DNA from: Opitutia bacterium
GTDB taxonomy: Bacteria; Verrucomicrobiota; Verrucomicrobiia; Opitutales; Opitutaceae
Assembly (NCBI GenBank): GCA_003142955.1
Contig: PLOH01000072.1
Coordinates: 16,539 to 80,538, forward strand
Direction: 5' to 3'
Length of the DNA: 64,000 nucleotides
The notes beneath the pieces are model-generated. The model did no database searches. It was not told the origin of the DNA and was given only the letters and a program-made list of their open reading frames with translations. The position numbers and the translations under genes are program-made. Shown piece after piece: positions 1-64,000 of this stretch. Each line of letters starts with the position of its first letter. Positions within the stretch are counted from its first letter, which is position 1.

Positions 1-239
1 CCTCCCACCAGCCAGCCGAGCCCCCAGGCGGCGAAGCCCATCGCGACGTTGGTAACAAGCAGTACGGCATGGCTGGGGCGCAACGATCCGCGCGACAGCC
101 GGGTCTGCAGAAACACCAGGAACAGCATGGCGACAACCAGCCACCGGATGGCCCACACGCCCCCGTGCGCCTGGGGCACGAGTGCCCCCAGGACCATGCT
201 CGAGACGAGCGCGACCGTGCGGAGCAGACCGGGTTTCAT
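1..239 (-). CDS. integral membrane protein, N-terminal part only (gene runs off left edge)
   Basis: Not in the ORF track because there is no in-window stop. The reverse complement of 1-239 reads from ATG (237-239): MKPGLLRTVALVSSMVLGALVPQAHGGVWAIRWLVVAMLFLVFLQTRLSRGSLRPSHAVLLVTNVAMGFAAWGLGWLVGG, with no stop and 2-3 hydrophobic helices. Any resemblance to SBF-like (bile acid/Na+ symporter type) transporters is a guess. Confidence 0.45.
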   Translation of the reverse strand, partial: MKPGLLRTVALVSSMVLGALVPQAHGGVWAIRWLVVAMLFLVFLQTRLSRGSLRPSHAVLLVTNVAMGFAAWGLGWLVG

Positions 240-427
240 CGGCGAAAAAGTCCGAGGAAAACGCGCGCTTCGCCCCAAGGCAACGGCGTAGTGCGAGAAG
301 TCAGCCGACGCGATTCTGCCGTGGCCGTCGCTGGCGTCCCCCGGGCTTCGGCCACCGTTTGCCTACGATTTCTGGCAGCTCATCCCCGCAAAAACGGCTC
401 GCACCGAGAACGCCAGCCCGCCAACGA

Positions 428-922
428 TCAATCCTGGTTCCGTCCGCGGCCCTTTTTCGTATCCGGGGTCTCTGGCGCGGATGCAGCGGGCGGATTCGAT
501 TTTGGGGACGGATTGAGGAGCCCGTCCACGACGGTGTGCACCATGAAATCCGGCGTCTTCATGAATGCGGTTGGGCGAAAATAGCGGACGCTGGCGAGGA
601 GGCGGTCCGTCGTGGCGTCGCGGAGGCTCAGGCCGAGCGAAATGAGGTAGTCTTTGAAATCCCAATCCCAGTGGTCCTCGTAGATGAGGTAGACTTTGAC
701 GTCTCGGGGCATGAGCGTCAGGGGACCGCTCTCAGCCTGGAAGCCGCGGGCGTGCAGAGCCTTGACGATCAGCGCATCGAGCCCGTGGTTATCGTTGAGG
801 CTTTGTTGGACGTAGATGTGCTTGAACCGGCTCAGGTTGGCATTGGGCTCGACATGAGTGTCAAGCGTGGAGCAGCCGGCAAGGCTCAATCCGATCAGGA
901 GCAAAGGGCCGAACAGTTTCAT
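428..922 (-). CDS. lipoprotein of unknown function
   Basis: Internal ATG of ORF 428..1372(-). The N-terminus MKLFGPLLLIGLSLAGC has a lipobox (LAGC). The upstream part of the ORF is low-complexity shadow of the zur gene on the other strand. Confidence 0.7.
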   Translation of the reverse strand: MKLFGPLLLIGLSLAGCSTLDTHVEPNANLSRFKHIYVQQSLNDNHGLDALIVKALHARGFQAESGPLTLMPRDVKVYLIYEDHWDWDFKDYLISLGLSLRDATTDRLLASVRYFRPTAFMKTPDFMVHTVVDGLLNPSPKSNPPAASAPETPDTKKGRGRNQD

Positions 923-1001
923 GACCAGTGCGACACGGCGAAAGCGGAAAGGTTTACCGGGATGACCGCTCGTCGCGAGCACGAAAGCGGATGCGGAGAA
1001 T

Positions 1002-1017
1002 TGATACTTGCTTATCA
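1002..1017. promoter_or_regulatory. candidate Fur-family (Zur) operator, TGATA-N6-TATCA
   Basis: tgatacttgcttatca sits in an AT-rich patch (ttgatacttgcttatcataatcc) inside otherwise GC-rich DNA, directly upstream of the Fur-family gene that heads the znu operon. Confidence 0.35.
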
Positions 1018-1042
1018 TAATCCACGGGGCGATCGTCGGGTC

Positions 1043-1420
1043 GTGCCGTACACTACCCAGCAGAAGCGCACGTTGACCGGTGTGATCCTGCACGCTGATC
1101 GCCCGCTCACTCCCGCGGAAATCTGCCAGGTCGGGAGGAAGGCGATTCCCTCGCTGGGGATCGCCACCGTCTATCGGGCGCTCCGGCGGTTGATCGAGGA
1201 AAGGCGGGTTCGGCTCGTGGAGATTCCAGGGGCGGTTCCGCACTACGAGTCCACGGCGCGGCAGCACCACCATTTCTTTTTTTGCCGGCACTGCCGGCGC
1301 TTGTCTAGTCTGGTGGGCTGCGTTCCCGGCGTGCGTGGACTCGCCCCCCGGGGCTTCGCGGTGGAAGCGCATGAAATCGTGCTGTACGGTCGATGCGCGA
1401 ATTGCCGGGGAAAAGCGTGA
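1043..1420 (+). CDS. zur: Fur-family metalloregulator, probably Zur
   Basis: C-terminal part of ORF 182..1420. It has a winged-helix region (TTQQKRTLTGVILHADRPLTPAEICQ...IATVYRALRRL) and two CxxC pairs (FCRHCRR, RCANCRG). Its stop overlaps a znuA ATG (TGATG). GTG 1043 is preferred as the start because the AT-rich palindrome lies at 1002-1017; ATG 962 is the alternative. Confidence 0.8.
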   Translation: MPYTTQQKRTLTGVILHADRPLTPAEICQVGRKAIPSLGIATVYRALRRLIEERRVRLVEIPGAVPHYESTARQHHHFFFCRHCRRLSSLVGCVPGVRGLAPRGFAVEAHEIVLYGRCANCRGKA

Positions 1421-2316
1421 TGGGCCACCACCCGATGCGAAGGGAGGCCCGGTGCCGATCGGTCACGCTGCTGCTCGCGTTTCTGGGTGTGGCGCCACTG
1501 GCGTCGGCTGGCCCCAGGTCGTTGCGGATCCTCACTTCTTTCTACCCGATGTATGTCATGACGCTGAACGTCGCGGGCAATGCCCCGGGCGTCTCCGTGG
1601 AATGTCTCACGAAGCCCTCCACCGGCTGTCTTCACGACTACCAGCTCTCGCCCGGCGATCTGGTGGCGCTGACTCGGGCGGATGTGTTTGTCGCCAACGG
1701 CGCCGGAATGGAAACGTTCATCGACAAGGCGGTCAGGCAGGCGCCGGGGCTCAATGTGATCGAGGCGGGCGCCGGGATGGCACTCGCCGACGGCGGCAAC
1801 CCTCATCTCTGGGTGAGCATCAGCGGGGCCATTGACGAGACCACCGCCATCGCCCGCGGTCTGGCCGCCGTCGATCCCGATCGCGCCAAGGTTTACGAAG
1901 AAAACGCGGCGGATTACGTGGCGACCCTCGCCCGCTTGCGGGCGCGGATGCACGCCGCGCTCGACGGTCTGCAACACCGCCAGATCATTACGTTTCACGA
2001 GGCTTTTCCGTATTTCGCCCGCGAGTTCGGGCTGGATATCGTTGGCGTCATCGAACGCGAGCCCGGTTCCGAGCCGGGCGCCCGGGAGCTGGCGCGGACC
2101 ATTGATCTGGTGAGGTTGAGCGGAGTTCGCGCGATCTTCGCGGAGCCACAATACCCGGCGAAGAGCGCCGGGATCATCCGGCGGGAGACCGGTGTAGCCG
2201 TGGCGCTGCTCGATCCGGCGGCGACCGGCGATCTGGAGCCTGCGAAAGCCCGGCGCTCGTATTGTGAAACGATGGAGCGGAATCTGGCGGTGCTCGTCCA
2301 GGCTCTCGCGGACTAA
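1393..2316 (+). CDS. znuA: periplasmic metal (Zn/Mn) binding protein, TroA/ZnuA family
   Basis: Signal peptide (VTLLLAFLGVAPLASAG). Cluster-9 SBP hallmarks: ILTSFYPMY, CLHDYQLSP, NPHLWVS, ITFHEAFPYFAREFGL. Operon context with ABC ATPase and permease genes. An alternative start at 1420 overlaps the zur stop. Confidence 0.85.
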   Translation: MRELPGKSVMGHHPMRREARCRSVTLLLAFLGVAPLASAGPRSLRILTSFYPMYVMTLNVAGNAPGVSVECLTKPSTGCLHDYQLSPGDLVALTRADVFVANGAGMETFIDKAVRQAPGLNVIEAGAGMALADGGNPHLWVSISGAIDETTAIARGLAAVDPDRAKVYEENAADYVATLARLRARMHAALDGLQHRQIITFHEAFPYFAREFGLDIVGVIEREPGSEPGARELARTIDLVRLSGVRAIFAEPQYPAKSAGIIRRETGVAVALLDPAATGDLEPAKARRSYCETMERNLAVLVQALAD

Positions 2317-2336
2317 ACCAAGCGGGCGCCATCCGC

Positions 2337-3125
2337 ATGGAAAACCTTCACCACCACCACGTCGGCCTGGCTCCCCACCGCTGCGGCGAGTGCTGTACCC
2401 GGATCGAGAAGCTGAATGTCACGCTGAACCGTCAGCCGGTTCTGGAAGACATCACGCTGCACCTTCATTGCGGTGAACTCACCACGCTCGTCGGGCCCAA
2501 CGGTGCCGGGAAATCGATGCTCCTCAAGGCGATCCTGGGCGAAGTGTCCCACGGAGGGACCATCCATTTTCTCCCGGTGGCCGGCCATGGACGGGAAGAT
2601 GCTCCGGTGATTGGGTACATGCCGCAGCAGCTCGATTTTGACCGCAACTCCCCGGTCAATGTCCACGATCTGTTTGCGATGGCTGCCTCCCGCTGGCCGG
2701 TGGCCCTGTGGTATTCGCGACGCACCCGTCGGGCGGCGCTCGAATCCCTGCGCTATGTCGAGGCGGAGCCTCTGATCGACCGCCGACTCGGACAGCTTTC
2801 GGGCGGTGAATTGCAGCGCGTCCTGCTGGCGCTGTCGCTGACGCCCATGCCGAATCTCCTGCTCCTCGACGAGCCGGTCTCCGGCATCGACGCCGCGGGC
2901 CGGGAACTGTTCTACCGTACGGTATCGGATTTGCGGCGACGCTTTGACCTGTCGATCCTCATGGTGTCTCACGATCTGGCCGGCGTCACGGCGGTGTCCG
3001 ACCGCATCGTGTTCCTGAATCGCCGCATCGTGTGTCTCGGCCGCCCCGCTGAAGTCGTCGCCAATCGCGAATTGCGGCGGACCTTCGGCCTTGATCTCGG
3101 TCCGCTGGAGGCCAGCCGCCCATGA
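2337..3125 (+). CDS. znuC: metal ABC transporter ATP-binding protein
   Basis: Walker A GPNGAGKS, signature LSGGELQR, Walker B LLLLDEP, H-loop MVSHD. Confidence 0.9.
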   Translation: MENLHHHHVGLAPHRCGECCTRIEKLNVTLNRQPVLEDITLHLHCGELTTLVGPNGAGKSMLLKAILGEVSHGGTIHFLPVAGHGREDAPVIGYMPQQLDFDRNSPVNVHDLFAMAASRWPVALWYSRRTRRAALESLRYVEAEPLIDRRLGQLSGGELQRVLLALSLTPMPNLLLLDEPVSGIDAAGRELFYRTVSDLRRRFDLSILMVSHDLAGVTAVSDRIVFLNRRIVCLGRPAEVVANRELRRTFGLDLGPLEASRP

Positions 3126-3967
3126 ACCTGCTGCACGCGGTCATATCCCGGCTGCCCTTCGAATGGGCGCACTTTGAGTTCATGCGCAACGCCCTCCTGG
3201 CGGTGATCATCGTGGCGCCGCTGTTCGCCCTGATCGGGACGCTGGTGGTCAACAACCGGATGGCGTTTTTCTCCGATGCCATCGGGCATGCTTCGCTGAC
3301 CGGACTGGGGCTGGGCGTTCTCCTCGGGCTGGCCGATCCGTTCTGGGCGCTCATCGGCTTTGCCCTGTTGTTGGGCGTGGGGATCCTCGCGTTGCAGCGG
3401 TTCACGCGGTCCACGATGGACACGGTGATCTCCATCAGCATGTGCTTCAGTCTCGCCCTCGGCGTGGTGTTGCTCTCGCACGGCGGCGGTTTCAACCGGT
3501 TCAGTTCCTATCTGATTGGCGATCTCTTGAGCATCACCCCTCGGGAGATCGGCCGACTCCTGGTCACAAGCGTCCTGGTCGGCGGGGGACTGCTGCTCGG
3601 CTACAACCGGATCCTGCTGATCGGTCTGAACGAGTCGCTCGCCCGCAGCCGGGGTCGCAGCGCGTGGTGGCCGCAGCTGTTCTTTTGCGCGGCGATCGCC
3701 CTGGTCGTCACCATGAATCTTGGCTGGGTCGGCATCCTGATCATCAACTCCCTGCTGGTGCTCCCGGCCGCGGCGGCCCGTAACATCGCGCACGATGCCC
3801 GCCAGTACGTCCTTTTTACCGTCGGCATTTCGCTGTTTTGCGGCGTGGCCGGCCTGATCGCCTCCTTCTACGCGAACACCGCCACCGGTGCGACCATCGT
3901 GCTCGTGGCCATGGGCTGCTACCTGGCGACCCTCGGCGTCAAATGGTGGACAGCGAGGGCAGACTGA
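3122..3967 (+). CDS. znuB: metal ABC transporter permease (ABC-3 family)
   Basis: 281 aa with multiple TM helices. The ATGA start overlaps the znuC stop. Typical ABC-3 motifs (FFSDAIGHASLTG, LLVLPAAAAR). Confidence 0.9.
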   Translation: MNLLHAVISRLPFEWAHFEFMRNALLAVIIVAPLFALIGTLVVNNRMAFFSDAIGHASLTGLGLGVLLGLADPFWALIGFALLLGVGILALQRFTRSTMDTVISISMCFSLALGVVLLSHGGGFNRFSSYLIGDLLSITPREIGRLLVTSVLVGGGLLLGYNRILLIGLNESLARSRGRSAWWPQLFFCAAIALVVTMNLGWVGILIINSLLVLPAAAARNIAHDARQYVLFTVGISLFCGVAGLIASFYANTATGATIVLVAMGCYLATLGVKWWTARAD

Positions 3968-4218
3968 CCGGTCGCGCCGTCGGCAATACCCCACCTGCCC
4001 AGCCGCGGCGGTGCGTAACGGCTTCATCGTCGCAGCTGAAGCTCGGAAGGGTTCGGGCCGCGGGAGACCCTTGCCATCGCACCCCCAGCCATTTTTCGCC
4101 GGACTGCCGGATCATTCCCGCTGCCGACCTCAGCGAGCCTTCAGACCGTCAACCCATATCACCACTTGCCAGCCTCGAAATCTGCTGTTCTAATCAATCA
4201 GATGATCGACATCTTCGG

Positions 4219-7200
4219 TTGCCTCCCGACGGGATACGTTTAGCTCGGCGAATCGGAAAATGCATAACCGCCCCCCGGTTCGGTTTGCGCGTGTTGATCG
4301 TCTGTCTGTCGGTTGCTCCGTTGCTGGGCGGCCTTCGGGTTATTGCCGCGGATAACGCATCCGCCGCGTCGGTCACAACGATCACGGAACCGGCCCAAGC
4401 TTGGGCGTTGCCGAGCGATCAGAAGTCGATCGTGTATCCGCTGCGCCTCGAAGGCCGCGTCAACTACGTCGATCCCCGCTGGAGGAACCTTTGGCTCGGA
4501 CCGGGCGGCATGGGAACCTACGTTTTCTTGTCATCCAATCCGCCCCACCTCCGCCAGGGACAGCACGTACTCATCGAAGGAACCATCCTGCCGGTCAAAG
4601 GCCTCGATGCCGATGCGGTGACCGTGAAGGTGTTGCAGGAATATGAGCCGGTTGAACCAATCAACGTCGCCGGAAGAATCGGCGACGTCAATGCCCTCAA
4701 CTGCAGGAATGTGACGGCGCAGGCCTACGTCGATTGGCAGCAACAGACGGACGACGATCATGTTCGCCTCTCGATGATCATCGACGATCAGCCGGTGACC
4801 GGCTACGTGAAGCCCGACGACCCTCACGCCGCTCCGAACCTGGCTGGCAGCTTCATTCGGATGAATGGCATGTATCAGGGGCGCTTCGATCCGACGCAGA
4901 CGGCGCTCACCATTGAAATCTGGACGGCGCGGCAGGCGGATGTCACGGTCCTGGGTTCAATCGCCAATTCCCCCCGGTTCGACCTGCCAAGGACGCCGAT
5001 CAACGAGATTTATCAGGCCGCGCCTGGCCGGGAAATCCGGGTTCGTGGGCGCGTCGTGTCCGCCCAACCGGGTTCGAACTTTGTTGTGCGCGACGAGACG
5101 GGGCAGGTGGTCGTCAGCACAGTCCAAATGCAGCGAATGCCGGTGGGCACGGAGGTTGACGCGTTGGGTCGCGTGGCTTTCGGCAACGCCCAGTGGGTGC
5201 TGCGCTCCGGCTTGGTGCGGGTCGCGCAATTGCCGCCGGTCAGCCTGCGCGCGCAGCCTGCGCCCCCGGCCGTGTTGACGAGCATCGATCAGATTCGCCA
5301 GTTAAACATCGAGGAAGCGGCGCAGGGCCGGCCAGTTGAGATCAAGGGCTGCGTTACGTGGTCTTTCCCCGGCGTAGATTTTTTCTTCGTCGAGGATATT
5401 AGCGGCGGCGTCCGCGTGCGCTACCGGCGCGACCAAATGGAGGCGCCACCCCGCATGAAGTATCTTCAGATCACTGGGGTCACCTACAATGGCGGCTTCG
5501 CTCCCGCCGTGGAACTCAGACAATCCAAGGACCTCGGCGCCATGAGCCCGCCGCCGGTCAACGGCATCAGCTACGACCAGGTGGTCACGGGCGCGGAGGA
5601 CGGTCAGTTGGTCGACATGCGGGGATTTTATCAACGCACGGAGCCGGCCGGTGCGTTTCGGAAGATCTATGTGACAACGCCCGCAGGTGAGTTTGTGGCT
5701 CTGCTGAGATCGACGGACAAGTTCGAGTGTACGCCCGGATCCCTGATTCGAGTGCGCGGGGCGTGCGAATCGATGACGGACGAAAACGGCCGGATCACCG
5801 GGATCATGCTACGGGTTTCGTCGCTGGCGTATATCATCGTCGAGGAGGACGCCCCGGCCGACTTCTACGATCTGCCGTTGCGATCGATCAGCCATCTCCG
5901 GCAGCTCAGCACGGCGCGCGATCTGACGCGCGTCCGGGTTTCCGGCGTTGTGCTTCAGGCGACGCCCGGTCGTTCCGTCTACCTGCAGGAGGACGATGCG
6001 GGGCTCCTGCTGCTGAGCCACGAGTCGACGCCGCTCACACCCGGCGACAGAATCGAAGCGGTAGGCATCCTCGGATGGGAAGGCGTTCGCACGGTTCTGC
6101 GGGAAGCCGTGTACCGAAAGACGGGCGCCGGCCCGGCGCCGGCGCCGGCGCGACTCCAAGATCCCGCGAACCTGTCAGTGGCGCTCGATTCCCGACTGGT
6201 GCGCGTGCGCGGGGAATTGATCGATGTCGTACGGCGTGCGGACCAACAGACGCGTCTCACCTTGCAGGCTGGCACCACATTCTTCGAAGCCGTCCTCGAC
6301 GAACCTCCCCGGGCCGCGGCGCCCTTCGATTTCACGGTTGGAACGGGTCTGGAACTAACGGGAATCTACCGGATCGTGTTCGACGACTCGCGCCAGTCAC
6401 GCAGCTTCCAGTTGCAGTTGCGCTCGCCGCAGGATGTCGCGGTGTATCAACAGGCGCGCGTGTGGACCGTGCAGCGGGCGCTGATCACCACCGCGATTCT
6501 GGGCGGGTTCACGCTGCTGGGACTGGCCTGGGTCACCGCGCTCCGGCGCCGCGTGCGGAAGCAGACCGCGCAGATTCGCGCGCAACTCGAACGCCAGGCG
6601 CAGCTCGAAGCCGAGGTGCAGCGCGCCACCCGGCTTGAATCCCTCGGCGTGCTCGCCGGTGGCATCGCCCACGACTTCAACAATCTGCTTACGATCGTGA
6701 TGGGCAACCTCACTTTGGCCATGCTCGACGAAAAGGCCATGGAAGCGGTCGGTGAATGCCTGCGCGACTGCCAAAGTGGTGCCATGCGCGCCCGCGATCT
6801 TACCCAGCAACTCCTCACGTTTGCGAAAGGGGGCAGTCCGGTGCGCTCCACGGTCTCGCTACCCGACATTGTGCGGGAAACCGCCGAGTTTGTTCTCCAC
6901 GGATCCAACGCACGCTGCGAGTACGATCTGCCGGACAAGCTTTGGAGCGCCAGCGTCGACCGGGACCAGATCGCCCAGGTGATTCAGAACCTCGTCCTCA
7001 ACGCCGTGCAGGCGATGCCCGGCGGCGGAATCATCCAGATTGCCCTGCGCAACGAGGAAATCGCCCCGGGGGCCAATGCCGCACTCGCGCCCGGCCGCTA
7101 TCTCCGGCTCGCGATCTCCGACTCCGGCCACGGCATCCCGCCCGAAACCCTGCCGCGCATTTTCGATCCGTATTTTTCGACCAAGAAAACGGGCAGCGGC

Positions 7201-7791
7201 CTCGGCCTCGCCACCGTCTATTCGATCGTCAAGAAACATCAGGGGCACATTCAGGTCGAATCGACGCCCGGCCGCGGCGCGACTTTCACCCTGTGGCTTC
7301 CCGCCGCCAATCCCGATGCGCCCGTTCCCGCCCCGTCGCCGGCGCTGGCGCCGGCGGACGCCGGCTCTCTGCTCCCGAGGAAGACCGCCCGCGTGCTGCT
7401 GATGGACGATGAGGAATCCATCCGCCGGCTCGGCGCGTCCTTGCTGCAGCGGATGGATCTCGATGCCACGGTGGTCAGCGACGGGGCCGAGGCCGTGCGC
7501 GAGTTTTGTATCGCGCGCGACGCGGGCCGACCCTTCGCCCTGCTTATCCTCGACCTCACGATTCCTGGCGGCATGGGTGGCCGGGAAGCAATCGAGTGTA
7601 TCCGCGCCCTGGACGCTGAAGTGCCCGCCATCGTTTCCAGTGGCTACTCCAACGATCCGGTGCTGGCCGATTTTCGGCGCCACGGTTTTCAGGCCATGGT
7701 GCCCAAGCCGTACGACGTCAACCAGCTTGGCCAGACGATCAGGCAACTCCTGGCGCAGCACGACGAGCCGAGCGACAGGATTGGTCTGTAG
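4219..7791 (+). CDS. hybrid sensor histidine kinase / response regulator with a very large periplasmic domain
   Basis: ORF 3838..7791. H-box GGIAHDFNNLLTIV; ATPase boxes QNLVLNAVQAM, DSGHGI, GSGLGLATVYSIV. C-terminal receiver VLLMDDEE...LLILDLTIPGGMGG...VPKP. TM helix ALITTAILGGFTLLGLAWVTAL. The start must lie after the znuB stop (3967). In-frame candidates are TTG 4219, TTG 4285 and GTG 4291, all giving a signal-anchor (RVLIVCLSVAPLLGGLRVIAA). Confidence 0.85.
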   Translation: MPPDGIRLARRIGKCITAPRFGLRVLIVCLSVAPLLGGLRVIAADNASAASVTTITEPAQAWALPSDQKSIVYPLRLEGRVNYVDPRWRNLWLGPGGMGTYVFLSSNPPHLRQGQHVLIEGTILPVKGLDADAVTVKVLQEYEPVEPINVAGRIGDVNALNCRNVTAQAYVDWQQQTDDDHVRLSMIIDDQPVTGYVKPDDPHAAPNLAGSFIRMNGMYQGRFDPTQTALTIEIWTARQADVTVLGSIANSPRFDLPRTPINEIYQAAPGREIRVRGRVVSAQPGSNFVVRDETGQVVVSTVQMQRMPVGTEVDALGRVAFGNAQWVLRSGLVRVAQLPPVSLRAQPAPPAVLTSIDQIRQLNIEEAAQGRPVEIKGCVTWSFPGVDFFFVEDISGGVRVRYRRDQMEAPPRMKYLQITGVTYNGGFAPAVELRQSKDLGAMSPPPVNGISYDQVVTGAEDGQLVDMRGFYQRTEPAGAFRKIYVTTPAGEFVALLRSTDKFECTPGSLIRVRGACESMTDENGRITGIMLRVSSLAYIIVEEDAPADFYDLPLRSISHLRQLSTARDLTRVRVSGVVLQATPGRSVYLQEDDAGLLLLSHESTPLTPGDRIEAVGILGWEGVRTVLREAVYRKTGAGPAPAPARLQDPANLSVALDSRLVRVRGELIDVVRRADQQTRLTLQAGTTFFEAVLDEPPRAAAPFDFTVGTGLELTGIYRIVFDDSRQSRSFQLQLRSPQDVAVYQQARVWTVQRALITTAILGGFTLLGLAWVTALRRRVRKQTAQIRAQLERQAQLEAEVQRATRLESLGVLAGGIAHDFNNLLTIVMGNLTLAMLDEKAMEAVGECLRDCQSGAMRARDLTQQLLTFAKGGSPVRSTVSLPDIVRETAEFVLHGSNARCEYDLPDKLWSASVDRDQIAQVIQNLVLNAVQAMPGGGIIQIALRNEEIAPGANAALAPGRYLRLAISDSGHGIPPETLPRIFDPYFSTKKTGSGLGLATVYSIVKKHQGHIQVESTPGRGATFTLWLPAANPDAPVPAPSPALAPADAGSLLPRKTARVLLMDDEESIRRLGASLLQRMDLDATVVSDGAEAVREFCIARDAGRPFALLILDLTIPGGMGGREAIECIRALDAEVPAIVSSGYSNDPVLADFRRHGFQAMVPKPYDVNQLGQTIRQLLAQHDEPSDRIGL

Positions 7792-8094
7792 GGTCGGAGC
7801 AATCTTCTGTCCTCCTCGGGGAGACGGCATCCGTGGCCGAGATCAGGCGGTCTTTCGGGAGACGGCTGTTGAACGGTTTCGCTCCTGCAGTGGGGGTAAA
7901 CGCTGCCGGCAGGCAGGTCCCGGCGTTTTGCAATCTCGCGCCACGCCCCTCCGTTTCCGCGCCCCGGTGGGAACTCTGTCGAGAGGGTGGCCAGGCGTCC
8001 GTGCAGCCCGAAAACAATCCAGCATTGACCGCCGGTGCGGCGGTCCCGTATCGTGACCAATTCCGTTGATCGCCATCCTTTTCTATCTGCCGAA

Positions 8095-9417
8095 GTGAAC
8101 ATCGAACTCAAAGACCTTTCCGAAACCCGCAAGAGCCTCGTCGTGACGCTCGACCAGAGCGAAGTCGACACCGAGCACAAGGCCGTGGTGCGCGAGATCG
8201 CCAAGTTTGCCCGATTGCCCGGCTTCCGGCCGGGTCACGCGCCCGCCGACCTGGTGGTGAAGCGGTTCGCCAAGGAGGTGCGGGACGAACTCAAGAGCAA
8301 GGTGGTGGGGAAGGCCTATCGCGGCGGCATCGAGAAGACCAAGCTCGAGGTGGTCAATGTCGTGCAGGTTGACGAGGGCACGATCGAGCCCGGTCTATCC
8401 TCGGCCATCACCTTCACCATCGATGTTCAGGCCCAGTTTGAATTGCCGGAATACCTCGGGATCCCGGTCCAGGTGGCTCCCGTCGAACCGGCTGAAACCG
8501 AGATCGATGCCGTGATCGAGGGTCTGCGGCAGGAGCGCGCGGACTTTAAGGTGGCGGAACGGCCGGCGCAGAAGGGCGATTACGTCAAATTGGCCTATGA
8601 GGGCACGGTCGACGGCAAGCCCGTGGCGGAGCTGGCACCGGACAAACAGATTTACGGGAAGGTCCCGCAGACATGGGAGGAGGTCGAGAGCGAACAGGAC
8701 GGCCTCATTCCCGGCCTCGGCCGGCAACTCGCGGGGCTCAAGCCAGGCGACAAGAAAGACGTGCCGGTGACCTTTCCGGCCGGGTTTACCGCGGCGCCGG
8801 AACTCGGTGGCAAAGCGGCGGTTTATGCCGTCGAGGTGCAGGAGGTGCGGGAGCGCGTTTTGCCATCGCTGGACGAGTCGTTCTTCAAGAGCCAGCATGT
8901 GGAGGGCCTCGATGCACTCCGGCAGCAAGTCCGCCAAAGCCTCAGGCAGCGCAAGGAGTTCGAGAACCGCCGGGCGCTGCGCCAGCAGGTGAGCGAGGCG
9001 CTGGCGGCCCGCATCGAGTTTCCGCTGCCGGAGAGCCTCATCGTCGGGGAGACCCAGGACGTGTTGCGTCGCTTCATGGAAGACAACCTCCGGCGCGGGG
9101 TCCCGGAAGCGGAATTCGAGAAGAACAAGAAAGAGCTCTACGAAAATGCGCGCCGGGCGGCCGTGGGCCGCGTGAAAGTCCAGCTGTTGCTCGCGAAGAT
9201 CGCCGAGAAGGAAAAAATCGCGGTTGACGAGCGCGACCTGGATGGTGCGATCCTGCGCGAGGCTGCGCGATCGAACCAGCGGCCGGAAAAACTGGCCAAG
9301 GAGCTGGCCCGGGATCGCGAACGCATCCGTTCGCTGCAGCAGGCGATCGTTTTCGACAAGGCGCTTGATTTCCTGGTGAGCAAGGCTACCCTCACCACGG
9401 CAGCGCCGAAAGTTTGA
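8095..9417 (+). CDS. tig: trigger factor
   Basis: GTG start giving [19 protein letters not shown]. Ribosome-binding signature GFRPGHAP. Conserved tig-clpP-clpX order. Confidence 0.92.
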
Positions 9418-9433
9418 GCGAAACGGAATTCTT

Positions 9434-10054
9434 GTGAGCTACTACGTCCCATTTGTCATTGAAAACACCGGCCGCGGGGAGCGGAGCATGGACATTTTCT
9501 CCCGCCTGCTGAAGGACCGCATCATCTTCATCGGCTCGCCGATCGACGATGGCGTGGCCAACGTCGTCATCGGCCAGTTGCTGTTCCTGCAGATGGAGGA
9601 TGCCAAGAAGGACATCCAGCTTTACATCAATTCACCCGGTGGAGTGGTGACGGGCGGAATGGCCATCTACGACGCGATGAACTTCCTGCAATGTGACATC
9701 GCGACTTATTGCATCGGCCAGGCGGCCAGCATGGCCACGGTGTTGCTCGCCGCCGGAACGAAGGGGAAACGCTACGCCCTGCCGAATAGTCGCGTGATGA
9801 TTCACCAGCCGACCGGGGGCGCGGGGGGCCAGACCGCCGATATCGCGATCGCGGCGCGCGAGATCCTCCGCTGGCGCCGCACCCTCAACGAAGTCCTCGC
9901 CCGGCACACGGGCAAGACGCCGGAGCAGATCGACAAGGATTCGGACCGCGACTACCACATGAGTGCGGAAGAAGCCCTCGCCTATGGCATTGTGGACAAG
10001 GTGATGGCTTCCGCGCGCGAGGGGCAGACTCCTGCCACCGTCCAGGCCGCCTGA
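9434..10054 (+). CDS. clpP: ATP-dependent Clp protease proteolytic subunit
   Basis: 206 aa. [19 protein letters not shown], catalytic-Ser context GQAASMA, His context MIHQP. Confidence 0.95.
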
Positions 10055-10126
10055 GGAGCGACACCTCCCACCCGGCAAACGACACTTGCGGTGCACGCTC
10101 AGTCCCTGCCTTAACCTCCCTCTCGC

Positions 10127-11419
10127 ATGGCCAAATCCTCCCGCATGACCTTGTGTTCGTTCTGCGGCAAGTCGCAGGCGGAGGTGAAGAAGATCATCGC
10201 CGGCCCGGGGGTTTATATCTGCGACTCGTGCGTCAACGTCTGCAAGACGATCATCGACCGGGAGATCAAGACGCCGGCCACCGAAAGCCGTCCCGCCTTC
10301 CGCCTGCTCAAGCCCGTGGAGATCAAGCGGACGCTGGACGATTATGTGATCGGCCAGGACCACGCCAAAAAGGTGCTCTCGGTTGCGGTCTACAACCATT
10401 ACAAGCGCCTGATGTTCGATGCCGGCCAGCCGATGCGCGGGAACGCGGCGATGGCACCCGAATTCTCCGAGGTGGAGGTGGAGAAGAGCAATGTCCTGTT
10501 CGTCGGGCCAACCGGCTCGGGCAAGACCCTGCTGGCGCGGACGCTCGCGCGCATCCTCGACGTGCCCTTTGCCATTTCGGATGCCACGACGCTGACCGAG
10601 GCCGGCTACGTGGGCGAGGATGTGGAGAACGTCGTGTTGCGGTTGCTGCAGGCGGCCAGCTACGACGTGAAAAAGGCGGAGTGCGGCATCGTCTACATTG
10701 ACGAGATCGACAAGATCCGGCGAACCACGGAGAATGTGTCCATCACCCGCGATGTCTCGGGCGAAGGCGTCCAGCAGGCCCTGCTCAAGATCCTGGAGGG
10801 CACGGTCTGCAACGTACCCCCGCAGGGCGGCCGCAAGCACCCCAATCAGGAGTACATCCAGGTCAACACGGCCAACATCCTTTTCATTTGCGGCGGCGCG
10901 TTTGTCGGGCTCGAACACTTCGTGAAGAAGCGCATCGGCTCGGGTTCGCTGGGTTTCCACGTGAACCCGGACGACCACAACCTCACGCCGGAGGAGATGA
11001 TGAAGATGATCGCGCCGGAGGATCTGGTGCGCTACGGCATGATCCCGGAGTTCATCGGGCGCCTGCCGATCGTGTCGGTGCTGGATCCGCTGACCGAGGC
11101 CGATTTGGTGCGGATCCTGTTGCGCACGAAGAACGCCATGGTGAAGCAGTACTCGAAGCTTTTTGCCATGGACGGAGTGCAGTTGCGTTTCACGCGCGAC
11201 GCCGTGGCCGCTGTTGCCCGGAAGGCCATCGAACTCAAGACTGGGGCGCGCGCCCTGCGGGCCATCCTGGAGAACCTGATGCTGGAGGTCATGTTCGACC
11301 TGCCGCAGCGCGAGGATGTTGTGGAGGTGGTGATCGACGAGGCCGTGGTCAAAGGCCTCCGCCGTCCGGTGCTCAAGAAGGCGCTCAAGTCCGGCGAGAC
11401 CAAAGCCGACGCCGCGTAG
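10127..11419 (+). CDS. clpX: ATP-dependent Clp protease ATP-binding subunit ClpX
   Basis: N-terminal zinc ribbon CSFCGK...CDSC, Walker A GPTGSGKT, Walker B VYIDEIDK. 430 aa. Confidence 0.95.
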
Positions 11420-11440
11420 ATTTTCGCGCCGCGCGAGAAC

Positions 11441-12508
11441 CTACCAATGCCCGTAGTCGCCCGGCTTCAGCGACCGGGCGAACTCGACAAATAGCCGGAC
11501 GCACCGCTCCACGTCCTCCAGATCGACGACTTCGCTCGGGGTGTGCATGTACCGCAGCGGGACGCTCACCAATCCCGTGGCGACGCCTCCGCGTCCCATC
11601 TGGATGGCGCGCGCGTCCGTGCCGGTCGGCCGCGGGTCCGCCTCGAGCTGGTACGGAATCTTGAGCCGCTTGGCCGCCTGCACCAGGTGCGCATAGACCT
11701 TCGGATTGATGTTGGGACCGCGGCAGATGATGGGGCCGCCGCCCAGCTTCGTCTCGCCGTACTTGCGGTTGTCGCAGTCCGGGTGGTCGGTCGCATGGCC
11801 GACGTCGACGGCCAGCGCGAAGTGCGGATTGACCGCGTAGGCGGACGTGGTGGCACCGCGCACGCCGATCTCCTCCTGGGCGGTCGCGACCGCGACAACC
11901 TTGGCGGCGGGCTTCTTCTTGGTCGCGGCGAGGCGGATCAAGGCTTCGCCGACAACGTAGGCCCCGACCTTGTTGTCGAATGCCCGGGAGGTTCCGATGC
12001 TGCCGTGGATCAATTCGAATTCATGGTCGTAGGTGGCGACATCCCCGATCGCCACCCGTTCCAGCGCCTCTTGTTTCGAACGGGCGCCGATATCGATCCA
12101 GATCTCATGAATCTCCGGGACCTTCTTGCGGTCGCTTTCGTCCATGAGGTGGATCGCGCGTTTGCCGGTGACGCCCTTGACGGGACCGGCGGCCGTTTGA
12201 ATGATGACCCGGCGGCCGGAAATCACCGTGCGATCGTGACCGCCGATGGTGTCGAAATAGACAAAGCCGTCCTTGTTGACGTAAGTGATGATCAGCCCGA
12301 GTTCGTCCATGTGTCCGGCGAACATCAGCACGGGATCGCCGCCGGGATTAAGCGTCGCCAGGCGGTTGCCCAGCGCGTCCTTGGCGTACTCGTCCGCGGC
12401 TGGCCGGACGTATTCGTCGAAAACCTTTTGGGCTTCGAATTCGTAGCCCGAAGGGGAGCGGGCATGCAGCAAGGCGGCAAGAAATGGTGGAACGTCGGGA
12501 TGAGCCAT
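11441..12508 (-). CDS. M42 family metallopeptidase (glutamyl aminopeptidase / FrvX-like)
   Basis: Internal ATG (12506-12508) of ORF 11441..12793. MAHPDVPPFLAALLHARSPSGYE, FAGHMDELGLI, and an EEIG-type motif (AQEEIGVRGA). Confidence 0.85.
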   Translation of the reverse strand: MAHPDVPPFLAALLHARSPSGYEFEAQKVFDEYVRPAADEYAKDALGNRLATLNPGGDPVLMFAGHMDELGLIITYVNKDGFVYFDTIGGHDRTVISGRRVIIQTAAGPVKGVTGKRAIHLMDESDRKKVPEIHEIWIDIGARSKQEALERVAIGDVATYDHEFELIHGSIGTSRAFDNKVGAYVVGEALIRLAATKKKPAAKVVAVATAQEEIGVRGATTSAYAVNPHFALAVDVGHATDHPDCDNRKYGETKLGGGPIICRGPNINPKVYAHLVQAAKRLKIPYQLEADPRPTGTDARAIQMGRGGVATGLVSVPLRYMHTPSEVVDLEDVERCVRLFVEFARSLKPGDYGHW

Positions 12509-12552
12509 GATCCGAGACTGGACCGAAACCGGGTCCGGGGACAAAGGCAAAA

Positions 12553-13965
12553 TTACCGCTTGGTTGCCAGGTAGCGATCGATTGCGCGGGCGGTGCGCTT
12601 GCCGTCGCCCATCGCCAGAATCACGGTGGCCGCGCCCCGCACGATGTCGCCGCCGGCGAAGACTCCCGGGAGGCTGGTCATGCCGTCGGTATCCACCTCG
12701 ATATTGCCCCGGCGATTGAGTTTCAGATCGGGGCAGGTGGCCGTAAGGAGGGGATTGGCCCGCGTGCCGACCGCCACCACGACGAGGTCGCACTCGAGGG
12801 TGAATTCGGAATTTGGAATGGCCGTCGGGCTGCGCCGCCCCGAGGCGTCAGGTTCGCCGAGATGCATGCGGACGCATTTGAGGCCGGTCACCCAGTGCTG
12901 CGCATCGCCCAGCACCTCGACCGGCGCCGCGAGCAGCTCAAAGCGGATGCCCTCCTGCTCCGCGTGGTGCACCTCCTCGGCGCGGGCAGGCATCTCCTGG
13001 CGCGTGCGCCGGTAGACGATCATCGATGAGTCGGCGCCCAGGCGCTTGGCGGTGCGGGCGGAATCCATGGCGACGTTGCCCCCGCCGATCACGGCGACCC
13101 GCCTCCGGAGCAGCACCGGAGTGTCGGCCTGGGGAAACTCATAGGCCGCCATGAGGTTGACACGCGTCAGATACTCGTTGGCGGAGTAGACGCCCTTGAG
13201 GTTCTCTCCGGGAACCTGCATGAACACAGGCAGACCTGCGCCATTGGCGATGAATACCGCGTCAAACCGTTCCCGCAATTCGGGGAGCGTGTAGGTGCGA
13301 CCGATGACGACATTGCACTCGATCTTCACGCCCGCCTGCTGCAGGCGCCCGACCTCCTGGTCGACAATTCTTTTCGGCAGCCGGAACTCGGGAATGCCGT
13401 ACACCAGCACGCCGCCCGGTTGATGCAGCGCCTCGTAAATGGTGACATCATGGCCGGACTTGGCGAGTTCTCCGGCGGCGGTGAGGCCGGCGGGTCCGGC
13501 GCCAACCACCGCGACTTTCCGGCCGCTCACGGCCGGGGATACCGCCGCTGGCACCGCGCCCCGCTGTCGCGCCCAATCGGCGACAAACCGTTCGAGGTGG
13601 CCGATGGCGACGGGTGCGCCCCTCACTCCGCGGATGCATTCGATTTCGCATTGGGTTTCCTGCGGACAGACGCGGCCGGTCACTGCCGGCAGCGCGTTGT
13701 CGCCGAGGAGGCTCTGGGCCGCGGCGGTGAAATCGCCTTCTGCGACGAAGCGGATGAAGCGCGGGATGTCCACCATGACCGGGCAGCCCGCCACGCACTT
13801 GGGTTCCTTGCACTGAATGCACCGCTGCGCCTCGAGCATGGCGATCTGCTCGGTAAATCCGAAATTCACCTCTTGAAAGTTACGGTTGCGATCGGTCGCA
13901 TCCTGTTCGGGCATCGCTTGGCGCGGGATCGCCAGACGTTCTTTCATAGAGGGCTTTGAGGGCAT
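12553..13965 (-). CDS. nfnB: GltD-like NADPH-dependent oxidoreductase, probably NfnB (NADH-dependent ferredoxin:NADP+ oxidoreductase large subunit)
   Basis: Two Fe-S Cys clusters (CIQCKEPKCVAGCP; GRVCPQETQCEIEC) and two dinucleotide folds (VAVVGAGPAGL; VAVIGGGNVAMD). Sits directly downstream of a PyrK-like FAD/2Fe-2S subunit, as in NfnAB. Confidence 0.75.
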   Translation of the reverse strand: MPSKPSMKERLAIPRQAMPEQDATDRNRNFQEVNFGFTEQIAMLEAQRCIQCKEPKCVAGCPVMVDIPRFIRFVAEGDFTAAAQSLLGDNALPAVTGRVCPQETQCEIECIRGVRGAPVAIGHLERFVADWARQRGAVPAAVSPAVSGRKVAVVGAGPAGLTAAGELAKSGHDVTIYEALHQPGGVLVYGIPEFRLPKRIVDQEVGRLQQAGVKIECNVVIGRTYTLPELRERFDAVFIANGAGLPVFMQVPGENLKGVYSANEYLTRVNLMAAYEFPQADTPVLLRRRVAVIGGGNVAMDSARTAKRLGADSSMIVYRRTRQEMPARAEEVHHAEQEGIRFELLAAPVEVLGDAQHWVTGLKCVRMHLGEPDASGRRSPTAIPNSEFTLECDLVVVAVGTRANPLLTATCPDLKLNRRGNIEVDTDGMTSLPGVFAGGDIVRGAATVILAMGDGKRTARAIDRYLATKR

Positions 13966-13993
13966 GGAAGACTTCGGGGCGGGGGCCGCAGGA

Positions 13994-14833
13994 TCAGGTC
14001 TTCAATCCGACGCGGCAGGCTTCTTCGTGGAGGGACAGGGCGTGCTGTTCTTGAGTGCGATAGGTGCCGAGACGGTCCCACAGCAGGTCAAAGTCAACCT
14101 GATGGCCGTCGAATTCCGGCCCGTCAACGCAGGCGAATTTCGTCTCGCCGCCCACGCTGACGCGACAGCCTCCACACATGCCGGTGCCATCCACCATCAC
14201 GGGATTGAGCGAGACGATGGTATGCAGGTTGAGAGGGCGCGTAAGGTTGGCGACCGCGCGCATCATGGGCACCGGGCCCACCGCATAGACGATATCCACG
14301 CCACCGGCCGCGAGCACCTCGCGCGCCACATCGGTGACGAAGCCCTTGCGTCCGTAGCTGCCGTCGTCTGTGCAGACCAGGACCTCGCCGAGTCGGCGCA
14401 ACTCCTCTTCGAAAATTACCCATTCCCGCGACCGTCCGCCAATCACGCTCACGACCTGCACCCCGCGGCGCTGGAGACCTTGCGCAATGGGATGGACGAC
14501 CGCCGTCCCCACACCGCCGCCAATGCATAATGCCCGACCAGCGGTGATCAACTCCGTTGGCATGCCCAATGGACCGGAGATGTCCTGGATCGTCCCGCCG
14601 GGTAGCAGCGCCACCAATTCGCGCGTGCTCTTGCCCACGGCCTGAATCACCAGGGCAATGGTTCCCGCCTGACGATCAGCGTCCGCGATGGTCAGCGGGA
14701 TGCGTTCCGCGCCGATCGCCCGGCGGACGATCACGAACTGGCCCGGCTGCCGGATTTCCGCGATGCGCGGGGCGACGACCTCAAGGCGGGTGACATTGGG
14801 GCTCAGTTGAGTTCGGGCGGTGATGAGATGCAT
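13994..14833 (-). CDS. nfnA: PyrK-like FAD/NAD-binding 2Fe-2S subunit, probably NfnA
   Basis: Internal ATG (14831-14833) of ORF 13994..15007. MHLITARTQLSPNVTRLEVVAPRI, and a C-terminal 2Fe-2S motif DGTGMCGGCRVSVGGETKFACVDGPEF. Confidence 0.75.
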   Translation of the reverse strand: MHLITARTQLSPNVTRLEVVAPRIAEIRQPGQFVIVRRAIGAERIPLTIADADRQAGTIALVIQAVGKSTRELVALLPGGTIQDISGPLGMPTELITAGRALCIGGGVGTAVVHPIAQGLQRRGVQVVSVIGGRSREWVIFEEELRRLGEVLVCTDDGSYGRKGFVTDVAREVLAAGGVDIVYAVGPVPMMRAVANLTRPLNLHTIVSLNPVMVDGTGMCGGCRVSVGGETKFACVDGPEFDGHQVDFDLLWDRLGTYRTQEQHALSLHEEACRVGLKT

Positions 14834-15018
14834 ATCCGACGGGCGATTTTTGGCTGCGAGATGTAGGAGAAGAAACCGAGGCAATCCAAGCCCGATATAT
14901 GCCAATTTGCGGCGAAATTTCAGGCGGACTGGATCTGAACCGACGCTGCCGGGCCCGATTAGAACCTGCGGACGATTTCCCTTGGCGCAAGTCCGGCAGC
15001 ATCGCACCTTACGCGGCG

Positions 15019-15744
15019 ATGACCATTTATCCGGCCATTGACATCAAGGGCGGGCGCTGCGTCCGGCTCACTCAGGGACGCGCCGATCACGAGACGGTGT
15101 ATGCAGAAATCCCGGCCGACGTGGCGGCGCAGTACCAAGCAGCCGGGAGCAAATGGGTGCATGTAATCGATCTCGATGGCGCCTTCGCCGGCGAACCACA
15201 GAACGGTGCCGCCGTTCAAGCCATTGTGGCCCTCGGACTGAAGGTGCAGCTCGGCGGAGGGTTGCGCACGGTGGCGGCCGTCGAGCGCGCCCTGGGGATG
15301 GGGGTTTGCCGCGTGGTCATCGGCACCCGCGCGGCGGAAAGCGAGGAATTTGTCGCCGGACTCGTGCAGAGGTTCGGGGAGCAAATCGCCGTGGGCATCG
15401 ACGCGAAGGATGGCCGGGTGGCGGTGAAGGGATGGGTCGACACGACTGCCACCGGGGCGATCGTCCTGGCGCAGCGGATGGATGCGCTGGGAGTGTGCAC
15501 GCTGATCCACACCGACATCAGCACGGACGGCATGTTGACCGGCCCAAACTTCGGGGCGCAGGAGGCCATGCTGGCGGCGGTGAGTTGCCGGGTGATCGCC
15601 TCCGGAGGCGTGAGCCGGCGCGAGGATGTGGCGAAACTCGTGGAGACAAAAAAACGCCGTCCGAACCTGGACGGCGTCATCATCGGCAAGGCGCTTTATG
15701 AACGCCGGGTCGACCTGGTCGATTTGCTCACCCTGGCGGCGTGA
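15019..15744 (+). CDS. hisA: ProFAR isomerase (histidine biosynthesis)
   Basis: MTIYPAIDIKGGRCVRLTQG, VIDLDGA, GGGLR, SGGVS. No other his gene lies nearby. Confidence 0.9.
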   Translation: MTIYPAIDIKGGRCVRLTQGRADHETVYAEIPADVAAQYQAAGSKWVHVIDLDGAFAGEPQNGAAVQAIVALGLKVQLGGGLRTVAAVERALGMGVCRVVIGTRAAESEEFVAGLVQRFGEQIAVGIDAKDGRVAVKGWVDTTATGAIVLAQRMDALGVCTLIHTDISTDGMLTGPNFGAQEAMLAAVSCRVIASGGVSRREDVAKLVETKKRRPNLDGVIIGKALYERRVDLVDLLTLAA

Positions 15745-16333
15745 AGAGAAAATCGCCGACCGGAGCATCTGGCGAAGCATGGCCGATCGGGCGCGAGCGG
15801 TAGCCCCACTGAGCGAGGATCTGCCGAACGGTGGCAGCTTCCGGATTCCCGTGAAAAGCGAGGATGAACACCGGGAGTTTCCGGGCGAGCGTCTCCGCTA
15901 TCCCTTCGATGGCCCGATGAGCGTGGCCCTCGATATCGATTTTAACCAGATCGGGCAGTTGAAGCCGACCATCGGCGATCAGTTCGTCAAGGCGGACGGA
16001 TTCGATCAGAATCGGTCGGCAGGCGGCTTGGGCCGTCTCGCCGTCGTAGCGGAGATGCGTGGTCGTGCTCTCAAGTTTGCCGTACGTGTACAACTCCGCG
16101 GATTCGGATCGATCGGATGTGGCCATCTGGAACAGCTTCAGCTGGGTCAGGCGGTTGAGCCTCCGATGATAGGCGAGCCGGCGGAAGCTAAGCGGATTCG
16201 GCTCGAACGCCCCGACTTGCCCAATGGATCCGACCCGACGGGCCAGCGCGACACTATACAGCCCGTAATGCGCGCCCAAATCCCAACAGCTCCAGCCCCG
16301 GATGTCGCCCAGCGCCAGCAACGCCGACTGCAC
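15728..16333 (-). CDS. FkbM-family methyltransferase (short N-terminus)
   Basis: WDLGAHYGLYSVALA (motif I), FEPNP, LVKIDIEGHAHRAIEG. GTG start. The in-frame upstream sequence (YWRGLHEPA) still looks FkbM-like but is closed by a stop, so the gene may be 5'-truncated. Confidence 0.7.
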   Translation of the reverse strand: MQSALLALGDIRGWSCWDLGAHYGLYSVALARRVGSIGQVGAFEPNPLSFRRLAYHRRLNRLTQLKLFQMATSDRSESAELYTYGKLESTTTHLRYDGETAQAACRPILIESVRLDELIADGRLQLPDLVKIDIEGHAHRAIEGIAETLARKLPVFILAFHGNPEAATVRQILAQWGYRSRPIGHASPDAPVGDFLFTPPG

Positions 16334-16482
16334 GGCTGGTTCATGCAGGCCGCGCCAATAGGATGTTCACGGATAAAGCGACCACCAGGCCCCCTGCGCG
16401 ACTCCTCCCCGGACCTTGACCGGCAGCCAGGCCAGCCGGGTATGGATTAGAATGTAGCTGATCGCATGGTGGAGGGAGGCAT

Positions 16483-17871
16483 TCACGCGGAGCTCACTCG
16501 GCCAGCGATTTCTTCGAGCGGATAGGTGATGATCTCGGAGAGGGTGGGGTGGTACCAGGGCGCCCGGAGGAGATCAAAAACGGTGGCGCGCATCGCCAGC
16601 GGCCCGCTGAAACAGTGGATGAGTTCCCCCGCATCCGGGCCGACGATTTCCGCGCCGAGGATGCGTCCGCGTCGCGGCTCGGCGATGACCTTGACGTAGC
16701 CGTAGGTGGCCTCCATGAGGATCGACTTTCCGTGATCGCTAAATGGATACGACGCGTGCAGCGTGCGCACGCCCCGGGTCCGCCAGTCGCTTTCGCGCCG
16801 GCCGATACTAGCCAGCTGCGGTTCGGTGAAGACCACATCGAGCAAGAGAGCGTCATCGACGGGTTGGATCGGCCGGACGCCGCACGCATGGCGGGCGGCG
16901 AGTTCACCCTGGGCGATGGCGAGGTGCACGATGTCATGCGGGCCGCAGACGTCGCCGGCGGCATAGAGGTGCGGCTGGCTGGATTGCTGCCATCGATTGA
17001 CGAGGATGCGACCTGCGGAACTGACCTTCACGCCGGCGGCATCGAGGCCCAGGCTGGCCGTGTTCGGTTCCCGGCCGAGGGCGTTTAGCAGGTGCCGGGC
17101 CTGACGGACCACCAAGCGGCCGTTCTGCTCGAAAGCGATCCGGAAGCCGCGGCGATGGGAGGAGACCTGCCGGATTTTTGTGTCTGTAAACACCTCGATC
17201 CCCTCGTCCCGGAAGGCCCGCTGCACGACGCCGCTGGCCTCCGGAGAATGGTTGCGCAGGAGGTGCGGGCTGCGTTGAACCATGACCACGCGCGAGCCAA
17301 TCCGCCGCAGGAATTGCGCGAGCTCGCAGGCGACGACGCCACCGCCAAGCACGATCACTGATTGAGGCATACCATCGAGATCGAGCACGTCGTCGCTGGT
17401 CCAGAAGGGCACGTCCGCGAGTCCTGGCACCGGTGGGACGCCGATTTTCGACCCGGTGGCGATCAGCAAGCGGTCGCCCCGCAGACGCGTGCCGTCCGAC
17501 AGCGCCAGCGTATGGGCGTCGACGAAGCTCGCACGGTGGCGGTAGAGATCGTAGGCGCCGGCAGTGAGCTGCCGTACCCGGTAGCGGGCGAAACCGCCGA
17601 TAATGCGTTTCTTCCGGGCCTGGATGGCTTTCATGTCCGCCGCCGCCCGGGGAATCTTCAGGCCGAAAACCCGACCCTGCTGGGCGTGGTGCAGCAACTC
17701 GGCGCTGTAGAGCAGCGTCTTCGAAGGCATGCAGCCCCGCAGGATGCAGAGTCCCCCGAGTGCCTTCGCGCCGTCGATGACCGCGACCTTTCTTCCCAAC
17801 GCCGCGGCAACGCGCGCGGCGTTGAATCCGGCGCTGCCGCCCCCGATGACGATGAAATCGTAGTGGCGCAT
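16483..17871 (-). CDS. class I pyridine nucleotide-disulfide oxidoreductase (dihydrolipoyl dehydrogenase / glutathione reductase-like)
   Basis: DFIVIGGGSAGF; redox-active disulfide GGLCILRGCMPSK; second Rossmann fold VIVLGGGVVACE; C-terminal dimerisation domain. Confidence 0.85.
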   Translation of the reverse strand: MRHYDFIVIGGGSAGFNAARVAAALGRKVAVIDGAKALGGLCILRGCMPSKTLLYSAELLHHAQQGRVFGLKIPRAAADMKAIQARKKRIIGGFARYRVRQLTAGAYDLYRHRASFVDAHTLALSDGTRLRGDRLLIATGSKIGVPPVPGLADVPFWTSDDVLDLDGMPQSVIVLGGGVVACELAQFLRRIGSRVVMVQRSPHLLRNHSPEASGVVQRAFRDEGIEVFTDTKIRQVSSHRRGFRIAFEQNGRLVVRQARHLLNALGREPNTASLGLDAAGVKVSSAGRILVNRWQQSSQPHLYAAGDVCGPHDIVHLAIAQGELAARHACGVRPIQPVDDALLLDVVFTEPQLASIGRRESDWRTRGVRTLHASYPFSDHGKSILMEATYGYVKVIAEPRRGRILGAEIVGPDAGELIHCFSGPLAMRATVFDLLRAPWYHPTLSEIITYPLEEIAGRVSSA

Positions 17872-17887
17872 CAGTGAAGGGGATCGG

Positions 17888-18218
17888 TCACCGACCCTTC
17901 CCGCCGAGCATGATGTGGATGGTTTTCAGGACAATCGAGGCATCAAGGACAAACGAGAAATGGCGGATGTAGTAGAGGTCGTATTCCAGCTTGCGTTGGG
18001 TGTCGTCAAGGTTGGAACCGTACGGATAGTTCACCTGGGCCCAGCCGGTGATGCCGGGTTTCACCAGATGGCGGAAATGGTAGCAGGAGATCTCCCCGCT
18101 CGTAGCGCTTCACCAGTTCGATCCATTCCGCCCGTGGGCCGATCAGGCTCATGTCGCCCCGCAGGACGTTCCAGAGCTGCGGGATTTCGTCCAGCCGGGC
18201 GGCGCGCAGCAGGCGGCC
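17888..18218 (-). pseudogene. C-terminal remnant of a polyprenyl-phosphate sugar-phosphate transferase (bacterial sugar transferase family), frameshifted
   Basis: [29 protein letters not shown] is read in the frame of ORF 18006..18746. After a C4 run at about 18094-18097 the family sequence continues in another frame ([68 protein letters not shown], stop at 17888). Confidence 0.75.
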
Positions 18219-18734
18219 CACGGCGAAGGCGAGGCGGACGTACATGCCGCTGGAGTAGTGCTTCACCTGGGTGTCGAGGAACTTCTCCACCTCGGCGAAC
18301 GCGACGATCTCGTCGAACTTGCGGCGGATCTCCGCGCGCGACATGCCGAGGATGGCGCCGTTGAGAAAGATGTTCTCGCGTCCGCTGAGCTCGGGGTGGA
18401 AACGGGTGCCGACCTCGAGCAACGACGCCACCCGGCCTTTGATCGTCACGGTGCCCTCGGTGGGTTCGGTGATGCGCGAAAGGATCTTAAGCAATGTCGA
18501 TTTTCCCGCGCCGTTCCGGCCGATGATGCCGAGGACTTCGCCGCGCTTGACCTCGAACGACACATCGCGCAAAGCCCAGAACTCCTCCTTCCGAAACCCA
18601 GTGCCCCAACGAAAGCGGCGCCAGAGTTTGCGGGCGGTGTGGTGCAGCGTGTCCCGCAGGTTGTCGTGACGCGATTCATGCTCGATCACGTACCGCTTGG
18701 AGAGGCCTTCGACCTGAATGACGGTGTCAGACAT
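18219..18734 (-). pseudogene. wzt: O-antigen/teichoic-acid type ABC exporter ATPase (Wzt/TagH-like), truncated after the signature motif
   Basis: [15 protein letters not shown], Walker [11 protein letters not shown]-loop, signature [13 protein letters not shown]. Walker B and the H-loop are missing, and the reading frame runs straight into sugar-transferase sequence at about 18216-18221. Confidence 0.75.
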
Positions 18735-18750
18735 GCGAAACGACAAAAGG

Positions 18751-18779
18751 CTGAAAGCTGAAAGACTGAAAACTGAAAG
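18751..18779. repeat. four tandem CTGAAAR units
   Basis: ctgaaag ctgaaaga ctgaaaa ctgaaag lies 17 nt upstream (minus sense) of the wzt start. The 15-mer gctttcagttttcag (its reverse complement) recurs at 23233-23247. Confidence 0.8.
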
Positions 18780-18937
18780 CCGAGCAGGCGAAATCGGAGA
18801 CGAGGAGCGATCGGCTATGATTCCTGTTGGTTCCGGTTCTCCAACTTGGAAGTGATCGTGACGAAAATAGCGATGAGTTCGCCGGTTTCATGAGGTGAGG
18901 ATCAACGGCCAACATCAGTTTTCCGCGGAGTGGGAAA

Positions 18938-19768
18938 CTAGATCACATCCGCGAACTGGCGTTCGGTCCGGCGGAAGTACCACACCCCGGTGACCACCAA
19001 CACCAGGGCGACAACAAACGAGGTCGCAAACTCGGGCAGATAGAACGAATAGTTGGCGCCGAGCAGGCACCACCGAAATCCGTCCACCACGCCGGTGAGC
19101 GGATTGAGCGCGAGGAGATTCCGCCAGTTGGGCAGAAAATCAGTGCGATAGCCCACTGGGGTCACAAACATGCCGATTTGCAGCAGAAACGGCGTGATGA
19201 ACCGGAAGTCGCGGTATTTCACAGTGAGCGCGGTGATCCACAGGCCGGCCCCGAAGGCGATCAGCAGCGCGGCGAAGATGAATGCGGGTAGCAAGAGCGG
19301 ACGCCACGTCGGCAGCACCCCAAAGAAAAGGGCAATCGGCCCGGAAATTGCCAACATGATTCCCATGTCGACCAGCGCAACCGCGAGGGCGGACAGCGGG
19401 ACGATGAGTCGCGGAAAGTAGACCTTGGAAATCAGATGCGAGTTGCCCACGAGACTGTTGCCGGCGCCGCTGAAGGCGGTGGAGAAAAGCTGCCAGGGCA
19501 GCAACCCGGCGAGGACCAGGAGGGGGTAGGGCAGGTCGCCCGCAGGCATTTTTGCGAGCTTTCCAAAGACGAAGGTCAGCAACACCGTCTGGACCGCCGG
19601 CTGGATGATGGCCCACGCAAAACCGAGGACGGCCTGCTTGTAGCGCACCTGGATGTCCCGCCACGCCAGGAATCCCAGCAACTCGCGATAGCGCCATAGA
19701 TCGCGCCAATAATGCTGGTCCGCCCGACCGGCGCGGATGATCAGGATGTCAGAGGATGACGTATCCAT
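18938..19768 (-). CDS. wzm: ABC-2 type polysaccharide exporter permease (Wzm/TagG-like)
   Basis: 276 aa with 6 predicted TM helices. N-terminal YWRDLWRYRELLGFLAWRDIQVRYKQAVLGFAWAI is typical of ABC-2 permeases. Lies upstream of wzt. Confidence 0.88.
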   Translation of the reverse strand: MDTSSSDILIIRAGRADQHYWRDLWRYRELLGFLAWRDIQVRYKQAVLGFAWAIIQPAVQTVLLTFVFGKLAKMPAGDLPYPLLVLAGLLPWQLFSTAFSGAGNSLVGNSHLISKVYFPRLIVPLSALAVALVDMGIMLAISGPIALFFGVLPTWRPLLLPAFIFAALLIAFGAGLWITALTVKYRDFRFITPFLLQIGMFVTPVGYRTDFLPNWRNLLALNPLTGVVDGFRWCLLGANYSFYLPEFATSFVVALVLVVTGVWYFRRTERQFADVI

Positions 19769-19783
19769 ATCCGAAGGGTGTCT

Positions 19784-21043
19784 TCAGCCGGCGCCAACCT
19801 CGCTGTGAAGCGGGCGGCCGCGTGGCCGGGTTTCCATTGCCTGTTTGAGCCTGGTCCGGAAGGCCGGGTAGCTAAACTGCGCGGCTCGCGCCTTGATTTT
19901 CTCGGGATCCCACCTCTGCGTCAACGCCCGCACCATGCCCGCCGCGAGCTGATCAACATTGCCGTAGTCGACGAGCATTCCAGAGGCATCATCGATGAGT
20001 TCAGGGATGGCGCCGGCCCGCGCGCCAAGACAGGGTTTGCCGCAGGCCATGGCTTCTAGAAAGACGATGCCGAAGCCCTCGGCATGACTTGGAAGGGCGA
20101 ATAAGGTGCAGTCGCGATAGGCTTGGACTAGTTTTTGGTCGTCGACAAAGCCGGGAAACCTTACCGCGGCGGAGACCCCGCGCTGCTCCGCCAACGCCAT
20201 CAGCCGTGGTCGGTCGCTACCGGTGCCGATGAGGCGCAACTGAACCCCCGGCAGCGTCTGGCACACGGTGGGCATGGCCTCAATCAGGTGATCCACGCCC
20301 TTGTAACGTTCCGCTGCATCCAGGCGGCCGACGGTCAGTATCAGGGGGGGACCATTGGATGAGGTACTATCCGACGAATCATTCGCGTACCCGCGCTCGC
20401 TTAAATCCACGGAGGGGACCAGCCCCTGCCCCGGCGCTGTGGCCGGCAGGCTGCCCGCGCCACCTGGCTTGGGCATCTTGCCCTGGTCGTCAGGCTGGTC
20501 ACCGCTCAAAACCTGATTTGCCCTCACTGCAAAGAACGGATCCAGCGCATTGGGCACGACGGCGAACCGCCAATCGGGCAGCGCAATCCGCCGTTGCATC
20601 TCGCAGCGCGTGTACTCGCTGACGCACAAGATGCGTCGGGCGCGGCGCAACGCGAGTCGCTCCAGCACGGAATAGGACTTCCAGACTTCCAGGCCATGCG
20701 CGACGAGGAAATATTCGAGCCGCGGATGGAAACTGCGGGCGAACCACGCGACGATCAACTGGCCCAGGTGACCGCAAACCAGTCGGTCGGCGCCGGAAGC
20801 TGCACGCACCGCTGCCCGAAGAAACTGCACTTTGCTTCCCCCGCAAGCCACGCGGATACCCAGACGATCGTTGCTGTAGTTCGCCAGTTTCGCGGCCGGC
20901 AGATTGTGATCGTTCAACACCACGAGGTCCACACTGTCGCCGACGCCGGCCGATTCGCACAATGCCTTTAGGTAAAGTCGCAGGATGCGCTGGATGCCGC
21001 TCTCGCGGGCAAACAACTCCGGACAGAGGAGCAGGGTTTTCAT
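19784..21043 (-). CDS. glycosyltransferase family 4 (GT-B)
   Basis: Internal ATG giving MKTLLLCPELF. C-terminal EX7E region SHAEGFGIVFLEAMACGKPCLG. Has an unusual Ser/Asp/Pro-rich insert (QPDDQGKMPKPGGAGSLPATAPGQ...NDSSDSTSSNG) between the two Rossmann halves. Confidence 0.85.
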   Translation of the reverse strand: MKTLLLCPELFARESGIQRILRLYLKALCESAGVGDSVDLVVLNDHNLPAAKLANYSNDRLGIRVACGGSKVQFLRAAVRAASGADRLVCGHLGQLIVAWFARSFHPRLEYFLVAHGLEVWKSYSVLERLALRRARRILCVSEYTRCEMQRRIALPDWRFAVVPNALDPFFAVRANQVLSGDQPDDQGKMPKPGGAGSLPATAPGQGLVPSVDLSERGYANDSSDSTSSNGPPLILTVGRLDAAERYKGVDHLIEAMPTVCQTLPGVQLRLIGTGSDRPRLMALAEQRGVSAAVRFPGFVDDQKLVQAYRDCTLFALPSHAEGFGIVFLEAMACGKPCLGARAGAIPELIDDASGMLVDYGNVDQLAAGMVRALTQRWDPEKIKARAAQFSYPAFRTRLKQAMETRPRGRPLHSEVGAG

Positions 21044-22933
21044 CTTGCTCGGGGGCGGTTGGCAAACGCGATCAGCATGGCGAGACTCCACACCCGCGAC
21101 CACTCGCGGTCGTCACGGCCCTGGAGAAAGCCCTGCCAGAACGCCTGCACGGCCGGGGCGTCGAGCAACCCGGTGCGCGCGATCGAAGGCGTGGCAAACA
21201 TGTCGTCGAGAAAGGGCTTCAGTTCGCGTCGCATCCACACCGCGAAGGGCAGGGTGAAGCCGCGCTTGGGGCGCTGGCGGATTTCCTCGGGCAGGATGTC
21301 GCGCAGGGCTGCGGCGAGCGCGGATTTCTGGCGGCCGCCCCCGGTCTTGAAGCGCGCCGGTTGGGCCCACAACCATTCGATGAACGGCCGGTCAATGAAC
21401 GGCACGCGCAACTCGAGCGAGTGTGCCATGCTCATGACGTCACTGTCCCGCAGGAGTACGTCAGCCATGTACGTGCGGAGTTCCCACGCGTTGATGGTCT
21501 GGAACGAGTCCGCCGCGGCGAGTTCAGCCGAGAGGACGGCCCAGGCCGGATGGCGGGCCGGTGCGGCGCCGACCGAGTCGCGCAGGTCCGGATGAAGCAG
21601 CGAGCGGCCCAGCTCGGTGGAGAAGACGCGGCGCTGCAGCGAGCACAGGTCGGCCAGGTTCCCGGCATACCGGAGAAAGTCCGCCAATTTGCGCTGCCGG
21701 ACCCCCCCCGGCCGAGGCGTTGCGCCAGCGCGGTGCGCACCGCGGCCGGCAACAACCGCCAGCCGGCGAGCCAGCGGGCGAGCCGGGGCAGGTCGCGGAA
21801 TGATGGATACCCACCGAACAGTTCGTCTCCCCCCAGACCGGAGAGGGCCACGGTGACCCCGCCCGCCCGCGCTGCCTGGCTGACATAGTAGGTGTTGATG
21901 CCGTCGCCCGTCGGCTGGTCGAAGGCCTGGATCAACCGGTCAAGGTCGCCGACGATCTGCCGGCCCGTCAGGACGGTTTCATGATGCTCGGTGCCCAAGG
22001 CCTGCGCGGCCCGGCGGGCCGGCTCGGCTTCCGAATAGGCGGTTTCCTCGAAGACGAGCGAGAACGTCTTGAGCCGGGTGGCTCCCAGCCGCGTCATGAG
22101 CGCCACGATGCCGGCGGAGTCCAATCCGCCGGAGAGAAAAGCCCCTACTGGCACGTCGGCGATGCGATGCGCCCGCACGGTGTCATCGAGCCGCTCGCGC
22201 AGTTCGCGGGCGAAATCCTCCGCGGTGGGGCAGATCCCGCCGACTTGAGGCGCGGTTGGAAAATGCCACCGCTGTTTGATCTCGAGTTTCCCGCCGGCCC
22301 AGCGCGCGCATTCACCCGGACGCAGGCTGAACACGCCCTGGTAAATCGTGCGGGAGTCGGAACCGTGAAAAACGCGAGGTAGTCGGCAACGGAGTGCGGA
22401 TCGATCTCGCCCATCGTCACGCCTGAGACCAGCAGGGCGTTCAGTTCCGAAGCGAAGACGAATCGACCATTGACGCTATCGTGCCGGTAATAGAGCGGCT
22501 TGATCCCGAAGGCGTCGCGAGCCAGGAACAGGCTTTGGCCTTCGTCGTCCCAGACCGCGAAGGCGAACATTCCGCGCAGACGGCCAAGGCATTCCTCGCC
22601 CCAGCGGGCAAATGCGGCCAGAAGCACCTCGGTGTCGCACTTCGACCGGAACGGATACCCACCGGCCGAGAGTTCCAGCCGCAGTTCGGCGTGGTTGTAA
22701 ATGCAGCCGTTGAAGACGAGGTGATAACGACCGCAGGCACTCGTCATGGGCTGGTGTCCGCCGGCGGGGTCGATGATGGCGAGTCGACGCATCCCCAGCG
22801 TTGCCGGACCCCGGTTGATCAAGCCCTGATCATCGGGGCCGCGGTGCAGCATGGCTTCGCACATTTGCTCGACGGACAGACACCGCTGCTCGTCAGAGCT
22901 GTTTGAACTGATCAGGCCGGCAATGCCGCACAT
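21040..22933 (-). pseudogene. asnB: asparagine synthase (glutamine-hydrolysing)-like amidotransferase split over three frames
   Basis: ORF 22145..22933 carries the Ntn domain (MCGIAG...). ORF 21432..22334 carries the PP-loop domain (FLSGGLDSAG). ORF 21040..21687 carries the C-terminus (SLELRVPFIDRPFIEW). The frame changes lie at about 22355-22362 (ccg-act, a one-G loss) and at a C8/G8 homopolymer at 21702-21709. Confidence 0.8.
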
Positions 22934-23237
22934 GCTGGGTAGCGAACGCTTCGCCCGGTCACTTCCAGCGGAAGTGACTTACCATAACGGAGATTCGGTC
23001 GGGCACTTGGGCTACGGGCGAGGGGGCTACAAGGGGGAGGCTCCAACCTTGTCCAACGGTGATAATGAAGGTGACTTTAACCGGAGACGAGCAGTTTCCG
23101 GCTCGCGCCGGAAACTGAATGGACTGTCCCGGTGGCGATCCGGTTAACTCATTGAAAGCACTTGGGACGCAGTGAACATGCTCCTCCCTGGGCATCGAGC
23201 GCAATGACCCCGATTGGCCCATTTCATGCCTTGCTTT

Positions 23238-23263
23238 CAGTTTTCAGCGTCCGCTGAAAACTG
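23238..23263 (-). terminator. 12-bp perfect hairpin abutting the DJ-1 stop codon
   Basis: cagttttcagcg-tc-cgctgaaaactg lies immediately 3' of the stop at 23264-23266. There is no U-tract, so a terminator function is only inferred. Confidence 0.4.
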
Positions 23264-23818
23264 TTACGCGCAGATCGAGCGCGCGATATCGCTGGCTTTT
23301 TCAGCCGACACCAGTTTTTCCACCAACAGTAGCCCGAAATCCAACGCCGTGCCGGCTCCGCGCGAAGTCAGGATGTTCCCATCAACCACGACGCGCTGGT
23401 CCGTGAGGATATCCGGTAACTCGCCGGCAACCGAAAAATGGGCGGTGTAGCGGCGGCCGTCCAGCAGGCCGGCGGCATGGAGGACGGTGGGCGCAGCACA
23501 GATAGCCGCCAGCCATTTTCCGGCGGCAGCGTGGCTCCTGACGACGGCGTCCACCCGTGGATCGGCCCGCAGGTTCTTGACGCCGGGACCGCCCGGCAGC
23601 AGCAGGAGGTCGAAAAGACGTCCTCCGATCTCGGAAAGGGCGGCGTCGGCATGTACCGTGACACCGCTACGCCCGGTGACGTGGCGCTGTTCGGCGAGCG
23701 AGGCGAGGGTCACCTCGGCACCGGCCCGGCGCAGGAGATCGACCGGGGTGAAGGTCTCGATCTCTTCGAAGCCTTCGGCGAGCAAGACAAGGACAGTAGG
23801 CATGGGGAACGGAACCAC
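23264..23818 (-). CDS. DJ-1/PfpI (ThiJ/YajL) family protein
   Basis: VLVLLAEGFEEIE, LLLPGGPG, nucleophile elbow AAICAAP. An alternative ATG lies 5 codons downstream. Confidence 0.88.
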   Translation of the reverse strand: MVPFPMPTVLVLLAEGFEEIETFTPVDLLRRAGAEVTLASLAEQRHVTGRSGVTVHADAALSEIGGRLFDLLLLPGGPGVKNLRADPRVDAVVRSHAAAGKWLAAICAAPTVLHAAGLLDGRRYTAHFSVAGELPDILTDQRVVVDGNILTSRGAGTALDFGLLLVEKLVSAEKASDIARSICA

Positions 23819-23900
23819 TAATTCACCCTGACGGACAATAATTCTTTATGTCGCGAAGTGAAGATCGGTGTACAGTAGTCTGATAATCTCTCAAATAAAG

Positions 23901-24803
23901 ATGGAATCGATCCGAGGCAAACGGTTGGTGATCTTCGGCTGCGGCTACGTCGGCACGGCGGTCGCGCGGGAGGCGCAGGCGAAGGGGATACGCGTGGAGG
24001 CGCTCACGCGCAATCCCGACCGCGCGGCGGCACTGGTCGAGTTGGGGGCGGCTGCCGTGGTGGCCGATCTCGCGACGGATACCTGGCACCAGCGCATCGC
24101 GCCGGGCGCGGAGTTCGTGCTCAATTGCGTCAGTTCGGGAGGCGGGGGAACTGCAGAGTACCGGCGATCCTATGTTGGCGGGATGCAATCGATTCTAGGT
24201 TGGGCGGGGCGCAGTGCCGAGGGCACTTTCGTCTACACCAGCAGCACATCGGTGTATCCCCAGACCGGCGGCATGGTCGTCGACGAGACTGCCCCAACTG
24301 AAGGTGCGGGTGCAAACGGGCGGATCCTGCTCGAGGCCGAGGCCTTGCTCCAAAAAGCGGGCCCGGCGTGCGGTCGATGGTTCATCCTGCGGTTGGCAGG
24401 TATTTATGGTCCAGGGCGGCATCATCTGCTCGACCAGATCCTGGGCGGGGCTGCGGAGATGGCTGGAAGCGGCGAGCAGCGCCTCAATCTGGCTCACCGC
24501 GACGACATCGTGGCGGCCATTTGGGCGGCCTTCATGTCGCCGGCAGCCGGAGGCAATCGGATTTTTAATGTGGCCGATGACGCCGCTGCAACAAAAAGCA
24601 AAGTCGTGGAGTGGCTGGCCGCCCAGGTTGGCCGGCCGCCTCCGCGCTTCTCCGGTGGCCCGGCCAGCACACGCCGCGGTTTTGCTGAGCCGCCGGACCG
24701 TTTGATCAGCAATGCCCGTATCAAGGTGGAACTGGGCTGGCGGCCGGAGTATCCGTCTTTTCGAGAGGGCTATCGGCAGATCCTGAGCGGGTTGGCGTCT
24801 TGA
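23901..24803 (+). CDS. NAD(P)-binding SDR/epimerase-family protein
   Basis: Internal ATG of ORF 23868..24803. MESIRGKRLVIFGCGYVGTAVA Rossmann motif, atypical SDR. Confidence 0.75.
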   Translation: MESIRGKRLVIFGCGYVGTAVAREAQAKGIRVEALTRNPDRAAALVELGAAAVVADLATDTWHQRIAPGAEFVLNCVSSGGGGTAEYRRSYVGGMQSILGWAGRSAEGTFVYTSSTSVYPQTGGMVVDETAPTEGAGANGRILLEAEALLQKAGPACGRWFILRLAGIYGPGRHHLLDQILGGAAEMAGSGEQRLNLAHRDDIVAAIWAAFMSPAAGGNRIFNVADDAAATKSKVVEWLAAQVGRPPPRFSGGPASTRRGFAEPPDRLISNARIKVELGWRPEYPSFREGYRQILSGLAS

Positions 24804-24906
24804 CGCGGCAGCCGCCCGCGCACGTTGATGCCTCGCTTGTCCTGCGGTAGCCACTGGACCTGCCGCCGAACCGCTCGCCGCTCGACCTCCTGAAGCGGGG
24901 GGACTT

Positions 24907-24995
24907 CCGATCCGCGATGTCATCTATTAAATGACAAATGTTATGGGGAGGCGCCGTTCGGGTTTTGTCATTTAATAGATGACATCGCGGATCGG
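24907..24995. repeat. perfect 32-bp inverted repeat with 25-nt spacer
   Basis: Left arm: ccgatccgcgatgtcatctattaaatgacaaa (24907-24938). Right arm: tttgtcatttaatagatgacatcgcggatcgg (24964-24995). Each arm contains its own sub-palindrome tgtcat-N7-atgaca. AT-rich relative to the flanks. Confidence 0.85.
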
Positions 24996-25082
24996 CCCTT
25001 CACTTATGTCTTGCAGAATACAGGGGGTCACTAGTGTCCGTAGGTGTTCTGCGGCGGTTAAACCTAAACCCTGATTTCTCCC

Positions 25083-25391
25083 ATGCCCGGTGTCGGCAAG
25101 CTCCTCAAACAAGCCCAGAAGATGCAGCGCCAGATGGAATCGCTCCAGGCGCAGCTTGAAACCAAGGAGATCGATGTCACGGCCGGCGGCGGGGCCGTGG
25201 CGGTGAAGATCAGCGCCTCCGGTAAGTTTCTGGCGCTGAAGCTCGATCCGGAATTCCTCAAGGAGGATCCCAAATTCGTGGAAGAGACCCTGCTCCTGGC
25301 GCTGCAGGACGCCGCGAAGCAGGCCAAGACGCTCTATGACGCCGAGATGCAGAAAGTCACCTCGGCCTTTCAGGTGCCCGGTTTCGGCTGA
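25083..25391 (+). CDS. ybaB: nucleoid-associated protein YbaB/EbfC
   Basis: 102 aa. KLLKQAQKMQRQMESLQAQLE...VTAGGGAVAVKISASGK. Conserved pairing with recR. Confidence 0.92.
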   Translation: MPGVGKLLKQAQKMQRQMESLQAQLETKEIDVTAGGGAVAVKISASGKFLALKLDPEFLKEDPKFVEETLLLALQDAAKQAKTLYDAEMQKVTSAFQVPGFG

Positions 25392-25432
25392 CGCCGGAAC
25401 CGTAATGTTTTCGCGCAATGAAAACATAACCT

Positions 25433-26026
25433 ATGACCCCCGCGTTCGAAAAACTCCAAAAATACCTGAAGCAGTTGCCCGGGATGGGCTACCGGTCCGC
25501 GGAGCGGATCGCCCTGCATCTGCTGGTTGAGCGACCGGAACGGCTGCCTGCTTTGGTCGAGGCGTTGCAGTCCGCGGCGGCGGCGGTGCATCGTTGTTCG
25601 CGGTGCGGGAATCTGGCGGAAGGAGAGCAGTGCGCGATTTGTGCCGATGACAAAAGGCCGTCGAGCGTGGTCTGTGTGGTCGAACACGTCCCCGATTTGG
25701 TTGCGATCGAGCGGTCCGGCGCATTCCGAGGTACCTATCATGTGCTGCATGGCAAGCTGTCGCCGATCCAAGGGGTCGGTCCGGAGCATCTGAATCTCTC
25801 GTCGCTCGTCGCCCGCATCGAAGCCGGGGAGATCCAAGAACTCATTCTGGCCCTCTCCAACGACGTGGAGGGCGAGGCTACCTGTCATTATCTGGTGGAT
25901 CGCGTGCCGGCGGGCCGGGTGAAGGTGACGCGCATCGGCTTTGGCCTGCCCAGCGGCGGAGGCGTGCTGTATGCGGACTCGGTTACGCTCAAGAGCGCGC
26001 TGGACGGGCGTCGGAGCTTCTCATGA
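25433..26026 (+). CDS. recR: recombination protein RecR
   Basis: HhH motif LPGMGYRSAERIALHL, zinc finger CSRCGNLAEGEQCAIC, Toprim region VCVVEHVPD...LALSNDVEGEAT. Confidence 0.95.
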   Translation: MTPAFEKLQKYLKQLPGMGYRSAERIALHLLVERPERLPALVEALQSAAAAVHRCSRCGNLAEGEQCAICADDKRPSSVVCVVEHVPDLVAIERSGAFRGTYHVLHGKLSPIQGVGPEHLNLSSLVARIEAGEIQELILALSNDVEGEATCHYLVDRVPAGRVKVTRIGFGLPSGGGVLYADSVTLKSALDGRRSFS

Positions 26027-26129
26027 TGCGGCTGGTGGTGCCGTCTGACCGGCAATTCAGGATTGCGGAGCGGGCAATTCTGATTTTCATGGCCGCACGA
26101 TCCATTGCGGGCCCGTCCGCGTGTGCCAG

Positions 26130-26203
26130 GCGCCATTAGTTCATCGGTAGAACGCGAGCTTCCCAAGCTTGAGAGGTGGGTTCGATTCCCACATGGCGCA
26201 CCA
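26130..26203 (+). tRNA. tRNA-Gly (anticodon CCC), CCA encoded
   Basis: Hand-folded cloverleaf. Acceptor GCGCCAT/ATGGCGC, D arm GTTC-ATCGGTA-GAAC, anticodon arm CGAGC-TTCCCAA-GCTTG, 4-nt variable loop, T arm GTGGG-TTCGATT-CCCAC, discriminator A plus CCA. Confidence 0.9.
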
Positions 26204-26317
26204 TTCAAAGCAGTTCAGGCAGGCTTCGCCCATGCGTCGTTCCTCCTGGAGGTCGCTGACCCAGTAAGTGGACTACCTGGGCCGAATGCACAGTCGTATT
26301 AGCCATAGTTTCACTCC

Positions 26318-26343
26318 ACGGGGTTCGAATCCCGGTGAGAGCA
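26318..26343 (+). other. tRNA 3'-half-like fragment (T-arm plus acceptor strand), not a complete tRNA
   Basis: acgggg-ttcgaat-cccggt followed by tgagagc-a. The canonical T-loop TTCGAAT is present with a 4/5-bp stem. No matching 5' acceptor strand (gctctca) lies upstream. Confidence 0.35.
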
Positions 26344-26779
26344 GCAGTGGCGTTAATCGTGTTTGTTGCAAGCTGGAAGGACTATTCAAGAAGAGAGCGG
26401 GGAAGTCCACAGTCGATGGTTTTCCGATCTCAATCGATTCGGACTCGGCCTTGTTTCGGCGTTCGGTTTTCTGTACTCACGCTTGAGCTCTCGGTTCCGG
26501 CTGCGCTGGATCAGGTGGTGAGCCGAAGAACTGTTGGCTGACAAGTTGCGGTTTGCGATTGCCTGGAAATGACTGGCAGGTTGTTTGGCGGGGTGCTGAC
26601 AGCCGAACAACTTTTGGACGACGTTTGCTGCTCTGATCCGGCGAAAGTGGCGGCCGCGTTGCAGGACGCGCGTGGACGGAAAGGCGAGCTTGCCGAAGAG
26701 ATTGTCGCGCGGTTGGAGGACGCCGCAGCCCATCCTGATCGCTGGGGTGGCGCGGGGACGATGGGAACGTGAGGCAGCG

Positions 26780-27301
26780 ATGGAATGGCTCAGGGCGTTG
26801 AGCGTTTCGCTCAACCCGGACGCGGAAAACGGCGTCGACTTCGCCAACGAAATTGTCGATGCGGCGCTGCTGCTGGGCGCTTGGGAACTGCGTGGTACCG
26901 TCCTGGGTCTCTATGATCGCGGACTTGCCGATCCGGGCTACGTGGAACTGGAATACGTCGAGGAGAAACTTGTGCCCGGCGCTGAGCTGAACGAGCCCGA
27001 GAAAGACCGCTTGGCCGATACGGTCACCGACGCTTGGGAAGCGGTGAGCGGGTGGGCGTTTTTCGATCCAGATGAACCCGGGTACGGGCTGCCGGTGCGG
27101 CCTCCGAAATCGCTTCTGGATCCGCCTCCGATGCCGATCGACGATGACTACGCAAGCGGCGTGCCCCAACCATACGCGGCTCCCTACAAGCCGGGCCGGA
27201 ACGATCCATGTCCTTGCGGCAGCGGAAAGAAGTTCAAGAAGTGCTGCGGGGCGGGCTCATCCGTGGTACGTTCGTGGCGCCGGATGTTTTGGGCTGGTTG
27301 A
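26780..27301 (+). CDS. SEC-C motif protein (DUF1186-like C-terminal region), probably a truncated or decayed gene
   Basis: The C-terminus [19 protein letters not shown] is the SEC-C metal-binding motif. [19 protein letters not shown] and SGWAFF resemble the DUF1186 C-terminal third. An N-terminal-like fragment (26569..26772, LTAEQLLDD...[19 protein letters not shown]) sits in another frame and the middle of the family is missing. Confidence 0.55.
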
Positions 27302-27340
27302 TCGCAGGCGGATGCTGTCAGACAACGCTGACAGATGCTC

Positions 27341-27370
27341 TTGACATCTACCATTAGTGAGACTTATTGG
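27341..27370 (+). promoter_or_regulatory. candidate promoter of vapBC
   Basis: TTGACA (27341-27346), a 17-nt spacer, then ttattg, ending 7 nt before the vapB ATG. The short palindrome ctgtcag-N6-ctgacag lies just upstream (27315-27334). Confidence 0.3.
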
Positions 27371-27376
27371 TGAGAC

Positions 27377-27631
27377 ATGAAAACAGCCACCGTTCGACAA
27401 ATTCGTAACGCGTTCCCATCTGTCCTCCGGCTCATTCGCAACGGCGAGACTGTTGAAATAACGTTACGCCGGAAGGTGGTGGCCACGTTGACGCCCCCGG
27501 CAGTCAAGAAGAGGTCGCGCCGTTTACATCCGTGGGCTGACCTGGACGCACGGCTTGCTGAACTACAACAGTTGCCGATGCTTCCTGTGTCAGGTGCAGA
27601 CATGCTCGCCCAAGATCGTGATCGCTACTGA
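27377..27631 (+). CDS. vapB: type II antitoxin (Phd/YefM/VapB-like)
   Basis: 84 aa. MKTATVRQIRNAFPSVLRLIRNGETVEITLRRKVVATLTP is a typical prevent-host-death type N-terminus. Lies 8 nt upstream of a PIN toxin gene. Confidence 0.8.
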   Translation: MKTATVRQIRNAFPSVLRLIRNGETVEITLRRKVVATLTPPAVKKRSRRLHPWADLDARLAELQQLPMLPVSGADMLAQDRDRY

Positions 27632-27638
27632 CAGGCCG

Positions 27639-28073
27639 ATGATCTACGCCGACACATCGTTTCTGTTCTCTCTCGTGTTGCACGACGCGAATACGGCTGG
27701 AGTCGTTGCCTATCTGAAAGGCCATGCCGCAAGCCTTGCCTTGACGTCGTGGCAGCGAGGCGAGTTGCGCAACGCGGTTCGCCTCGCTGTTTGGCGTGGA
27801 AACTGCGATGCCTTGGCCGCGAAGCGTGCGCTTGATAAAATCACGGCGGACCTCGCGGCCGGCAATCTTGTCGAAACACCGCTCGTTTGGCCCGACGTGC
27901 TAATGATCGCCGACGAACTCAGCGAGAAACATACAACCGCCCTTGGGGTGCGTTCACTGGATTTATTGCATGTTGCCGCTGCGGTCAGCCTAAGCGCGAA
28001 GACATTTCTCACATGCGACGGAAGGCAACTTGCACTGGCGCGTGCGGCAGGCCTCCACGCCGACAAGATTTAG
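27639..28073 (+). CDS. vapC: PIN-domain ribonuclease toxin
   Basis: Internal ATG of ORF 27555..28073. MIYADTSFLFSLV (first acidic residue), LDLLHVAAA, FLTCDGRQ (C-terminal Asp). 144 aa. Confidence 0.85.
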   Translation: MIYADTSFLFSLVLHDANTAGVVAYLKGHAASLALTSWQRGELRNAVRLAVWRGNCDALAAKRALDKITADLAAGNLVETPLVWPDVLMIADELSEKHTTALGVRSLDLLHVAAAVSLSAKTFLTCDGRQLALARAAGLHADKI

Positions 28074-28139
28074 GTTCCGCGCATCCGCAAGAATTTCCCG
28101 ACGCGCGCGGAAGCTGACGCGGAACGGCAAATCCTCGAG

Positions 28140-28552
28140 GTGCAGCAGCTCCAGGGCGACACCGGCACGCGCACTGCCATCACCCGGCTTACAGAGGACC
28201 AGCTGCTCGTTGCGGAAAGAAAACGAGTGTTGCGCACGATGGGGCCGGGAGCTTGGCTGCTCCGGCTGAAATCGAATTTTCGTGGAACAGCTCGGACGGC
28301 TCAGCGTTACATGCGGCTCGCGCAGTGCGTCGCCGACGTGACTTTTTTGCAGGGCATGAGCCTGCGGCAGGTGTATGCCCGGCTCGGCATCGTCCAGACC
28401 TGCGAACGTGGCTCATGGAAGATTTCGTGCGGGATGCCGACACCCGGGCGAACTTCCTCTCTCTCGTGGAACGCCAAGTCGTCACCGATTTCAGACTTCG
28501 CCATCCGGGTACTGAGAGGGGCGTAGAATGGTTCCGTAACGAAAACGGCTAA
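28140..28552 (+). pseudogene. decayed gene for an HTH-type mobile-element-like protein
   Basis: ORF 28140..28526 carries RGTARTAQRYMRLAQ...MSLRQVYARLGIV, an HTH pattern common in plasmid and phage proteins. Protein-like sequence then continues in another frame (28253..28552: MEDFVRDADTRANFLSLVERQVVTDFRL). The competing minus ORF 28307..28819 overlaps it. Confidence 0.3.
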
Positions 28553-28836
28553 TCCAGGGGGAGCCGGCAACTCATCTGTCCTCGCCTCAGCTGCGGTCGA
28601 GCGGGTCGACCAGAGGACCGGCGGCATCGGCGGGAAGAAAATCTGGAATGTTGCCGAAGGGCCTGTTGGGGTCGCGATAGCCGAAGCCGCCCCGGCAGTC
28701 GCCAACACCATCGCGCATAGAGCGGAGACCGGAATCCAGCGCCCAGGATGACGTGCTGGAGTGTTCATTAGTACGAACAGTTTGTTGTCCGCCTTAGCGA
28801 AGCTACCAGCGGGGAGCACTGCCGCAAGAGCGAGAC

Positions 28837-29355
28837 CTACTTGGTGGCCGAGAGCAGCTTATCCTTGGCTTTCTGAAATTCTGCGTCGGTCAAGACACCC
28901 TGATCCTTCAGCGCCTTTAGTGCGGCGATTTGCTGGGCCAAATCCGGAACGGCTGCCGGAGCCGCAGTTGCCGGTGCCGCCGTCACTGGAGCAACGGTTG
29001 TGGGAGCGAGGCCAAAGGCCTGAGGAAAATTCGCCTCGCCGGGCTGAGCGTTGGTGACGGGCCGACTGTACAGATCAAAAAGCTGCCGGAATCGGCCGAA
29101 GGATTCGACTTTCCCGTCCACTAGCCGCACCATGTAGGGCTGCTCCCTCTCGTATTCGCTGCCGGTGTTGAGAAGATAATAGGTTAGGTACACGACGTTT
29201 GCTTGACCGCTCATGCTGTCAGGTTTGCCCAGGATGTCGACGACCTGATCCTTGGTCATACCGATCCGGATACGGTTCATTTCGTCAGAAGTGGCGCAAC
29301 CGGCAAAAAAAGCGCCAAGGAGAATCAGGGCGAGGAGCTGAATTCTAGTTTTCAT
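28837..29355 (-). CDS. lipoprotein with BamE/SmpA-OmlA-like domain and C-terminal SHOCT domain
   Basis: Lipobox LGAFFAGC. RIRIGMTKDQVVDILGKPD (BamE-like). Ala/Pro/Thr-rich linker. The C-terminus IAALKALKDQGVLTDAEFQKAKDKLL matches the SHOCT pattern. Confidence 0.8.
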   Translation of the reverse strand: MKTRIQLLALILLGAFFAGCATSDEMNRIRIGMTKDQVVDILGKPDSMSGQANVVYLTYYLLNTGSEYEREQPYMVRLVDGKVESFGRFRQLFDLYSRPVTNAQPGEANFPQAFGLAPTTVAPVTAAPATAAPAAVPDLAQQIAALKALKDQGVLTDAEFQKAKDKLLSATK

Positions 29356-29596
29356 GATCTTGGGAGGGATATTGGGTTATGCAGTGAAGATCTCCGTCGG
29401 GCAGATGCAGGTCAACCAAGGCAAAATCAAATCGCAGTTCCCGCAATAATTTGCGTGTCTCGGCGAGCCGGCCCACCTCGGTTACGGTTGCGCCCATCGC
29501 ACGCAGACGGCCGCTCATTCGATTGCGCAATCCGACGTCGTCCTCTACCATTAACACCTCACAGCCGGGCGGAAGACCTAATGAATCGGCAGACAT
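29345..29596 (-). pseudogene. truncated response-regulator receiver domain
   Basis: VLMVEDDVGLRNR...FDFALVDLHLPDGD, then the sequence leaves the family and stops after 83 aa, overlapping the start of the lipoprotein gene. Confidence 0.55.
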
Positions 29597-29722
29597 TGCA
29601 GTATGGCAATGGGGCGGGCGTACCGAGAGGGGTCAACGCCGAAATCACTTGCCTGTTGGTTCCTCGTGAGTCCCACCACGCCCGCGATTCCCCCAACATA
29701 GAGGACTGCCCAGAGACGCCTG

Positions 29723-30460
29723 CTATGGCGATGGGGAACGGACCACGCGGAGGTTGCCGTCCGGCAACACCTCAATCCGGATGTCCGCCTGGGGCGCTGC
29801 GGCTGCCGGCAAGGCGGTACCGACTTCGACCCGCCGGAAAAGGACAGTTTCCAAGCCGGTGTTGTCGTGCGCACACGCGGCCAAGCCGATGTAGAAAGGG
29901 TCTTTGAGGGCCACGCGGATTGACGCTCCGGACGGCTTCGGTTCGCCGCCGTCAGCGGTAATCGAGAGGTAGACGGTATCGCCAATCTTATCCAGCCGGA
30001 CCCGCTGCGGCGTTGCGACGTCGGATTGAATCTCATGGGTGATGCCGCCGGCCGTGGCCCGGTACTGAAGGGCGGCCAGGCCGTAGCCGTGCACCGCAAC
30101 GTCGACATAAGGCGAGTCGGGCTCGAGGTTTTGGCGGATGATCAAGCAGGCCTTGCGATGCGGCTGGTCGCTTGTCCCGACCAGAAAGATGTCCGCCGCG
30201 ATCGACAGATCGCCGGAAGCCCGTTTCCAAACGAAGCTCATCATGTCGCTCCGATCCCACATGTCCACGCCGCTCCCGGTCACGGTGTAGGTGCGCCAGA
30301 CCGGGTCGTAGCCGACAGTGCCGGGTCGCCCGACAGGGCCGATATCCGTATGGTCTGCGAAAACACCGATGCTTCCGGGTGAACGCGCGTCTGCCGCAGC
30401 CAGAGGCGCCGAGAGCAGCGCGGCCAGCGCTGCCACGGCGAGCGGTGTGAAGGATCGCAT
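29723..30460 (-). CDS. secreted protein of unknown function (beta-sandwich/lectin-like guess)
   Basis: Internal ATG giving the signal peptide MRSFTPLAVAALAALLSAPLAAADA. Beta-rich sequence with no catalytic motif recognised. Confidence 0.6.
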   Translation of the reverse strand: MRSFTPLAVAALAALLSAPLAAADARSPGSIGVFADHTDIGPVGRPGTVGYDPVWRTYTVTGSGVDMWDRSDMMSFVWKRASGDLSIAADIFLVGTSDQPHRKACLIIRQNLEPDSPYVDVAVHGYGLAALQYRATAGGITHEIQSDVATPQRVRLDKIGDTVYLSITADGGEPKPSGASIRVALKDPFYIGLAACAHDNTGLETVLFRRVEVGTALPAAAAPQADIRIEVLPDGNLRVVRSPSP

Positions 30461-30641
30461 CCGATGATAGCGAAAGGAGGAGGACGGGAGTGGGGCGGAG
30501 AGCATGCCTCCGAAGTTATTCCTACATGGAAACCGAGATCAACTTCGATCTCAATGGTCAGTCCGCCGCCACGGGCAAAGTCGAGTGTCCCACCGTACTT
30601 CGCGATTGCGCGGTCGAGCGGCGGAGCGCATCTAGTGGGGG

Positions 30642-31307
30642 ATGAATATCCATGTTCTGCCGGCCGGTCCGATCCAGACCAACGCCTATTTGCTGAGCGC
30701 GCCGGAACTCCAGGAAGCGGTGCTCATCGACGCCCCGGGCGGAATTTGGGAGGAGATCGAGCCCCTCCTGACCAAGGAGAAATGCACCCTCCGCGAACTC
30801 TGGCTGACGCACGGACATTGGGATCATACGCAGGGTGGGGCGGAAGTCGTGGCGGCGACCAAGGCCCGGGTGCGCGCGCATCGCGATGACCGGATCCTGA
30901 TCGAAACGCCGGAAGTCATGGAAAAGTTTCTCATCCCTGGCCTGCGGCTCGGTCCGATGAAAATCGACGAATTCTTGGAGCAAGGCCAACGATGGACGGC
31001 GTTGGGCGAGTCGGTCGAGGTCCGGCACGTGCCCGGGCATTGTCCCGGCAACGTGGCGTTCTACTTCGCGACCTTGAAAGCAGTCTTTGTCGGCGATGCG
31101 CTGTTTCGCGGCAGCATCGGTCGCACGGACCTCCCCGGGGGGAGCTTCCAGGTGTTGGAACGCTCGATTGGTGAACAACTTTATTCGCTGCCGGATAATA
31201 CGGTGGTGTACCCGGGGCATGGACCTGACACCCTGATTGGCGTGGAGCGGGAGACGAACCCCTATGTTCACGGTCAGCGAAGCGGCGCCAATATCAAAAG
31301 TGAATGA
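30642..31307 (+). CDS. MBL-fold metallo-hydrolase (glyoxalase II-like)
   Basis: HxHxDH motif WLTHGHWDH, second-site VPGHCPG, DALF. 221 aa. Confidence 0.88.
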   Translation: MNIHVLPAGPIQTNAYLLSAPELQEAVLIDAPGGIWEEIEPLLTKEKCTLRELWLTHGHWDHTQGGAEVVAATKARVRAHRDDRILIETPEVMEKFLIPGLRLGPMKIDEFLEQGQRWTALGESVEVRHVPGHCPGNVAFYFATLKAVFVGDALFRGSIGRTDLPGGSFQVLERSIGEQLYSLPDNTVVYPGHGPDTLIGVERETNPYVHGQRSGANIKSE

Positions 31308-31379
31308 ATCGCAGACGTAGAGACGGCGGAAAGCTGGCAATTATTCGATGAGGGTGCGAGAACCGGGAGCCGCGGTGCG

Positions 31380-32555
31380 ATGACTGAAATGGAACCGTAC
31401 GTACAACTGGTTCACGAACGCTTCATGCGGCGGGCACTGGACCTCGCCCGCCGTGGTTGGGGCACGACGCACCCGAACCCCATGGTGGGCGCGGTCATCG
31501 TGGAACAGGGTGAAGTCGTGGCGGAGGGATTCCATGAGAAGGCTGGGGAACCACACGCCGAAATCATGGCGTTGCGCCACCTCGGACGATTGCCGCGGCC
31601 GGGGGCGATTCTGTATGTGACGATGGAACCGTGCAGCACGGAGGGCCGCACCGGCGCGTGCACCACTGCGATCATCGCGGCGGGTCTCACCCACGTGGTA
31701 GTTGGAGCGGTCGATCCCAATCCCGTGCATTCCGGCCATGGCTTCGAAGTGCTGCGGGCGGCGGGCGTACAGGTGACGTCGGGTGTGATCGAGGCCGACT
31801 GCGCGGACCTGAACCTGATCTTCAATCATTGGATTGTCAGTCGGACGCCGCTGATTGCCGCCAAGGCGGCCGTCACTCTGGATGGCAAGATCGCGACCCG
31901 GACCAACGATTCGCAGTGGATCACCGGGGAACTCGCGCGCGCCGACGTGCATCTCTGGCGGCGGTTGTTTCCCGCTATTGCCGTCGGTGCGGGGACCGTT
32001 ATGAGCGACGATCCCAGTCTCACGAGCCGGTTGGGCAAGAACGTCTGGTGTCCCGTGCGGTTTGTCTTCGACGGTCTCCTGCGCACGGTCGTGGATAAGA
32101 AACTGCCGAAGATTTACTCGGACGAATACAAGGATCGCACGATCGTGGTGACCACGCCGCACGGCGGCCTTGGCTACGTGCGGAAGTTGCAGGCGATGGG
32201 CGTGCAGGTCTGGAACATCGACTCGCCGACGATGCGGGCGCCCTTGACGGAATTCCGCCGGCTGTGCGTGGAAGCGGGCATCACCGGCGTGTTCATCGAG
32301 GGCGGCGCCCAGATGATCAGCGAACTCATCCAGACCCGGCAGCTGGATTATCTTTTTGTCTACCGTGCGCCGATCTTGCTGGGCGATGACCGGGCGAAGA
32401 CAGTGTTCAAGGGGTTGCGCACGGAAACGCTGGCCCATGCGGTCCAGCTCCAATCTGTGCGCCACACTTCATTCGGACCGGATCAACTGATGCGCGGGCG
32501 GGTGCTCTACCCGGAAAAACTGCAGGTCGACGAGACAACCTTCAGCATGGGATGA
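31380..32555 (+). CDS. ribD: bifunctional riboflavin biosynthesis deaminase/reductase
   Basis: CMP/dCMP deaminase zinc motif HAEIMAL...PCSTEGRTGAC. C-terminal RibD reductase domain (KAAVTLDGKIATR...GGAQM). Confidence 0.93.
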   Translation: MTEMEPYVQLVHERFMRRALDLARRGWGTTHPNPMVGAVIVEQGEVVAEGFHEKAGEPHAEIMALRHLGRLPRPGAILYVTMEPCSTEGRTGACTTAIIAAGLTHVVVGAVDPNPVHSGHGFEVLRAAGVQVTSGVIEADCADLNLIFNHWIVSRTPLIAAKAAVTLDGKIATRTNDSQWITGELARADVHLWRRLFPAIAVGAGTVMSDDPSLTSRLGKNVWCPVRFVFDGLLRTVVDKKLPKIYSDEYKDRTIVVTTPHGGLGYVRKLQAMGVQVWNIDSPTMRAPLTEFRRLCVEAGITGVFIEGGAQMISELIQTRQLDYLFVYRAPILLGDDRAKTVFKGLRTETLAHAVQLQSVRHTSFGPDQLMRGRVLYPEKLQVDETTFSMG

Positions 32556-33172
32556 CCGTCTATCTGGCATCGGGCAATGCCCACAAGGCGCGGGAGTTCC
32601 AGGCGCTGGCCGACGGGCTGGCGCCGGTGCGGCGACTGCCGGTGGAGATCATTTCGGCGGCGGCGATGGGCGGCATGCCGCAGGTGGTCGAGGACGCGGG
32701 TTCATTTACCGGCAACGCGCGCAAAAAGGCGCGGGCGCTGCAGGATCGCCTGCCGGCAGGGGCGTGGGCGCTGGCGGACGACAGTGGGCTGTGCGTCGAC
32801 GCGCTCGCTGGCGCACCGGGCGTGGAATCGGCTTATTATGCCGGCCCGCGGGCCAGCGGCGCGGAAAATCTGGCGAAGCTGGTGGCCGTGATGCGCGACG
32901 TGCCGGACGAACGCCGGGCGGCGCACTTTGCGTGTGTGCTGGTGTTGATCGGGCCGGATCGTGACGAGCACGTGTTTGAAGGACGCTGCGACGGCCGACT
33001 AGGTCGCCAGCCAGCCGGCGTCGGGGGGTTCGGTTATGACCCGCTGTTTGTCCCGGACGGCTATGATCGCACGTTCGCGGAGCTGGAAGCCGCTACCAAG
33101 AACGAACTCAGCCACCGCGGCCGCGCGTGGGCAGCCCTGGCGGCCTGGCTGCACGAGAACGCTCCGGCGTGA
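32552..33172 (+). CDS. rdgB: non-canonical purine NTP pyrophosphatase (RdgB/HAM1)
   Basis: VYLASGNAHKAREF, DDSGLCVDAL, GFGYDPLF. The ATGA start overlaps the ribD stop. Confidence 0.92.
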   Translation: MTVYLASGNAHKAREFQALADGLAPVRRLPVEIISAAAMGGMPQVVEDAGSFTGNARKKARALQDRLPAGAWALADDSGLCVDALAGAPGVESAYYAGPRASGAENLAKLVAVMRDVPDERRAAHFACVLVLIGPDRDEHVFEGRCDGRLGRQPAGVGGFGYDPLFVPDGYDRTFAELEAATKNELSHRGRAWAALAAWLHENAPA

Positions 33173-33187
33173 GGTGGCTTCAAGCAG

Positions 33188-33249
33188 TTGTAGGAGCCTG
33201 CTGGCAGGCGATCCGCCCTGCGAGCTCGCTTGCCAGCAGGCTCCTACAA
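33188..33249. repeat. REP-like 24-bp imperfect palindrome (possible terminator of ribD-rdgB)
   Basis: ttgtaggagcctgctggcaggcga - 14 nt - tcgcttgccagcaggctcctacaa. One G:T position. Starts 16 nt after the rdgB stop. Confidence 0.75.
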
Positions 33250-33455
33250 GATCCACGGTATGGTCCGCCGACAAGCGGCGACCCTACGTCGAACGCATCG
33301 ATCCGGCGTAAGGCGCCTCCGGCGGGGCGCCCCAATTTCTTGACCGTCGCCAAAAGGCTTGTCCGGCCTGCCAACGTCAGCGCATATTCCTCCCTGGCCG
33401 GCGACCGACCGAAGGGGTTCACCGCAAGATAATGCCGCCGCAGATTCGTTTATCC

Positions 33456-34385
33456 ATGGATCTTTCAATCGTGGTCCCAGTTTACCGGGAGGAGAAGAAC
33501 GTCCCGGAGTTTCTCCGCCAGATCACTCCGGTCCTGGAGGGTCTCTCCCTTGACTACGAAATCATCTTTTGTCTCGACCCCTCGCCCGATCAAACCGAGC
33601 AGGTGATTCTCGACGAGCGGGAACGCAATCCGCGCGTCAAGCTCATCGCATTCAGTCGCCGATTTGGCCAGCCGATGGCAACGCTGGCCGGACTGCAATA
33701 TTCGCGCGGCGGGGCGGTGGTTGTGATGGACGTCGACCTGCAGGATCCTCCGGAACTGGTACGGGACATGGTGGCCAGGTGGCGCGAAGGCTACGATATC
33801 GTCCTCGCGCAGCGGCGGACCCGCCAGAGCGAGCCGCTGATTCGGAAGATCGTCGCCCGGACGGGCTATTGGGTGATCCGGCGGATCGCCGAGGTGGACA
33901 TTCCGGAGAACACGGGCGATTTCCGATTGCTGAGCCGTCGCGCGGTGGACGAAATCAACCGGCTGAAGGAGTGCCACGGATTCCTTCGCGGGCTGGTCTC
34001 CCTGGTGGGCTTCAAGCAGACCGTGGTGCAGTTTGACCGACCGATGCGTTTCGCCGGCAAGACCAATTACCCGGCCATCGGCTCGATGCGGATAGCCTTG
34101 AACGGCCTGCTCTGCTTCTCGACGGCAGCCTTGAGGCTCAGCTCGGTCACGGGTTTCCTCACCGCAGGATTTTCGCTGCTGCTCACCCTCGCGTATCTGG
34201 TCCTTAAGCTCGTCGGTTATCCGATCCTCTGGGGCAATCCGACGATGGTGATTCTCATCACGTTTCTGGGTGGCGTGCAACTGATCAGCGTGGGCATCCT
34301 CGGTGAATACATCGGGCGCATCTACGACGAGGTCCGCATGCGGCCCAAGTTCATCGTCGACCGCTCCATCGGGTTCTCCCCGTGA
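33456..34385 (+). CDS. GT2 polyprenyl-phosphate glycosyltransferase (ArnC/GtrB/DPM1-like), copy 1
   Basis: MDLSIVVPVYREEKNV, VVMDVDLQDPPE, two C-terminal TM helices. Confidence 0.88.
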   Translation: MDLSIVVPVYREEKNVPEFLRQITPVLEGLSLDYEIIFCLDPSPDQTEQVILDERERNPRVKLIAFSRRFGQPMATLAGLQYSRGGAVVVMDVDLQDPPELVRDMVARWREGYDIVLAQRRTRQSEPLIRKIVARTGYWVIRRIAEVDIPENTGDFRLLSRRAVDEINRLKECHGFLRGLVSLVGFKQTVVQFDRPMRFAGKTNYPAIGSMRIALNGLLCFSTAALRLSSVTGFLTAGFSLLLTLAYLVLKLVGYPILWGNPTMVILITFLGGVQLISVGILGEYIGRIYDEVRMRPKFIVDRSIGFSP

Positions 34386-34508
34386 CAATCCGCGGCAACT
34401 CCGCGTGCCGCCTGCGGTCAGGCGGCGGCCTGGCCTCGTGAACCGATTGGGTCTGACCATCGCGCTGCCTCCGCCGTGATGACGGGAGGGTCTATTTCGG
34501 GGTCCACT

Positions 34509-34979
34509 TCAAGCCCCGATCAGGAAATAGCCCTTGCAGTAGAATCCCAACAACGACGCGGTCAGTCCCAGCCAGGACGGGAGGGGACGATATTCGCGCG
34601 CCCACGGCTCGAACAGGGCCAGGAGGAAGCGCAGCCACCCCAGGGCGTCGGGACGGGCGGTGATCATGAGATTCTGGAAGCAGCGGAAATAGAGCAGCGC
34701 GAGCGACACGCTAATAATGCCCCACGGGGATCCCAGACGCCGCATGTGGCGGGCGATCACAGCACAGACGCCGGCGAGAAAGACAAGATTCAGAAGTCGA
34801 TGCGCCCCAAAGCCGATGCCCAACCAGTTCCGGAATAGCAGAACGACATAGTTGTAGAGCGGGCTGAAAGAATAGGCGGCGGCCGGGATTTCGCCGACCG
34901 CGAAAGGGTTACGGTGGTTGGCCAGAAGCCAGGTGGGATGTGGGCTGCCTGAGACGCGGAGAAGCCTGCGGTGGATTGG
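34509..34979 (-). pseudogene. fragment of a polytopic membrane (GT-C-like) protein lacking a start
   Basis: ORF 34509..34823 begins at a TTG, but the frame is open and protein-like upstream to a stop at about 34980 (PTWLLANHRNPFAVGEIPAAAYSFSPLYNYVVLLFRNWLGIGFGAHRLLNLVFLAG) with no ATG/GTG/TTG. Only about 155 codons, in a lower-GC patch. Confidence 0.4.
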
Positions 34980-35159
34980 TCAAATGCCTCGGAGCTTGCC
35001 TCGAGGATTTTTGCTCTTCGTGACACAACTAATAGCCCGGCTCGCGAGCCCTTTGACTCCTGCCCGCTCAATATCGAATCTCTTTCCGAAGACTTCAAGG
35101 TGTTGGCTGACTGGATACCTTGATGGCATCGACATTTTAATGCTGACGCAGTCAGGCGG

Positions 35160-36173
35160 ATGGTCTCTGGTAGCCGGAATCGTGAAAGTATCGTGTCGCT
35201 GAGTTCATTGGTCATCGGCGGTGGTGGGCTGATCGGGCACTACCTCGTGCCCTTGCTGATCGCAAGTGGGCGGAACGTGTCTGTGCTGGGGCGGCATGCG
35301 AGGCCCCGGTATCCGCTACCTCGAGCTGTCTGCTATATCTCTGGGAATTTTTGCAGGCAGGGCCTTATCTCTGATCTCCTCTCCTGTCATGCCGAGGTCA
35401 TCCATATGGCCTACGCAACCGTTCCCAATACGTCGTTTGCCGATCCATTGGGCGACCTGCTGCAGAATCTGCCTCCCACTGTGCGTCTGTTTATTGAGGC
35501 GGCGAAGAAGAATTGTCGGGTGGTGTTCATTTCTTCGGGTGGAACTGTTTACGGCCCGCCACAAACGTTGCCGATAACGGAGGATCATCCGACGGCTCCG
35601 ATATCCCCCTACGGGCTGACGAAGCTCACGTTAGAGAAGTATGCTTTCTTGTACGCAACGACCCATGGATTGAAGGTAACCTGTGTGCGCCCGGCAAACG
35701 CATATGGGGTAGGACAACGCCCGTTTTCCGGGCAGGGATTCGTGGCGACAGCGATGGCGTCGGCCATGCTCGGACAGACGATCAAGGTGTTTGGAAGCGG
35801 GGAGATTATCCGCGACTATATTTATGTGAGTGACATCGCGGCGGGTATCTTCAGCGCGCTAGAGCACGGACAAATCGGCGCGACCTATAACGTCGGCTCT
35901 GGAATCGGGGTGTCGAACGGAGAGATGGTGAAATTGATCGGCCCCCTATTGCAGGAGGTGGGATTTGCTTGCCACGTCGAATACATGCCGGAACGTGCTT
36001 TCGACGTAAGCAGGAACGTCTTGGACTCATCAAGATTGACGGCCAGTACGGGCTGGGTCCCGAAAGTGCAGTTGCCGGAAGGGTTGATCTGCACAAGGGA
36101 GTGGCTGATGAAAAATATGAATGAATGGTCGAGTGGCGGATCGACTGGAAACGATGGCGAGGCCAGCAGATGA
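35160..36173 (+). CDS. NAD-dependent sugar epimerase/dehydratase (extended SDR)
   Basis: VIGGGGLIGHYL, catalytic YGLTKLTLE (YxxxK). 337 aa. Visibly lower GC than its neighbours. Confidence 0.85.
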   Translation: MVSGSRNRESIVSLSSLVIGGGGLIGHYLVPLLIASGRNVSVLGRHARPRYPLPRAVCYISGNFCRQGLISDLLSCHAEVIHMAYATVPNTSFADPLGDLLQNLPPTVRLFIEAAKKNCRVVFISSGGTVYGPPQTLPITEDHPTAPISPYGLTKLTLEKYAFLYATTHGLKVTCVRPANAYGVGQRPFSGQGFVATAMASAMLGQTIKVFGSGEIIRDYIYVSDIAAGIFSALEHGQIGATYNVGSGIGVSNGEMVKLIGPLLQEVGFACHVEYMPERAFDVSRNVLDSSRLTASTGWVPKVQLPEGLICTREWLMKNMNEWSSGGSTGNDGEASR

Positions 36174-36265
36174 TTCCTGCGGCTCTGGGCGGGCGGAGAG
36201 CGATTCAGCGAGGTCGGGTCATTGTCTTCTTGACACCAGGCGGTCCATTGGACTTCGGATCCGGA

Positions 36266-37210
36266 CTAGTGCTTTTCGTCCACTGACGTGTCTTGGCGGA
36301 CGAGGTAAAGGGGGCGCCGCTTGACCTCGATAAACAGCCGGCCGATATATTCTCCAAGAATTCCGAGAATGAGGGTCTGCACGCCGGCGACGAACAGAAT
36401 CGTCACAATCAGGCTTGTCCACCCCCGTACCTCGCGGTGGTAGGGCCACGTTACGACGGCCCACAGAGTAATGAGCATCGCCGTGCCAATCAATCCAGCA
36501 CTGGCCAGCGACGCGACGCGCAGCGGTTTGATCGAGAAGCTGGCAATCGCATCAGCAGAGAAATGGAGCAATTTGCGCAGGCTGTAGTTGCTTTTCCCCG
36601 CCTTCCGCGGCTGGCGGTCGTACAGCACGCCGACCTGAGGGTAGCCGATCCAGGCGACCATTCCGCGAATGTACCGGGAAGACTCCGGCAGGAGGAGAAA
36701 AGCGTCGACCGCGCGCCGGCTCATCAGGCGAAAATCACCGGTATCGGGGGGGATCGGAACCTCGGCGAGATAACGGAGGAGGCGGTAAAAAAGCTTGGCG
36801 GTGACGAGCTTGAACCAGGTTTCACCCGCCCGTGAGCGGCGCTGGCCGTAGATGACGTCAAATCCCTCGGCGCGCTTGGCGAGCATGACGCCGAGCAACT
36901 CGGGAGGATCCTGCAGGTCATCGTCGATGACCAGGATTTCGGAGCCCCGCGCCCGTTCCAGCCCCGCCGTCAGGGCCCGCTGGTGGCCGAAGTTGCGGCT
37001 GAGCCGGACTCCGCGAACCCGGGCATCCTTCCTGGCCTCGGCGGCAATGATCTCCCACGTCCGGCCCCCGGAGCCGTCGTCAACCAGCACCATCTCGTAG
37101 CTCAGGCCGGTGGCTTGCGCGGCGGCGTGCAGGCGGATCAGGGTCTGCGGAAGTATCTCCTCATCGTTGAAACACGGAACGACGATTGAAATAACCGGGG
37201 CTTCGGCCAT
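36266..37210 (-). CDS. GT2 polyprenyl-phosphate glycosyltransferase, copy 2
   Basis: VISIVVPCFNDEE, LVIDDDLQDPPE, two C-terminal TM helices. Confidence 0.88.
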   Translation of the reverse strand: MAEAPVISIVVPCFNDEEILPQTLIRLHAAAQATGLSYEMVLVDDGSGGRTWEIIAAEARKDARVRGVRLSRNFGHQRALTAGLERARGSEILVIDDDLQDPPELLGVMLAKRAEGFDVIYGQRRSRAGETWFKLVTAKLFYRLLRYLAEVPIPPDTGDFRLMSRRAVDAFLLLPESSRYIRGMVAWIGYPQVGVLYDRQPRKAGKSNYSLRKLLHFSADAIASFSIKPLRVASLASAGLIGTAMLITLWAVVTWPYHREVRGWTSLIVTILFVAGVQTLILGILGEYIGRLFIEVKRRPLYLVRQDTSVDEKH

Positions 37211-37522
37211 GGCGGGGATCCCTCTTCATAACGAAGCCTCTGGCTGGGCCTCAAGCAACTTCCGCCAAGCGCGGTGGCGAGGGAGGCGGCTGCGGGCCGT
37301 CCCTTGCCGGGGATTCGTGGAGGATCACGACAACGACTCCTGGGTCGACTGACGGGATCCTTGACCCTGCTCGAAAACTGCTATCTCTAATTCGTGCCTG
37401 CAAAGATCGGAACTGGCAATCGGGCCCGGCTGGTGCAGCATCGGCCAAGCGAATGGAATAGCGGAGCCCCCGGCACGATCCCAGTGGTCTGCAGTCCGCG
37501 CCCGTACAATTGATTCTGCGCC

Positions 37523-38308
37523 ATGAAAGTCGTCATACTCTGCGGAGGCAAAGGAACGCGCCTGCGGGAAGAGACCGAGTTTCGGCCCAAGCCGATGCTG
37601 CCAATCGGCGACCGCCCGATCCTGTGGCACATCATGAAGATCTACGCCCATTTCGGGCACAAGGATTTCATCCTCTGCCTCGGCTACAAGGGCGACGCGA
37701 TCAAGGACTACTTTCGCAATTACCAATGGCACTCCGGGGCCGTCACCTTGCGGCTCGGCCGCGATCCCGCGGTGAAATTCCACGACGATCACGGCGAGGA
37801 AGACTGGAGTGTCACGCTGGCCAACACCGGGGAAAATGCGATGACGGCCCACCGGGTGCGGTCGATCCGGCGCTTCCTCGGCTCCGATGAGACCTTCCTG
37901 CTGACCTATGGGGACGGGGTGGGCGACATCGACATCCCCGCTAGCATCGAGTGGCACCGTAACGCCGGCGCGGTTTGTACGCTCACGGCGGTGCATCCTC
38001 CCGGCCGCTTCGGGGAACTGCGCCTGACTCCGGATGGGAAGGTGCGGGGCTTCAATGAAAAGCCACAGGCCGAAGGAGGGTCGATCAACGGCGGCTTTAT
38101 GGTGTGCGACCGCCGGCTGTTTGATTACCTGTCCGACGATCCCGCGCTGATGCTGGAGCAGGCGCCGATGCGGCAGCTCACCGCGGACGGCAAGCTGGCG
38201 GCCTACCAGCACCATGGATTCTGGCAGCCGATGGATACGCTCCAGGAGTTCACCTTGCTCAACCAACTTTGGGAAACCGGTCGGGCTCCTTGGAAGGTCT
38301 GGTCATGA
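37523..38308 (+). CDS. rfbF: glucose-1-phosphate cytidylyltransferase
   Basis: MKVVILCGGKGTRLREETEFRPKPMLPIGDRPILWHIMKIYAHFGHKDFILCLGYKG is a near-textbook RfbF/DdhA N-terminus. Confidence 0.92.
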   Translation: MKVVILCGGKGTRLREETEFRPKPMLPIGDRPILWHIMKIYAHFGHKDFILCLGYKGDAIKDYFRNYQWHSGAVTLRLGRDPAVKFHDDHGEEDWSVTLANTGENAMTAHRVRSIRRFLGSDETFLLTYGDGVGDIDIPASIEWHRNAGAVCTLTAVHPPGRFGELRLTPDGKVRGFNEKPQAEGGSINGGFMVCDRRLFDYLSDDPALMLEQAPMRQLTADGKLAAYQHHGFWQPMDTLQEFTLLNQLWETGRAPWKVWS

Positions 38309-39444
38309 GCCACGTCTTCGGCGATTGTTATCGCGGTCAACGCGTCTTGATTACGGGCCATACGGGTTTCAAGGGCTCGTGGCTGGCCGAGTGGTTGCTG
38401 GAGCTGGGCGCCGAGGTCATCGGCTACAGCCTGCCGCCGCCGACTTCGCCGGCGTTGTTCCGCCAACTGGGCCTGGAGCGGCGCCTGCGCCACGTGCCCG
38501 GAGATGTGCGGGATCCGGCGGCGCTGGCCGGGATCGTGCGCGAGACGATGCCGGCGTACGTTTTTCACCTGGCCGCCCAGCCGATCGTGCGGACCTCCTA
38601 CGCCCAGCCGATGGAAACCTATGCGACCAACGTGATGGGGACCGTCCACCTGCTGGAGGCGGTCCGGCAGGCCGGCGGCGCCTGTGCGGTGGTCGTGGTG
38701 ACCAGCGACAAGTGCTACGAGAACCGCGAGCGCGGGCAGGCCTATCGCGAAGAGGATCCGCTCGGCGGGCACGATCCCTACAGCTCAAGCAAGGGCTGCG
38801 CCGAACTGGTCGTCAGCGCCTATCGCCGCTCCTTCTTTTCGGCCCCCGCCTCTCCTGTCCAGCTGGCCTCGGCGCGGGCGGGCAATGTCGTGGGCGGGGG
38901 CGACTGGGCGGTGGACCGCATTGTCCCCGACTGCATCCGCGCGCTGCAGCGCGGGGAGCCCATCGCCGTGCGGAACCGGAGCGCCGCGCGTCCCTGGCAA
39001 CACGTGCTTGAACCGCTCAGCGGCTACCTCTGGCTGGGCGCCTGCCTGGCCCGGCCCGAGCTCGCCCCCGGCGGATCGCGGCCGCCCGCCGCCGCCTTCA
39101 ATTTCGGTCCGCCGCTGGCCTCGATCCGCCCGGTGGAGGCCTTGGTGGAGGAGGTCCTCCGGCGCTGGCCCGGGCGATGGGAAGATCGCAGCGACTCGCG
39201 GGCGGTGCATGAAGACGCCTATCTCAGTCTGGCCGTGGACAAGGCGTACCAGGTCCTGGGCTGGCGGCCTGTCTGGGACTTTGCGGCCTCGATCCAACAA
39301 ACCGTCGACTGGTATCGCACCGCCGCGGAGGGCGAACGGGGCACGGAGTTCAACCCGCGCGCGCGGGCGTCGACCCGGGAGCAGATTGCGCGGCATCAGT
39401 CCGACGCCCTCGCGCAGGGGCGGCCGTGGATCTCGGCGGCCTGA
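38305..39444 (+). CDS. rfbG: CDP-glucose 4,6-dehydratase
   Basis: Internal ATG overlapping the rfbF stop (ATGA). VLITGHTGFKGSWLAEWL, DPYSSSKGCAE (YxxxK). Confidence 0.9.
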   Translation: MSHVFGDCYRGQRVLITGHTGFKGSWLAEWLLELGAEVIGYSLPPPTSPALFRQLGLERRLRHVPGDVRDPAALAGIVRETMPAYVFHLAAQPIVRTSYAQPMETYATNVMGTVHLLEAVRQAGGACAVVVVTSDKCYENRERGQAYREEDPLGGHDPYSSSKGCAELVVSAYRRSFFSAPASPVQLASARAGNVVGGGDWAVDRIVPDCIRALQRGEPIAVRNRSAARPWQHVLEPLSGYLWLGACLARPELAPGGSRPPAAAFNFGPPLASIRPVEALVEEVLRRWPGRWEDRSDSRAVHEDAYLSLAVDKAYQVLGWRPVWDFAASIQQTVDWYRTAAEGERGTEFNPRARASTREQIARHQSDALAQGRPWISAA

Positions 39445-39461
39445 ACCAATCCTTCTTGAAA

Positions 39462-40778
39462 ATGGACGAAAAGAAGACCCTGCGGCACGAGATCCTGGAG
39501 CTGGTGCGCCGGTACCATGCGGCGGGCGCGCCGGCCGATTTTCGGCCCGGCGAGGATTTCGTCAGGTATTCAGGCCGACACTACGATGAGCATGAATTGA
39601 TGGCGCTGGTCGACGCTTCGCTCGATTTCTGGCTCACGGCGGGACGCTATGCGGAGGAATTCGAGACCGGCTTGGGCGATTATCTGGGCCTGGACAACGT
39701 GCTGCTGGTCAATTCCGGTTCCTCGGCCAACCTGGTGGCGTTCTCCACGCTGACGTCGCCGAGGCTCAAGGACCGGCAGGTCAAGCCCGGGGATGAAGTC
39801 ATCACGGTGGCCGCGGGGTTTCCGACCACCGTCAACCCGATCGTGCAGAATCGCGCCGTCCCCGTCTTTGTTGACGTCGAGCTGGGCACCTACGTGCCGA
39901 CCCTGGACGGCATCGAGGCGGCGCTGAGCCCGCGCACCAAGGCGGTGATGATCGCGCACACGATGGGCGTGCCGTATCCGGTGCGCGAAGTCCGCGCATT
40001 CTGCGACCGGCACCGCTTGTGGCTGATCGAAGACAATTGCGACGCGTTGGGCAGCCGGTATGACGGCCGCCTTACGGCCACCTACGGCGACCTGGCCACG
40101 TTCAGCTTTTATCCCGCCCACCACCTGACCATGGGGGAGGGCGGCGCCGTGGCGACCGCTAGCGAGGAATTGGCCGGGATCGCGCGGAGCTTCCGTGATT
40201 GGGGGCGCGACTGCTACTGTGCGGGCGGAGAGAACAACACCTGCGGCAAGCGTTTTACCCAGCAGTTCGGCCGCCTTCCCCTCGGCTACGATCACAAGTA
40301 CGTCTACTCCCATATCGGCTACAATCTGAAGGTGACCGACATGCAGGCCGCGGTCGGCGTGGCCCAGCTGCGGAAGCTTGACGACTTCGTGGCGGCGCGA
40401 AAACGCAACCATGCCGTTTTGGCGGCGGGGTTGGACCGGCACGAGCGGCACCTGCTCCTGCACCGGGCGACGCCCAATTCCGATCCGTCGTGGTTCGGCT
40501 TCGTGATCACCGTGCGGCCGGAGGCGCCCTTCACCCGGGCGGAGCTGGTCCAGGCGCTCGACGCGGCGCGGATCGAGACCCGTAATCTTTTTTGCGGAAA
40601 CCTGTTGCGCCATCCGGCCTACGCGGAGATCGAGCACCGGGTGGCGGGACCGTTGACTAACAGCGACCTGATCACCACCCGCACGTTTTTCATCGGCGTC
40701 TATCCCGGCTTGACCGAGCCCATGCTCCAACACGTGCTCGCGACCGTCGACCGGTTCATGGCTGGGAAGGCGGGCTGA
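39462..40778 (+). CDS. rfbH: CDP-6-deoxy-L-threo-D-glycero-4-hexulose 3-dehydrase (E1, RfbH/DdhC)
   Basis: DegT/DnrJ/EryC1 fold. LVNSGSSANLVAF. An E1-specific Fe-S Cys pattern CYCAGGENNTC (CxCx7C). Confidence 0.88.
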   Translation: MDEKKTLRHEILELVRRYHAAGAPADFRPGEDFVRYSGRHYDEHELMALVDASLDFWLTAGRYAEEFETGLGDYLGLDNVLLVNSGSSANLVAFSTLTSPRLKDRQVKPGDEVITVAAGFPTTVNPIVQNRAVPVFVDVELGTYVPTLDGIEAALSPRTKAVMIAHTMGVPYPVREVRAFCDRHRLWLIEDNCDALGSRYDGRLTATYGDLATFSFYPAHHLTMGEGGAVATASEELAGIARSFRDWGRDCYCAGGENNTCGKRFTQQFGRLPLGYDHKYVYSHIGYNLKVTDMQAAVGVAQLRKLDDFVAARKRNHAVLAAGLDRHERHLLLHRATPNSDPSWFGFVITVRPEAPFTRAELVQALDAARIETRNLFCGNLLRHPAYAEIEHRVAGPLTNSDLITTRTFFIGVYPGLTEPMLQHVLATVDRFMAGKAG

Positions 40779-40812
40779 GCGCGCCGGCTCCCCGTTCCCC
40801 GCCTTCGCCGCA

Positions 40813-41559
40813 ATGAGCCTGCCCCGCAAGATCCGCTGTGCCGTGGAATCCGTCGTCGATCACGGCGGGCGAGTCTACAGCGTCGAATTGAAGCCTGACC
40901 GGCCGATCCCCGTGTTTCAGCCGGGACAGTTCCTGCATCTGACGGTAGACGAGTTCGACCCGGCTGGGTTCTGGCCGGAGTCGAGGGTGTTTTCCATCGC
41001 CAGCTCGCCCACAGAGCGGAACCGCCTCCGGATCTGCTATTCGGTCAAGGGACGCTATACGCAGAAAATGGAGCGGGCGATCGCCGTCGGGCGCGAGGTC
41101 TGGATCAAGCTTCCCTATGGCGATTTTGTCATCGAGCCCGACCAGGAGGTCGTCCTGGTGGCTGGCGGAACGGGCATCAGCGCGTTTGCGGCCTTCCTAG
41201 CCATGCTGACGTCCCAGCGGACGCTTCCGGTCACGCTGGTTTATGGTGCGCGCTCGCCGGACCTGCTGTTGTTCGACGAGATGATCCTGGGCCAGCACCG
41301 CCGCATCCCGGCGCTGCAGGTGGTTTTTTTCGCGGAGAACGGCGCGCCCGCGTTGGCGGCGCGGTTGGAACGGCAGTCGCGGGCACCCCAGTGTTTTCCC
41401 GGCCGGATCTCGCTGCCGGAAATCTGGCCGCTGCTGTCCGATCCGGCGAATCGTCTCTTCTATCTTGCCGGGCCTCCGGCGATGGTCGAGACACTCTGTT
41501 CCAGTCTGCGGGCCCGCGGTGCCACCCCTGACCGGATCCGCGTCGACGCCTGGGAGTAG
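40813..41559 (+). CDS. FNR-type FAD/NAD(P)H oxidoreductase, E3 (DdhD/AscD)-like but without a ferredoxin domain
   Basis: RVFSIASSP (RxYS-type FAD motif) and LVAGGTGISAF (NAD motif). 248 aa. No CX4CX2C plant-type 2Fe-2S module is visible. Confidence 0.75.
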   Translation: MSLPRKIRCAVESVVDHGGRVYSVELKPDRPIPVFQPGQFLHLTVDEFDPAGFWPESRVFSIASSPTERNRLRICYSVKGRYTQKMERAIAVGREVWIKLPYGDFVIEPDQEVVLVAGGTGISAFAAFLAMLTSQRTLPVTLVYGARSPDLLLFDEMILGQHRRIPALQVVFFAENGAPALAARLERQSRAPQCFPGRISLPEIWPLLSDPANRLFYLAGPPAMVETLCSSLRARGATPDRIRVDAWE

Positions 41560-41654
41560 TCTCATCCCGGGCGCGCCAGCTCGGCTCCGGCCCAAGAAGA
41601 ATCATTGCCAGCAATCCCCGCCCGCGAGACATTGATTGCCGTCGCTAGCCACTC

Positions 41655-42728
41655 ATGCCGCCCCTGCCGACCGAGGATCTTGATCATGTCCTGACGCACA
41701 CCCGCCCGCTTTGGGAGCAGCTGCGCGGCCATCGGTTTTTCATGACGGGCGGCACCGGCTTCTTCGGCCGGTGGCTGCTGGAAAGCCTGCTCGCGGCCAA
41801 CCGCCGACATGATCTCCGGGCCACCGCGGTGGTTCTAACGCGGGATCCTGGCGGATTCGCGGACCGCGCGCCCCATATCGCGGGAAACCCGGCCGTGCGG
41901 CTGGTCGGCGGTTCAGTGGCGGCGTTTGACCCAGTCGCGGTCGCGCGGGATTTTCCCGGCTTTGATGCCGTGATTCATTTGGCGACGGAGGCGGATCTGG
42001 CCGCCGTCCTGGCCCGTCCGCTCGATGCAATCGACGTGATTGCCGGCGGAACCCGCCGAGTGATTGACTTGGCGGCGCGGACCGGCGTGCGCCGGGTTCT
42101 GCTGGCGAGTTCCGGCTCGGTCTATGCCCGGCCGGCTACCGGCGGCGCGCCGCTGGAAGAACCGCAGTCGGCCGCGCCTGATCCGACCGATATGGACCAG
42201 GCGTATGCGATCAGCGGGGAAGCGAAGCGTCAGGCGGAAGCGCTGTGCGCCGCGTGGGGGAGGCAACACGGGACGGCCGCCCTCCTCGCGCGTTGTTTCA
42301 CCTTTGTCGGTCCGGGCATGCCGCTCGGCGGCAAGTTTGCACTTGGCAATTTCCTGGAGGACGCGATGGCGGGCCGCCCGATCGTCATCAAGGGCGACGG
42401 CACCCCGGTGCGCTCGTATCTTTACGCCGGCGATCTGACGATCTGGTTGTGGACCATCCTGGTGAACGGTGTGGCGGGACGCCCCTACAACGTCGGTTCT
42501 GAGCGCGGGATCAGCTTGCGCGACCTCGCCGAGCGCGTCGCGAGCGTGCTGGGCAGCGCCGCCGGGGTGCGCGTGATGCAGGCCGCCGATCCAGCGCGTC
42601 CGGTGGACTATTATGTGCCCTCGGTCCGGCGGGCAGGGGAGGAGCTAGGCCTGCGCGAACACATCTCACTCGATTCCGCCCTCCGCCGGACGGCAGTCTG
42701 GTTTCGTGGACATGATCGCGCCCGCTGA
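41655..42728 (+). CDS. NAD-dependent epimerase/dehydratase-family sugar reductase/epimerase
   Basis: FFMTGGTGFFGRWLLESL Rossmann motif, extended SDR length (357 aa), pathway context. Confidence 0.78.
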   Translation: MPPLPTEDLDHVLTHTRPLWEQLRGHRFFMTGGTGFFGRWLLESLLAANRRHDLRATAVVLTRDPGGFADRAPHIAGNPAVRLVGGSVAAFDPVAVARDFPGFDAVIHLATEADLAAVLARPLDAIDVIAGGTRRVIDLAARTGVRRVLLASSGSVYARPATGGAPLEEPQSAAPDPTDMDQAYAISGEAKRQAEALCAAWGRQHGTAALLARCFTFVGPGMPLGGKFALGNFLEDAMAGRPIVIKGDGTPVRSYLYAGDLTIWLWTILVNGVAGRPYNVGSERGISLRDLAERVASVLGSAAGVRVMQAADPARPVDYYVPSVRRAGEELGLREHISLDSALRRTAVWFRGHDRAR

Positions 42729-42734
42729 CCTGCC

Positions 42735-43937
42735 ATGACAAAGACCGCCCATCGGCCGTGCCCCGTGTGTGGAGGCCCGGAGGTCGCGGTGCTGCACCAT
42801 CAGCGCTTCGTTCTGCCTCAGGGGCACCCGTTGCCGTCGAGCTACGATGTGGTGGCCTGCTCCCGGTGCGATTTTGTCTTCGCCGACACGACCGGTACGG
42901 CTGCGGATTATGACCGCTACTACGCGCAGTACTCCAAATATGCCGACCAGGGCACCGCTACGGGCGGGGGCGGCGATGCCGCGGATCAGGAGCGTTTGCG
43001 GGCCATGGCCGAGGCCATCGCCGGCCGTCTGCCGGACAAACATGCGCGCATCGTCGACATCGGCTGTGCCAACGGTGGGCTGCTGGGAGCGCTGAAGGCC
43101 CGGGGGTATTCGCACCTGCTGGGCATCGACCCATCGCCCACCTGCGTGGAGAACGCCCGGCGGCTGTTTGATCTGCCCGTCAGCCAGGGCTGGCTGCTGG
43201 CGCTGCCGCCGCAAGCCGCCCCCGCGGATCTGGTGATCGTCTCGCACGTCCTGGAGCATGTGCTTGACCTGCGCCGGGCCCTCGCGCAGGTCCGCGCCGT
43301 GCTCTCCCCGCACGGGCTGGTCTACGCGGAAGTCCCGGATGCGCAACGCTACGTCGAGTGCTTGGCGGCCCCGTTCCAGGATTTCAACACCGAGCACATC
43401 AATCATTTCGGCACCGCTTCGCTCGAAAATCTGTTTTCGTCCTGCGGCCTTTTCTGCCTCGCGCTGGGGCGGAAGACGATCACGGTGGCCCAGGGCGTGC
43501 CGTATCCCGCCGTATTCGGATTCTTCGGACAGGCTTCCGCCGGCACTCCCGGACCCGCCTGGAAACGCGATCCGGCGTTCCTCCAGAACGTGGGTCGGTA
43601 CATCGTCGCCTCGCGGTCCCAGTTGGCGGGAATCGACCAGCGGCTGGCGCCCGTTCTCGGCGGGCCGGTCATTGTCTGGGGCACGGGCCAGCTGACGCTG
43701 AAACTGCTGGCAGAAACCTCGCTCGGCCGGGCGCAAATCGCGGCGTTCACCGACGCCAATCCGTTGCATCATGGGGAATGCCTGAACGGCGTGCAGATTG
43801 TCGCGCCGGAACATCTCGTCTCCCTGCCGCCCCATCCGATCGTTGTCGGCAGCCTGCTGCATCAAGCCGCCATTGTGGCGCGCATCCGGGGTCCGCTCGG
43901 CCTGCGAAACCCGCTTGTCACCCTCGAGCCGGCGTGA
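42735..43937 (+). CDS. SAM-dependent methyltransferase with N-terminal zinc ribbon and C-terminal Rossmann-like domain (NDP-hexose C-methyltransferase-like architecture)
   Basis: CPVCGG...CSRCDF, SAM motif I VDIGCANGGLLG, C-terminal VIVWGTGQLTLKLL...NGVQIV. Confidence 0.75.
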   Translation: MTKTAHRPCPVCGGPEVAVLHHQRFVLPQGHPLPSSYDVVACSRCDFVFADTTGTAADYDRYYAQYSKYADQGTATGGGGDAADQERLRAMAEAIAGRLPDKHARIVDIGCANGGLLGALKARGYSHLLGIDPSPTCVENARRLFDLPVSQGWLLALPPQAAPADLVIVSHVLEHVLDLRRALAQVRAVLSPHGLVYAEVPDAQRYVECLAAPFQDFNTEHINHFGTASLENLFSSCGLFCLALGRKTITVAQGVPYPAVFGFFGQASAGTPGPAWKRDPAFLQNVGRYIVASRSQLAGIDQRLAPVLGGPVIVWGTGQLTLKLLAETSLGRAQIAAFTDANPLHHGECLNGVQIVAPEHLVSLPPHPIVVGSLLHQAAIVARIRGPLGLRNPLVTLEPA

Positions 43938-44049
43938 CGGCAGGCTGGGTGGGCGCCATGGGCCTGGCCGCGCCGCCGGTGTTTCGGGCGGGAGGGGAGC
44001 TTGGTTTCGAACTCGTCTTGGAGGCGGTTCTCTCCTTGTCTGGAGTGGC

Positions 44050-45897
44050 ATGGCTGGAGTCATCCCCCCCTACTCCCGCAAGGCGGGATCCATCCGCGTG
44101 GCCGACTACATTTTCCGCACGCTGGCCGAGCATGGCATCCGCCACGTTTTCCTGGTCACGGGCGGCAGCGCGATGCATCTGAACGACGCGCTGGGCCGGG
44201 TCCCGGAGCTGGAGGCGGTGTGCTGCCATCATGAACAGGCCTGCGCCATCGCGGCGGAGAGCTACTTTCGCCTGACGAACCGGCTGGCGGCCGTAAACGT
44301 CACCGCCGGACCGGGCGCCACCAACGCGATCACCGGGGTCTACGGCGCATTTGTCGATTCAATGGCCATGGTGGTCATATCCGGCCAGGTGAAAGCGGAG
44401 ACGCTGGTCCGGAGCACGAATCTGCCGCTCCGCCAGCTCGGCGACCAGGAGGTGGACATCGTGCGCATGGTGGAAGGCGTCACCAAGTGCGCGGTGCTGG
44501 TCTCCGATCCCGCATCCATCCGCTATCACCTGGAGCGCTCCTTGCACCTCGCCACGCACGGTCGGCCGGGGCCGGTGTGGCTCGACATTCCGATCAATGT
44601 GCAGGCGGCGCAGATCGATCCGACGTCCCTGCGGAGCTACGATCCGGCGGAAGACGCGCTGCAATTCGAGACCTCCGGCCTGGAGGCGGTCGGTCGCCAG
44701 ATCATCGAACGGCTGGCCGCGGCGCAGCGCCCGGTGATCTACGCCGGCACGGGCATCCGCCTGTCCGGGCAGTACGCCACCTTTCTCCGGTTGCTGGACC
44801 AGCTCGGCATTCCAGTGGTCACCGCGTGGAATTCCAACGACCTGCTGCCGGACGACCATCCGGCCTATGCCGGCCGGCCCGGGACGCTGGGCGACCGGGC
44901 GGGCAATTTCGCCGTTCAGAACGCCGACGTGCTGCTCATCCTCGGCTGCCGGCTCAACCTCCGGCTGGTCAGCTATAATTGGGAGAATTTCGCCCGCGGC
45001 GCCTTCAAGATCTGGGTCGACATCGATGCGGCCGAGCTGAAGAAGCCCACCGTGCGACCCGACCTGCCGGTGCACGCCGATCTCGCCGAGGTCCTGCCGC
45101 TGCTGGTGCGGCTCAGCGAGGGCGGCGATCGCGAGCGGCACGGGCGCTGGCGCGGCTGGTGTCAGGACTGCCGGCGGCGGTACCCGGTGGTCCTGCCGGA
45201 GTACTGGCGCGACGACCGTCCGGTGAACCCCTATTGCTTTGTCGAGCGGCTGTTTGCCCAGCTTGGCGAGGATGAGGTGGTGGTGACCGGCGACGGCACG
45301 GCTTGCGTCACGACCTTCCAGGCCGGCCGGGTTCGCCGGGGGATGCGGCTGTATCACAATTCCGGATGCGCCCCGATGGGCTACGACCTGCCCGCCGCGG
45401 TAGGCGCCGCGGTGGCGCTCGGCGGGAACCGCCGGGTGATCTGCCTGGCGGGCGACGGCAGCATCATGATGAACCTGCAGGAGCTGCAGACGATAGCCGG
45501 ACGGGCCCTGCCGGTGAAGATCTTCGTCCTGAACAACCGCGGCTATCACTCGATCCGGCAGACCCAACAGAATTACTTTGCCGACAATATCGTCGGCTGC
45601 GGCACCGACTCCGGCCTCAGTTTCCCGGACTTTGCGGTGGTGGCCCGGGCCTTCGGACTGGCCAGCCGGCGGTGCGGCAGCCACGCGGAACTCGACGAGG
45701 CGATTCGGGCCACGCTGGCGGAGGTGGGACCGAGCCTGTGCGAGGTCATGCTCGACTGGCGCCAGCCCTTCGCGCCCAAGGTATCTTCCCGCCGTCTGGA
45801 GGACGGACGAATGGTCGCCGCGCCCCTGGAAGACATGGCTCCGCTTCTCAGCCGCGAAGAGCTGGCGGCGAATCTGTTCCTCCCTCCCAGGATATGA
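44050..45897 (+). CDS. thiamine-diphosphate dependent enzyme (acetolactate-synthase fold; YerE-like candidate)
   Basis: Internal ATG of ORF 43798..45897. IRVADYIFRTLAEHGIRHVFLVTGGSAMHL. ThDP motif GDGSIMMNLQELQTIAGRALPVKIFVLNNRGY. Confidence 0.85.
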   Translation: MAGVIPPYSRKAGSIRVADYIFRTLAEHGIRHVFLVTGGSAMHLNDALGRVPELEAVCCHHEQACAIAAESYFRLTNRLAAVNVTAGPGATNAITGVYGAFVDSMAMVVISGQVKAETLVRSTNLPLRQLGDQEVDIVRMVEGVTKCAVLVSDPASIRYHLERSLHLATHGRPGPVWLDIPINVQAAQIDPTSLRSYDPAEDALQFETSGLEAVGRQIIERLAAAQRPVIYAGTGIRLSGQYATFLRLLDQLGIPVVTAWNSNDLLPDDHPAYAGRPGTLGDRAGNFAVQNADVLLILGCRLNLRLVSYNWENFARGAFKIWVDIDAAELKKPTVRPDLPVHADLAEVLPLLVRLSEGGDRERHGRWRGWCQDCRRRYPVVLPEYWRDDRPVNPYCFVERLFAQLGEDEVVVTGDGTACVTTFQAGRVRRGMRLYHNSGCAPMGYDLPAAVGAAVALGGNRRVICLAGDGSIMMNLQELQTIAGRALPVKIFVLNNRGYHSIRQTQQNYFADNIVGCGTDSGLSFPDFAVVARAFGLASRRCGSHAELDEAIRATLAEVGPSLCEVMLDWRQPFAPKVSSRRLEDGRMVAAPLEDMAPLLSREELAANLFLPPRI

Positions 45898-46574
45898 AAA
45901 AGATCCCGCAACGCACCGCCTTCATCACCGGCAGCTCGCGCGGCATCGGTGCCGCCATCGCATCCGAGCTGCGCGCGCGGGGCTTCCGGCTGGTTGCGCC
46001 GTCCCGCGGCGAACTCGATCTCGAACAGCCGGCCTCGATCGAGGCGTGGCTGCGGGAGCATCCCGCGCCCGCCGTGGATGTGCTGGTCAACAACGCCGGC
46101 GTCAATTTCCTGCAGCCCCTCGCCGAGCTCGAAAGCCGGACCTGGCCGGCGATGCTCCAGACCAATGTGTCGGCGCCGCTACGCCTGATCCAGGCCTTCG
46201 TCCCGCACATGCGCCGGCAGCGCTGGGGGCGGATCCTGAACGTCAGCAGCATTCTCGGTTTCGTGGCGCGCGAGCGTCGCGCCGCCTATTCCATGACCAA
46301 GGCGGCGCTGAACGCGTTGACCCGCAGCGCGGCGGTGGAGTTCGGCCCGGAGGGCGTGCTCGTCAATGCACTCTGCCCGGGTTACGTCGAGACCGCGTTG
46401 ACCCGGCAGAACAATTCCTCGACCGAGATCGCGGCCCTGGCCGCTTCGATTCCGCTCCAACGCTTGGCCCAGCCCGAGGAACTGGCCCGGGTGGCGGCCT
46501 TTCTGTGCTCCGAGGAGAATACCTATCTGACCGGGCAGATGGTGGTGGTGGACGGGGGCTTTACCTGCCGATGA
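45894..46574 (+). CDS. classical SDR oxidoreductase (FabG-like)
   Basis: ATG at 45894 overlaps the ThDP-enzyme stop (ATGA). TGSSRGIGAAI, NNAG, YSMTKAAL. Confidence 0.88.
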   Translation: MKKIPQRTAFITGSSRGIGAAIASELRARGFRLVAPSRGELDLEQPASIEAWLREHPAPAVDVLVNNAGVNFLQPLAELESRTWPAMLQTNVSAPLRLIQAFVPHMRRQRWGRILNVSSILGFVARERRAAYSMTKAALNALTRSAAVEFGPEGVLVNALCPGYVETALTRQNNSSTEIAALAASIPLQRLAQPEELARVAAFLCSEENTYLTGQMVVVDGGFTCR

Positions 46575-47647
46575 GCGCGGTGCTGACAATCCAGAGCCGC
46601 AGCCATCCCTACACCGTCGAGACTTTTGACTCGCTCGGCGAGGCGTTGGCTGCCACCCCCGCGGCCGCGGCGGGCACGCTGTGTCTGGCCGATCGCGCGG
46701 TGCACGCCCATTATCACGTTGATTTCGAACGCTGCCTGCCGCCCGAGAGGATTTTGCTGGTCGAGGCGAGCGAGGAGGCCAAGTCGTTTGAGGCGATGGC
46801 GCCGGTGTTCACGTGGCTGCTCCGCCGTGGCTTCAAGCGCGATGGATGCCTGTTGGTTGTGGGCGGCGGAGTGCTGCAGGATATCGGCTGTTTCGCGGCG
46901 TCCGTGCTGATGCGCGGGGTGCGTTGGGAGCTCCTACCCACGACGTTGCTGGCCCAATGCGACAGTTGCATCGGCAGCAAAAGCTCCCTCAATCTCCAGT
47001 TATTCAAGAACCAGATCGGCACCTTCTATCCGCCGCACCGCGTCCTGCTGGCTCACGGGGTCTTGCGGACGCTGCCCTGGGACGAGATCCGGTCCGGGCT
47101 GGGCGAAGTGATCAAGCTCCACCTGCTGGCCGGCGAGCAGCCCTTCGCCGAGCTGATGGACAGTCTGGCCGCGCTGCCGGGCGATGATTCGATGCTGCCG
47201 CGCTGGGTACTCAGCTCCCTGCGGATCAAGCAAACCTATATCGAGCCTGACGAATTCGACCGCGGGATCCGCAACCTGCTGAACTATGGGCACACGTTCG
47301 GCCACGCCTACGAATCGGCGACGCACTATGAAATTCCCCATGGCATCGCCGTGACTCTGGGCATGCTCACGGCCACTTGGGTGTCGGTGCGCTTGGGCTT
47401 GGTGGACGCCAGCCATTATGCGGCAATGAAGGACCGCCTTCGCCCGTGGCACGAACCCTACGGATCCCGGCTGAAGTCGGTCGAGCTTTCGGCCGTCTTG
47501 GACGCGATCAAGCTCGACAAGAAAGCCACCCGGTCAGCGTTGCATTGCATCCTCACCCGCGGGATCGGCCGGATGGAGAAAATCTCCGTGGACCTGGAAA
47601 GCCAGTTGCGTCCTGCGCTCGGTGAATTAATCGCTCGCGAAATCTGA
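46571..47647 (+). CDS. 3-dehydroquinate synthase-family protein (sugar phosphate cyclase superfamily)
   Basis: ATG at 46571 overlaps the SDR stop (ATGA). VVGGGVLQDIGCFAAS, GEVIKLHLL, metal ligands LLNYGHTFGHAYE and PHGIAV. Confidence 0.82.
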   Translation: MSAVLTIQSRSHPYTVETFDSLGEALAATPAAAAGTLCLADRAVHAHYHVDFERCLPPERILLVEASEEAKSFEAMAPVFTWLLRRGFKRDGCLLVVGGGVLQDIGCFAASVLMRGVRWELLPTTLLAQCDSCIGSKSSLNLQLFKNQIGTFYPPHRVLLAHGVLRTLPWDEIRSGLGEVIKLHLLAGEQPFAELMDSLAALPGDDSMLPRWVLSSLRIKQTYIEPDEFDRGIRNLLNYGHTFGHAYESATHYEIPHGIAVTLGMLTATWVSVRLGLVDASHYAAMKDRLRPWHEPYGSRLKSVELSAVLDAIKLDKKATRSALHCILTRGIGRMEKISVDLESQLRPALGELIAREI

Positions 47648-47695
47648 ACCCGAGGAGTTTTCTCAAGATCCCCCCGCCGCCCGTCCATTCGTCTT

Positions 47696-48784
47696 ATGGA
47701 ACGAAACATTTTCGAAAACCTGTTTGTCCTGGAGATGGCCAGCAACCACCTCGGCAAGCTGGAGCGCGGTCTCCAGATTGTGCGCGAGCACAGCCGGATC
47801 GTCCGTTTCAACAACGTCCGGGCTGCGATCAAGCTGCAGTTCCGGGATCTCGACAGCTTCGTGCACAAGGATTTTCGCGATCGCGAGGACACCCGCTACA
47901 TCCGGCGGGTGCTGGATACCCGGCTGGGCAAGGACGACTACGCCACGCTCGTGGAGGCGATCACCAAGAGCAACTGCATCCCGATGGCTACGCCGTTCGA
48001 CGAGAACTCCGTCGACTGGTGCGTGGAGTTCGGACTGCCTATCATCAAGATCGCCAGCGCGGACAGCAACGACTGGCTGCTCCTGGAGAAGATCGCGAGC
48101 ACCCGGAAGCCCTGCATCATCTCGTTCGGCGGCACGCCGCTGAAGGACATGGACGATGTGGTCACCTTTTTCGAGAACCGCAACATCCCCCTCGCCATCA
48201 ATCATTGCGTGGCCGCCTATCCCCACGAGGAAAACGAGGCGGAGCTGGAGCAGATCGATTATCTGCGTGACCGCTATCCCGGCCATACGATCGGCTATTC
48301 CTGCCATGAGTACCGCGACTGGACGATGTCGGTGGCGATCGCCTATGCCAAGGGAGCGCGAACGTTCGAGCGCCATATCGACATCGACAGCGACGGCGCC
48401 GAGGTCGCGCCCTATTCCTCGCGGCCCCGGCAGATCGACGACTGGTTCAAGGCTTTTCACCGGGCCGTGGCCTTCTGCGGCACCGCGAGGACGAATCGGA
48501 AGGTCCCGCTGGCCAAGGAAACCTCCTATCTCGATTCTTATGTGCGGGGCGCCTACGCCCGCCGCGACCTGATCCCAGGACAGATCTTGACCGAAAACGA
48601 CATCTATCTGGCCATCCCGCTGCAGAAGGGCCAGTTGTCCTGTCGGGAGTTGATGCTCGGCCGATTCGGCCACCGGATCGTCAAACCGGTGACCAAGGAC
48701 GCACCGCTGACGATCGACACGGTCGATACGCCCTATTCGCAGGACGAGCACCTACGGGCGTTGATCTACAGCCGAGGCCTGTGA
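47696..48784 (+). CDS. NeuB/PseI/SpsE-family PEP-dependent sugar aldolase (sialic-acid-synthase fold) with C-terminal SAF domain
   Basis: [45 protein letters not shown]. The C-terminal approx 60 aa is SAF-like. Confidence 0.85.
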
Positions 48785-48823
48785 ATTTCCGCCGCGCCGC
48801 CGCAGCCTGCCGCTCGATTCTCC

Positions 48824-49753
48824 ATGAAAAAGATCTCCGTAGTCAGCGGATGCTACAATGAGGAGGCCAACCTTGAGGAACTCGTGGGGCGCGTGTTGGC
48901 GGTCGCCGCAAAATACCCGACGTACGAATGGGAGCATATCATCATCGACAATTGTTCCACCGACCGCTCGGCGGACGTGCTGCGCAGCCTGGCCGGGTGC
49001 GACCGGCGCATCAAAGTGATCTTCAATGTCCGCAACTTTGGCCACATCCGGTCGCCGTATCATGCCATGCTGCAGGCGCACGGCGATGCGGTGATCTACC
49101 TGGCCTCGGACCTCCAAGATCCCCCCGAGCTCATCGAGCAGTTCATTCCCAAGTGGGAGGAGGGCTGGAAGGTCGTGGCCGCGATCAAAGATCACAGCGA
49201 GGAATCCTCGTTGTTCTTCCTGGTCCGGAGCGCCTACTACCGGCTCATTGCCCTCCTGGCGGAGACGGAGCTGTTGAAGAACTTCACCGGATTTGGCCTC
49301 TACGACCAGGCGGTCATCGAGCACCTGCGCGCCTTCGATGACCCCTATCCCTATCACCGTGGCCAGATCTCCGAACTGGGCTATCCCGTGGCGCGCGTCG
49401 CCTTCACCCAGCCGCAGCGCAAACGCGGTGTCACGAAGAGCAATTTCTTCACGCTGTATGACCTGGCGATGCTCGGTTTCACCAACCACTCCAAGGTCCC
49501 GCTGCGACTGGCCACCTTCCTGGGTTTCGCCTGCGCGCTGCTCTCGTTTTTGGCCGGCTCGGTCTACCTGGTGCTCAAGCTCCTGTTCTGGCGGGAGTTT
49601 CCCATCGGGCAGGCTCCGGTTGTGGTCGGGCTCTTTTTTCTGGGATCGGTGCAGTTGCTGTTCATCGGCGTCCTCGGTGAATACATCGGCGCGATCTATA
49701 CCAAGGTCTCCAAGCGCCCCTTGGTGGTGGAGCGCGAGCGGATCAATTTCTGA
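48824..49753 (+). CDS. GT2 polyprenyl-phosphate glycosyltransferase, copy 3
   Basis: KISVVSGCYNEEANL, IYLASDLQDPPE, two C-terminal TM helices. Confidence 0.88.
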   Translation: MKKISVVSGCYNEEANLEELVGRVLAVAAKYPTYEWEHIIIDNCSTDRSADVLRSLAGCDRRIKVIFNVRNFGHIRSPYHAMLQAHGDAVIYLASDLQDPPELIEQFIPKWEEGWKVVAAIKDHSEESSLFFLVRSAYYRLIALLAETELLKNFTGFGLYDQAVIEHLRAFDDPYPYHRGQISELGYPVARVAFTQPQRKRGVTKSNFFTLYDLAMLGFTNHSKVPLRLATFLGFACALLSFLAGSVYLVLKLLFWREFPIGQAPVVVGLFFLGSVQLLFIGVLGEYIGAIYTKVSKRPLVVERERINF

Positions 49754-49852
49754 CGCCGGTCGCGGCGACGTCTGGGCGATCCGGGCTCGCCATTCCGCAC
49801 CGGAATTGTCATTGATCCTTTCCGACCCCGAGCCGGACTTGTTCCTGCAATC

Positions 49853-51433
49853 ATGAGCCTATTCTCACTCGGAAAGACCAATCCCGCGACTGAGACCAGC
49901 CGGCTTCGTCTCTCGGTTTCGCTCACCCTGGTGTTTCTGGTCCTGGCTGGAATTGGCGCCTGGCGGCATGAACTCTGGCGGGATGAGATGCAGGCGTGGC
50001 TCAACGTCCGGGATGCGCCGAACCTCTCGGCGTTGCTCGAGGAGGTTCACTACAACGGGGCGCCCTCCCTTTGGTACTTGTTGTTGCGACCGCTGGCGCT
50101 GCTGACCTTCCGGCCGGAGGCGATGCAGATCCTGACGTGGATTCTCGCGGGCGCCACGGTTTTCGTCTTCGTGCATTTCGCTCCGTTCAACCGTCTGCAA
50201 AAGGCGCTGCTCGTCTGCAACTATTACCTCTTGTTCGAGTACGGGATTGTCTGCCGGAACTACCTGCCCGGGATCCTGGGCCTGGGCATCGCCTGCGTAC
50301 TCTTTCCGCGGGCGGAAGAACGGCCCTGGCCGTTCATTGCCGCGCTCCTTGCCGCCGCCTTGGCCAGTGTCCACAGCCTGATCGTGGCCGTGGCGCTGGC
50401 CGGCGGATTCTGGGCGCCCCGCTGTTTTCGCTGGGGCCCGCCGAAGGACGCCGGCGCCGGTTCCGCCCGCTTTCAGGCAGGGCCGCTGCTCTGCTTCGCA
50501 GGCGGGCTTGCCTATGCGGTCTATTCGATGCTCCCGCGGGCCGACACCCTCTACCCGCAGACGGACGGGTGGATCCTGGATTGGGTTCCGATCCGGCTTG
50601 CGAGAGTGGCCTCGGCCGTCGTCAATTCGTGTTTCACCTGGCCTCGGCCGGCGGGGTTTTCCCGGATCCCTCCGTGGGACACTCCGACGTTTTCCATTGA
50701 GAACGGGCAGATCTTCATCTGGGCGCTGCTGCTTTTTGTGCTGTCCGTCCTCTTCTTCAAACGTCATGCGGGGGCATTGGTTCTCTATGTCGTGGGAACG
50801 GTCGGCGTCGCTGCTTTCTTCTATGTCAAATACATCGGCGCCGCGCGGCACGCGGGCTTGCTGTTCTTCACGTTTTTATTCGCCCAGTGGATCAAACAGG
50901 CGTCGCGGCCCCGGCCTTCCCCCGGTTCATCCGCGGTGTTCGACCGGTGGGCCTCTGTGGTGCTCACAGCGATGCTGGCGGCCCAGGCGGTGACCGGGGT
51001 CTGGGCGCTGAAGGAGGATTTCAACCAGCGGTTTTCCTGTGGAAAGGCGGCGGCGCAGATTCTGCAGGAGCGCCACCTCGACCGCGGGTTCATCGCGGTC
51101 GCTCCGGACTGGGCGGGTGCCCCGCTGGCGGGATATCTGAATCGCTCGCTCTACTATCCCAACGCGCGAGGGTATGGTCGCGCCACCCACTGGGACAAAC
51201 GGCGGACCGAGTTCCTGGAGGACGATGAGATTATGCGCCGAACCATCGAGGAGGCCAATGGCCAGGCCTTCGTCATTTCGTTCGAGCATCCATTGGCGAA
51301 AGAGTTCACCGAAAAATACGGCTTGGAAACGGTGGCCGACGTGGTTGGGTCCATGACGCCGTTCGAAGACTACCACCTCTTCTACCGGCCGGGGAAGGCG
51401 GCAGCAGGCGCGAGTCCGGAGTCGACGCATTGA
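49853..51433 (+). CDS. polytopic membrane protein, GT-C-like glycosyltransferase candidate
   Basis: 526 aa, more than 10 TM helices. Acidic first-loop motif WRHELWRDEMQAWL. Soluble C-terminal approx 130 aa. Follows a polyprenyl-P GT2. Confidence 0.7.
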   Translation: MSLFSLGKTNPATETSRLRLSVSLTLVFLVLAGIGAWRHELWRDEMQAWLNVRDAPNLSALLEEVHYNGAPSLWYLLLRPLALLTFRPEAMQILTWILAGATVFVFVHFAPFNRLQKALLVCNYYLLFEYGIVCRNYLPGILGLGIACVLFPRAEERPWPFIAALLAAALASVHSLIVAVALAGGFWAPRCFRWGPPKDAGAGSARFQAGPLLCFAGGLAYAVYSMLPRADTLYPQTDGWILDWVPIRLARVASAVVNSCFTWPRPAGFSRIPPWDTPTFSIENGQIFIWALLLFVLSVLFFKRHAGALVLYVVGTVGVAAFFYVKYIGAARHAGLLFFTFLFAQWIKQASRPRPSPGSSAVFDRWASVVLTAMLAAQAVTGVWALKEDFNQRFSCGKAAAQILQERHLDRGFIAVAPDWAGAPLAGYLNRSLYYPNARGYGRATHWDKRRTEFLEDDEIMRRTIEEANGQAFVISFEHPLAKEFTEKYGLETVADVVGSMTPFEDYHLFYRPGKAAAGASPESTH

Positions 51434-51506
51434 TCTGCGCTTCTGCGGTGAGCGGATTCCGGCTGGCCGCTGTAGCCCGAGCAGGGGACCGGGGGGGATG
51501 CGCCCA

Positions 51507-53468
51507 TCATCTGGGCAGCTCAGTGCGGCCGTCCAGCACCGCGGCATCCGCCCAATCTGCCTGATCCCAACCAACCCCGTCACCAGCGTCCCCGACCGCG
51601 AGCTTAAGCTCAGTCACTCCGGTGACGTCAATCTTGAGCTTTTCAATCGGGGTTCCCCATAGCATCACCGGCGTCTGGTGGCGCAGTTGCCCGTCCGTAT
51701 AAACGGAGAAGATCACGCTGCCTGGCTGGCCATGGGCATTGTCGTCAAGTCCGACGTCCGCGGTAAACCATTTGTAGTGTCCGCCAAGGGAGAAGGTGAT
51801 CTCCGAGATCGCGTGGGTCCCGATCCCGCGCCGATAGGTGACCCCTTGGAGCCGGATCGGTTTGCCAACGATTGACTGGTCCCACTGGGGCGGGGCGCCA
51901 AGCGACTGCGTGGCGCGTAACGGGTTGTCATCACTCAAATAGTGCGAGGTCTCCTCCGCTCGCCTCGGTTTCAGCTGGTAGATCATCGGGGTCGACTCGG
52001 GCGCGGGAAGCATGGTCACCAGCTTGAGTCTCCGCCGATCCACCATGGGGAAGTTCCCCTGGAAGGCGGGCCAGATCGTGTGCACGAGCAGGAAGTCGCC
52101 TGGTTGAGCCCGGTCCCAGAAATTGATATCGGCCAGCGTGCCGAATCCCGGGCGCCCGGCGTGCTGGTGGACCGGGTCGGCAAAGGCGTAGGCAAAGCGC
52201 AGGTCGAGTTCATTCTGGGTCGAGGCGTCGACCCACAGATGGGCGTCGTGATGGTGCTGCAGCCAGTCGACCACCGCCGGCATGTAGTCCCGGCCGTCCA
52301 CATATTCACGGTGATTGGCCATCGCGACGCGCACGAGCATGATTGCCATCACCGCCATCAATCCAGCGATGACACCCTTCAGAATCCGGGAACGCGCCGC
52401 CAGGATCCACTCTCCGGCGAAGGCGATCACGGTGGCCGTCGGCACACTGATCAAGGCGAAGTACCGCGGTTCCTTGTGGTAGGGCAGGTAAGCCTGCCAG
52501 TTCATGCTGCCGAACTCGATCCAGAGCAAAACGCCGAGCACAAAGCAGGCCGCCGGCCGGCCGCGATTGCCGGCGAAGAAACAAAACGGAAGGGAGGCGA
52601 TGAGCAGCCACATGTACGGGCCGTAATAGGGATAGTGATTCGGGTAAGGCCCGAAGCCCGTTGTCTCAGTGCGAAGGCCCAGAAACACCTGGGGCAGGTA
52701 ACGAAAGCTCGTCGATACGTCGCCGACGCCTTCCCCTTTGTCCGCCTGCACCTTGAACCAGACGATCGAGGTATGAAAGCGGGCGAGCCAGTCACCGGTG
52801 AGATGCTTCAGCACCGCCGCGTCGACCAGCATGACCGTGAAAAACCCCAGCCCGACGATGGCATATTCCCAGGGGAACCGGCGCTCAAAAATCATGTCCG
52901 TCAGGGCCACCAAGAAGATCCCCCAGGCGAAGATGAAGCCCCATTCCTTGGTGATCGCGGAGAATCCCCAGATCAATCCGGCGGTCGCCCCGAGGATCAG
53001 CCGCCGCGCCCCGACCGCCTGGCGGAACAGAAGAAGCGTCAGGAGCAACGCGCCGCCATAAAACGACATCTCAATGTCCCCCCGGATGGTCGAAGACACC
53101 ATCCAGTCGATTGGATTCAGCACCAGGGCCGCGCAGCCGACTGCCGCGGCGCCGATGGACAGGCCCAACGTCCGGATCGAGGCATAAGCCAGCGGGACTG
53201 CGGCCAGTCCGTAGAGAAACGGGGGCAACAACGCGCTCCAATAGGAGACGCCGAAGACTTTTAGCGACAGCGCGATGGGGCCCCACATCCCGAACCGGAT
53301 CCCCCACATCGAATGGAGCAGCTCATAGTTATTGTCATTAAAAAAATTCCTTATATAGAATAGATAGACCCAGTCGTCGTGACCGTACAATCCTGAGAAC
53401 AACGTCAGCCGCAAGGCGGCCGCGAGGAGCAGGAAGGTGACGGGGACCAGGATCTCTTTCCTGTGCAT
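51507..53468 (-). CDS. GT-C (GT39/ArnT-PMT-like) membrane glycosyltransferase fused to a C-terminal NPCBM carbohydrate-binding module
   Basis: N-terminal approx 500 aa is polytopic, with GLYGHDDWVYLF in the first loop. The C-terminal approx 150 aa (DNA approx 51507-51960) reads YLSD..GIGTHAISEITFSLGGHYKWFTADVGLDD...GSVIFSVYTDG...LKLAVGDAGDGVGWDQADWADAAVL, the NPCBM/NEW2 pattern. Confidence 0.8.
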   Translation of the reverse strand: MHRKEILVPVTFLLLAAALRLTLFSGLYGHDDWVYLFYIRNFFNDNNYELLHSMWGIRFGMWGPIALSLKVFGVSYWSALLPPFLYGLAAVPLAYASIRTLGLSIGAAAVGCAALVLNPIDWMVSSTIRGDIEMSFYGGALLLTLLLFRQAVGARRLILGATAGLIWGFSAITKEWGFIFAWGIFLVALTDMIFERRFPWEYAIVGLGFFTVMLVDAAVLKHLTGDWLARFHTSIVWFKVQADKGEGVGDVSTSFRYLPQVFLGLRTETTGFGPYPNHYPYYGPYMWLLIASLPFCFFAGNRGRPAACFVLGVLLWIEFGSMNWQAYLPYHKEPRYFALISVPTATVIAFAGEWILAARSRILKGVIAGLMAVMAIMLVRVAMANHREYVDGRDYMPAVVDWLQHHHDAHLWVDASTQNELDLRFAYAFADPVHQHAGRPGFGTLADINFWDRAQPGDFLLVHTIWPAFQGNFPMVDRRRLKLVTMLPAPESTPMIYQLKPRRAEETSHYLSDDNPLRATQSLGAPPQWDQSIVGKPIRLQGVTYRRGIGTHAISEITFSLGGHYKWFTADVGLDDNAHGQPGSVIFSVYTDGQLRHQTPVMLWGTPIEKLKIDVTGVTELKLAVGDAGDGVGWDQADWADAAVLDGRTELPR

Positions 53469-53488
53469 GGCGGCGAAAGCGATGCGGG

Positions 53489-56032
53489 CTATTTGCTACG
53501 CAGAAGCTTGGCCCCAGCCCAGTCCGCATGATCGCAGTGAATGCCGTCCCCGGCATCGGTCACGACCAGCTTCAGCGTGGTGACATCGGAAACGTCGATC
53601 TTGATGCTATCCGGGGGATCACCGGCCCGCATTACTTTAGATTCGTAGACTTTGCGATCGTCGACCCAAACCTCGAAGACCACGGTTCCGATTCCGCCCA
53701 GTTGGGTGTCGTCCACTCCGAGATCCGATTCAAAAACCGCATAGTGACGGTCGAGGTTGAACGTGATCTCCGAGGGAGCATGGGTGCCCAAGCCGAATGG
53801 ATAGGTCTGCTTCGCTAGGCTTAAGGTCGTTAGGTCGAAAGATTTGTCGATCTTGAGGGTGCCATAACCCTGTTGCACCGAGGTGGGACTTAGCTCGCTT
53901 AGCCAGACGGCAGGCCGGGAGGTTTCAACTTCCCGGTCTCGCCGAATGGCCTCGGCGCTTTGTTCACCCACTTCGTAGATAGAGTAACGGACTCCGAGGC
54001 AGTCTTGGTCGAAGGAAGTCTTGAACCGGCGTCCCATGGTGGCGCGATCCACATGATAGAGTCCCTCTTCCGCCGGGCCGACGAAGATATGCGTGACTTT
54101 GCATTTTGTGATCAAGGCAGGGTCGGCCTCCCGGTAGGCCCGGGCGACCAGCGCTTCCGTCGCCTCGTCGCCAAACCCCGTTTCGCGGGTATAGGACCCA
54201 TTGACCACCCGCCGGCCAGCGAAGGCTGGAACAAGGTGCACGGTCGAGTTGGCGGTCAGGAACACCGCGTCTTTTTGCGTGTTGAGCCTGATCCACTCGG
54301 CCACCAGTCGGTCGCCGGCGCTGAACAGCCGCTCCGGTTCCCGTCCGTACCGCCCGATCCACTCGCTGGCCGTCGGAACGACCGCACCAACGGAGACGAG
54401 CAGGCCTGCGACAATCCTCCATGATCGGGACCCCTGCCAAAGAAACGCCAGAAGACGGCCGCTGTAGATGCAGAGCGCGAGATCGAAATAGAGAAAGAAC
54501 TTGTTACTGTCTCCCCAGTTCGGGGTGAACCGGTAGACATTGATTACCAGGAAAAAGAAGCCCGTCACCCCCAACAGGGCAAGCAGGGCGATTTCTCCCC
54601 GCCGGCCCGATTTGGCCTCGCGCGGCGGCAGACGGAAGGAAATGAGCACCGCGATCAGTCCGAGGACCAGCGGAACGCCGCCCGCCCGGACCCAAAACCA
54701 GCACCGTTGAAGATGCAGAAAGCGGGGGATTTCCGGCAGGGCCCCGAGTTGTTTTGCGACGTCGAACCCGGAGAATCCGCGAGTCTTTTCCTGGGAAAGA
54801 ATAAAGCCGAGCTGCAACCCGACCACCACCCCGGCGAGAAGCATCGCGATAATCTTGAGCGGCGCATGGGACGGGGGAAACTCACTCCCGGAAGGAAGCG
54901 GCTTTTCCGCCGAGGCGGGTTTGGCAGCCGAGGGGAGGGGAGTGCCATCGCTGATGGTCATGCGGATGAGGCGGGCGACAAACCCGTCGCGCCCGGTTGC
55001 CGCCCGCCAGGGTGGTGCGGGTTCGAACAGCACCACCAATCCGACCAGCGGACCGATGGTGAGGAAAGTGTGCATATGAAACAGAGGGAGAAACGCCACC
55101 ACGCCCAAGAGGAGGTAGGTGGTTCGATCCGTCGGCGTCTGTCCGCTAAACCGCCGGTAGAGGACGGTGAGCACGAGCATCGCCAGGGGAAACCCGAAGA
55201 GAAACGGAAGTTGCGGCTGGAAATAATCGATGACGACGTTCAGGAAATTGTAGTAGGGATAGGCGATGTGATCGGCGAAGCTGCTCCAGGAATGGAGCGA
55301 CAGCGGCACGCTTCCGACGGGATAGCCAGCGAGGCTGAAAAGAAGATTCACCACGCCGACATGGCCGAAGAAAAAAAGCAGACCGGCGAACGTCGTTGCG
55401 GTCCGGCTCTTCAGCACGGAGAAGAGCCCATGGAAGGTCAGCGAGCACAGCGCGAAGGCCAACAGCACCATGGGGATCTTGAAGGCATAGAAGAGAGAAA
55501 AGCCTCCCCGGCACAGGATGGCCGAAAAGAAATCAGCCATGAAGTGGTAGCTGAGCTTGGCGGCCGCGGATTGCGGATTGAGCGGCGGGAAAGTGGTTTG
55601 TTCCAGAAACGCCGAGGCCGTGCTCATATGAAAGGCGAGGTCCCGGGTATTGCCGCGAAACCAGATGTTGCCGTCGGGGTCCGTCCACACGCAGACGGCG
55701 AAATAGGCCGTGATCAAAACGGTGGGGACAACGCTGGCCTTCCAGAATTTCCGGTCAAAGACGAGCAGCGAGGCGAACCAGCGGGCGTTCCGTTGTCTGA
55801 AGCGATACGCCAGGGCATTGAGGGCGAGCATCAAGGCGGTGCCGATGGCCACCGTGTCGACGCTGAAGCCGAAGGCCCAGGCCAGCAGGAACACAATCCA
55901 AGAGCCCCAGAAGCAGCCGAGCACAATTGCGGCGCCTAGGCGCACCAGAAAATCGCCCTGACTCAGGGAGAATTCTTCGTCGGTGACGAAACCGAACCAT
56001 ATCACGGAGAGCAAGAATATGGCACTAAGCAT
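53489..56032 (-). CDS. large GT-C-superfamily-like membrane protein (DUF2298/YYY-like loop) fused to a C-terminal NPCBM module
   Basis: 847 aa. Loop FPPLNPQSAAAKLSYHFMADF. The C-terminus (DNA approx 53489-53950) reads WLSEL..GLGTHAPSEITFNLDRHYAVFESDLGVDD...GTVVFEVWVDD...LKLVVTDAGDGIHCDHADWAGAKLL. Confidence 0.75.
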   Translation of the reverse strand: MLSAIFLLSVIWFGFVTDEEFSLSQGDFLVRLGAAIVLGCFWGSWIVFLLAWAFGFSVDTVAIGTALMLALNALAYRFRQRNARWFASLLVFDRKFWKASVVPTVLITAYFAVCVWTDPDGNIWFRGNTRDLAFHMSTASAFLEQTTFPPLNPQSAAAKLSYHFMADFFSAILCRGGFSLFYAFKIPMVLLAFALCSLTFHGLFSVLKSRTATTFAGLLFFFGHVGVVNLLFSLAGYPVGSVPLSLHSWSSFADHIAYPYYNFLNVVIDYFQPQLPFLFGFPLAMLVLTVLYRRFSGQTPTDRTTYLLLGVVAFLPLFHMHTFLTIGPLVGLVVLFEPAPPWRAATGRDGFVARLIRMTISDGTPLPSAAKPASAEKPLPSGSEFPPSHAPLKIIAMLLAGVVVGLQLGFILSQEKTRGFSGFDVAKQLGALPEIPRFLHLQRCWFWVRAGGVPLVLGLIAVLISFRLPPREAKSGRRGEIALLALLGVTGFFFLVINVYRFTPNWGDSNKFFLYFDLALCIYSGRLLAFLWQGSRSWRIVAGLLVSVGAVVPTASEWIGRYGREPERLFSAGDRLVAEWIRLNTQKDAVFLTANSTVHLVPAFAGRRVVNGSYTRETGFGDEATEALVARAYREADPALITKCKVTHIFVGPAEEGLYHVDRATMGRRFKTSFDQDCLGVRYSIYEVGEQSAEAIRRDREVETSRPAVWLSELSPTSVQQGYGTLKIDKSFDLTTLSLAKQTYPFGLGTHAPSEITFNLDRHYAVFESDLGVDDTQLGGIGTVVFEVWVDDRKVYESKVMRAGDPPDSIKIDVSDVTTLKLVVTDAGDGIHCDHADWAGAKLLRSK

Positions 56033-56131
56033 GAGTTTTCCTGTGGCTTAAGGTGAGAGGAGGAGAAAGGGCTGGGAATGCGCGGTGGGAGTCTTTTGGC
56101 CGATCATGATCAACGGAAGCTCGCGGCAGGC

Positions 56132-57760
56132 TTATTGGCTCATGCGAAACAAGGTCGCCTTCGAGCGCGGGCCGGCAAACTCGGCGACCCGTTCCCATTT
56201 CTCAGGAGTATAGCGGGATTCCAGAATGTTGATGCACATCGGGGTGATCAGAATCAGGTCTCCCGGCTTGGCCTGATCCAGGAAGATAACCTCCTGGATG
56301 GCGCCGTATCTCGGCATGCCGCGATCCTGGTGCGCGGGATCCGCAAATCGATAGCCAAACCGCAAGTCGAGATCCTGTTGGATGGAGCCGGTGGCCCACA
56401 TCCGCGTTTCCGGATGGGCTTTCAGCCAGAGGGTGAGCTCAGGCAGGAAATCCCGTCCGTCACTATAAATGAGATGCTCAGAATGCAGGACGAACCCGAT
56501 GCTGCCGGCCAAGGCGAGTAGCGCACCGGCGAGCAACGCCCGGCCCCGCGGTCGAAGCCGTTGCCACATGAAATCCAGCAGCCACCCGATGAGGCAGGCA
56601 ATGGGAACGCTTAAGATGGTCAGATAACGCGGTTCCTTATGATACGGGATATAGATGCTCGTGCTCATCGAACCGAACTCGATCCACAGCAGGGTTCCGA
56701 TGACGAAGAAAAGAAGGCTGGACCAGGCCGATCTTCGCCCCCAGAGGTGCTGCCAGATCCCCCAACCTAGGGCTCCCAAAAACAGGTAGAAGTACCAACC
56801 AAAGATCGGATATCCGTTCGCGAAGCGTTGATTTGCGGAGAGATTGTTTGAAAGGTTGAGGAAAAGGCTCGGCAGATAGCCGTAGCTGAGGCTGAGGTCG
56901 TTGGCATAGCCTCCCGTCAGGCGAGCGCGTTCAAACCACCCGATGGACTGCTGAAGACGTTGCTGGAAAACGCCGGTGGTGAGATACAAGAAGAAACCGT
57001 CTGCGGCCAGCACCGCCAAAAAACCCAGGAACACCCAGGCATAGACCCAGGGAATCCTGCGCTCACGCAGACACAGCCAGAGAATGACCGTGAGGAATCC
57101 CCAGGCATAGACGTAGGCCCATTCCTTGTTCAGCGCACCCAGGCCCCAGGCGATACCGGTCGCGCCAGCCAGTAGGACCCGGCGGACGGATTTCGACGGC
57201 GGGGTAGTCTCGATCAGGACCAGGCCCAAGACCACCAACCCCCCGTAACAGGACATCTCGATATCTCCGCGAATCGTGGTGGATACAAACCAGTCGATCG
57301 GGTTGATGGCCAGGGCCAAGGTAGCCCAGCGGGCGACGCGAGTCTCCCGACTGATCCGGAAGGCGATCCCGTAGGCCAACGGAATGGAGGCCAATCCCAT
57401 GATGAAGCCGGGGGCGAAGGCCAGCCAGTAATGAACGCCAAAGAGCTTGAACAGGATCGCGATCGGCAGCCAGACCCCCCACCGCAGGCCCCAGAGGCTG
57501 CTGAGAAGATCTTGAGTCGATCCGTTAAGAAAATTCCGGATGTGAAAAAGATACATCCAGTCGTCATGGCCATGAAGTCCGTTGAAGATCCAAAGGCGCA
57601 ACGCACAACTCAAGGCGACGACCGCCAGCAGCCACGCCACGGTGGAGGCTTGCGGCGGAGCTTGAGGAGCGGCGTTTGCGCCACGGGCGCCGCGCCGTTC
57701 GACCTTGGGCCCCGCTGAGGCTGGGATGGGTTTTGGATCCACAGGAACGCTGGTTACCAT
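56132..57760 (-). CDS. GT-C (GT39-like) membrane glycosyltransferase, paralog of 51507..53468 without NPCBM
   Basis: An internal ATG (MVTSVPVD...) is chosen because the 57898 start would overlap the upstream gene by 62 nt. Colinear similarity to the 51507 protein: LRLWIFNGLHGHDDWMYLFHIRNF vs LRLTLFSGLYGHDDWVYLFYIRNF; INPIDWFVSTTIRGDIEMS vs LNPIDWMVSSTIRGDIEMS. Confidence 0.78.
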   Translation of the reverse strand: MVTSVPVDPKPIPASAGPKVERRGARGANAAPQAPPQASTVAWLLAVVALSCALRLWIFNGLHGHDDWMYLFHIRNFLNGSTQDLLSSLWGLRWGVWLPIAILFKLFGVHYWLAFAPGFIMGLASIPLAYGIAFRISRETRVARWATLALAINPIDWFVSTTIRGDIEMSCYGGLVVLGLVLIETTPPSKSVRRVLLAGATGIAWGLGALNKEWAYVYAWGFLTVILWLCLRERRIPWVYAWVFLGFLAVLAADGFFLYLTTGVFQQRLQQSIGWFERARLTGGYANDLSLSYGYLPSLFLNLSNNLSANQRFANGYPIFGWYFYLFLGALGWGIWQHLWGRRSAWSSLLFFVIGTLLWIEFGSMSTSIYIPYHKEPRYLTILSVPIACLIGWLLDFMWQRLRPRGRALLAGALLALAGSIGFVLHSEHLIYSDGRDFLPELTLWLKAHPETRMWATGSIQQDLDLRFGYRFADPAHQDRGMPRYGAIQEVIFLDQAKPGDLILITPMCINILESRYTPEKWERVAEFAGPRSKATLFRMSQ

Positions 57761-57836
57761 TGTCTCCCTCTGCAGACGTCCGCCGCACCTCGCAAGTGGC
57801 TGGCGAAGGAGATCGCATGCGTTCGCAAATCGGTGG

Positions 57837-59948
57837 TCACTTCGAGGACGGTTTGCCAAGGAGGTAACCGGGCAGGTCCAGCGCATCGAGCGCCGCATGA
57901 CGATCGTCCGTCCACACCACGGTTTCGCCCGGCGGCCGCGGATCGAAAAGGTTCACGGTGCGCTTCAGCCGGCCCTCGTCTTCCTCGGCAGGCAACCAGG
58001 CGAGGACTTGGCTGAGCTGCGCGGGGCGGAAAGCCAGGATGTATTTCGTATCCACGAAGTCCCAATCGCTGGTTTCCGAATGGGTCGTCACCTCCAGGCT
58101 GGACCAGCCCAGCGCCTGCGCCGTCGCGCCGACAATCGGGAACACGGTGCCATAGCGATTGGTCGAGTGGACCACGAGCACTCCTTCCCGTTTCTGCAGC
58201 CGCGCAAAGTAGATCGCCAGGGCCTCGCGAGTGAGCAGGTGGGCGGGCATTGCGTCGCCGGAGAGGGCATCGAGGACAATCACGTCGTAGTTGGTGGGCG
58301 ACGCTTCAAGCCCTTTGCGGCCGTCCGCCTGCTTGATGTGGATCCGTCCTGGTGAATCCGAAACAAAGCTGAAGAAATCACGCGCGATGCGTTCGGATTG
58401 CGGATCGATGTCCCAGAAATCGAACGTGTCGGCCGGGCGAGCGTAGGCGGCCAGGGTTCCGGCGCCAAGACCGATGACGCCGATCGTGACGGCGGGATTC
58501 GCCTTTTGCGTCTCCGCAATCACGCGGCCCACACCAGAGCTGGGCGTATAATAGAGCGTGGGATGTCGGCGGGTTTCTCGGCTCGTCGTGATCTGCGTGC
58601 CATGAGTGGTGGTTTCATTTGCAAGGACCAGTCCGTCTTCCACGGATTTCAACATCGTATACCCATAGATGTTCCGGAAGCGCCGAATGCGGGTGGCTCC
58701 GATGGCTTCATCGCGGGTCTGCTGCAAGACCAGCCCCGCCACCGGCGCGGATATAATTAAAATTGCCACTGCGACCGTCAAGACGTCGCGGCGGGCGAGC
58801 AGCCGTACAAGCCCCAGAATCAGCAGCAGACATGAAACGGCGAGAAACTCGGAGGGACGCAGGAAGAAAAACGGCGCGCCCAGGCTGGCGAAGAGCCCGC
58901 CGGCAATACCGCCGGTGGCCAGCGCGACATAGAAGAAACCAAACCGTTCTTTGGGCCGGCGCTCGTAGAGGAGTCCGTTGCCGAAAAAACTCCCGGCCGC
59001 CGTCGTCGACATCAGCCAAAAGGCGGCCCAGCCGTTCACCGTTGCGCCGCTGACCCCCTTGGTGAGCATGAATCCCGTCAGGCTGAGCGCCAGCCAGCCG
59101 AGGCAGGCGAGGGTATAGCGCGGTTGCCACCAACCGGAAAAGGTCACAAGGAAACTCAGAAGGTAAACGCCGAAGGGCCCGACCCACGCGGTCGGATTTG
59201 AGCCGATCTCAGCCGCGAGATGATGCGTCGCTCCGAGCATGCCGAGACAGGTGAGCGCACTGAGGCCGAGCCATGCCGTGGTGCGGGAGTAGGGAATGGT
59301 TTCCGGTGCGTCGTTCGGAGCGGCCACAGATAGGCCGACGCGCAGGTAACACAAAGCCGCAATGGCTGTCAGGCAGGCCGTGACAAAAAGGAGGCCGTGC
59401 CAGATGAACATCTGGTCGGAAAGACCGATCACCCGCTCGATCGTGAACGGGTAGAGCACGACCGCGGCAAGACCGCCGGCATTGGAGCCCGCGTAGAGAT
59501 GGTAGGGCACCGGCTGGCCGCGCCGTCGCAGCCAGCCATGCATCAACGGGCCGATGCTGAATAACAGGACCATTGCGGGCAGGGTCGCGAGGGCGAGCGT
59601 GAGCAGAATCCCCCAATAGCCGGTCCAATCGCCCTCCAAGACCCAACGCAGACGGCTGACAGTCACAGCGATCAAGGCGAGCCCGCCCATGGCAGCCACT
59701 TGGAAATGGACGGGGCGACGAAGCAGCCACAAGGCCCAGCCATATCCAAGGAGCAACGTGGTCTGGAAGTAGAGCATGGTGCCCAGCCACGCCGGCGCAG
59801 TTCCCCCTTGGACGGGCAGCAGCAACTTTCCCACGAGAGGTTGAACGGAAAAGGCCAGGAAGGAAGCCAGCGGAACGGCCATGATCACTGCACCAAACAA
59901 TAGTCTTGAGAGCTTCGCCGGGGGAATTCGGAGAGAAGGGAGGCGCAT
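57837..59948 (-). CDS. polytopic membrane domain fused to a spermidine-synthase-like SAM-fold domain
   Basis: 703 aa. N-terminal approx 430 aa has about 11-12 TM helices. C-terminal VIGLGAGTLAAY...FWDIDPQSERIARDFF...YDVIVLDALSGDAMPAHLLT is an aminopropyl/methyltransferase fold. Confidence 0.8.
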   Translation of the reverse strand: MRLPSLRIPPAKLSRLLFGAVIMAVPLASFLAFSVQPLVGKLLLPVQGGTAPAWLGTMLYFQTTLLLGYGWALWLLRRPVHFQVAAMGGLALIAVTVSRLRWVLEGDWTGYWGILLTLALATLPAMVLLFSIGPLMHGWLRRRGQPVPYHLYAGSNAGGLAAVVLYPFTIERVIGLSDQMFIWHGLLFVTACLTAIAALCYLRVGLSVAAPNDAPETIPYSRTTAWLGLSALTCLGMLGATHHLAAEIGSNPTAWVGPFGVYLLSFLVTFSGWWQPRYTLACLGWLALSLTGFMLTKGVSGATVNGWAAFWLMSTTAAGSFFGNGLLYERRPKERFGFFYVALATGGIAGGLFASLGAPFFFLRPSEFLAVSCLLLILGLVRLLARRDVLTVAVAILIISAPVAGLVLQQTRDEAIGATRIRRFRNIYGYTMLKSVEDGLVLANETTTHGTQITTSRETRRHPTLYYTPSSGVGRVIAETQKANPAVTIGVIGLGAGTLAAYARPADTFDFWDIDPQSERIARDFFSFVSDSPGRIHIKQADGRKGLEASPTNYDVIVLDALSGDAMPAHLLTREALAIYFARLQKREGVLVVHSTNRYGTVFPIVGATAQALGWSSLEVTTHSETSDWDFVDTKYILAFRPAQLSQVLAWLPAEEDEGRLKRTVNLFDPRPPGETVVWTDDRHAALDALDLPGYLLGKPSSK

Positions 59949-59970
59949 AAAGGAATTGAGAGACGAATCG

Positions 59971-61113
59971 TCAATCCCGTCGGAGCGACGCGAGGGCCGA
60001 GCGCAGCGGGGACGCCATGATCGACGGGTAGGCTTCGCAGGGCGTCCAGCAATTTGGGCATTGCCCAGCGGCGACCGCGCGACGCACCCCGTCCCGGCGA
60101 GACTTCTCGATGATCGGCATCAGCGCATAGCCGGTATCGCGGATGTTTCCCAGGGGTTTGTCCCAAATGGTGCAAGGATAGACCTGGCCGGTTTCTGAAA
60201 GATAGGCGGTCGAGAGCAGCGCCGAACAGACGATCCGGGTCCGCCCGGTCGCGAGGTAGCGTGCGGCCTCGGCCCGATAGACCCGCTCGATGGCACGCAT
60301 CGCGACGGACGATCCCGTCGTGGACTTGACGGTCGCGACGCGGAGGGCCGCGGCGATCTCCTTCCGGTGCGCTTCGCCACCGAATCCGTCGGCCCCTTGG
60401 CTGGCAGGGTTGCCATAGAAGTGTGGCGATAAATGGGGAATATTGAGATGGAGCGTCGCCCGGGTGATCGCGGACTGCTTGCGCTGACCGAGGGCGGTGT
60501 TGACCGCGGCAAATGTGTCCTCGACGAGCTCGGTCGTCGTGCGGCCGCAGGACGCCTTGTGCCCGTGCAAGGTCATGCCGATGTACGCATTCTCGGCGCC
60601 AATCTCCGTCCGCACCGCAGCAAACGTGTCGATGGCATGGGCGAAATCGTTGCGGACCCCACGGAGGCGGTCATTAAGGTCGGGCGGGCCGTCAATCGAG
60701 ACGGAGACGATCAGCCGGGCTCGCACGGTCCGTCGAAGCTGCCCCACCGCCTCGCAAAGGCGCGCCGTCGCCAGGCCGTTGGTCGGAAAGTGAATCAACA
60801 GGAGTTCGGGGCAGACTTCGGCGAAAGCCTGGATGACCTGGACGAAATCGGGGCGGTCGGTGGGTTCGCCGCCGGTGAAGTCGATCCACTGGAGAAATGG
60901 ATTCGCGGCGGCGATGGCTTTCACTTCGTCCAGCGTAAGCTCGCGGTCGAGCCCACCCGGCGTGTCTTTCACCTTCCAGATGTCGCAGTACGTGCAGCGG
61001 GAGTAACAGCGCTTGGTCACCACAAACGTCAATTTCGTCGGGGGACCTTCGATCCCCGCGGCGGCGGCGAGAATTCGGCCGGTGAAACGGCTCCATGAAT
61101 ACAATCGGCTCAT
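59971..61113 (-). CDS. radical SAM protein with SPASM/twitch-like C-terminal Cys cluster
   Basis: CX3CX2C motif VVTKRCYSRCTYCDIW, GGEPT. C-terminal cysteines IVCSAL...VYPCTIW...GQCPNCWTPCEAY. The ATGA start overlaps the stop of the upstream GT-C gene. Confidence 0.85.
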   Translation of the reverse strand: MSRLYSWSRFTGRILAAAAGIEGPPTKLTFVVTKRCYSRCTYCDIWKVKDTPGGLDRELTLDEVKAIAAANPFLQWIDFTGGEPTDRPDFVQVIQAFAEVCPELLLIHFPTNGLATARLCEAVGQLRRTVRARLIVSVSIDGPPDLNDRLRGVRNDFAHAIDTFAAVRTEIGAENAYIGMTLHGHKASCGRTTTELVEDTFAAVNTALGQRKQSAITRATLHLNIPHLSPHFYGNPASQGADGFGGEAHRKEIAAALRVATVKSTTGSSVAMRAIERVYRAEAARYLATGRTRIVCSALLSTAYLSETGQVYPCTIWDKPLGNIRDTGYALMPIIEKSRRDGVRRAVAAGQCPNCWTPCEAYPSIMASPLRSALASLRRD

Positions 61114-63014
61114 CGCGTGGTCTGGCCGTTTGGAACGATCGCGGCTCCGGTTGATCCCGGCCTCTGTTCGGTCGCCCCGGTCTTGCCGGCGAGCGCGTCG
61201 GCCACGACATCATCCAAGTCGATCTTCGGCTTGTCCGGCCGGTAATGACCGCCCATGACTGCGCGCGCGTAGGGCGTATCAAGGCGAAACAAGGCTAACT
61301 TGACCGCCTCGGCGTTCATCCTGCTGACTACCGTGGCGTGCGTATCGACGACGAGTTGGCGCCATGGTTTGGCGAACCGGTCTTCTGCATTCACCCAGTA
61401 GTCCCAATGGAGATAGATGCCTCCGGGATACTGCCGCGTCATCTCAAGCATCTCCGTGCGCACCATATCTTCCACGTTGGAAATCTGCGAAGCATTTCGC
61501 CCGAGCATGTTCCAAATGCAGGGGTCGGTCGAGATGACCAGCGAGCCCCGCGGCAGTTTTGCGGCCGCCTCGCGGCAAAAATCAATGTCGGCCCTGGCCT
61601 CGTTCGCTTCGCGCCCAAGGGTTGGAACAAACCGCAGGGCGGTTACCCAGTTCATCGCAACGACTACGCCCAATGCTCCCAGCAGGAGTGGTTGGCGGCG
61701 GAGCAACGCATAGATGGCCGCCGCCCCAATCCCCATCAACAGGGCCACGGGGGCGGCTGACACGACGGCATAGCGCGAGCTGGCCCCGTAATAATAGCCG
61801 CCGGCATAAAACAGTACAAAGATGCCCCACGAGAGGAGGGACCAGAGCATTGCCCCCCATCCAAATTTCCGATTGGCAATGGCCAGCCAGGCAATGCCCG
61901 CAACGGCCAGGAACGTGCCGGCCAGCGGAAACCACTTCCCCTGCACAAAGTAGCCGGCGTTGCTTTCCAGGTTCTTCGCCAAGAAGGCGAAGTCGAAGCG
62001 GCGCCCGTCGGAGGCGCCCCAGTCTTCCGTGCGGACAGACCATAGTTGGAGTAGATTCGGCGTAATCAGGGCCAGGGAAAGGGCCAGCGCAGCCCAGGTG
62101 ACGCGGTCTTCGAGAAACCGCCGGTCCGCCGCGAGGAGCAGGCAGGCGGCGACCGGATAAACGAGCAGCGACTCCGGTCGAAAATAGGCGGCAAACGCGG
62201 CGGCTGCCGCCAGACAGGCCGCGGTCATTGGAGAGCCTTCGCCGGTCTTCGGATCGCGCCACCGCGCATGCAGGCACACGGCGAGAAACGTGACCGCCGT
62301 AGCCGCAGCCGCTGTCGATTCAACCGCCACGGTGCGGCTCCACCACAGGACTAGCGGCGTGAAGGTATAGCAGAGCGCCACCGCGATGGGGGTTCGCGAC
62401 GGAAGGGTCCATGGCGCCAACACCAGCGCGAAATAGAGCAGAGCAACCGTGATCGCAACCGCCGCTCTCACGGTCGCCTCCGCCACGCTCTCCGTCGCTC
62501 CGAACAAACGGAACGCCCATGACAGCACATAAGGGTGCCCGATCGGCTGTTTGTTCACCACGGCACTGAAGACCACGAAATCCCCGTATTCGGCTTTGGC
62601 GTAGTTCGCATACTCGGCCCGCCCCGTGTGCGCGAGCGTTTGACCGATCTGCATATAGATATGCTCGTCATAGAAGATACGGTTCGTTTGCGGCGCGAGC
62701 CCGCACACCAGAAAAGCCAGCACCGCCAGACTGAAACCGGTGACGAGATGCTTGCAGCCAAGCGCGCGCGCCAGCGGAGCGGCGAACCCGGCGAAGCCAG
62801 CCAGGCCAACGGCCACGCAGAAGTTCATGCCCCACACCGTCGAGACGGACGCAATGGCCCGTTGCTCGTCCATTGAGTGCTCGAAAAGAATCCGGTAAGC
62901 CCAGGAAACCGCCACCGCCAGCGCCGCCAGGCCCAGCCCAAACCACACCGGTCGCAGCAAGCGATGCGGCGGCGGCAACTCCGATTGATTGGGATCCTCC
63001 AATGCAGTGTCCAT
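61110..63014 (-). CDS. GT-C (ArnT/PMT-like) membrane glycosyltransferase
   Basis: Internal ATG (63012-63014) giving MDTALEDPNQSEL. First-loop acidic motif NRIFYDEHIYMQIGQTLAHTG. More than 10 TM helices. Soluble C-terminal approx 200 aa. The start shares one nucleotide with the carbamoyltransferase stop. Confidence 0.78.
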   Translation of the reverse strand: MDTALEDPNQSELPPPHRLLRPVWFGLGLAALAVAVSWAYRILFEHSMDEQRAIASVSTVWGMNFCVAVGLAGFAGFAAPLARALGCKHLVTGFSLAVLAFLVCGLAPQTNRIFYDEHIYMQIGQTLAHTGRAEYANYAKAEYGDFVVFSAVVNKQPIGHPYVLSWAFRLFGATESVAEATVRAAVAITVALLYFALVLAPWTLPSRTPIAVALCYTFTPLVLWWSRTVAVESTAAAATAVTFLAVCLHARWRDPKTGEGSPMTAACLAAAAAFAAYFRPESLLVYPVAACLLLAADRRFLEDRVTWAALALSLALITPNLLQLWSVRTEDWGASDGRRFDFAFLAKNLESNAGYFVQGKWFPLAGTFLAVAGIAWLAIANRKFGWGAMLWSLLSWGIFVLFYAGGYYYGASSRYAVVSAAPVALLMGIGAAAIYALLRRQPLLLGALGVVVAMNWVTALRFVPTLGREANEARADIDFCREAAAKLPRGSLVISTDPCIWNMLGRNASQISNVEDMVRTEMLEMTRQYPGGIYLHWDYWVNAEDRFAKPWRQLVVDTHATVVSRMNAEAVKLALFRLDTPYARAVMGGHYRPDKPKIDLDDVVADALAGKTGATEQRPGSTGAAIVPNGQTTR

Positions 63015-64000
63015 TAGGTTCGTGCGATTTGGCGGTTGCTGGGACTGGTCTTCGTCAACAAAGCCGAGCCGAGAGCAAGGTGCTGTACGCCACTCTCCAT
63101 CCACGCCTCGATGATGCCTGCGGCATCGTCGGACATCGGCTTGCCGTGCAGATTGAGGCTGGTGTTGATCACCGCGCCGGTGCCGGTGAGCGCCTTGACC
63201 TGCGCCAGAAAGCGATACCATGGGTCGGCGGTGTTCTCTACCACCATCTGTGGCCGGCACGAGCCGTCAGGGCCGATCGCTCCTGCGAGGGCAGCCCGGC
63301 CGCGCGGCGTGGTGAGAAATCCCATGGTCATGTGCAGGTTGGCGTCGCGCGGGCCGCGGTAATCCGCGAGCAGCTCGGACGCCTCGGAGAGCAGAATCGT
63401 CGGACAGAACGGCTGGAACCAGACCCGGCGCTTGAGTCGCAGATTCAGATCGTCCCGGGCGGCGATGCTGTCGGCCCGGGCCACGATGCTGCGGGCGCCG
63501 AGCGCGCGCGGACCCAGTTCCATCCGGCCTTGGGCCCACATCACGATATCGCCGGCCGCCACGCGCTCGGCGACCTCTGTGGCGATGTCAGCCGGGCGCT
63601 GACAGGCGGCGCCGGTGGCATTGGCCACAGCCTCGGCGCCCTTGCCAAGGTCGCCATGATCGATTCCGAGGCGGAAATCGGCAAAGGGTTGCGGGCGCTG
63701 GCCGGTCAATCGATGCCACACCATGAGTGCCGCGCCCAAGCCGAGGCCGCCGTCGCCCATTGCGGGGCAGACTTCGAGCCGCTCGATGCCGGGCGTGGAC
63801 CTCACCAGCCGGTTCACCTTGATGTTGGAAGCCACGCCGCCCGCGTAGCCAAAGGAAGCGATGCCCGTCGCCTCGACAAGCTGCGCAAAGAACCGTGGGA
63901 CGAAATGCTCCAGCGTTTGCTGCGCCATGCGGCAGACCTGTTCGCGCGGTGTGCTCCAGACGACGGCCGCAACTGCAGCGGCCATCCGGGCCGGAGCGAT
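63014..64000 (-). CDS. carbamoyltransferase (NodU/CmcH family), C-terminal part; the gene continues beyond the right edge
   Basis: GYAGGVASNIKVN, GDGGLGLGAALMVW, RVWFQPFCPTIL, HMTMGF, VINTSLNLHGKP. The frame is open to position 64000 and the family is about 570-600 aa long. Confidence 0.85.
   Translation of the reverse strand: MAPARMAAAVAAVVWSTPREQVCRMAQQTLEHFVPRFFAQLVEATGIASFGYAGGVASNIKVNRLVRSTPGIERLEVCPAMGDGGLGLGAALMVWHRLTGQRPQPFADFRLGIDHGDLGKGAEAVANATGAACQRPADIATEVAERVAAGDIVMWAQGRMELGPRALGARSIVARADSIAARDDLNLRLKRRVWFQPFCPTILLSEASELLADYRGPRDANLHMTMGFLTTPRGRAALAGAIGPDGSCRPQMVVENTADPWYRFLAQVKALTGTGAVINTSLNLHGKPMSDDAAGIIEAWMESGVQHLALGSALLTKTSPSNRQIART

Follow-up and report, generated by a model that had tools for sequence, protein, structure and literature searches.

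A cassette of SDR, DHQS-like and NeuB-like genes as a probable donor-supply module of an acyl-branched-sugar pathway in an Opitutia bacterium

Introduction

Within a 64,000-nucleotide stretch of the Opitutia contig PLOH01000072.1 (hereafter the window), genes for an SDR, a DHQS-like protein and a NeuB-like protein follow one another in a glycan operon, which raises the question of what product would call for both a PEP-condensing aldolase and a DHQS homologue. The original prediction had offered two answers, a higher-carbon ulosonic acid or a carbocyclic unit; our analysis makes the carbocycle the weaker reading, while a ulosonic acid is more likely to be an intermediate than the final unit. 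We lean towards a role of the trio as the donor-supply module of a YerE-type acyl-branched-sugar pathway, whose predicted product is a caryophyllose-like surface sugar, a 3,6-dideoxyhexose with a C4 polyhydroxyalkyl chain. Most likely, trio and operon together represent a recurrent but undescribed variant of this known pathway.

Results

The trio is located in the tail of a 12-gene operon on the + strand (37523-51433). Besides the trio, this operon holds the complete pathway to CDP-4-keto-3,6-dideoxyglucose together with a ThDP lyase of the YerE/JanthE type, a reductase resembling YerF, a methyltransferase, a polyprenyl-phosphate GT2 and a membrane protein. The operon starts with ddhA (37523..38308), encoding a glucose-1-phosphate cytidylyltransferase (TIGR02623, 337.9 bits against a cut-off of 300), and ddhB (38305..39444), encoding a CDP-glucose 4,6-dehydratase (TIGR02622, 452.9 bits against 278), followed by ddhC/rfbH (39426..40778) for the E1 component, CDP-6-deoxy-4-ketohexose 3-dehydrase (NF011936 RfbH, 683 bits against 423). 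The next gene (40813..41559) encodes an E3-like reductase that matches PF00175 and NAD(P)H-flavin reductase models, lacks a 2Fe-2S domain and is, given its gene position, the presumed electron donor for E1. Going by homology, DdhA, DdhB, RfbH and this reductase would make CDP-4-keto-3,6-dideoxy-D-glucose.

The predicted junctions of the cassette are present, namely the ATGA overlaps between the ThDP stop and the SDR start (45894-45897) and between the SDR stop and the DHQS-like start (46571-46574), and the 48-nt gap from the DHQS-like stop (47645-47647) to the NeuB-like ATG (47696). A further ATGA overlap, absent from the earlier list, joins ddhA and ddhB at 38305-38308. The family calls hold as well: the classical FabG-like SDR (45894..46574, 226 aa) matches PF13561 (E 2e-49) and PF00106, and its translation carries the TGxxxGIG, NNAG and YxxxK motifs; the DHQS paralogue (46571..47647, 358 aa) matches PF01761 and PF24621; and the NeuB-family PEP-dependent aldolase with its SAF domain (47696..48784, 362 aa) matches PF03102 (E 2.7e-36). 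Their homologues measure 222-224, 353-358 and 362 aa, respectively.

The gene in front of the trio (44050..45897, probably starting at the in-frame ATG 44050) encodes an enzyme with three ThDP domains, whose best match among solved structures is JanthE (8rph, E 1.8e-121), ahead of PpYerE (5ahk, E 2e-67), with 37% identity to JanthE and 45% to the enzyme of a Chromobacterium violaceum cluster. JanthE is a characterised YerE-like lyase (PMC12188165), and homology to it identifies the window enzyme as a putative YerE/JanthE-like carboligase. The extended SDR (41655..42728, PF01370) reached the cut-off of no 4,6-dehydratase model; it is 29-30% identical over its full length to extended SDRs adjoining JanthE-type ThDP genes (E 3e-35 and 1e-42), adjoins the ThDP gene in most related loci and is thereby a YerF/ErwF-like candidate for reduction of the acyl carbonyl. 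The SAM-dependent methyltransferase (42735..43937; PF13489, E 2e-21) is weakly similar, over its full length, to its counterpart in the C. violaceum cluster.

This gene set follows the scheme of Steitz et al. 2022 (PMC9306805), in which a ThDP enzyme, a reductase and CDP-4-keto-3,6-dideoxyglucose are combined with an alpha-keto acid supplied by an aldolase. The clusters of YerE/YerF (yersiniose) and of the erwiniose-type ErwE and JanthE share with the window ddhA, ddhB, rfbH, the YerE-like ThDP lyase, its extended-SDR reductase partner and an aldolase-derived keto acid donor; JanthE's own cluster reads ddhA-ddhB-rfbH-ThDP-reductase-DmpF/DmpG. They differ in drawing either on pyruvate as such or on a DmpG/BphI-type aldolase paired with an acetaldehyde dehydrogenase, and they have no DHQS-like, FabG-like SDR or NeuB-like genes.

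An SDR gene followed by an adjacent DHQS-like gene on the same strand recurs in approximately 38 loci from Verrucomicrobia, Planctomycetes, Cyanobacteria, Myxococcota, Armatimonadota, Firmicutes, Gammaproteobacteria and one haloarchaeon, with the FabG-like SDR gene directly 5' of the DHQS-like gene in every case. This recurrence and the third ATGA overlap indicate that the arrangement is more than chance. In about 35 loci spread over many phyla, the constant core consists of ThDP enzyme, SDR and DHQS-like protein. The original prediction placed the cassette merely behind a deoxysugar pathway with a ThDP enzyme just upstream; instead, this YerE/JanthE-like carboligase is the hub, being the most constant partner of the SDR and the DHQS-like protein. 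That the trio works together with the upstream deoxysugar pathway is borne out.

The aldolase slot of these loci is interchangeable, being occupied by a NeuB-like enzyme only in 16 loci, by HpcH only in 12, by both in none, and by an HMGL/DmpG-like aldolase in the Firmicute loci. In locus L011 HpcH is fused to the ThDP enzyme, while a NeuB-SAF-cupin protein (PDB 3g8r) is encoded between rfbH and a ThDP gene in both C. violaceum and Azoarcus. The DHQS-like gene is directly followed by one for an FGGY sugar kinase in 12 distant loci, a context that supports the pathway favoured here. The ddh genes are absent within 10 kb at L001, L003, L011 and L029, L003 being a four-gene cassette that stands alone, and at L020 a TIGR04425 member has genes for a CDP-alcohol phosphatidyltransferase and a TagF-like protein as neighbours, which would be in keeping with a cyclitol or polyol as product. 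Both observations count against the acyl-branched-sugar pathway.

The NeuB-like protein shares the TIM-barrel and SAF architecture of NeuB, PseI, LegI and 3g8r, its SAF domain being borderline (21.3 bits against a cut-off of 21), and the PEP, metal and catalytic residues of NmNeuB are conserved. Its closest structure is 3g8r, the C. violaceum 'SpsE' (E 1.9e-65), with which it has a basic insertion in common, although 3g8r has a further cupin domain at its C terminus and is encoded in a cluster with neither the SDR nor the DHQS-like gene. As anticipated, it is a putative PEP-condensing enzyme outside the NeuB, PseI and LegI equivalogs: the PseI and NeuB models give 104 and 100 bits against cut-offs of 340 and 400. 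These scores bear on the leading idea of the original prediction, that the enzyme makes a higher-carbon ulosonic acid of the sialic, pseudaminic, legionaminic or Kdo type which is itself the glycan unit. Family membership, the SAF domain and the conserved catalytic residues would fit such a role, as would L021, where the SDR and DHQS-like genes are followed by a KdsB/NeuA-type cytidylyltransferase, which implies that the product there keeps its ulosonic acid head and thereby also supports the acyl-branched-sugar pathway. However, the larger ORFs of the window that were scanned include no CTP_transf_3 (CMP-ulosonate synthetase) gene as a CMP-activation partner; the genes by which nonulosonic acid pathways modify UDP-GlcNAc are missing too, and 15 of the 16 NeuB-type loci (all but L001) have a YerE-like ThDP gene no more than 10 kb away. 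We therefore regard a ulosonic acid as end product as very improbable, and the view that no standard nonulosonic acid pathway fits stands. With no CMP-ulosonate synthetase among the ORFs scanned, the most likely place of the ulosonic acid is that of an intermediate, an alpha-keto acid donor, and we propose that the NeuB-like protein makes the 3-deoxy-2-ulosonate precursor of this donor.

The DHQS-like protein scores 419.8 bits against TIGR04425 (cut-off 400), a model that NCBIfam names 'AroB-related putative sugar phosphate phospholyase (cyclizing)' and grades as a hypothetical equivalog without an assigned pathway; a literature search on this family name gave no match. Could the gene simply be aroB, serving housekeeping shikimate synthesis? 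The protein does have the full DHQS fingerprint and 263.6 bits to the aroB model, yet this lies below the cut-off of 305, and in the suggested phylogenetic placement it groups in a clade apart from the proteins that pass that cut-off. Moreover, the L026 genome has aroB and TIGR04425-type copies both within 5 kb, Mycobacterium marinum has a separate aroB (MMAR_2177), and the gene always occurs in glycan contexts with no shikimate genes nearby. We give the housekeeping reading next to no credence, in line with the original view that the homologue is not AroB.

The active-site comparison that had been proposed revealed that the protein, which has the same fold family (PF01761 and PF24621) as AroB, EEVS, DDGS and DOIS and presumably the same NAD+/metal phosphate-elimination chemistry, keeps 13 of the 13 DHQS ligand residues for DAHP, phosphate and metal. 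EEVS, DDGS and DOIS, whose substrates are sugars without a carboxylate, deviate at 3-5 of them; this difference points to a carboxylated phospho-substrate. The carboxylate-binding residues K250 and R264 do not vary among the 19 clade members that were aligned with the reference enzymes, and at least 85% of the whole set of 43 clade sequences retain the corresponding residues, K220 and R234 in the window protein. EEVS and DDGS have lost K250, whereas DDGS and DOIS have lost R264. Compared with AroB, besides its glycan-operon setting, the clade has conserved changes near the motifs (G to Q103, S to C133, Q to P154 and G to Y/F145). We propose a phospho-lyase role for the DHQS-like protein, dependent on NAD+ and metal and with a DAHP-like keto acid phosphate as substrate.

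The same residues weigh on a different order of events, in which DHQS-like protein and SDR act first and convert a sugar phosphate into an omega-deoxy aldose (e.g. erythrose 4-phosphate into a 4-deoxytetrose), which the NeuB-like or HpcH enzyme condenses with PEP or pyruvate into a product passed directly to the ThDP enzyme. This order parallels the logic of erwiniose, with ErwJ feeding an aldehyde to ErwI, fits the HpcH-ThDP fusion and the NeuB-ThDP adjacency by making the aldolase product the direct ThDP donor, and leads to an identical side chain. It is nevertheless rather improbable in view of the retained carboxylate-binding pair, lost in part from the enzymes of non-carboxylated sugars, and because the established DHQS mechanism works on a pyranose, which a C4 aldose cannot form.

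Discussion

In the pathway that we favour, the NeuB-like enzyme would condense PEP with a phosphorylated aldose into a DAHP-like 3-deoxy-2-heptulosonate 7-phosphate, erythrose 4-phosphate being the most economical candidate because the cassette has no kinase. The DHQS paralogue would carry DHQS chemistry only as far as transient oxidation by NAD+ and beta-elimination of the phosphate, and release a 3,7-dideoxy-2,6-diulosonate without closing the ring; the coupled FabG-like SDR would then reduce the new C6 ketone to give a 3,7-dideoxyheptulosonate. The ThDP enzyme would decarboxylate this keto acid and add the acyl anion to C4 of the CDP-ketosugar, after which the extended SDR would reduce the acyl carbonyl and the methyltransferase decorate the product. 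With each enzyme used once, these five steps predict exactly the side chain of caryophyllose, a 1,3,4,5-tetrahydroxyhexyl with a terminal methyl.

Caryophyllose belongs to the LOS of M. marinum, and by annotation MMAR_2329-2336 has the same gene set as the window: a DHQS-family protein (MMAR_2329), an aldolase/citrate lyase (MMAR_2331), a ThDP-binding protein (MMAR_2332), a GT2 (MMAR_2333) and ddhA, rfbH and ddhB (MMAR_2334-2336), the housekeeping aroB lying outside this locus. Mutants in MMAR_2331-2333 lack caryophyllose, and the structure of its side chain fits the pathway proposed for the window. The M. marinum aldolase is of the HpcH/citrate-lyase type and not NeuB-like, and the gene order differs; caryophyllose would also need D-ribo at the aldolase-set carbon as against D-arabino in DAHP, which counts against the proposed pathway. 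As for whether the cassette matches a described pathway, the architecture does match the Steitz scheme and the caryophyllose locus, whereas the literature found on acyl-branched-sugar pathways mentions neither a NeuB-type aldolase nor a role for any DHQS homologue, and that on the caryophyllose locus states no role for MMAR_2329.

An enzyme that retains the whole DHQS active site should be able to close the ring of a DAHP-like substrate, and in established DHQS enzymology the enol intermediate can do so spontaneously; the non-cyclising step is therefore the weakest link of the pathway. If the DHQS paralogue did form a dehydroquinate-like carbocycle, the SDR would reduce it to a quinate-like cyclitol carboxylate, which might enter the glycan separately or serve the ThDP enzyme as ketone acceptor for a C-branched cyclitol. 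The 13 retained residues, the 'cyclizing' of the family name, the acceptance of cyclic ketones by YerE-like enzymes, the ddh-free L003 cassette and the L020 neighbourhood are consistent with this route. However, a cyclised product contains no alpha-keto acid, so that the aldolase-ThDP linkage seen in the L011 fusion and the C. violaceum adjacency would lose its donor logic; the cytidylyltransferase of L021 needs an open ulosonic acid; the clade departs from AroB at Q103, C133, P154 and Y/F145; and the LOS of M. marinum as described has no carbocycle (PMC5706390), in spite of MMAR_2329. Altogether, we judge a carbocyclic product unlikely.

Finally, in the acyl-branched-sugar pathway that we favour, the ArnC/PgfS-like GT2 (48824..49753; PF00535, with PgfS and ArnC models) would attach the sugar to polyprenyl phosphate, from which it would be transferred outside the cytoplasm. 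It has two transmembrane helices at its C terminus and is kept downstream of the cassette in the closer loci, with 54-64% identity. The last gene of the operon (49853..51433) encodes a 526-aa membrane protein with no family match in Pfam or NCBIfam and no homologue in the other related loci; its roughly seven predicted transmembrane segments, followed by a soluble C terminus, allow the speculation that it might be a GT-C-like transferase.

The cassette lies in a predicted YerE-type branched-sugar operon

The SDR (45894–46574), DHQS-like (dehydroquinate synthase-like, 46571–47647) and NeuB-like (47696–48784) genes all lie on the + strand. The junctions are as originally predicted: the SDR start overlaps the stop of the ThDP enzyme gene (44050–45897, +) in an ATGA at 45894–45897, the SDR stop in turn overlaps the DHQS-like start in a second ATGA at 46571–46574, and 48 nt separate the DHQS-like stop from the NeuB-like ATG at 47696. 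Pfam upheld the family calls: the SDR is of the classical type, the DHQS-like protein has both DHQS domains, and the NeuB domain of the third protein is accompanied by a borderline SAF domain. The three products (226, 358 and 362 aa) are unbroken translations of the same lengths as their homologues. The trio is located near the end of a 12-gene operon (37523–51433), all of whose genes are on the + strand and either overlap or lie a short distance apart; a promoter and terminator scan of this operon gave matches no more numerous than in shuffled sequence. Upstream are genes for a glucose-1-phosphate cytidylyltransferase (ddhA), a CDP-glucose 4,6-dehydratase (ddhB) and RfbH/E1, each scoring above its curated NCBIfam cut-off, and ddhA and ddhB are joined by another ATGA overlap. 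RfbH/E1 is followed by an E3-like flavin reductase (40813–41559), an extended SDR (41655–42728, +), a methyltransferase and the ThDP enzyme, while an ArnC/PgfS-like GT2 and a 526-aa multi-pass membrane protein are encoded 3' of the trio. With ddhA, ddhB, RfbH and the E3-like reductase upstream, the operon would therefore encode the whole route to CDP-4-keto-3,6-dideoxy-D-glucose, the classical YerE acceptor. The E3-like reductase following rfbH has only 248 aa and lacks a 2Fe-2S ferredoxin domain, whereas a Pseudomonas cluster (L087) has a 329-aa Fer2-FAD-NAD protein in its place.

The ThDP enzyme is the hub of the system. It has the decarboxylase-type three-domain architecture (PF02776 + PF00205 + PF02775), its best match among solved structures is JanthE (8rph, E 1.8e-121) with PpYerE third (5ahk, 2e-67), and its gene shares the operon with ddhA, ddhB, rfbH and the E3-like gene. 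By architecture, closest relatives and ddh linkage it is a YerE-like lyase, with a predicted role as carboligase. JanthE is a YerE-like lyase that has been characterised, though its physiological substrates are given as unknown (PMC12188165); its gene cluster is of the erwiniose type (ddhA-ddhB-rfbH-ThDP-epimerase-DmpF-DmpG), and a Pseudomonas homologue has the identical gene arrangement. The extended SDR of the window shares 29–30% identity, across its whole length, with those of the JanthE and Pseudomonas clusters and scored below every cut-off when compared with 4,6-dehydratase models; we therefore read it as a YerF/ErwF-type reductase. In the "unifying scheme" of Steitz et al. 2022, an aldolase generates a functionalised alpha-keto acid, which a YerE-like enzyme decarboxylates and adds to a CDP-ketosugar before a reductase finishes the branch (PMC9306805). 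The operon contains the ketosugar genes, the ThDP enzyme and the NAD(P)H reductase of this scheme, and the aldolase slot is occupied by a PEP-dependent NeuB-type enzyme, not by a pyruvate aldolase. From these sequence comparisons we consider it highly probable that the operon encodes a YerE-type branched-sugar pathway, which as a system is of an already known kind.

The DHQS-like protein is a TIGR04425 member with a complete DHQS ligand set

The DHQS-like protein scored 419.8 bits against TIGR04425 ("AroB-related putative sugar phosphate phospholyase"; cut-off 400), over profile positions 1–346 of 348, and 263.6 bits against the AroB equivalog TIGR01357, under the cut-off of 305 that controls from the AroB clade pass with 374–396 bits. 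For distant cassette copies the best model is still TIGR04425 (327–469 bits). In a neighbour-joining tree of 87 homologues, all cassette-linked copies group in one clade and the non-cassette copies in another. The window protein falls in the cassette clade and outside that of AroB, which speaks against the concern, raised with the original prediction, that it might cluster with bona fide AroB. Cassette-type and AroB-type copies occur within 5 kb of each other in one related genome (L026), and a separate aroB is present in related genomes (L026b; MMAR_2177 of Mycobacterium marinum). On cut-offs, tree and the presence of paralogues, a housekeeping aroB is very improbable. The nearest relative of the DHQS-like protein, 92% identical, is encoded on a metagenome contig; a search of a plasmid collection returned ordinary aroB only (~35% identity), and a literature search for the TIGR04425 name returned nothing.

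The 13 residues that we take to be the DAHP, phosphate and metal ligands of A. nidulans DHQS (R130, D146, K152, N162, E194, K197, K250, R264, N268, H271, H275, H287 and K356) are all identical in the window protein. Among the other clade members aligned, 16 of 18 match the full set, and the remaining two, which are basal, differ only at K197 (H). The references in this alignment were the A. nidulans, E. coli, T. thermophilus and B. subtilis DHQS together with ValA (EEVS), BtrC (DOIS) and Ava_3858 (DDGS), with sequences taken from an eLife 2015 supplement. At K250, R264, N268, H275 and K356 the window protein has the DHQS residues, whereas ValA, Ava_3858 and BtrC differ at one or more of them; in the active-site comparison called for with the original prediction, the protein thus has the complete DHQS ligand set and none of the EEVS, DDGS and DOIS substitutions. 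Structure matches to EEVS, DDGS and DOIS were weaker (1e-22 to 1e-27) than that to DHQS (1e-45). Since all 13 ligands are kept and the three cyclases differ, the substrate should be a DAHP-like keto acid phosphate with a carboxylate. A reversed order, in which the DHQS-like protein and the SDR would make the aldehyde first, is disfavoured by the conserved carboxylate ligands, and we regard it as decidedly unlikely. Several conserved AroB residues beside the motifs are replaced in the clade (G to Q103, S to C133, G to S136, G to Y/F145, Q to P154 and A to K221).

A NeuB-type enzyme in the presumed aldolase slot

The NeuB-like protein scored 125.7 bits against PF03102 (cut-off 22.1), and the equivalents of the PEP, metal and catalytic residues of NmNeuB are invariant, among them the pair of histidines that bind metal, in the GxSxH and E(R/K)H motifs. 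Its scores lie under the equivalog cut-offs for N-acetylneuraminate synthase (TIGR03569, 100.4 vs 399.65 bits) and pseudaminate synthase (TIGR03586, 103.7 vs 340.25 bits), and no CTP_transf_3 (CMP-activating) protein was found among the larger ORFs of the window that were scanned. These two results speak against a standard nonulosonic acid pathway, which was therefore rejected, in keeping with the expectation that none would fit; they also leave the proposed ulosonic acid poorly supported as a glycan unit, and a free ulosonic acid in this role is very improbable. Seven invariant basic residues, absent from cupin-type relatives and from NeuB, hint at a phosphorylated aldose as substrate.

Species-representative genomes were scanned with a profile of the DHQS-like protein, which gave at least 80 loci, and the window proteins were mapped onto these and onto five metagenome loci. 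Among the loci listed, about 35 share a core of ThDP, SDR and DHQS-like genes that is nearly constant. About two thirds of these core loci also have ddhA, ddhB or rfbH, and the extended SDR and the GT2 each occur in about half of them; linkage to the CDP-4-keto-3,6-dideoxyhexose genes, as in the window, is seen in about half of the related loci. The cassette hosts include Verrucomicrobia, Planctomycetes, Cyanobacteria including Microcystis, a Polyangiaceae MAG, Armatimonadales, Gammaproteobacteria, Lachnospiraceae, Butyrivibrio, Ruminococcaceae and a Halobacteriales archaeon. The aldolase is NeuB-like only in 16 of the loci listed and HpcH/HpaI only in 12, the two being found together in none, and six Firmicute loci have an HMGL/DmpG-like aldolase. 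This mutual exclusivity supports the equivalence of the NeuB-type and HpcH slots, and the NeuB-family enzymes here are predicted to fill the slot held elsewhere by pyruvate aldolases. In one related locus (L011:6706–9333) a single 875-aa ORF fuses a YerE-like ThDP enzyme to an HpcH/HpaI aldolase domain.

Among solved structures, the NeuB-like protein is closest to 3g8r, from a NeuB-SAF-cupin protein of C. violaceum whose gene sits directly between rfbH and a ThDP gene (L088:10001–11488); a NeuB-SAF-cupin gene of Azoarcus sp. KH32C (L089:10001–11491) has the same rfbH/ThDP arrangement. The C. violaceum ThDP enzyme is 45% identical to that of the window. Taken together, the 16-locus pattern and the C. 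violaceum and Azoarcus neighbourhoods therefore identify NeuB-family enzymes as recurrent partners of YerE-like enzymes, and the unexplained structure 3g8r probably belongs to a branched-deoxysugar pathway. It was deposited as "probable spore coat polysaccharide biosynthesis protein E".

A proposed caryophyllose-like product and its alternatives

The caryophyllose section of the M. marinum LOS locus (MMAR_2329–2336) resembles the window operon at the level of annotation. In a supplementary expression table (PMC12395582) it comprises a DHQS family protein (MMAR_2329), an aldolase/citrate lyase (MMAR_2331), a ThDP-binding protein (MMAR_2332), a GT2 (MMAR_2333), a ddhA product (MMAR_2334), RfbH (MMAR_2335) and a CDP-glucose 4,6-dehydratase (MMAR_2336), MMAR_2177 being the housekeeping AroB and MMAR_0578 a third homologue. 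Caryophyllose, which is 3,6-dideoxy-4-C-(1,3,4,5-tetrahydroxyhexyl)-xylo-hexose, is not added in MMAR_2331–2333 mutants. No role for MMAR_2329 was found in the accessible literature, and Steitz et al. give no origin for the aldehyde "28" (PMC9306805).

From gene content and comparison we infer a route of six steps. The NeuB-like enzyme would condense PEP with a phosphorylated aldose to give a 3-deoxyheptulosonate 7-phosphate, erythrose 4-phosphate being the most economical partner because the cassette has no kinase. The DHQS-like enzyme would eliminate the phosphate, yielding a terminal methyl and a C6 ketone that the coupled SDR would reduce, and the ThDP enzyme would decarboxylate the keto acid and ligate it to C4 of CDP-4-keto-3,6-dideoxyglucose. 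The extended SDR would then reduce the acyl carbonyl, the product would be methylated, and the GT2 would move the sugar onto polyprenyl phosphate. Counting carbons and hydroxyls through these steps gives a 1,3,4,5-tetrahydroxyhexyl branch with a terminal methyl, which is the caryophyllose side chain, with each enzyme used once. We lean towards this whole model of a caryophyllose-like branched sugar. A complete DHQS site normally cyclises, so the second step needs the enol intermediate to be protonated and not closed, which is the weak point of the model; for a non-cyclising DHQS-like step we put the chances at about even.

The intact DHQS site speaks for a carbocycle route, in which the DHQS-like enzyme would cyclise its substrate, as do two related loci, L003 and L020. 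In the latter (L020:8223–15197, in a MAG of Verrucomicrobia) a TIGR04425 member scoring 430 bits lacks ThDP, SDR and aldolase neighbours and lies between a CDP-alcohol phosphatidyltransferase gene and MptE-like, TagF-like and Fe-ADH genes, a context that would suit a polyol or a cyclitol and that the caryophyllose-like model does not explain. However, in a Desulfosudis oleivorans MAG (L021:8212–13958) SDR and DHQS-like genes are followed by one for a KdsB/NeuA-type cytidylyltransferase, with no ThDP gene; such an enzyme requires the ulosonic acid head to be intact, an argument against cyclisation of the module's product. We consider the carbocycle route unlikely. A further reading, likewise unlikely, is that the DHQS paralogue cyclises before or after ThDP ligation and the operon makes a deoxysugar bearing a C-linked, quinate-like cyclohexane ring, or else a C-branched cyclitol; we know of no biosynthesis for glycans of this class, and such a cyclisation, if true, would extend dehydroquinate-synthase chemistry to a new use beyond aromatic and aminocyclitol metabolism. 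The D. oleivorans locus may itself specify a route to an omega-deoxy ulosonic acid activated with CMP. Its flanks also encode a D-2-hydroxyacid dehydrogenase, a methyltransferase and a GFO/IDH/MocA oxidoreductase; a search for an aldolase among four ORFs nearby, by comparison with solved structures, gave no match for three of them and a GT2 for the other.

The elimination proposed in the caryophyllose-like model can be set beside a distant subclade, in which an FGGY sugar kinase gene lies directly 3' of the DHQS-like gene in 12 of the loci listed (in L027–L041; for example L027:11081–12511 and L038:11049–12362), in line with a "phosphorylate, then eliminate" logic. Some of these kinase loci also have a HAD phosphatase. 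Bradyrhizose and caryose were discarded as products, a literature search having given no biosynthetic link for either.

In the accessible literature, neither a NeuB-type aldolase in a branched-sugar pathway nor a role for a DHQS paralogue and its SDR appears to have been described; a survey by Krug et al. 2024, reportedly of more than 200 YerE-like clusters, may mention such neighbours. The published scheme is silent on the source of the terminal-deoxy polyol chain in caryophyllose-type sugars, and the cassette offers a concrete, testable route to it, namely phosphate elimination by a DHQS paralogue and then ketoreduction. If correct, this would give a function to the widespread TIGR04425 family and to the NeuB subfamily that includes 3g8r, and it would be a case of DHQS chemistry halted before ring closure. 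The cassette also provides candidate physiological donors for the YerE-like carboligases, which are of interest in biocatalysis. Its occurrence in Verrucomicrobia, Planctomycetes, Microcystis, rumen Firmicutes and a haloarchaeon implies that such branched sugars may be far commoner on cell surfaces than the few known structures suggest.

Other genes in the window

Three ArnC/PgfS-like polyprenyl-phosphate GT2 genes (33432–34385, +; 36266–37210, −; 48824–49753, +) and three genes for large multi-pass membrane proteins (51507–53468, 53489–56032 and 61110–63260, all −) suggest several extracytoplasmic glycosylation systems side by side. PMT_2 (GT-C) domains are present in two of the three large membrane proteins, and two proteins carry a C-terminal NPCBM carbohydrate-binding domain, an unusual fusion. 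Among the GT-C-like genes there is also one for a radical SAM/SPASM protein (59971–61113, −). The only RNA gene found in the 64-kb window is a tRNA-Gly(CCC) (26130–26203, +) located after recR (25433–26026). An asparagine synthase is split into two overlapping ORFs (21432–22933, −; GATase_7 at 22145–22933, Asn_synthase at 21432–22334), reflecting either a frameshift, a pseudogene or a sequencing error. Finally, one ORF (18006–18746, −) matches an ABC transporter ATPase over its first part and a fragment of a bacterial sugar transferase (Bac_transf) at its end, so that this gene of an ABC-transporter-dependent glycan export system would be chimeric or mis-joined; it adjoins an ABC-2 permease and a GT4.

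Follow-up and report, generated by a model that had tools for sequence, protein, structure and literature searches.

A candidate extracytoplasmic O-glycosylation locus with unusual sugar tailoring in Opitutales

Closest described systems

The pgf operon of S. mutans encodes a GT-A enzyme, an epimerase and two GT-Cs together with the Ser/Thr-rich adhesins that they glycosylate; the set consists of PgfS, PgfE, PgfM1 and PgfM2, and GtrB/PgtC2 also glycosylate Ser/Thr-rich regions (PMC12041528). The cassette described here, from an Opitutales (Verrucomicrobiota) metagenome-assembled genome (MAG), resembles Pgf in combining a GT-A/GT2 enzyme for a lipid-phosphate sugar, tailoring and an extracytoplasmic GT-C predicted to act on Ser/Thr tracts, and in having candidate acceptor genes beside the glycosylation genes (adhesins of the same operon in S. 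mutans). However, its hosts are Gram-negative, its GT-Cs are of the PMT_2 type and not the YfhO type of Pgf, a carbamoyltransferase and a radical SAM enzyme take the place of the epimerase in tailoring, and its candidate acceptors are prepilin or TadE-type proteins.

Protein O-mannosylation uses a polyprenyl- or dolichyl-phosphate sugar synthase and a PMT-family GT-C with an acidic D-E motif in the first extracytoplasmic loop. For Actinobacteria and eukaryotes, the Ppm1/DPM1 and Pmt (GT39) enzymes are described as having Ser/Thr-rich acceptors (PMC12705809). Two proteins of our locus, GT-C_A and GT-C_D, also match PMT_2, but there is no MIR domain here; two accessory proteins end instead in a CBM51-like NPCBM domain, and the predicted cassette sugar bears a carbamoyl group and further modifications. 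The three-component periplasmic systems (Gtr, ArnC/ArnD/ArnT, PpgS/Rv3779 and the pentofuranose systems; PMC11127046) likewise have a lipid-phosphate sugar synthase, a donor modified before export and a GT-C transferase, and the cassette GT2 is closest to AglJ, PpgS and ArnC. In contrast to them, no GtrA, SMR or MATE type flippase was identified near the cassettes inspected, which offer only an MFS domain fused to a SAM enzyme, and this in Opitutales only; the tailoring enzymes are others, and the acceptor is likely a protein rather than LPS or arabinogalactan. The donors of TfpW from Pseudomonas aeruginosa are polyprenyl-phosphate-linked. This GT-C is described as glycosylating the type IV pilin in the periplasm (bioRxiv 10.1101/2020.04.19.049825), the reaction type proposed below. 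TfpW puts d-Araf oligomers (DprE1/E2-type epimerisation) on the major pilin, whereas here large pilin-like proteins that carry mucin-like repeats are the candidates for acceptor, and the chemistry of the sugar differs. An earlier note, made from the sequence without database searches, recognized no characterized pathway in this gene combination. We also found the combination in none, yet it fits the known GT2 plus GT-C scheme, with the Pgf operon as a close analogue.

The core cassette and its conservation

The window, the whole stretch of 64,000 nucleotides that was analyzed, ends with seven minus-strand open reading frames (Table 1). All were present, and a separate, independent set of gene calls for this contig yielded the same genes. 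Their tight packing, pointed out before, was found again, with a 1-nt overlap, a 4-nt overlap and gaps of 22, 76, 99 and 20 nt; the 22-nt gap results from using the 703-aa start of the fused MFS/spermidine synthase (SpdS)-fold protein, which is backed by homologues. A consensus scan of the 76- and 99-nt gaps revealed no promoter-like or terminator-like site. The seven genes stand at the end of a larger conserved Opitutales locus, which begins beyond the window end and of which the window takes in the distal half.

Table 1 Features of the window and of the adjoining part of the locus
Feature	Position	Strand	Remark
Lactamase_B, RibD, Ham1 genes	30642..33172	+	typical Opitutales neighbours of the MFS/SpdS-fold gene
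GT2, island left part	33432-34385	+	
NAD-dependent epimerase/dehydratase, island left part	35160-36173	+	
GT2, island left part	36266-37210	-	
Nucleotide-sugar operon of island	37523..49753	+	profile matches
Island PgfS/ArnC-like GT2	48824-49753	+	two C-terminal TM helices
526-aa polytopic membrane protein	49853..51433	+	convergent with operon
GT-C_D	51507-53468	-	653 aa
NPCBM/CBM51-like domain of GT-C_D	51537-51947	-	C-terminal
847-aa protein	53489-56032	-	847 aa
NPCBM/CBM51-like lectin domain of 847-aa protein	53504-53908	-	NPCBM 152 bits
GT-C_B	56132-57760	-	542 aa
MFS/SpdS-fold protein	57837-59948	-	703 aa; gene caller's start 59882 (681 aa)
SpdS-fold C-terminal domain of fusion	57837..58697	-	Foldseek and motif
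MFS-fold N-terminal membrane domain of fusion	58698..59948	-	AlphaFold2 and Foldseek
Radical SAM	59971-61113	-	380 aa
GT-C_A	61110-63014	-	634 aa
Carbamoyltransferase	63014-64000	-	C-terminal 328 of 626 aa within window
O-carbamoyltransferase, NodU/CmcH type, full gene	L001 6220-8100		core cassette member
Polyprenyl-phosphate-type GT2	just outside window		core cassette partner of GT-C_A

This locus is conserved in about 50 Opitutales species. Its 5' part encodes a prepilin-like protein, a prepilin-like protein with Thr/Ser repeats and a protein of ~700 aa, and the order ~700-aa protein, GT2, carbamoyltransferase, GT-C_A, radical SAM enzyme and MFS/SpdS-fold fusion is colinear. Among species-representative loci with enough flank, GT-C_A was present in 46/47, the carbamoyltransferase and the GT2 each in 39/41 and the fusion in 44/46; the carbamoyltransferase gene adjoins the radical SAM gene in 39 of 41. 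Genes of typical loci overlap by 4 nt, and the operon stops after the fusion gene. Outside Opitutales, the four-gene core (GT2, carbamoyltransferase, GT-C and radical SAM) recurs with shuffled order and orientation and with unrelated flanks in Lysobacteraceae, Dadabacteria, Bdellovibrionales, Oligoflexia, a Verrucomicrobiae contig and unclassified MAGs, and the fusion gene is absent from these distant cassettes. The named hosts are all Gram-negative lineages except one MAG labelled archaeal. Several distant loci have the cassette alone among housekeeping genes, and loci of Bacteriovoracaceae and Peredibacter have GT2 and radical SAM genes without a Ser/Thr-rich protein or an adjacent GT-C. Hence the conserved unit is not the seven genes that had been read as one pathway but GT2, carbamoyltransferase, GT-C and radical SAM, plus the fusion in Opitutales. 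The radical SAM and SpeE-like fusion genes are conserved together in Opitutales; this does not extend to the NPCBM/GT-C accessory genes, with the 847-aa type (at least 50% identity) in 6/40 Opitutales loci and the type of GT-C_B and GT-C_D (B/D type) in 5/33. Synteny within Opitutales could reflect inherited gene order and not functional coupling.

The carbamoyltransferase reaches 144 bits for Carbam_trans_C and 27 bits for Carbam_trans_N in Pfam and has ~40% identity to counterparts in distant phyla. GT-C_A, with ~10 hydrophobic segments, scores 36.5 bits against PMT_2 (cut-off, 26.1), and its loop motif P-x-T-N-R-I-[FY]-[FY]-D-E, which follows a TM helix, does not vary among 55 sequences from different phyla; from its sequence, it is the predicted transferase of the core cassette. 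The core GT2 is nearest to the NCBIfam families AglJ (136 bits), Dol-P-hexose transferase and PpgS and to the solved structures of ArnC (closest) and DPMS; a DAD motif can be read in its sequence, and it has no TM segment. No other conserved partner is as closely tied to the radical SAM gene as this GT2, which lies next to it or is divergent from it in every lineage. The radical SAM enzyme reached 49.5 bits for Radical_SAM, as the earlier call had it, while the SPASM half of that call, at 20.5 bits, stays just below the cut-off of 21.5. C36xxxC40xxC43 and C296, C314, C352, C355 and C359 are invariant across phyla, and the five C-terminal cysteines suggest an auxiliary cluster of a partial SPASM/twitch-like kind. 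The enzyme reached no NCBIfam family and belongs to an uncurated one of 207 clusters (50% identity) at E<=1e-30; its closest solved relatives are SkfB (68 bits), MoaA, CteB and BlsE, and its structure model is poor (mean pLDDT, 60).

The fusion protein matches NF037959, fused MFS/spermidine synthase, with 52.6 bits (cut-off, 40), and its AlphaFold2 model (mean pLDDT, 87) has 14 helices in residues 1 to 392. Foldseek matched this MFS domain with G6PT, NorA, FLVCR and VGLUT at a target-normalised TM-score of ~0.5, and we infer from the model that it is a candidate flippase for the lipid-linked sugar. The C-terminal domain, with the spermidine synthases 1jq3 and 2o07 as top matches, shares the SpdS fold, including the N-terminal beta-strand subdomain, with spermidine synthase, METTL13 and plant putrescine N-methyltransferase, and differs from that family in being fused to an MFS-fold membrane domain. 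Its glycine motif is GLGAGT, whereas spermidine synthases have GGGDGG with the Asp that selects decarboxylated SAM; the replacing Ala474 is nearly invariant. METTL13, a SAM-using methyltransferase, also lacks the Asp (GLGGGS at the same position). Aminopropyl transfer, which the earlier note had allowed, is therefore unlikely (33 bits against a polyamine aminopropyltransferase NCBIfam cut-off of 304), and the domain is probably a SAM-dependent methyltransferase.

Acceptor, proposed pathway and alternatives

On the same contig, directly upstream of the gene for the ~700-aa protein, lies a gene for a prepilin-like protein (RGFTLVEIL...) with ~200 aa of (S/G)TTT(A/K)G repeats. Defined by at least 60% Ser plus Thr in a 40-aa window, a Ser/Thr-rich open reading frame occurs on the same strand in 22/22 Opitutales loci with enough upstream sequence, and Ser/Thr-rich proteins lie beside distant cassettes in 5/9 loci, four of them with TadE-type proteins, compared with 0/17 unrelated control loci (285 kb) from other taxa, which are not a genome-matched background. 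Of the distant loci, L060, L089 (two), L090 and L093 have TadE-like or class-III-signal-like N-termini and L091 has a poly-Ser protein beside the cassette; L059 has only a Pro/Thr-rich protein under the threshold, and no Ser/Thr-rich neighbour was seen on the short contigs of L061, L062 and L066. None occurs in the 64-kb window or in five loci with GT2 and radical SAM genes that have no adjacent PMT_2-type GT-C. These genomes may be generally rich in pilin-like and Ser/Thr-rich genes. Judged by gene neighborhood and sequence, the Ser/Thr-rich prepilin-type proteins, which lay outside the earlier reader's view, are likely acceptors.

What was observed, namely the genes present and their protein families, the conserved motifs, the synteny and the link to genes for Ser/Thr-rich pilin-like proteins, is consistent with a dedicated extracytoplasmic O-glycosylation system for mucin-like prepilin-type proteins with unusual sugar tailoring, a reading to which we give about an even chance. 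In the predicted order of steps, the soluble GT2 would load a sugar, its predicted substrate, onto polyprenyl phosphate at the cytoplasmic face. The carbamoyltransferase and the radical SAM enzyme, whose chemistry is likewise predicted, would then tailor the lipid-linked sugar in the cytoplasm, since both lack TM segments and need ATP/carbamoyl phosphate and SAM/reductant, respectively. In Opitutales, the fusion protein would add a methyl group taken from SAM and may also flip the lipid-linked sugar. On the periplasmic side, GT-C_A would then move the sugar onto Ser/Thr-rich repeats in the neighboring prepilin-like proteins, the predicted acceptors. The idea of extracytoplasmic glycosylation from polyprenyl-phosphate donors with carbamoyl and SAM-dependent tailoring thus survives from the earlier note (PMT_2, D-E motif and GT2 partner), shorn of the seven-gene unit and the aminopropyl step.

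A match to PMT_2 is by itself no proof of a protein acceptor, because the family also includes the ArnT-type lipid A transferases, and ArnC is the closest solved structure to the GT2. The cassette could be an Arn/Gtr/Flm-type module that puts a carbamoylated, modified sugar on lipid A, LPS core, O-antigen or envelope polysaccharide, with the pilin-like neighbors being coincidental. Gram-negative hosts (the MAG labelled archaeal apart) and the O-antigen-type CDP-dideoxyhexose genes of the adjoining island are in line with this possibility, and cassettes standing alone among housekeeping genes would be expected if the acceptor were a general envelope component. We consider it possible but rather unlikely, as profile searches detected no ArnA/B/D, WaaL, Wzx/Wzy or Wzm/Wzt in the cassettes and Ser/Thr-rich prepilin-type genes are adjacent far more often than in controls (22/22 and 5/9 versus 0/17). 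SkfB and CteB, nearest to the radical SAM enzyme among solved structures, are peptide maturases and would be compatible with another role, in which the enzyme matures the neighboring pilin-like proteins or an unannotated small peptide, with the five C-terminal cysteines holding an auxiliary cluster, and the GT-C glycosylates the same protein in a separate step. This is improbable given that the GT2 is its tightest partner even in the Bacteriovoracaceae and Peredibacter loci without a Ser/Thr-rich protein, that no recurring small precursor gene was seen in the loci inspected and that the sugar-modifying BlsE and DesII and MoaA are among the same fold matches.

That all seven genes form one dedicated co-transcribed pathway, with four GT-Cs in sequence and the tailoring enzymes making one product, we hold to be equally doubtful: the last three genes are missing from most Opitutales loci, whose operon stops with the MFS/SpdS-fold gene, they sit in a ~24.6-kb insertion bounded by Ham1, and the unit's first conserved genes are beyond the window, even though the seven are on one strand with short spacing, no terminator-like site was seen in the 76- and 99-nt gaps and proteins like the B/D type and the 847-aa protein turn up again near some distant cassettes. 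In moenomycin synthesis, the carbamoyltransferase MoeM5 and the radical SAM methyltransferase MoeK5 act on a lipid-phospho-sugar, a parallel to the tailoring set of the cassette. It is nevertheless very improbable that the cassette makes such a free or secreted phosphoglycolipid with no surface acceptor, for the core includes a PMT_2-type GT-C whose periplasmic D-E motif is conserved, the radical SAM enzyme has no cobalamin-binding or class B methylase family match (Pfam/NCBIfam search), and neither a prenyl-phosphoglycerate synthase nor further soluble glycosyltransferases are present.

A lineage-specific island beside the cassette

GT-C_B, the 847-aa protein, GT-C_D and the convergent CDP-dideoxyhexose operon belong to a lineage-specific island, shared by only a few relatives, that separates the core operon from its usual followers Ham1 and RibD. 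Together with Lactamase_B, these two genes are what ancestrally flanked the core operon on the right, and they thus mark the island boundary. The convergent operon of unusual nucleotide-sugar genes with a GT2, described before, was recovered at 37.5 to 49.75 kb with profiles above NCBIfam cut-offs (in parentheses): RfbF, 338 (300); RfbG, 453 (278); RfbH, 683 (423); and TIGR04425, 417 (400). It encodes the pathway from CDP-glucose to a 3,6-dideoxyhexose (RfbF, RfbG, RfbH and an E3-like reductase), an SDR, a methyltransferase, an acetolactate-synthase-like TPP enzyme, an AroB-related cyclase and a NeuB-like enzyme; its GT2 best matches PgfS (158 bits, below the cut-off). This operon was not found beside the core cassette in the other genomes compared.

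Most of the earlier domain calls agreed with the Pfam/NCBIfam profile search, except the GT-C status of the 847-aa protein. In this protein, with ~13 hydrophobic segments, NPCBM is the sole domain recognized, its profile matching the solved CBM51 domains 2vmg and 7js4; profile-profile and family searches gave weak results, with 37% probability for the match to GT-C_A and, for one homologue, a Dpy19 match at 8e-4. Relatives without NPCBM lie beside the L062 cassette and in L031, L038 and L041. GT-C_D matches PMT_2 (30.8 bits; cut-off, 26.1) and NPCBM (143 bits), and its NPCBM domain shares 42% identity with the one in the 847-aa protein. GT-C_B, with no Pfam match of its own, is a paralogue of GT-C_D without the lectin domain (42% identity over 447 aa). 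The B/D family has an invariant G-H-D-D-W behind the first TM helix, and B/D-like PMT proteins adjoin the distant cassettes in L089 and L090.

We hypothesize that, in this genome and a few relatives, the island adds two PMT-like GT-Cs, an unclassified polytopic protein and sugar-donor genes to the proposed O-glycosylation pathway; its enzymes would extend or densify the O-glycans, and the CBM51-like lectin domains would bind glycan already attached. The 526-aa protein, which occurs together with the accessory membrane proteins and has no Pfam, NCBIfam or PDB match, is possibly another GT-C by its motif alone, H-E-x-W-R-D-E after the first TM helix, invariant in 5 homologues. Homologues of this protein adjoin the 847-aa type in L008, L043, L049 and L067.

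Conserved core genes and an inserted glycan island

The earlier note placed seven tightly packed minus-strand genes at the end of the window, and gene calls made independently on this contig support their positions. The junctions were also confirmed, the overlaps being 1 nt at 63014 and 4 nt at 61110-61113 and the gaps 22, 76, 99 and 20 nt. A consensus scan of the 76- and 99-nt gaps gave no site resembling a promoter or a terminator. The first of the gaps is 22 nt with the 703-aa start of the MFS/spermidine-synthase-fold fusion (59948), which we chose because the N-termini of homologues of 700 to 708 aa align ahead of the 681-aa start set by the gene caller. Most of the domain labels held in profile scans; the SPASM domain of the radical SAM enzyme scored just under its cut-off, and the 847-aa protein, at most a putative GT-C protein, matches NPCBM only.

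Do these genes form one unit, as the note proposed? We scanned one genome per species with the radical SAM alignment and searched the loci for all window proteins by tblastn, supplemented by gene calls. Presence was counted at the 55 Opitutales loci with enough flanking sequence, the number of eligible loci varying by gene. GT-C_A was found at 46 of 47 eligible loci, the fusion at 44 of 46, and the carbamoyltransferase and a GT2 encoded beyond the window end at 39 of 41 each. The ~700-aa protein encoded upstream of this GT2 was present at 28 of 31. The 847-aa type (at least 50% identity) occurred at only 6 of 40 eligible loci, and the type represented by GT-C_B and GT-C_D at 5 of 33. The core genes are colinear in Opitutales; typical loci have 4-nt overlaps, with the fusion as the last gene of the operon, directly followed by convergent Ham1, RibD and Lactamase_B genes. 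In the window these three genes lie at 30.6-33.2 kb, so that the stretch between them and the fusion gene (about 33.2-57.8 kb) is a lineage-specific inserted island. Its ~24.6 kb of glycan genes code for two GT2s, an epimerase, the enzymes of a CDP-sugar operon and four membrane proteins, namely the 526-aa one and the three encoded downstream of the fusion. The conservation pattern thus speaks against a single unit and shows a composite of four core and three island genes. At one locus of an Opitutae MAG (L009), the prepilin-like, radical SAM and fusion genes are kept and the GT2, carbamoyltransferase and GT-C_A genes between them are absent, an apparent deletion or rearrangement.

Among the island membrane proteins, GT-C_D exceeds the PMT_2 cut-off and carries an NPCBM domain, and GT-C_B is a 42% identical paralogue of it with no Pfam match. 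The 847-aa protein combines NPCBM with a weak DUF6798 match; its profile-profile probability to GT-C_A is 37%, and one of its homologues matches Dpy19 at 8e-4. The 526-aa protein had no match in profile searches and shows an R-D-E motif alone. For both, profile-profile comparison, profiles against solved structures, and Pfam and NCBIfam scans of the whole families gave nothing decisive on GT-C status. The NPCBM domains of the 847-aa protein and GT-C_D score 152 and 143 bits (cut-off, 23.9), and the profile matches the solved CBM51 domains 2vmg (4e-19) and 7js4 (2e-25); both are predicted to be CBM51-like carbohydrate-binding modules.

The convergent plus-strand operon, described earlier as making unusual nucleotide sugars, was borne out, RfbF, RfbG and RfbH all exceeding their NCBIfam cut-offs. 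Its other products are an E3-like reductase, an SDR, a methyltransferase, a TPP enzyme resembling acetolactate synthase, a NeuB-like enzyme, an AroB-related cyclase above the TIGR04425 cut-off, and a PgfS/ArnC-like GT2 whose C-terminal part has two TM helices. The TPP enzyme, the TIGR04425 protein ("sugar phosphate phospholyase (cyclizing)") and the NeuB-like enzyme are encoded together within this CDP-3,6-dideoxyhexose operon; we take these genes to resemble branched-chain sugar (yersiniose-type) chemistry plus a carbocycle or nonulosonate-like branch. If the TIGR04425 protein starts just after the TPP gene, it has an N-terminal extension of ~230 aa without assignment. The sole RNA gene detected in the window (Rfam, ARAGORN) is a tRNA-Gly.

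Locations of the features discussed. L001 is a stretch of the source contig that continues past the window end; the other L numbers are other loci with a member of the radical SAM family.
Feature	Source	Position	Strand	Remarks
tRNA-Gly (CCC)	window	26130-26203		
Lactamase_B, RibD, Ham1	window	30642-33172		
Glycan island	window	33432-57760		
TPP enzyme, TIGR04425 protein, NeuB-like enzyme	window	43798-48784	+	
526-aa membrane protein	window	49853-51433	+	
GT-C_D	window	51507-53468	-	
847-aa protein	window	53489-56032	-	
GT-C_B	window	56132-57760	-	542 aa
MFS/spermidine-synthase-fold fusion	window	57837-59948	-	703 aa
Radical SAM enzyme	window	59971-61113	-	
GT-C_A	window	61110-63014	-	
Carbamoyltransferase	window	63014-64000	-	cut by window end; 328 of 626 aa inside
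Prepilin-like gene 1	L001	128-772		214 aa; AGFTLVE; Pfam N_methyl
Prepilin-like gene 2	L001	787 to ~2640		~600 aa; starts RGFTLVEIL; ends with ~200 aa of (S/G)TTT(A/K)G repeats
GT2	L001 (outside window)	5023-5865		280 aa; no TM segment
GT2-carbamoyltransferase spacer	L001 (outside window)	5866-6219		
21-nt imperfect inverted repeats	L001	6051-6071, 6155-6175		~83 nt apart
Locus lacking three core genes	L009	7781-13300		
PhyH dioxygenase and SDR genes before cassette	L059	8210-9998		Lysobacteraceae
Secreted ~230-290-aa protein	L062	2004-2852		
Secreted ~230-290-aa protein	L089	15750-16439		
Secreted ~230-290-aa protein	L093	4654-5535		
GT2 and radical SAM pair	L065	5986-10978		
GT2 and radical SAM pair	L088	5085-10047		
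GT2 and radical SAM pair	L095	7896-11047		
Radical SAM homologue with DegT and PMT_2	L094	3632-11086		

Predicted activities of the core proteins

Past the window end, the source contig holds the remainder of the carbamoyltransferase gene, preceded by a 355-nt spacer, the GT2 gene and the gene of a 704-aa protein. The GT2 scores 136 bits against AglJ and 76 bits each against Dol-P-hexose transferase and PpgS, all below the equivalog cut-offs in NCBIfam; among solved structures it matches ArnC (1.8e-11) and dolichol-phosphate mannose synthase. Because of these matches we predict a synthase of the polyprenyl-phosphate sugar type; a DAD motif can be read in its sequence. The 704-aa protein belongs to no Pfam family. 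Its N-terminus reads as PilX/TadG-like, and BLAST found no similarity to a 700-aa TadG-like protein at L089, a distant locus. The spacer is lineage-specific, the GT2 and carbamoyltransferase genes overlapping in other Opitutales, and holds a pair of inverted repeats that does not recur in the window. A small inserted element and a regulatory hairpin are both possible, and the spacer could uncouple GT2 transcription from that of the window genes.

The full-length carbamoyltransferase exceeds the cut-offs for Carbam_trans_N (43 bits; cut-off, 24) and Carbam_trans_C (142 bits; cut-off, 27) and does not reach the NodU equivalog (85 versus 1000). GT-C_A exceeds the PMT_2 cut-off and has a motif, P-x-T-N-R-I-[FY]-[FY]-D-E, after a TM helix that is invariant across phyla, its D-E being invariant in 55 sequences. 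It is predicted to be a GT-C-type transferase with a conserved acidic loop motif facing the extracytoplasmic side.

Metagenome contigs as long as 251 kb encode an identical radical SAM protein, and close homologues (62 to 84% identical) come from Opitutaceae/Opitutales MAGs. At E<=1e-30 the family comprises 207 clusters at 50% identity. The window protein scores 49.5 bits for Radical_SAM (cut-off, 29.5) and 20.5 bits for SPASM (cut-off, 21.5), and many homologues have a precomputed PF13186 match. The cysteines of the CxxxCxxC motif (C36, C40 and C43) are invariant, as are five C-terminal cysteines arranged as CX17C followed by CX2CX3C. No curated radical SAM subfamily was reached, the best NCBIfam scores being MoaA (39 bits) and HxsB (38 bits) against cut-offs of 284 to 370. 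An AlphaFold2 model built with 21 close homologues was poor (mean pLDDT, 60), and Foldseek places it in the SPASM/twitch-type group only. The nearest solved relatives, SkfB, MoaA, CteB and BlsE, do not fix which reaction this enzyme performs.

For the fusion, AlphaFold2 gave a model with a mean pLDDT of 87, in which an N-terminal 14-helix domain matches MFS transporters and the C-terminal domain has the spermidine synthase fold including the beta-strand subdomain (best Foldseek matches, 1jq3, 2o07 and 1iy9). The Asp of the spermidine synthase motif GGGDGG excludes the carboxylate of SAM and thereby selects decarboxylated SAM. In the fusion the motif reads GLGAGT; in an alignment with Plasmodium falciparum spermidine synthase an Ala stands opposite the Asp, and 36 homologues keep this residue (Ala474) almost without exception. 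The aminopropyltransferase equivalogs were not reached (33 versus 304 bits for NF003380; 15 versus 472 for NF002956), and the subfamily model for fused MFS/spermidine synthases, NF037959, was (52.6 versus 40). We reject aminopropyl chemistry for the fusion, the Asp being replaced by Ala throughout the family. METTL13, a SAM-using methyltransferase of the same fold, has GLGGGS at the motif position. Because of this and of GLGAGT without the Asp, we read the C-terminal domain as a predicted methyltransferase rather than an aminopropyltransferase. MFS lipid flippases exist, and on this basis we suggest that the MFS domain might flip a lipid-linked sugar. No GtrA, SMR or MATE flippase was identified in or beside the inspected cassettes; by analogy, the MFS-fold domain is a flippase candidate only.

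A portable cassette and its Ser/Thr-rich neighbors

The GT2, carbamoyltransferase, GT-C_A and radical SAM genes recur together in Lysobacteraceae, Dadabacteria, Bdellovibrionales, Oligoflexia, one Verrucomicrobiae contig and several unclassified MAGs. Identity is 51 to 57% for the GT2, about 40% for the carbamoyltransferase, 31 to 36% for GT-C_A and 39 to 43% for the radical SAM enzyme. The fusion is absent from these distant cassettes, gene order and orientation vary, and the flanks are unrelated. That linkage is retained despite the shuffled order argues for functional coupling of the four genes. GT2 and radical SAM form the tightest pair, which stays linked even in loci of Bacteriovoracaceae and Peredibacter. 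Proteins like GT-C_B and GT-C_D, and relatives of the 847-aa protein that lack NPCBM, adjoin some distant cassettes, which fits one donor pathway serving several transferases.

What could the acceptor be? On the source contig, two closely packed prepilin-like genes on the strand of the cassette come directly upstream of it, the second ending in Ser/Thr-rich repeats. An assembly gap of 100 N falls within these repeats. Two other loci (L002 and L005) hold complete copies of both genes, and their different repeat numbers suggest copy-number variation or assembly collapse. With Ser/Thr-rich defined as at least 60% Ser plus Thr in a 40-aa window, all 22 Opitutales loci with enough upstream sequence have a same-strand Ser/Thr-rich ORF at the prepilin position. 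Twelve of the 22 ORFs contain the prepilin motif G-[FM]-T-[LM]-x-E, and at least five more contain the variant A-F-T-L-[VA]-E.

Ser/Thr-rich proteins also adjoin the cassette at five of nine distant loci. They have a TadE-like N-terminus at L060 (Dadabacteria), where the gene lies beside the radical SAM gene and is homologous to one at L089, which encodes two such proteins with TadE-like N-termini. At L090 the N-terminus resembles a class III signal, at L093 TadE/TadG-like and pilin-like N-termini occur, and L091 encodes a giant poly-Ser protein whose N-terminus lies beyond the locus. The Pro/Thr-rich secreted protein at L059 (Lysobacteraceae) falls below the threshold. No such ORF was present in the 64-kb window, in 17 control loci (285 kb), or in five loci with GT2 and radical SAM genes and no adjacent PMT_2-type GT-C gene. 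For four of eight distant cassettes against none of the 17 controls, which were unrelated loci not matched to the same genomes, Fisher's exact test gave a p of ~0.006.

Proposed glycosylation route, alternatives and variant loci

We hypothesize that the GT2 loads polyprenyl phosphate with a sugar, which the carbamoyltransferase and the radical SAM enzyme would then tailor in the cytoplasm, since both lack TM segments and need cytoplasmic cofactors. In Opitutales the fusion would methylate the donor and may flip it. GT-C_A would move the sugar onto the Ser/Thr repeats of the pilin-like proteins. In the window lineage, GT-C_B, GT-C_D and the 847-aa protein might add or extend sugars from other lipid-linked donors, for example those made by the PgfS-like GT2, and their CBM51-like domains could bind glycan already attached. 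Substrates, acceptor and step order are those we infer from the genes. Actinobacteria and streptococci are documented to O-glycosylate proteins outside the cytoplasm from lipid-phosphate monosaccharides, and the cassette with its Ser/Thr-rich neighbors matches the general scheme of PMT/Ppm1 protein O-mannosylation. The logic of a lipid-phosphate sugar plus a GT-C enzyme is already known; what draws interest is the conserved cassette, with its unusual tailoring enzymes and its putative mucin-like acceptors of the pilin type, rather than the seven-gene unit. The same pattern is seen in the Streptococcus mutans pgf operon, which encodes a GT-A enzyme, an epimerase and two GT-Cs with Ser/Thr-rich adhesins that these enzymes glycosylate extracellularly (PMC12041528).

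Our tentative reading is that several bacterial phyla possess a previously unrecognized class of mucin-like, heavily O-glycosylated surface proteins of the prepilin/TadE type, decorated through a portable four-gene cassette with a carbamoylated, radical-SAM-remodeled sugar. The radical SAM enzyme would then be the first shown to tailor a polyprenyl-phosphate-linked donor (or its immediate precursor), and the Opitutales MFS/methyltransferase fusion would modify and flip that donor. This is possible rather than probable. A competing, doubtful reading is Arn/Gtr-like decoration of LPS or a polysaccharide, to which ArnT-like enzymes also falling within PMT_2, and some cassettes standing alone amid housekeeping genes, would be congenial. 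We rejected membership of the Arn pathway itself, as neither the cassette nor its conserved neighbors encode ArnA-, ArnB- or ArnD-type proteins. More broadly, the view that these genes lie outside characterized pathways stands, since the defining partner genes of Arn, Gtr, O-antigen and capsule pathways were not found; our literature search found no description of the gene set, of the function of fused MFS/spermidine synthases or of NPCBM-GT-C fusions.

The solved relatives of the radical SAM enzyme would suggest a peptide maturase, which is unlikely given that its gene is invariably paired with a GT2. That all seven window genes serve a single pathway seems equally improbable, being contradicted by the conservation pattern, and a secreted phosphoglycolipid product is very improbable given the GT-C enzyme in the core.

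If glycosylation of pilin-like proteins is correct, the known scheme would extend to Verrucomicrobia, Dadabacteria, Bdellovibrionota-type predators and others, as a compact, self-contained cassette beside its likely acceptors, which would be pilin-type proteins with mucin-like repeats. It would also give a functional context to three uncharacterized families, namely the 207 radical SAM clusters, the fused MFS/spermidine synthases, and the GT-C proteins with a CBM51-like lectin. The reading predicts a glycan with an O-carbamoylated sugar carrying a further radical-mediated modification, and a cassette of this size lends itself to heterologous reconstitution.

Several distant loci depart from the common arrangement. 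L065, L088 and L095 (Bacteriovoracaceae, Peredibacter and one other lineage) retain only the GT2 and radical SAM pair. At L065 and L088 another two radical SAM genes, of 666 and 396 aa, precede the pair, with no carbamoyltransferase or PMT_2 gene adjacent; loci of this type may represent another pathway that makes use of the pair. In three distant lineages a secreted protein of ~230-290 aa, with no counterpart identified in Opitutales, adjoins GT-C_A; its sequence reads as a beta-sandwich with a CARDB-like pattern. Between L062 and L089 the copies share 26% identity (E = 2e-6), and the L093 copy is alike by eye only. At L094 the genes grouped with a radical SAM homologue code for a DegT aminotransferase, a PMT_2 protein, another radical SAM/SPASM protein, a TPR protein and a PhyH dioxygenase, and in the Lysobacteraceae locus PhyH dioxygenase and SDR genes lie before the cassette.

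Follow-up and report, generated by a model that had tools for sequence, protein, structure and literature searches.

What a lectin module does at the end of a polytopic membrane protein is the question raised by two adjacent genes of an Opitutia bacterium (assembly GCA_003142955.1, contig PLOH01000072.1). They were analysed in a window of 64,000 nucleotides, the whole stretch of DNA considered here. The proteins, of 653 and 847 amino acids, had been described in a first-pass annotation as glycosyltransferase-like and as each ending in an NPCBM carbohydrate-binding module, a combination regarded there as unusual for a synthetic enzyme. We consider it reasonably probable that the pair are inner-membrane glycosyltransferases of the GT-C fold whose periplasmic CBM51 lectins hold the acceptor or the growing chain of an envelope glycan, and that they work within a cassette of several GT-C enzymes.

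The 653-aa Protein and Its Module-Less Paralog

The features of the 653-aa protein and of its paralog are the following.
51507..53468, minus strand: gene of the 653-aa predicted GT-C (PMT_2/ArnT-like) protein with a C-terminal NPCBM/CBM51 module (ORF from ATG, Pfam, AF2, Foldseek)
52299..53468, minus strand: membrane core, residues 1–390, with some 11 TM helices and the N-terminus inside (helices by DSSP in the model)
nt 53373..53381, minus strand: HDD motif, invariant H30-D31-D32, directly past TM1 (invariant columns)
51969..52298, minus strand: alpha/beta soluble domain, residues 391–500, past the last TM helix, predicted periplasmic (secondary structure)
51537..51947, minus strand: NPCBM/CBM51 lectin module, residues 508–644 (Pfam, PDB sequence search, Foldseek)
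56132..57760, minus strand: 542-aa paralog of the GT-C core, without NPCBM (alignment, Pfam)

Three lines of evidence, from sequence and from the structural model, assign the 653-aa protein to the GT-C glycosyltransferases: its PMT_2 score, its predicted fold and the invariant HDD motif. The PMT_2 match in Pfam covers residues 65–212 and reaches 30.8 bits against a gathering score of 26.1. The AF2 model (pLDDT 86.7) has its best TM-score with ArnT (5f15; E 5.6e-7, TMt 0.58) and its best-scoring GT-C match in Foldseek with EmbA/B (7bvc; E 5.8e-8), while further fold matches were found with STT3, AglB, ALG9, Pmt4 and AftA. The catalytic acid of GT-C enzymes lies directly past TM1 (PMC11127046) and the presence of H30-D31-D32 right at this position was thus counted toward the assignment. 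Invariant columns of the family also define the motifs NPIDW..RGDIE, TKEW and HKEPRY, which are kept in the predicted periplasmic loops. The protein resembles ArnT and the PMT_2 enzymes (GT83, GT39-like) by the PMT_2 score above cut-off, the acidic motif past TM1 and the predicted periplasmic C-terminal alpha/beta domain. ArnT differs in that it is devoid of a lectin module and modifies lipid A; its identity to the 653-aa protein is only 12–13% and there is no NCBIfam equivalog match.

The 542-aa paralog is colinear with the 653-aa protein and lacks the module, as had been noticed beforehand: it aligns with residues 15–462 at 43% identity (E 9e-117) and has neither NPCBM nor any other Pfam match. 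The alignment, which reaches residue 462, shows that the alpha/beta domain is also present in the paralog. In a tree of the cores the paralog groups with other proteins devoid of the module, and their clade is the sister group of the one that bears it.

The 847-aa Protein

The 847-aa protein is read from the following features.
53489..56032, minus strand: gene of the 847-aa polytopic membrane protein, GT-C-like by predicted fold, with a C-terminal NPCBM/CBM51 module (ORF from ATG, Pfam, AF2, Foldseek)
54344..56032, minus strand: membrane core, residues 1–563, about 12 TM helices and a short hairpin (model helices)
nt 55544..55693, minus strand: long conserved outer loop, residues 114–163 (invariant G127 N128 D131 H135 ... 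Y162 H163)
53933..54343, minus strand: alpha/beta soluble domain, residues 564–700, past the last TM helix, predicted periplasmic (model)
53504..53908, minus strand: NPCBM/CBM51 lectin module, residues 709–843 (Pfam, PDB profile search, Foldseek)

The description as glycosyltransferase-like, which stands for the 653-aa protein, applies to the 847-aa protein by predicted fold only, since no GT-C sequence family was matched in Pfam or NCBIfam. In Foldseek the significant membrane-protein matches of its AF2 model (pLDDT 83.2, pTM 0.82) are GT-C enzymes exclusively, namely DPY19 (7zlh, E 1e-6), PglB (3rce, 5e-5), STT3 and AftA; their TM-scores are only 0.31–0.43 and the matches are weaker than those of the 653-aa model. 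No WaaL, SEDS or transporter fold was matched at E 1e-3. A weak match to DUF6798 is found at residues 577–599. An hhalign comparison between the membrane cores of five families (653, 847, 716, 526 and 703) gave nothing significant, even between the two PMT_2-positive families, and sequence profiles are therefore unable to connect the 847-type with known GT-C families. NCBIfam holds no family for the 653-aa, 847-aa, 542-aa and 526-aa proteins (the last one is described below).

In the 847 family, invariant polar residues are clustered in the loops predicted to lie outside. D131 is invariant and belongs to the first long outer loop, but this loop follows the fourth helix and not the first. Further conserved motifs of the outer loops are YPYYNF/FQPQLPF, SQxK..FSGFDV and PNWGDSNK. 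Residues 337–388 form a disordered loop of low pLDDT that is predicted to be cytoplasmic.

The NPCBM/CBM51 Modules

Pfam finds NPCBM (PF08305; gathering cut-off 23.9 bits) at the end of the two proteins with 142.8 bits in the 653-aa protein (E 8.6e-42; positions 2–136 of the 137 of the model) and 151.9 bits in the 847-aa protein (E 1.4e-44; positions 3–136 of 137), as the first-pass annotation had proposed. The motif string that it quoted for the module occurs literally in both translations. The modules share 42% identity over 153 aa (E 3e-29) and keep the family-wide motifs GxGTH, DD, DAGDG and DxADWA. A PDB sequence search with the 653-aa module retrieved the CBM51 entries 7js4 and 2vmg, and a profile search with the 847-aa module gave 7js4 (4.3e-59) and 2vmg (6e-33). 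Structure prediction of the two fusions agrees: the modules, with a pLDDT mostly of 80–95, have a beta-sandwich fold and superpose on solved CBM51 structures with TM 0.85–0.90 (653-aa model versus 2vmg, E 4.2e-11, TMt 0.89, rmsd 1.7; 847-aa model versus 2vmi, E 1.9e-10, TMt 0.85). Among the structures matched, 2vmg was crystallised with methyl-galactose, 7jrl with GlcNAc and 2vng (the CBM51 of a GH98) with ligand. Many near-invariant columns lie within residues 712–843 of the 847 family, a sequence pattern indicating that its module is under constraint.

The CBM51 family is said to have been defined in a paper by Gregg et al. in 2008. The modules belong to the same HMM family as the CBM51 of Clostridium perfringens GH95/GH98 and ZmpB, Streptococcus GH98 and Akkermansia GH110, and compare with the GH95 CBM51 at 36–37% identity and TMt 0.85–0.90. 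Those CBM51 are carried by secreted degradative enzymes (glycoside hydrolases and M60 peptidases), unlike the modules described here, which form the C-terminus of a predicted integral-membrane synthetic enzyme. The notion of NPCBM as an accessory of glycoside hydrolases is too narrow, since the domain has also been described from M60 peptidases (PMC3267712), from conflict systems (PMC8195603) and from membrane proteins of the VanZ/Lipocone group (PMC12419801). The ligands on record for CBM51 are galactose, GlcNAc and blood-group antigens (PMC3267712).

Predicted Topology

A periplasmic location of the modules is predicted from the charge bias in both families and from a set of natural fusions. 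With a topology drawn from the helices of the models at a point when it was already known how charges are distributed in the reference sequence, the K+R density is 0.283 in the proposed inner loops and 0.080 in the outer loops of the 653 family (24 members), and 0.182 inside versus 0.056 outside in the 847 family (36 members). The positive-inside bias is thus 3.3- to 3.5-fold. In natural fusions from other genomes (P0056-58), the NPCBM module of an 847-type protein leads into a linker rich in Pro and Ser; precisely one additional TM helix, an Arg-rich loop and then TM1 of the 526-aa protein come next. This arrangement likewise points to a module outside the cytoplasm. If the module is periplasmic, as predicted, positioning of the acceptor glycan is the most reasonable role for it.

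Gene Context

The pair and the 542-aa paralog are embedded in a cassette whose other members are listed below.
48824..49753, plus strand: GT2 polyprenyl-phosphate sugar synthase-like gene, PgfS/ArnC-like (Pfam Glycos_transf_2 9.2e-25)
49853..51433, plus strand: 526-aa polytopic membrane protein, without known family (conserved neighbour of the 847-type gene)
57837..59948, minus strand: fused MFS/spermidine-synthase-like membrane protein, upstream in the operon-like run, kept in the cassette (NCBIfam NF037959, 52.6 bits versus a cut-off of 40)
59971..61113, minus strand: radical SAM/SPASM protein, kept in the cassette (Pfam Radical_SAM 7.2e-13, SPASM 6.1e-4)
61110..63260, minus strand: further predicted GT-C (PMT_2) membrane protein (PMT_2 36.2 bits versus a cut-off of 26.1)
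63014..64000, minus strand: NodU/CmcH-type carbamoyltransferase, first gene of the cassette, cut by the window end (Carbam_trans_C 3.7e-42)

The gene order is carbamoyltransferase, PMT_2, radical SAM, MFS/SpdSyn, 542-type, 847-type, 653-type, 526-aa protein and GT2. From the carbamoyltransferase through the 653-aa gene all genes run in one direction, with a gap of 20 nt between the 847-aa and 653-aa genes, and the cassette, which is operon-like, is kept in Opitutaceae MAGs. The scan for promoters and terminators over 51.3–56.3 kb returned nothing but consensus noise within coding sequence. The carbamoyltransferase frame is open up to the window end and the protein has 626 aa on related contigs; for the PMT_2 gene at 61110..63260, independent gene calls begin later and give 629–634 aa.

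The GT2 enzyme at 48824..49753 is a candidate for the synthesis of the lipid-linked donor by its matches to PgfS (2.8e-46) and ArnC (3.6e-32) in NCBIfam, both under the equivalog cut-offs. PgfS/ArnC-like GT2 genes number three in the window, and the whole CDP-3,6-dideoxyhexose pathway is encoded there as well. This sequence context fits the building of a glycan in the periplasm from lipid-linked donors. A scan of small ORFs at 32.5–35.2 kb and of the cassette proteins gave no GtrA-like Pfam match; a 120-aa ORF at 34476..34838 considered as a GtrA-like flippase was discarded, being hydrophilic and probably no gene.

The 526-aa protein gave nothing in Pfam or PDB searches. Its family has an invariant motif directly past TM1 (H39..W42-R43-D44-E45-M46-Q47-A48-W49). 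In the fusions mentioned above it forms the C-terminal part behind the 847-type protein, the two types then making up one protein of 1430 aa.

Occurrence of the Architecture

Identical proteins and gene calls were found on 13–14 independent metagenomic contigs, which shows that the ORFs are no assembly artefacts. Related genes also lie together outside the Opitutaceae: in Desulfobacteraceae and Nitrospirae the small GT2, radical SAM, carbamoyltransferase, PMT_2 and 847-type genes are clustered, and PMT_2 genes of the 61110..63260 type adjoin 847-type genes in three phyla. Most 847-type members, from two phyla, have kept the module.

CBM51 occurs on at least three GT-C lineages, yet it is rare there, a GT-C fusion being present in 1 of 80 sampled NPCBM genes. 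The third lineage is an independent PMT-type fusion (L099) that scores above the cut-off of PMT (PF02366) and whose contig carries a DUF1559/N-methylation-motif gene typical of planctomycetes. A search of a representative library with the NPCBM profile matched 18,988 clusters, the best 150 of which are multi-copy NPCBM proteins with 0–2 hydrophobic segments and are uninformative on the frequency of GT-C fusions. The homology search with the NPCBM module alone returned short fragments only, of no use for a survey of the architecture.

Comparison with Known Systems

To call a lectin on a synthetic GT-C enzyme an unusual design was an overstatement. CBMs that bind the acceptor polysaccharide are documented on EmbA/B/C and AftD as well as on ORF12 of Citrobacter youngae (PMC11127046; bioRxiv 10.1101/2019.12.22.885152), and the design is therefore known already; the novelty lies in its use of a CBM51 and in the uncharacterised GT-C lineages described here. 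In EmbA/B/C and AftD a polytopic GT-C core precedes periplasmic CBMs for the acceptor polysaccharide, which are C-terminal in Emb (PMC11127046; bioRxiv 10.1101/2019.12.22.885152), and the pair is predicted to share this arrangement. Those CBMs are of other families than CBM51/NPCBM. The Emb and AftD enzymes are moreover much larger, actinobacterial, and use decaprenyl-phosphate arabinose as donor; sequence homology to them is undetectable and the TM-scores are only 0.27–0.41.

The presence of GT2 and GT-C genes in one locus recalls the Citrobacter youngae ORF12 system and three-component systems of the GtrA/GtrB/GtrC type. In the ORF12 system the GT2 charges polyprenyl phosphate and the C-terminal CBM of the GT-C enzyme, which is dispensable for catalysis, binds the unmodified O-polysaccharide backbone (PMC11127046). 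That CBM is an Ig-like beta-sandwich and not a CBM51. The locus of the Opitutia bacterium differs from these systems by having four or five GT-C-type proteins instead of one and no GtrA-like flippase among the ORFs scanned; its cassette also contains genes for carbamoyl transfer, for a radical SAM enzyme and for the MFS/SpdSyn fusion.

Proposed Function and Alternative Explanations

In the explanation we favour, the 653-aa protein would be a PMT_2/ArnT-like enzyme and the 847-aa protein a divergent GT-C-like protein to which no family is assigned and whose catalytic competence we infer. They would act at the periplasmic face of the inner membrane with polyprenyl-phosphate-linked sugars provided by the neighbouring PgfS/ArnC-like GT2 enzymes. 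In each protein the last TM helix would lead into the periplasmic alpha/beta domain and from there into the CBM51 module. This lectin would bind the envelope glycan, either acceptor or growing product, and keep it close to the active site. Such tethering may raise the local concentration of the glycan and confer selectivity for the site or the chain length, as for the CBMs of EmbC, AftD and Citrobacter ORF12. The cassette would in this manner assemble or decorate a cell-envelope polysaccharide outside the cytoplasm.

It is fairly unlikely that the 653-aa protein is the sole transferase of the pair and the 847-aa protein a non-catalytic or differently catalytic one (polymerase- or ligase-like, a chaperone, a scaffold or an export factor) with a lectin that passes the glycan to partners such as the 526-aa protein. 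The missing GT-C sequence match and the low TM-scores of the 847-aa model speak for this division of labour, as does its occurrence in nature as a fusion with the 526-aa protein. The latter has its own RDE motif past TM1, and the fusion suggests a two-subunit machine of which one part is possibly accessory. The invariant D131, H135, N128 and Y162-H163 in a long predicted periplasmic loop, together with the other outer-loop motifs, look however like an active site and not like a scaffold, and none of the WaaL, SEDS and transporter folds was recovered at E 1e-3. Protein O-glycosylation by enzymes of the PMT or oligosaccharyltransferase type, with a lectin reading sugars that the protein substrate already bears, in the manner of the MIR domains of eukaryotic PMTs, is suggested by the Pfam assignment of the 653-aa core to PMT_2, by the PMT score of the third-lineage fusion and by the inclusion of Pmt4, STT3 and PglB in the fold matches of the pair. 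We hold it to be unlikely: ArnT, the best fit of the 653-aa model, and Emb, its best score, act on lipid A and arabinan and not on proteins, the genes around the pair are of the kind usual for polysaccharide or O-antigen sugars, and no candidate acceptor protein was identified.

The lectins might alternatively bind no acceptor at all: they could anchor the enzymes at, or direct them to, a different polymer of the envelope, or act as sensors of glycans from outside. The sugars known as CBM51 ligands (galactose, GlcNAc and blood-group antigens; PMC3267712) are common in envelopes or in the environment, and the dispensability of the ORF12 CBM for catalysis in Citrobacter would be in keeping with such a function (PMC11127046). 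We give it only a small chance, because a short linker ties the module to the periplasmic domain of its own enzyme, and its retention in most of the 847-type members of two phyla and its recurrence on unrelated GT-C cores argue for a role linked to catalysis. A use of the modules as cytoplasmic lectins that sense invaders, on the precedent of actinobacterial conflict systems predicted to employ NPCBM intracellularly (PMC8195603), appears hardly credible given the topology evidence that places them outside. PADLOC had no match in the pair or its membrane neighbours, only a generic radical-SAM match nearby, and Pfam and NCBIfam detected no effector, NTPase or death-like domains among the neighbours, which are glycan-biosynthesis genes; the conflict-system reading was rejected on these grounds.

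Acceptor positioning by GT-C enzymes thus remains the preferred explanation, and no concept would be overturned by it, since mycobacterial arabinan and O-antigen modification already provide established cases of CBM-assisted GT-C catalysis. If correct, it would extend CBM51, so far described from degradative enzymes in gut and pathogenic bacteria, to glycan synthesis. A broader proposal, which we put forward tentatively and regard as possible though not probable, is that CBM51 lectins came to serve as readers of glycans in the periplasm more than once, in independent events on at least three GT-C lineages that are not related to each other (653-type, 847-type and PMT-type fusion). The Opitutaceae would then possess an undescribed extracytoplasmic assembly line for a polysaccharide, with four or five GT-C enzymes, two of whose families (847-type and 526-aa type) have no Pfam model, and with carbamoylated or radical-SAM-modified lipid-linked sugars. 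The analysis flags these two families as likely GT-C enzymes and, with them, a cassette kept across phyla. The lectin itself, if the favoured explanation holds, would be usable as a probe for the acceptor glycan of this uncharacterised envelope pathway of the Verrucomicrobiota.

The NPCBM modules

The window encodes two membrane proteins with a C-terminal NPCBM module, a feature that is confirmed here and that the first-pass annotation had described correctly. Their genes, separated by 20 nt, are the last two of a co-directional minus-strand run. The features of the region are:

33432..34385 (+), 36266..37210 (-) and 48824..49753 (+): PgfS/ArnC-like GT2 genes (polyprenyl-phosphate glycosyltransferase)
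37523..45897 (+): CDP-3,6-dideoxyhexose route
46571..48784 (+): AroB-related putative sugar-phosphate cyclase
49853..51433 (+): 526-aa polytopic membrane protein
51507..53468 (-): ORF, 653-aa protein, end of the run
53489..56032 (-): ORF, 847-aa protein
56132..57760 (-): 542-aa GT-C paralog of the 653-aa protein
57837..64000 (-): four-gene cassette opening the run, in gene order NodU-type carbamoyltransferase (cut off by the window end), PMT_2 GT-C (716-aa ORF), radical SAM/SPASM protein, fused MFS/spermidine-synthase-like protein

The Pfam NPCBM model (PF08305) matches residues 508-644 of the 653-aa protein (E 8.6e-42) and 709-843 of the 847-aa protein (E 1.4e-44), in both cases over almost the entire model and with scores well beyond the 23.9-bit cut-off. 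The module claim thus stands, and the motif string proposed for it was found verbatim. The two modules share 42% identity (E 3e-29), and their PDB profile searches returned only CBM51-containing chains: 2vmg/2vmh (C. perfringens GH95 CBM51), 7js4, 7jrl and 7jrm (ZmpB) and 8pvs (Akkermansia alpha-galactosidase). In AlphaFold models made from family alignments (pLDDT 86.7 and pTM 0.76 for the 653-aa protein, 83.2 and 0.82 for the 847-aa protein) they superpose on CBM51 crystal structures with TMt 0.85-0.90 and rmsd 1.6-3.2 Å. By profile and predicted fold the modules are assigned to CBM51. The same proteins, with identical gene boundaries, were recovered from 13-14 independent metagenomic contigs.

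Membrane cores

The glycosyltransferase label given previously to both proteins holds at family level for the 653-aa protein, whose core exceeds the PMT_2 gathering score (30.8 versus 26.1 bits), and by fold only for the 847-aa protein, whose core has no family match in Pfam or NCBIfam. The 653-aa model matches EmbA/B, ArnT (TMt 0.58), STT3, AglB, ALG9, Pmt4 and AftA, and H30-D31-D32, directly behind TM1, is invariant in its family. The catalytic acid of GT-C enzymes lies right after TM1 (PMC11127046, Discussion). Score, modelled fold and motif together identify this core as GT-C. The 542-aa product, correctly reported as a colinear paralog devoid of the module, matches residues 15-462 of the 653-aa protein at 43% identity (E 9e-117) and stops soon afterwards; Pfam finds no NPCBM in it.

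All membrane-protein fold matches of the 847-aa model with E <1e-3 are GT-C enzymes (DPY19 1e-6, PglB 5e-5, STT3, AftA), with TM-scores of only 0.31-0.43. Its invariant residues (G127 N128 D131 H135, N152 P153, Y162 H163, a FQPQLPF stretch and W506) are situated in predicted outward-facing loops. Because of these low-scoring but exclusively GT-C matches and the position of the invariant residues we name the core GT-C-like, with putative catalysis. Residues 337-388 (window 54869..55024) form a low-confidence Pro/Ala/Ser-rich loop, predicted cytoplasmic, which varies in length (55 residues here versus a family mean of 36).

The 526-aa family has no match in Pfam, NCBIfam or PDB. Its H..WRDEMQAW motif, invariant just behind TM1, resembles the GT-C "DE" motif. 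Profile-profile comparison linked none of the membrane cores to one another.

Topology

Topologies were drawn from the model helices, and K+R were counted in the connecting loops of all family members. The 653-aa protein is proposed to be N-in and to have 11 TM helices (K+R density 0.283 in loops assigned to the inside versus 0.080 outside); the 847-aa protein, proposed to be N-out, would have 12 TM helices and a hairpin (0.182 versus 0.056). In both proteins the NPCBM, the alpha/beta domain and the conserved acidic/polar motifs are accordingly predicted to be periplasmic. An independent check is offered by three 90%-identity clusters (P0056-58, ~1435 aa) in which an 847-type protein is fused to a 526-type one (847 core-NPCBM-linker-TM-526). 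There the NPCBM leads into a linker rich in Pro and Ser, a single additional hydrophobic helix and an Arg-rich segment, and then into TM1 and the HHExWRDEMQAW motif of the 526-aa part. Since a single helix separates the lectin from the Arg-rich loop, the two should lie on opposite sides, with the lectin in the periplasm.

Gene neighbourhood and proposed function

The 526-aa gene and a PgfS/ArnC-like GT2 gene lie on the opposite strand and converge on the run. The former consistently adjoins 847-type genes (P0056-P0058; loci L005-L010, L014). Three such GT2 genes occur inside 16 kb, in keeping with the several GT-C-type genes found here. The CDP-3,6-dideoxyhexose route is complete: RfbF (TIGR02623), CDP-glucose 4,6-dehydratase (TIGR02622) and RfbH (NF011936) all exceed equivalog cut-offs. 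A flavin reductase-like protein goes with them, and genes for an epimerase/reductase, a methyltransferase and an acetolactate-synthase-like ThDP enzyme come next; the upstream sugar genes also include one for an SDR. The product could be a branched sugar, perhaps yersiniose-like. The AroB-related cyclase (TIGR04425, 416.9 bits versus a cut-off of 400) is encoded immediately 5' of genes for a NeuB-like synthase and for one of the PgfS/ArnC-like GT2 enzymes, pointing to a donor sugar of an uncommon kind, a cyclitol or higher-carbon sugar. Several lipid-phosphate sugar synthases together with several GT-C proteins are the hallmark of glycosylation outside the cytoplasm with lipid-linked monosaccharides as donors (PMC11127046). 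As both are multiple here, the locus suggests the same process.

The mechanism that we consider probable is CBM-assisted periplasmic glycosyl transfer: the lectin-bearing enzymes would transfer glycosyl units to an envelope glycan, with the CBM aiding. That the 847-aa protein is a non-catalytic partner is rather unlikely: the missing family match and the low TM-scores speak for it, the invariant outer-loop residues against it. Slightly less probable is protein O-glycosylation, in which the acceptor would be protein, and lower again comes envelope tethering by the modules. A cytoplasmic sensor function of the modules is highly improbable; charge bias and the fusions both place them outside. For periplasmic transfer to an envelope glycan there are precedents in general design, a CBM on a GT-C enzyme: the periplasmic CBMs of EmbA/B/C and AftD bind acceptor arabinan, and in C. 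youngae a three-component system for O-antigen modification includes a GT-C, ORF12, whose CBM binds the backbone in its unmodified state (PMC11127046, sections 10 and 12; bioRxiv 10.1101/2019.12.22.885152). Calling the architecture unusual for a synthetic enzyme was therefore too strong. NPCBM does serve glycoside hydrolases, as had been stated, though not exclusively: it is also found in M60 peptidases (PMC3267712), conflict systems (PMC8195603) and VanZ/Lipocone membrane proteins (PMC12419801). No mention of CBM51 together with GT-C was found in the literature searched. There appears to be no earlier description of CBM51 in a GT-C role, of the conserved cassette, or of the 847-type and 526-aa families as probable members of GT-C.

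Frequency, distribution and evolution

Of 80 sampled metagenomic loci with the NPCBM nearest to the window's modules, 79 have it in an ORF with 0-2 hydrophobic segments, as is usual for a secreted or anchored protein. The remaining one (L099 3543..5438) encodes a 631-aa protein that ends in an NPCBM (E 1.3e-47) and has a PMT core (PF02366, above cut-off) for which BLAST shows no similarity to the two window cores. The gene lies beside a GT2 and a DUF1559/N-methylation-motif gene, the latter typical of Planctomycetota, and an arabinofuranosidase-like gene is present on the contig. This single case and its dissimilar core indicate that the fusion, rare among NPCBM genes, has appeared in no fewer than three GT-C lineages.

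In a neighbour-joining tree built from the 653/542 cores, proteins with the module make up one clade and those without it the sister clade, and the midpoint outgroup (P0023) has the module. One loss is thus more parsimonious than two gains, on a tree without bootstrap and with provisional rooting. The NPCBMs of the 653 and 847 families fall in one group that excludes 59 of the 60 other NPCBM domains sampled at random, but between-family distances are similar to those to outsiders, which makes a common origin only suggestive.

Genome and metagenome searches located the cassette in Opitutaceae, Opitutus, Rariglobus and other Verrucomicrobiota MAGs, with 542-type genes in 0-3 tandem copies and the 653-type optional. 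The four-gene cassette is kept in many Verrucomicrobiota MAGs, where an 847-like membrane protein always comes after it (L005-L011, L024, L028-L030, L042-L044); in many Opitutaceae the genes that follow are distant 847-like paralogs without the module. The 847-type proteins have NPCBM in Desulfobacteraceae MAGs (L016, L017, L021) and lack it in Nitrospirae (L019, L020, L022, L023; among them a Candidatus Magnetominusculus MAG). Neighbours were read for L017 and L019-L021, where 847-type genes adjoin carbamoyltransferase, PMT_2, small GT2 and B12-binding radical SAM genes. Locus L006 (4765..9802), from an uncultured Verrucomicrobiae MAG, has three module-less 542-type genes, 64-67% identical to the window's paralog, in tandem upstream of the 847-type gene.
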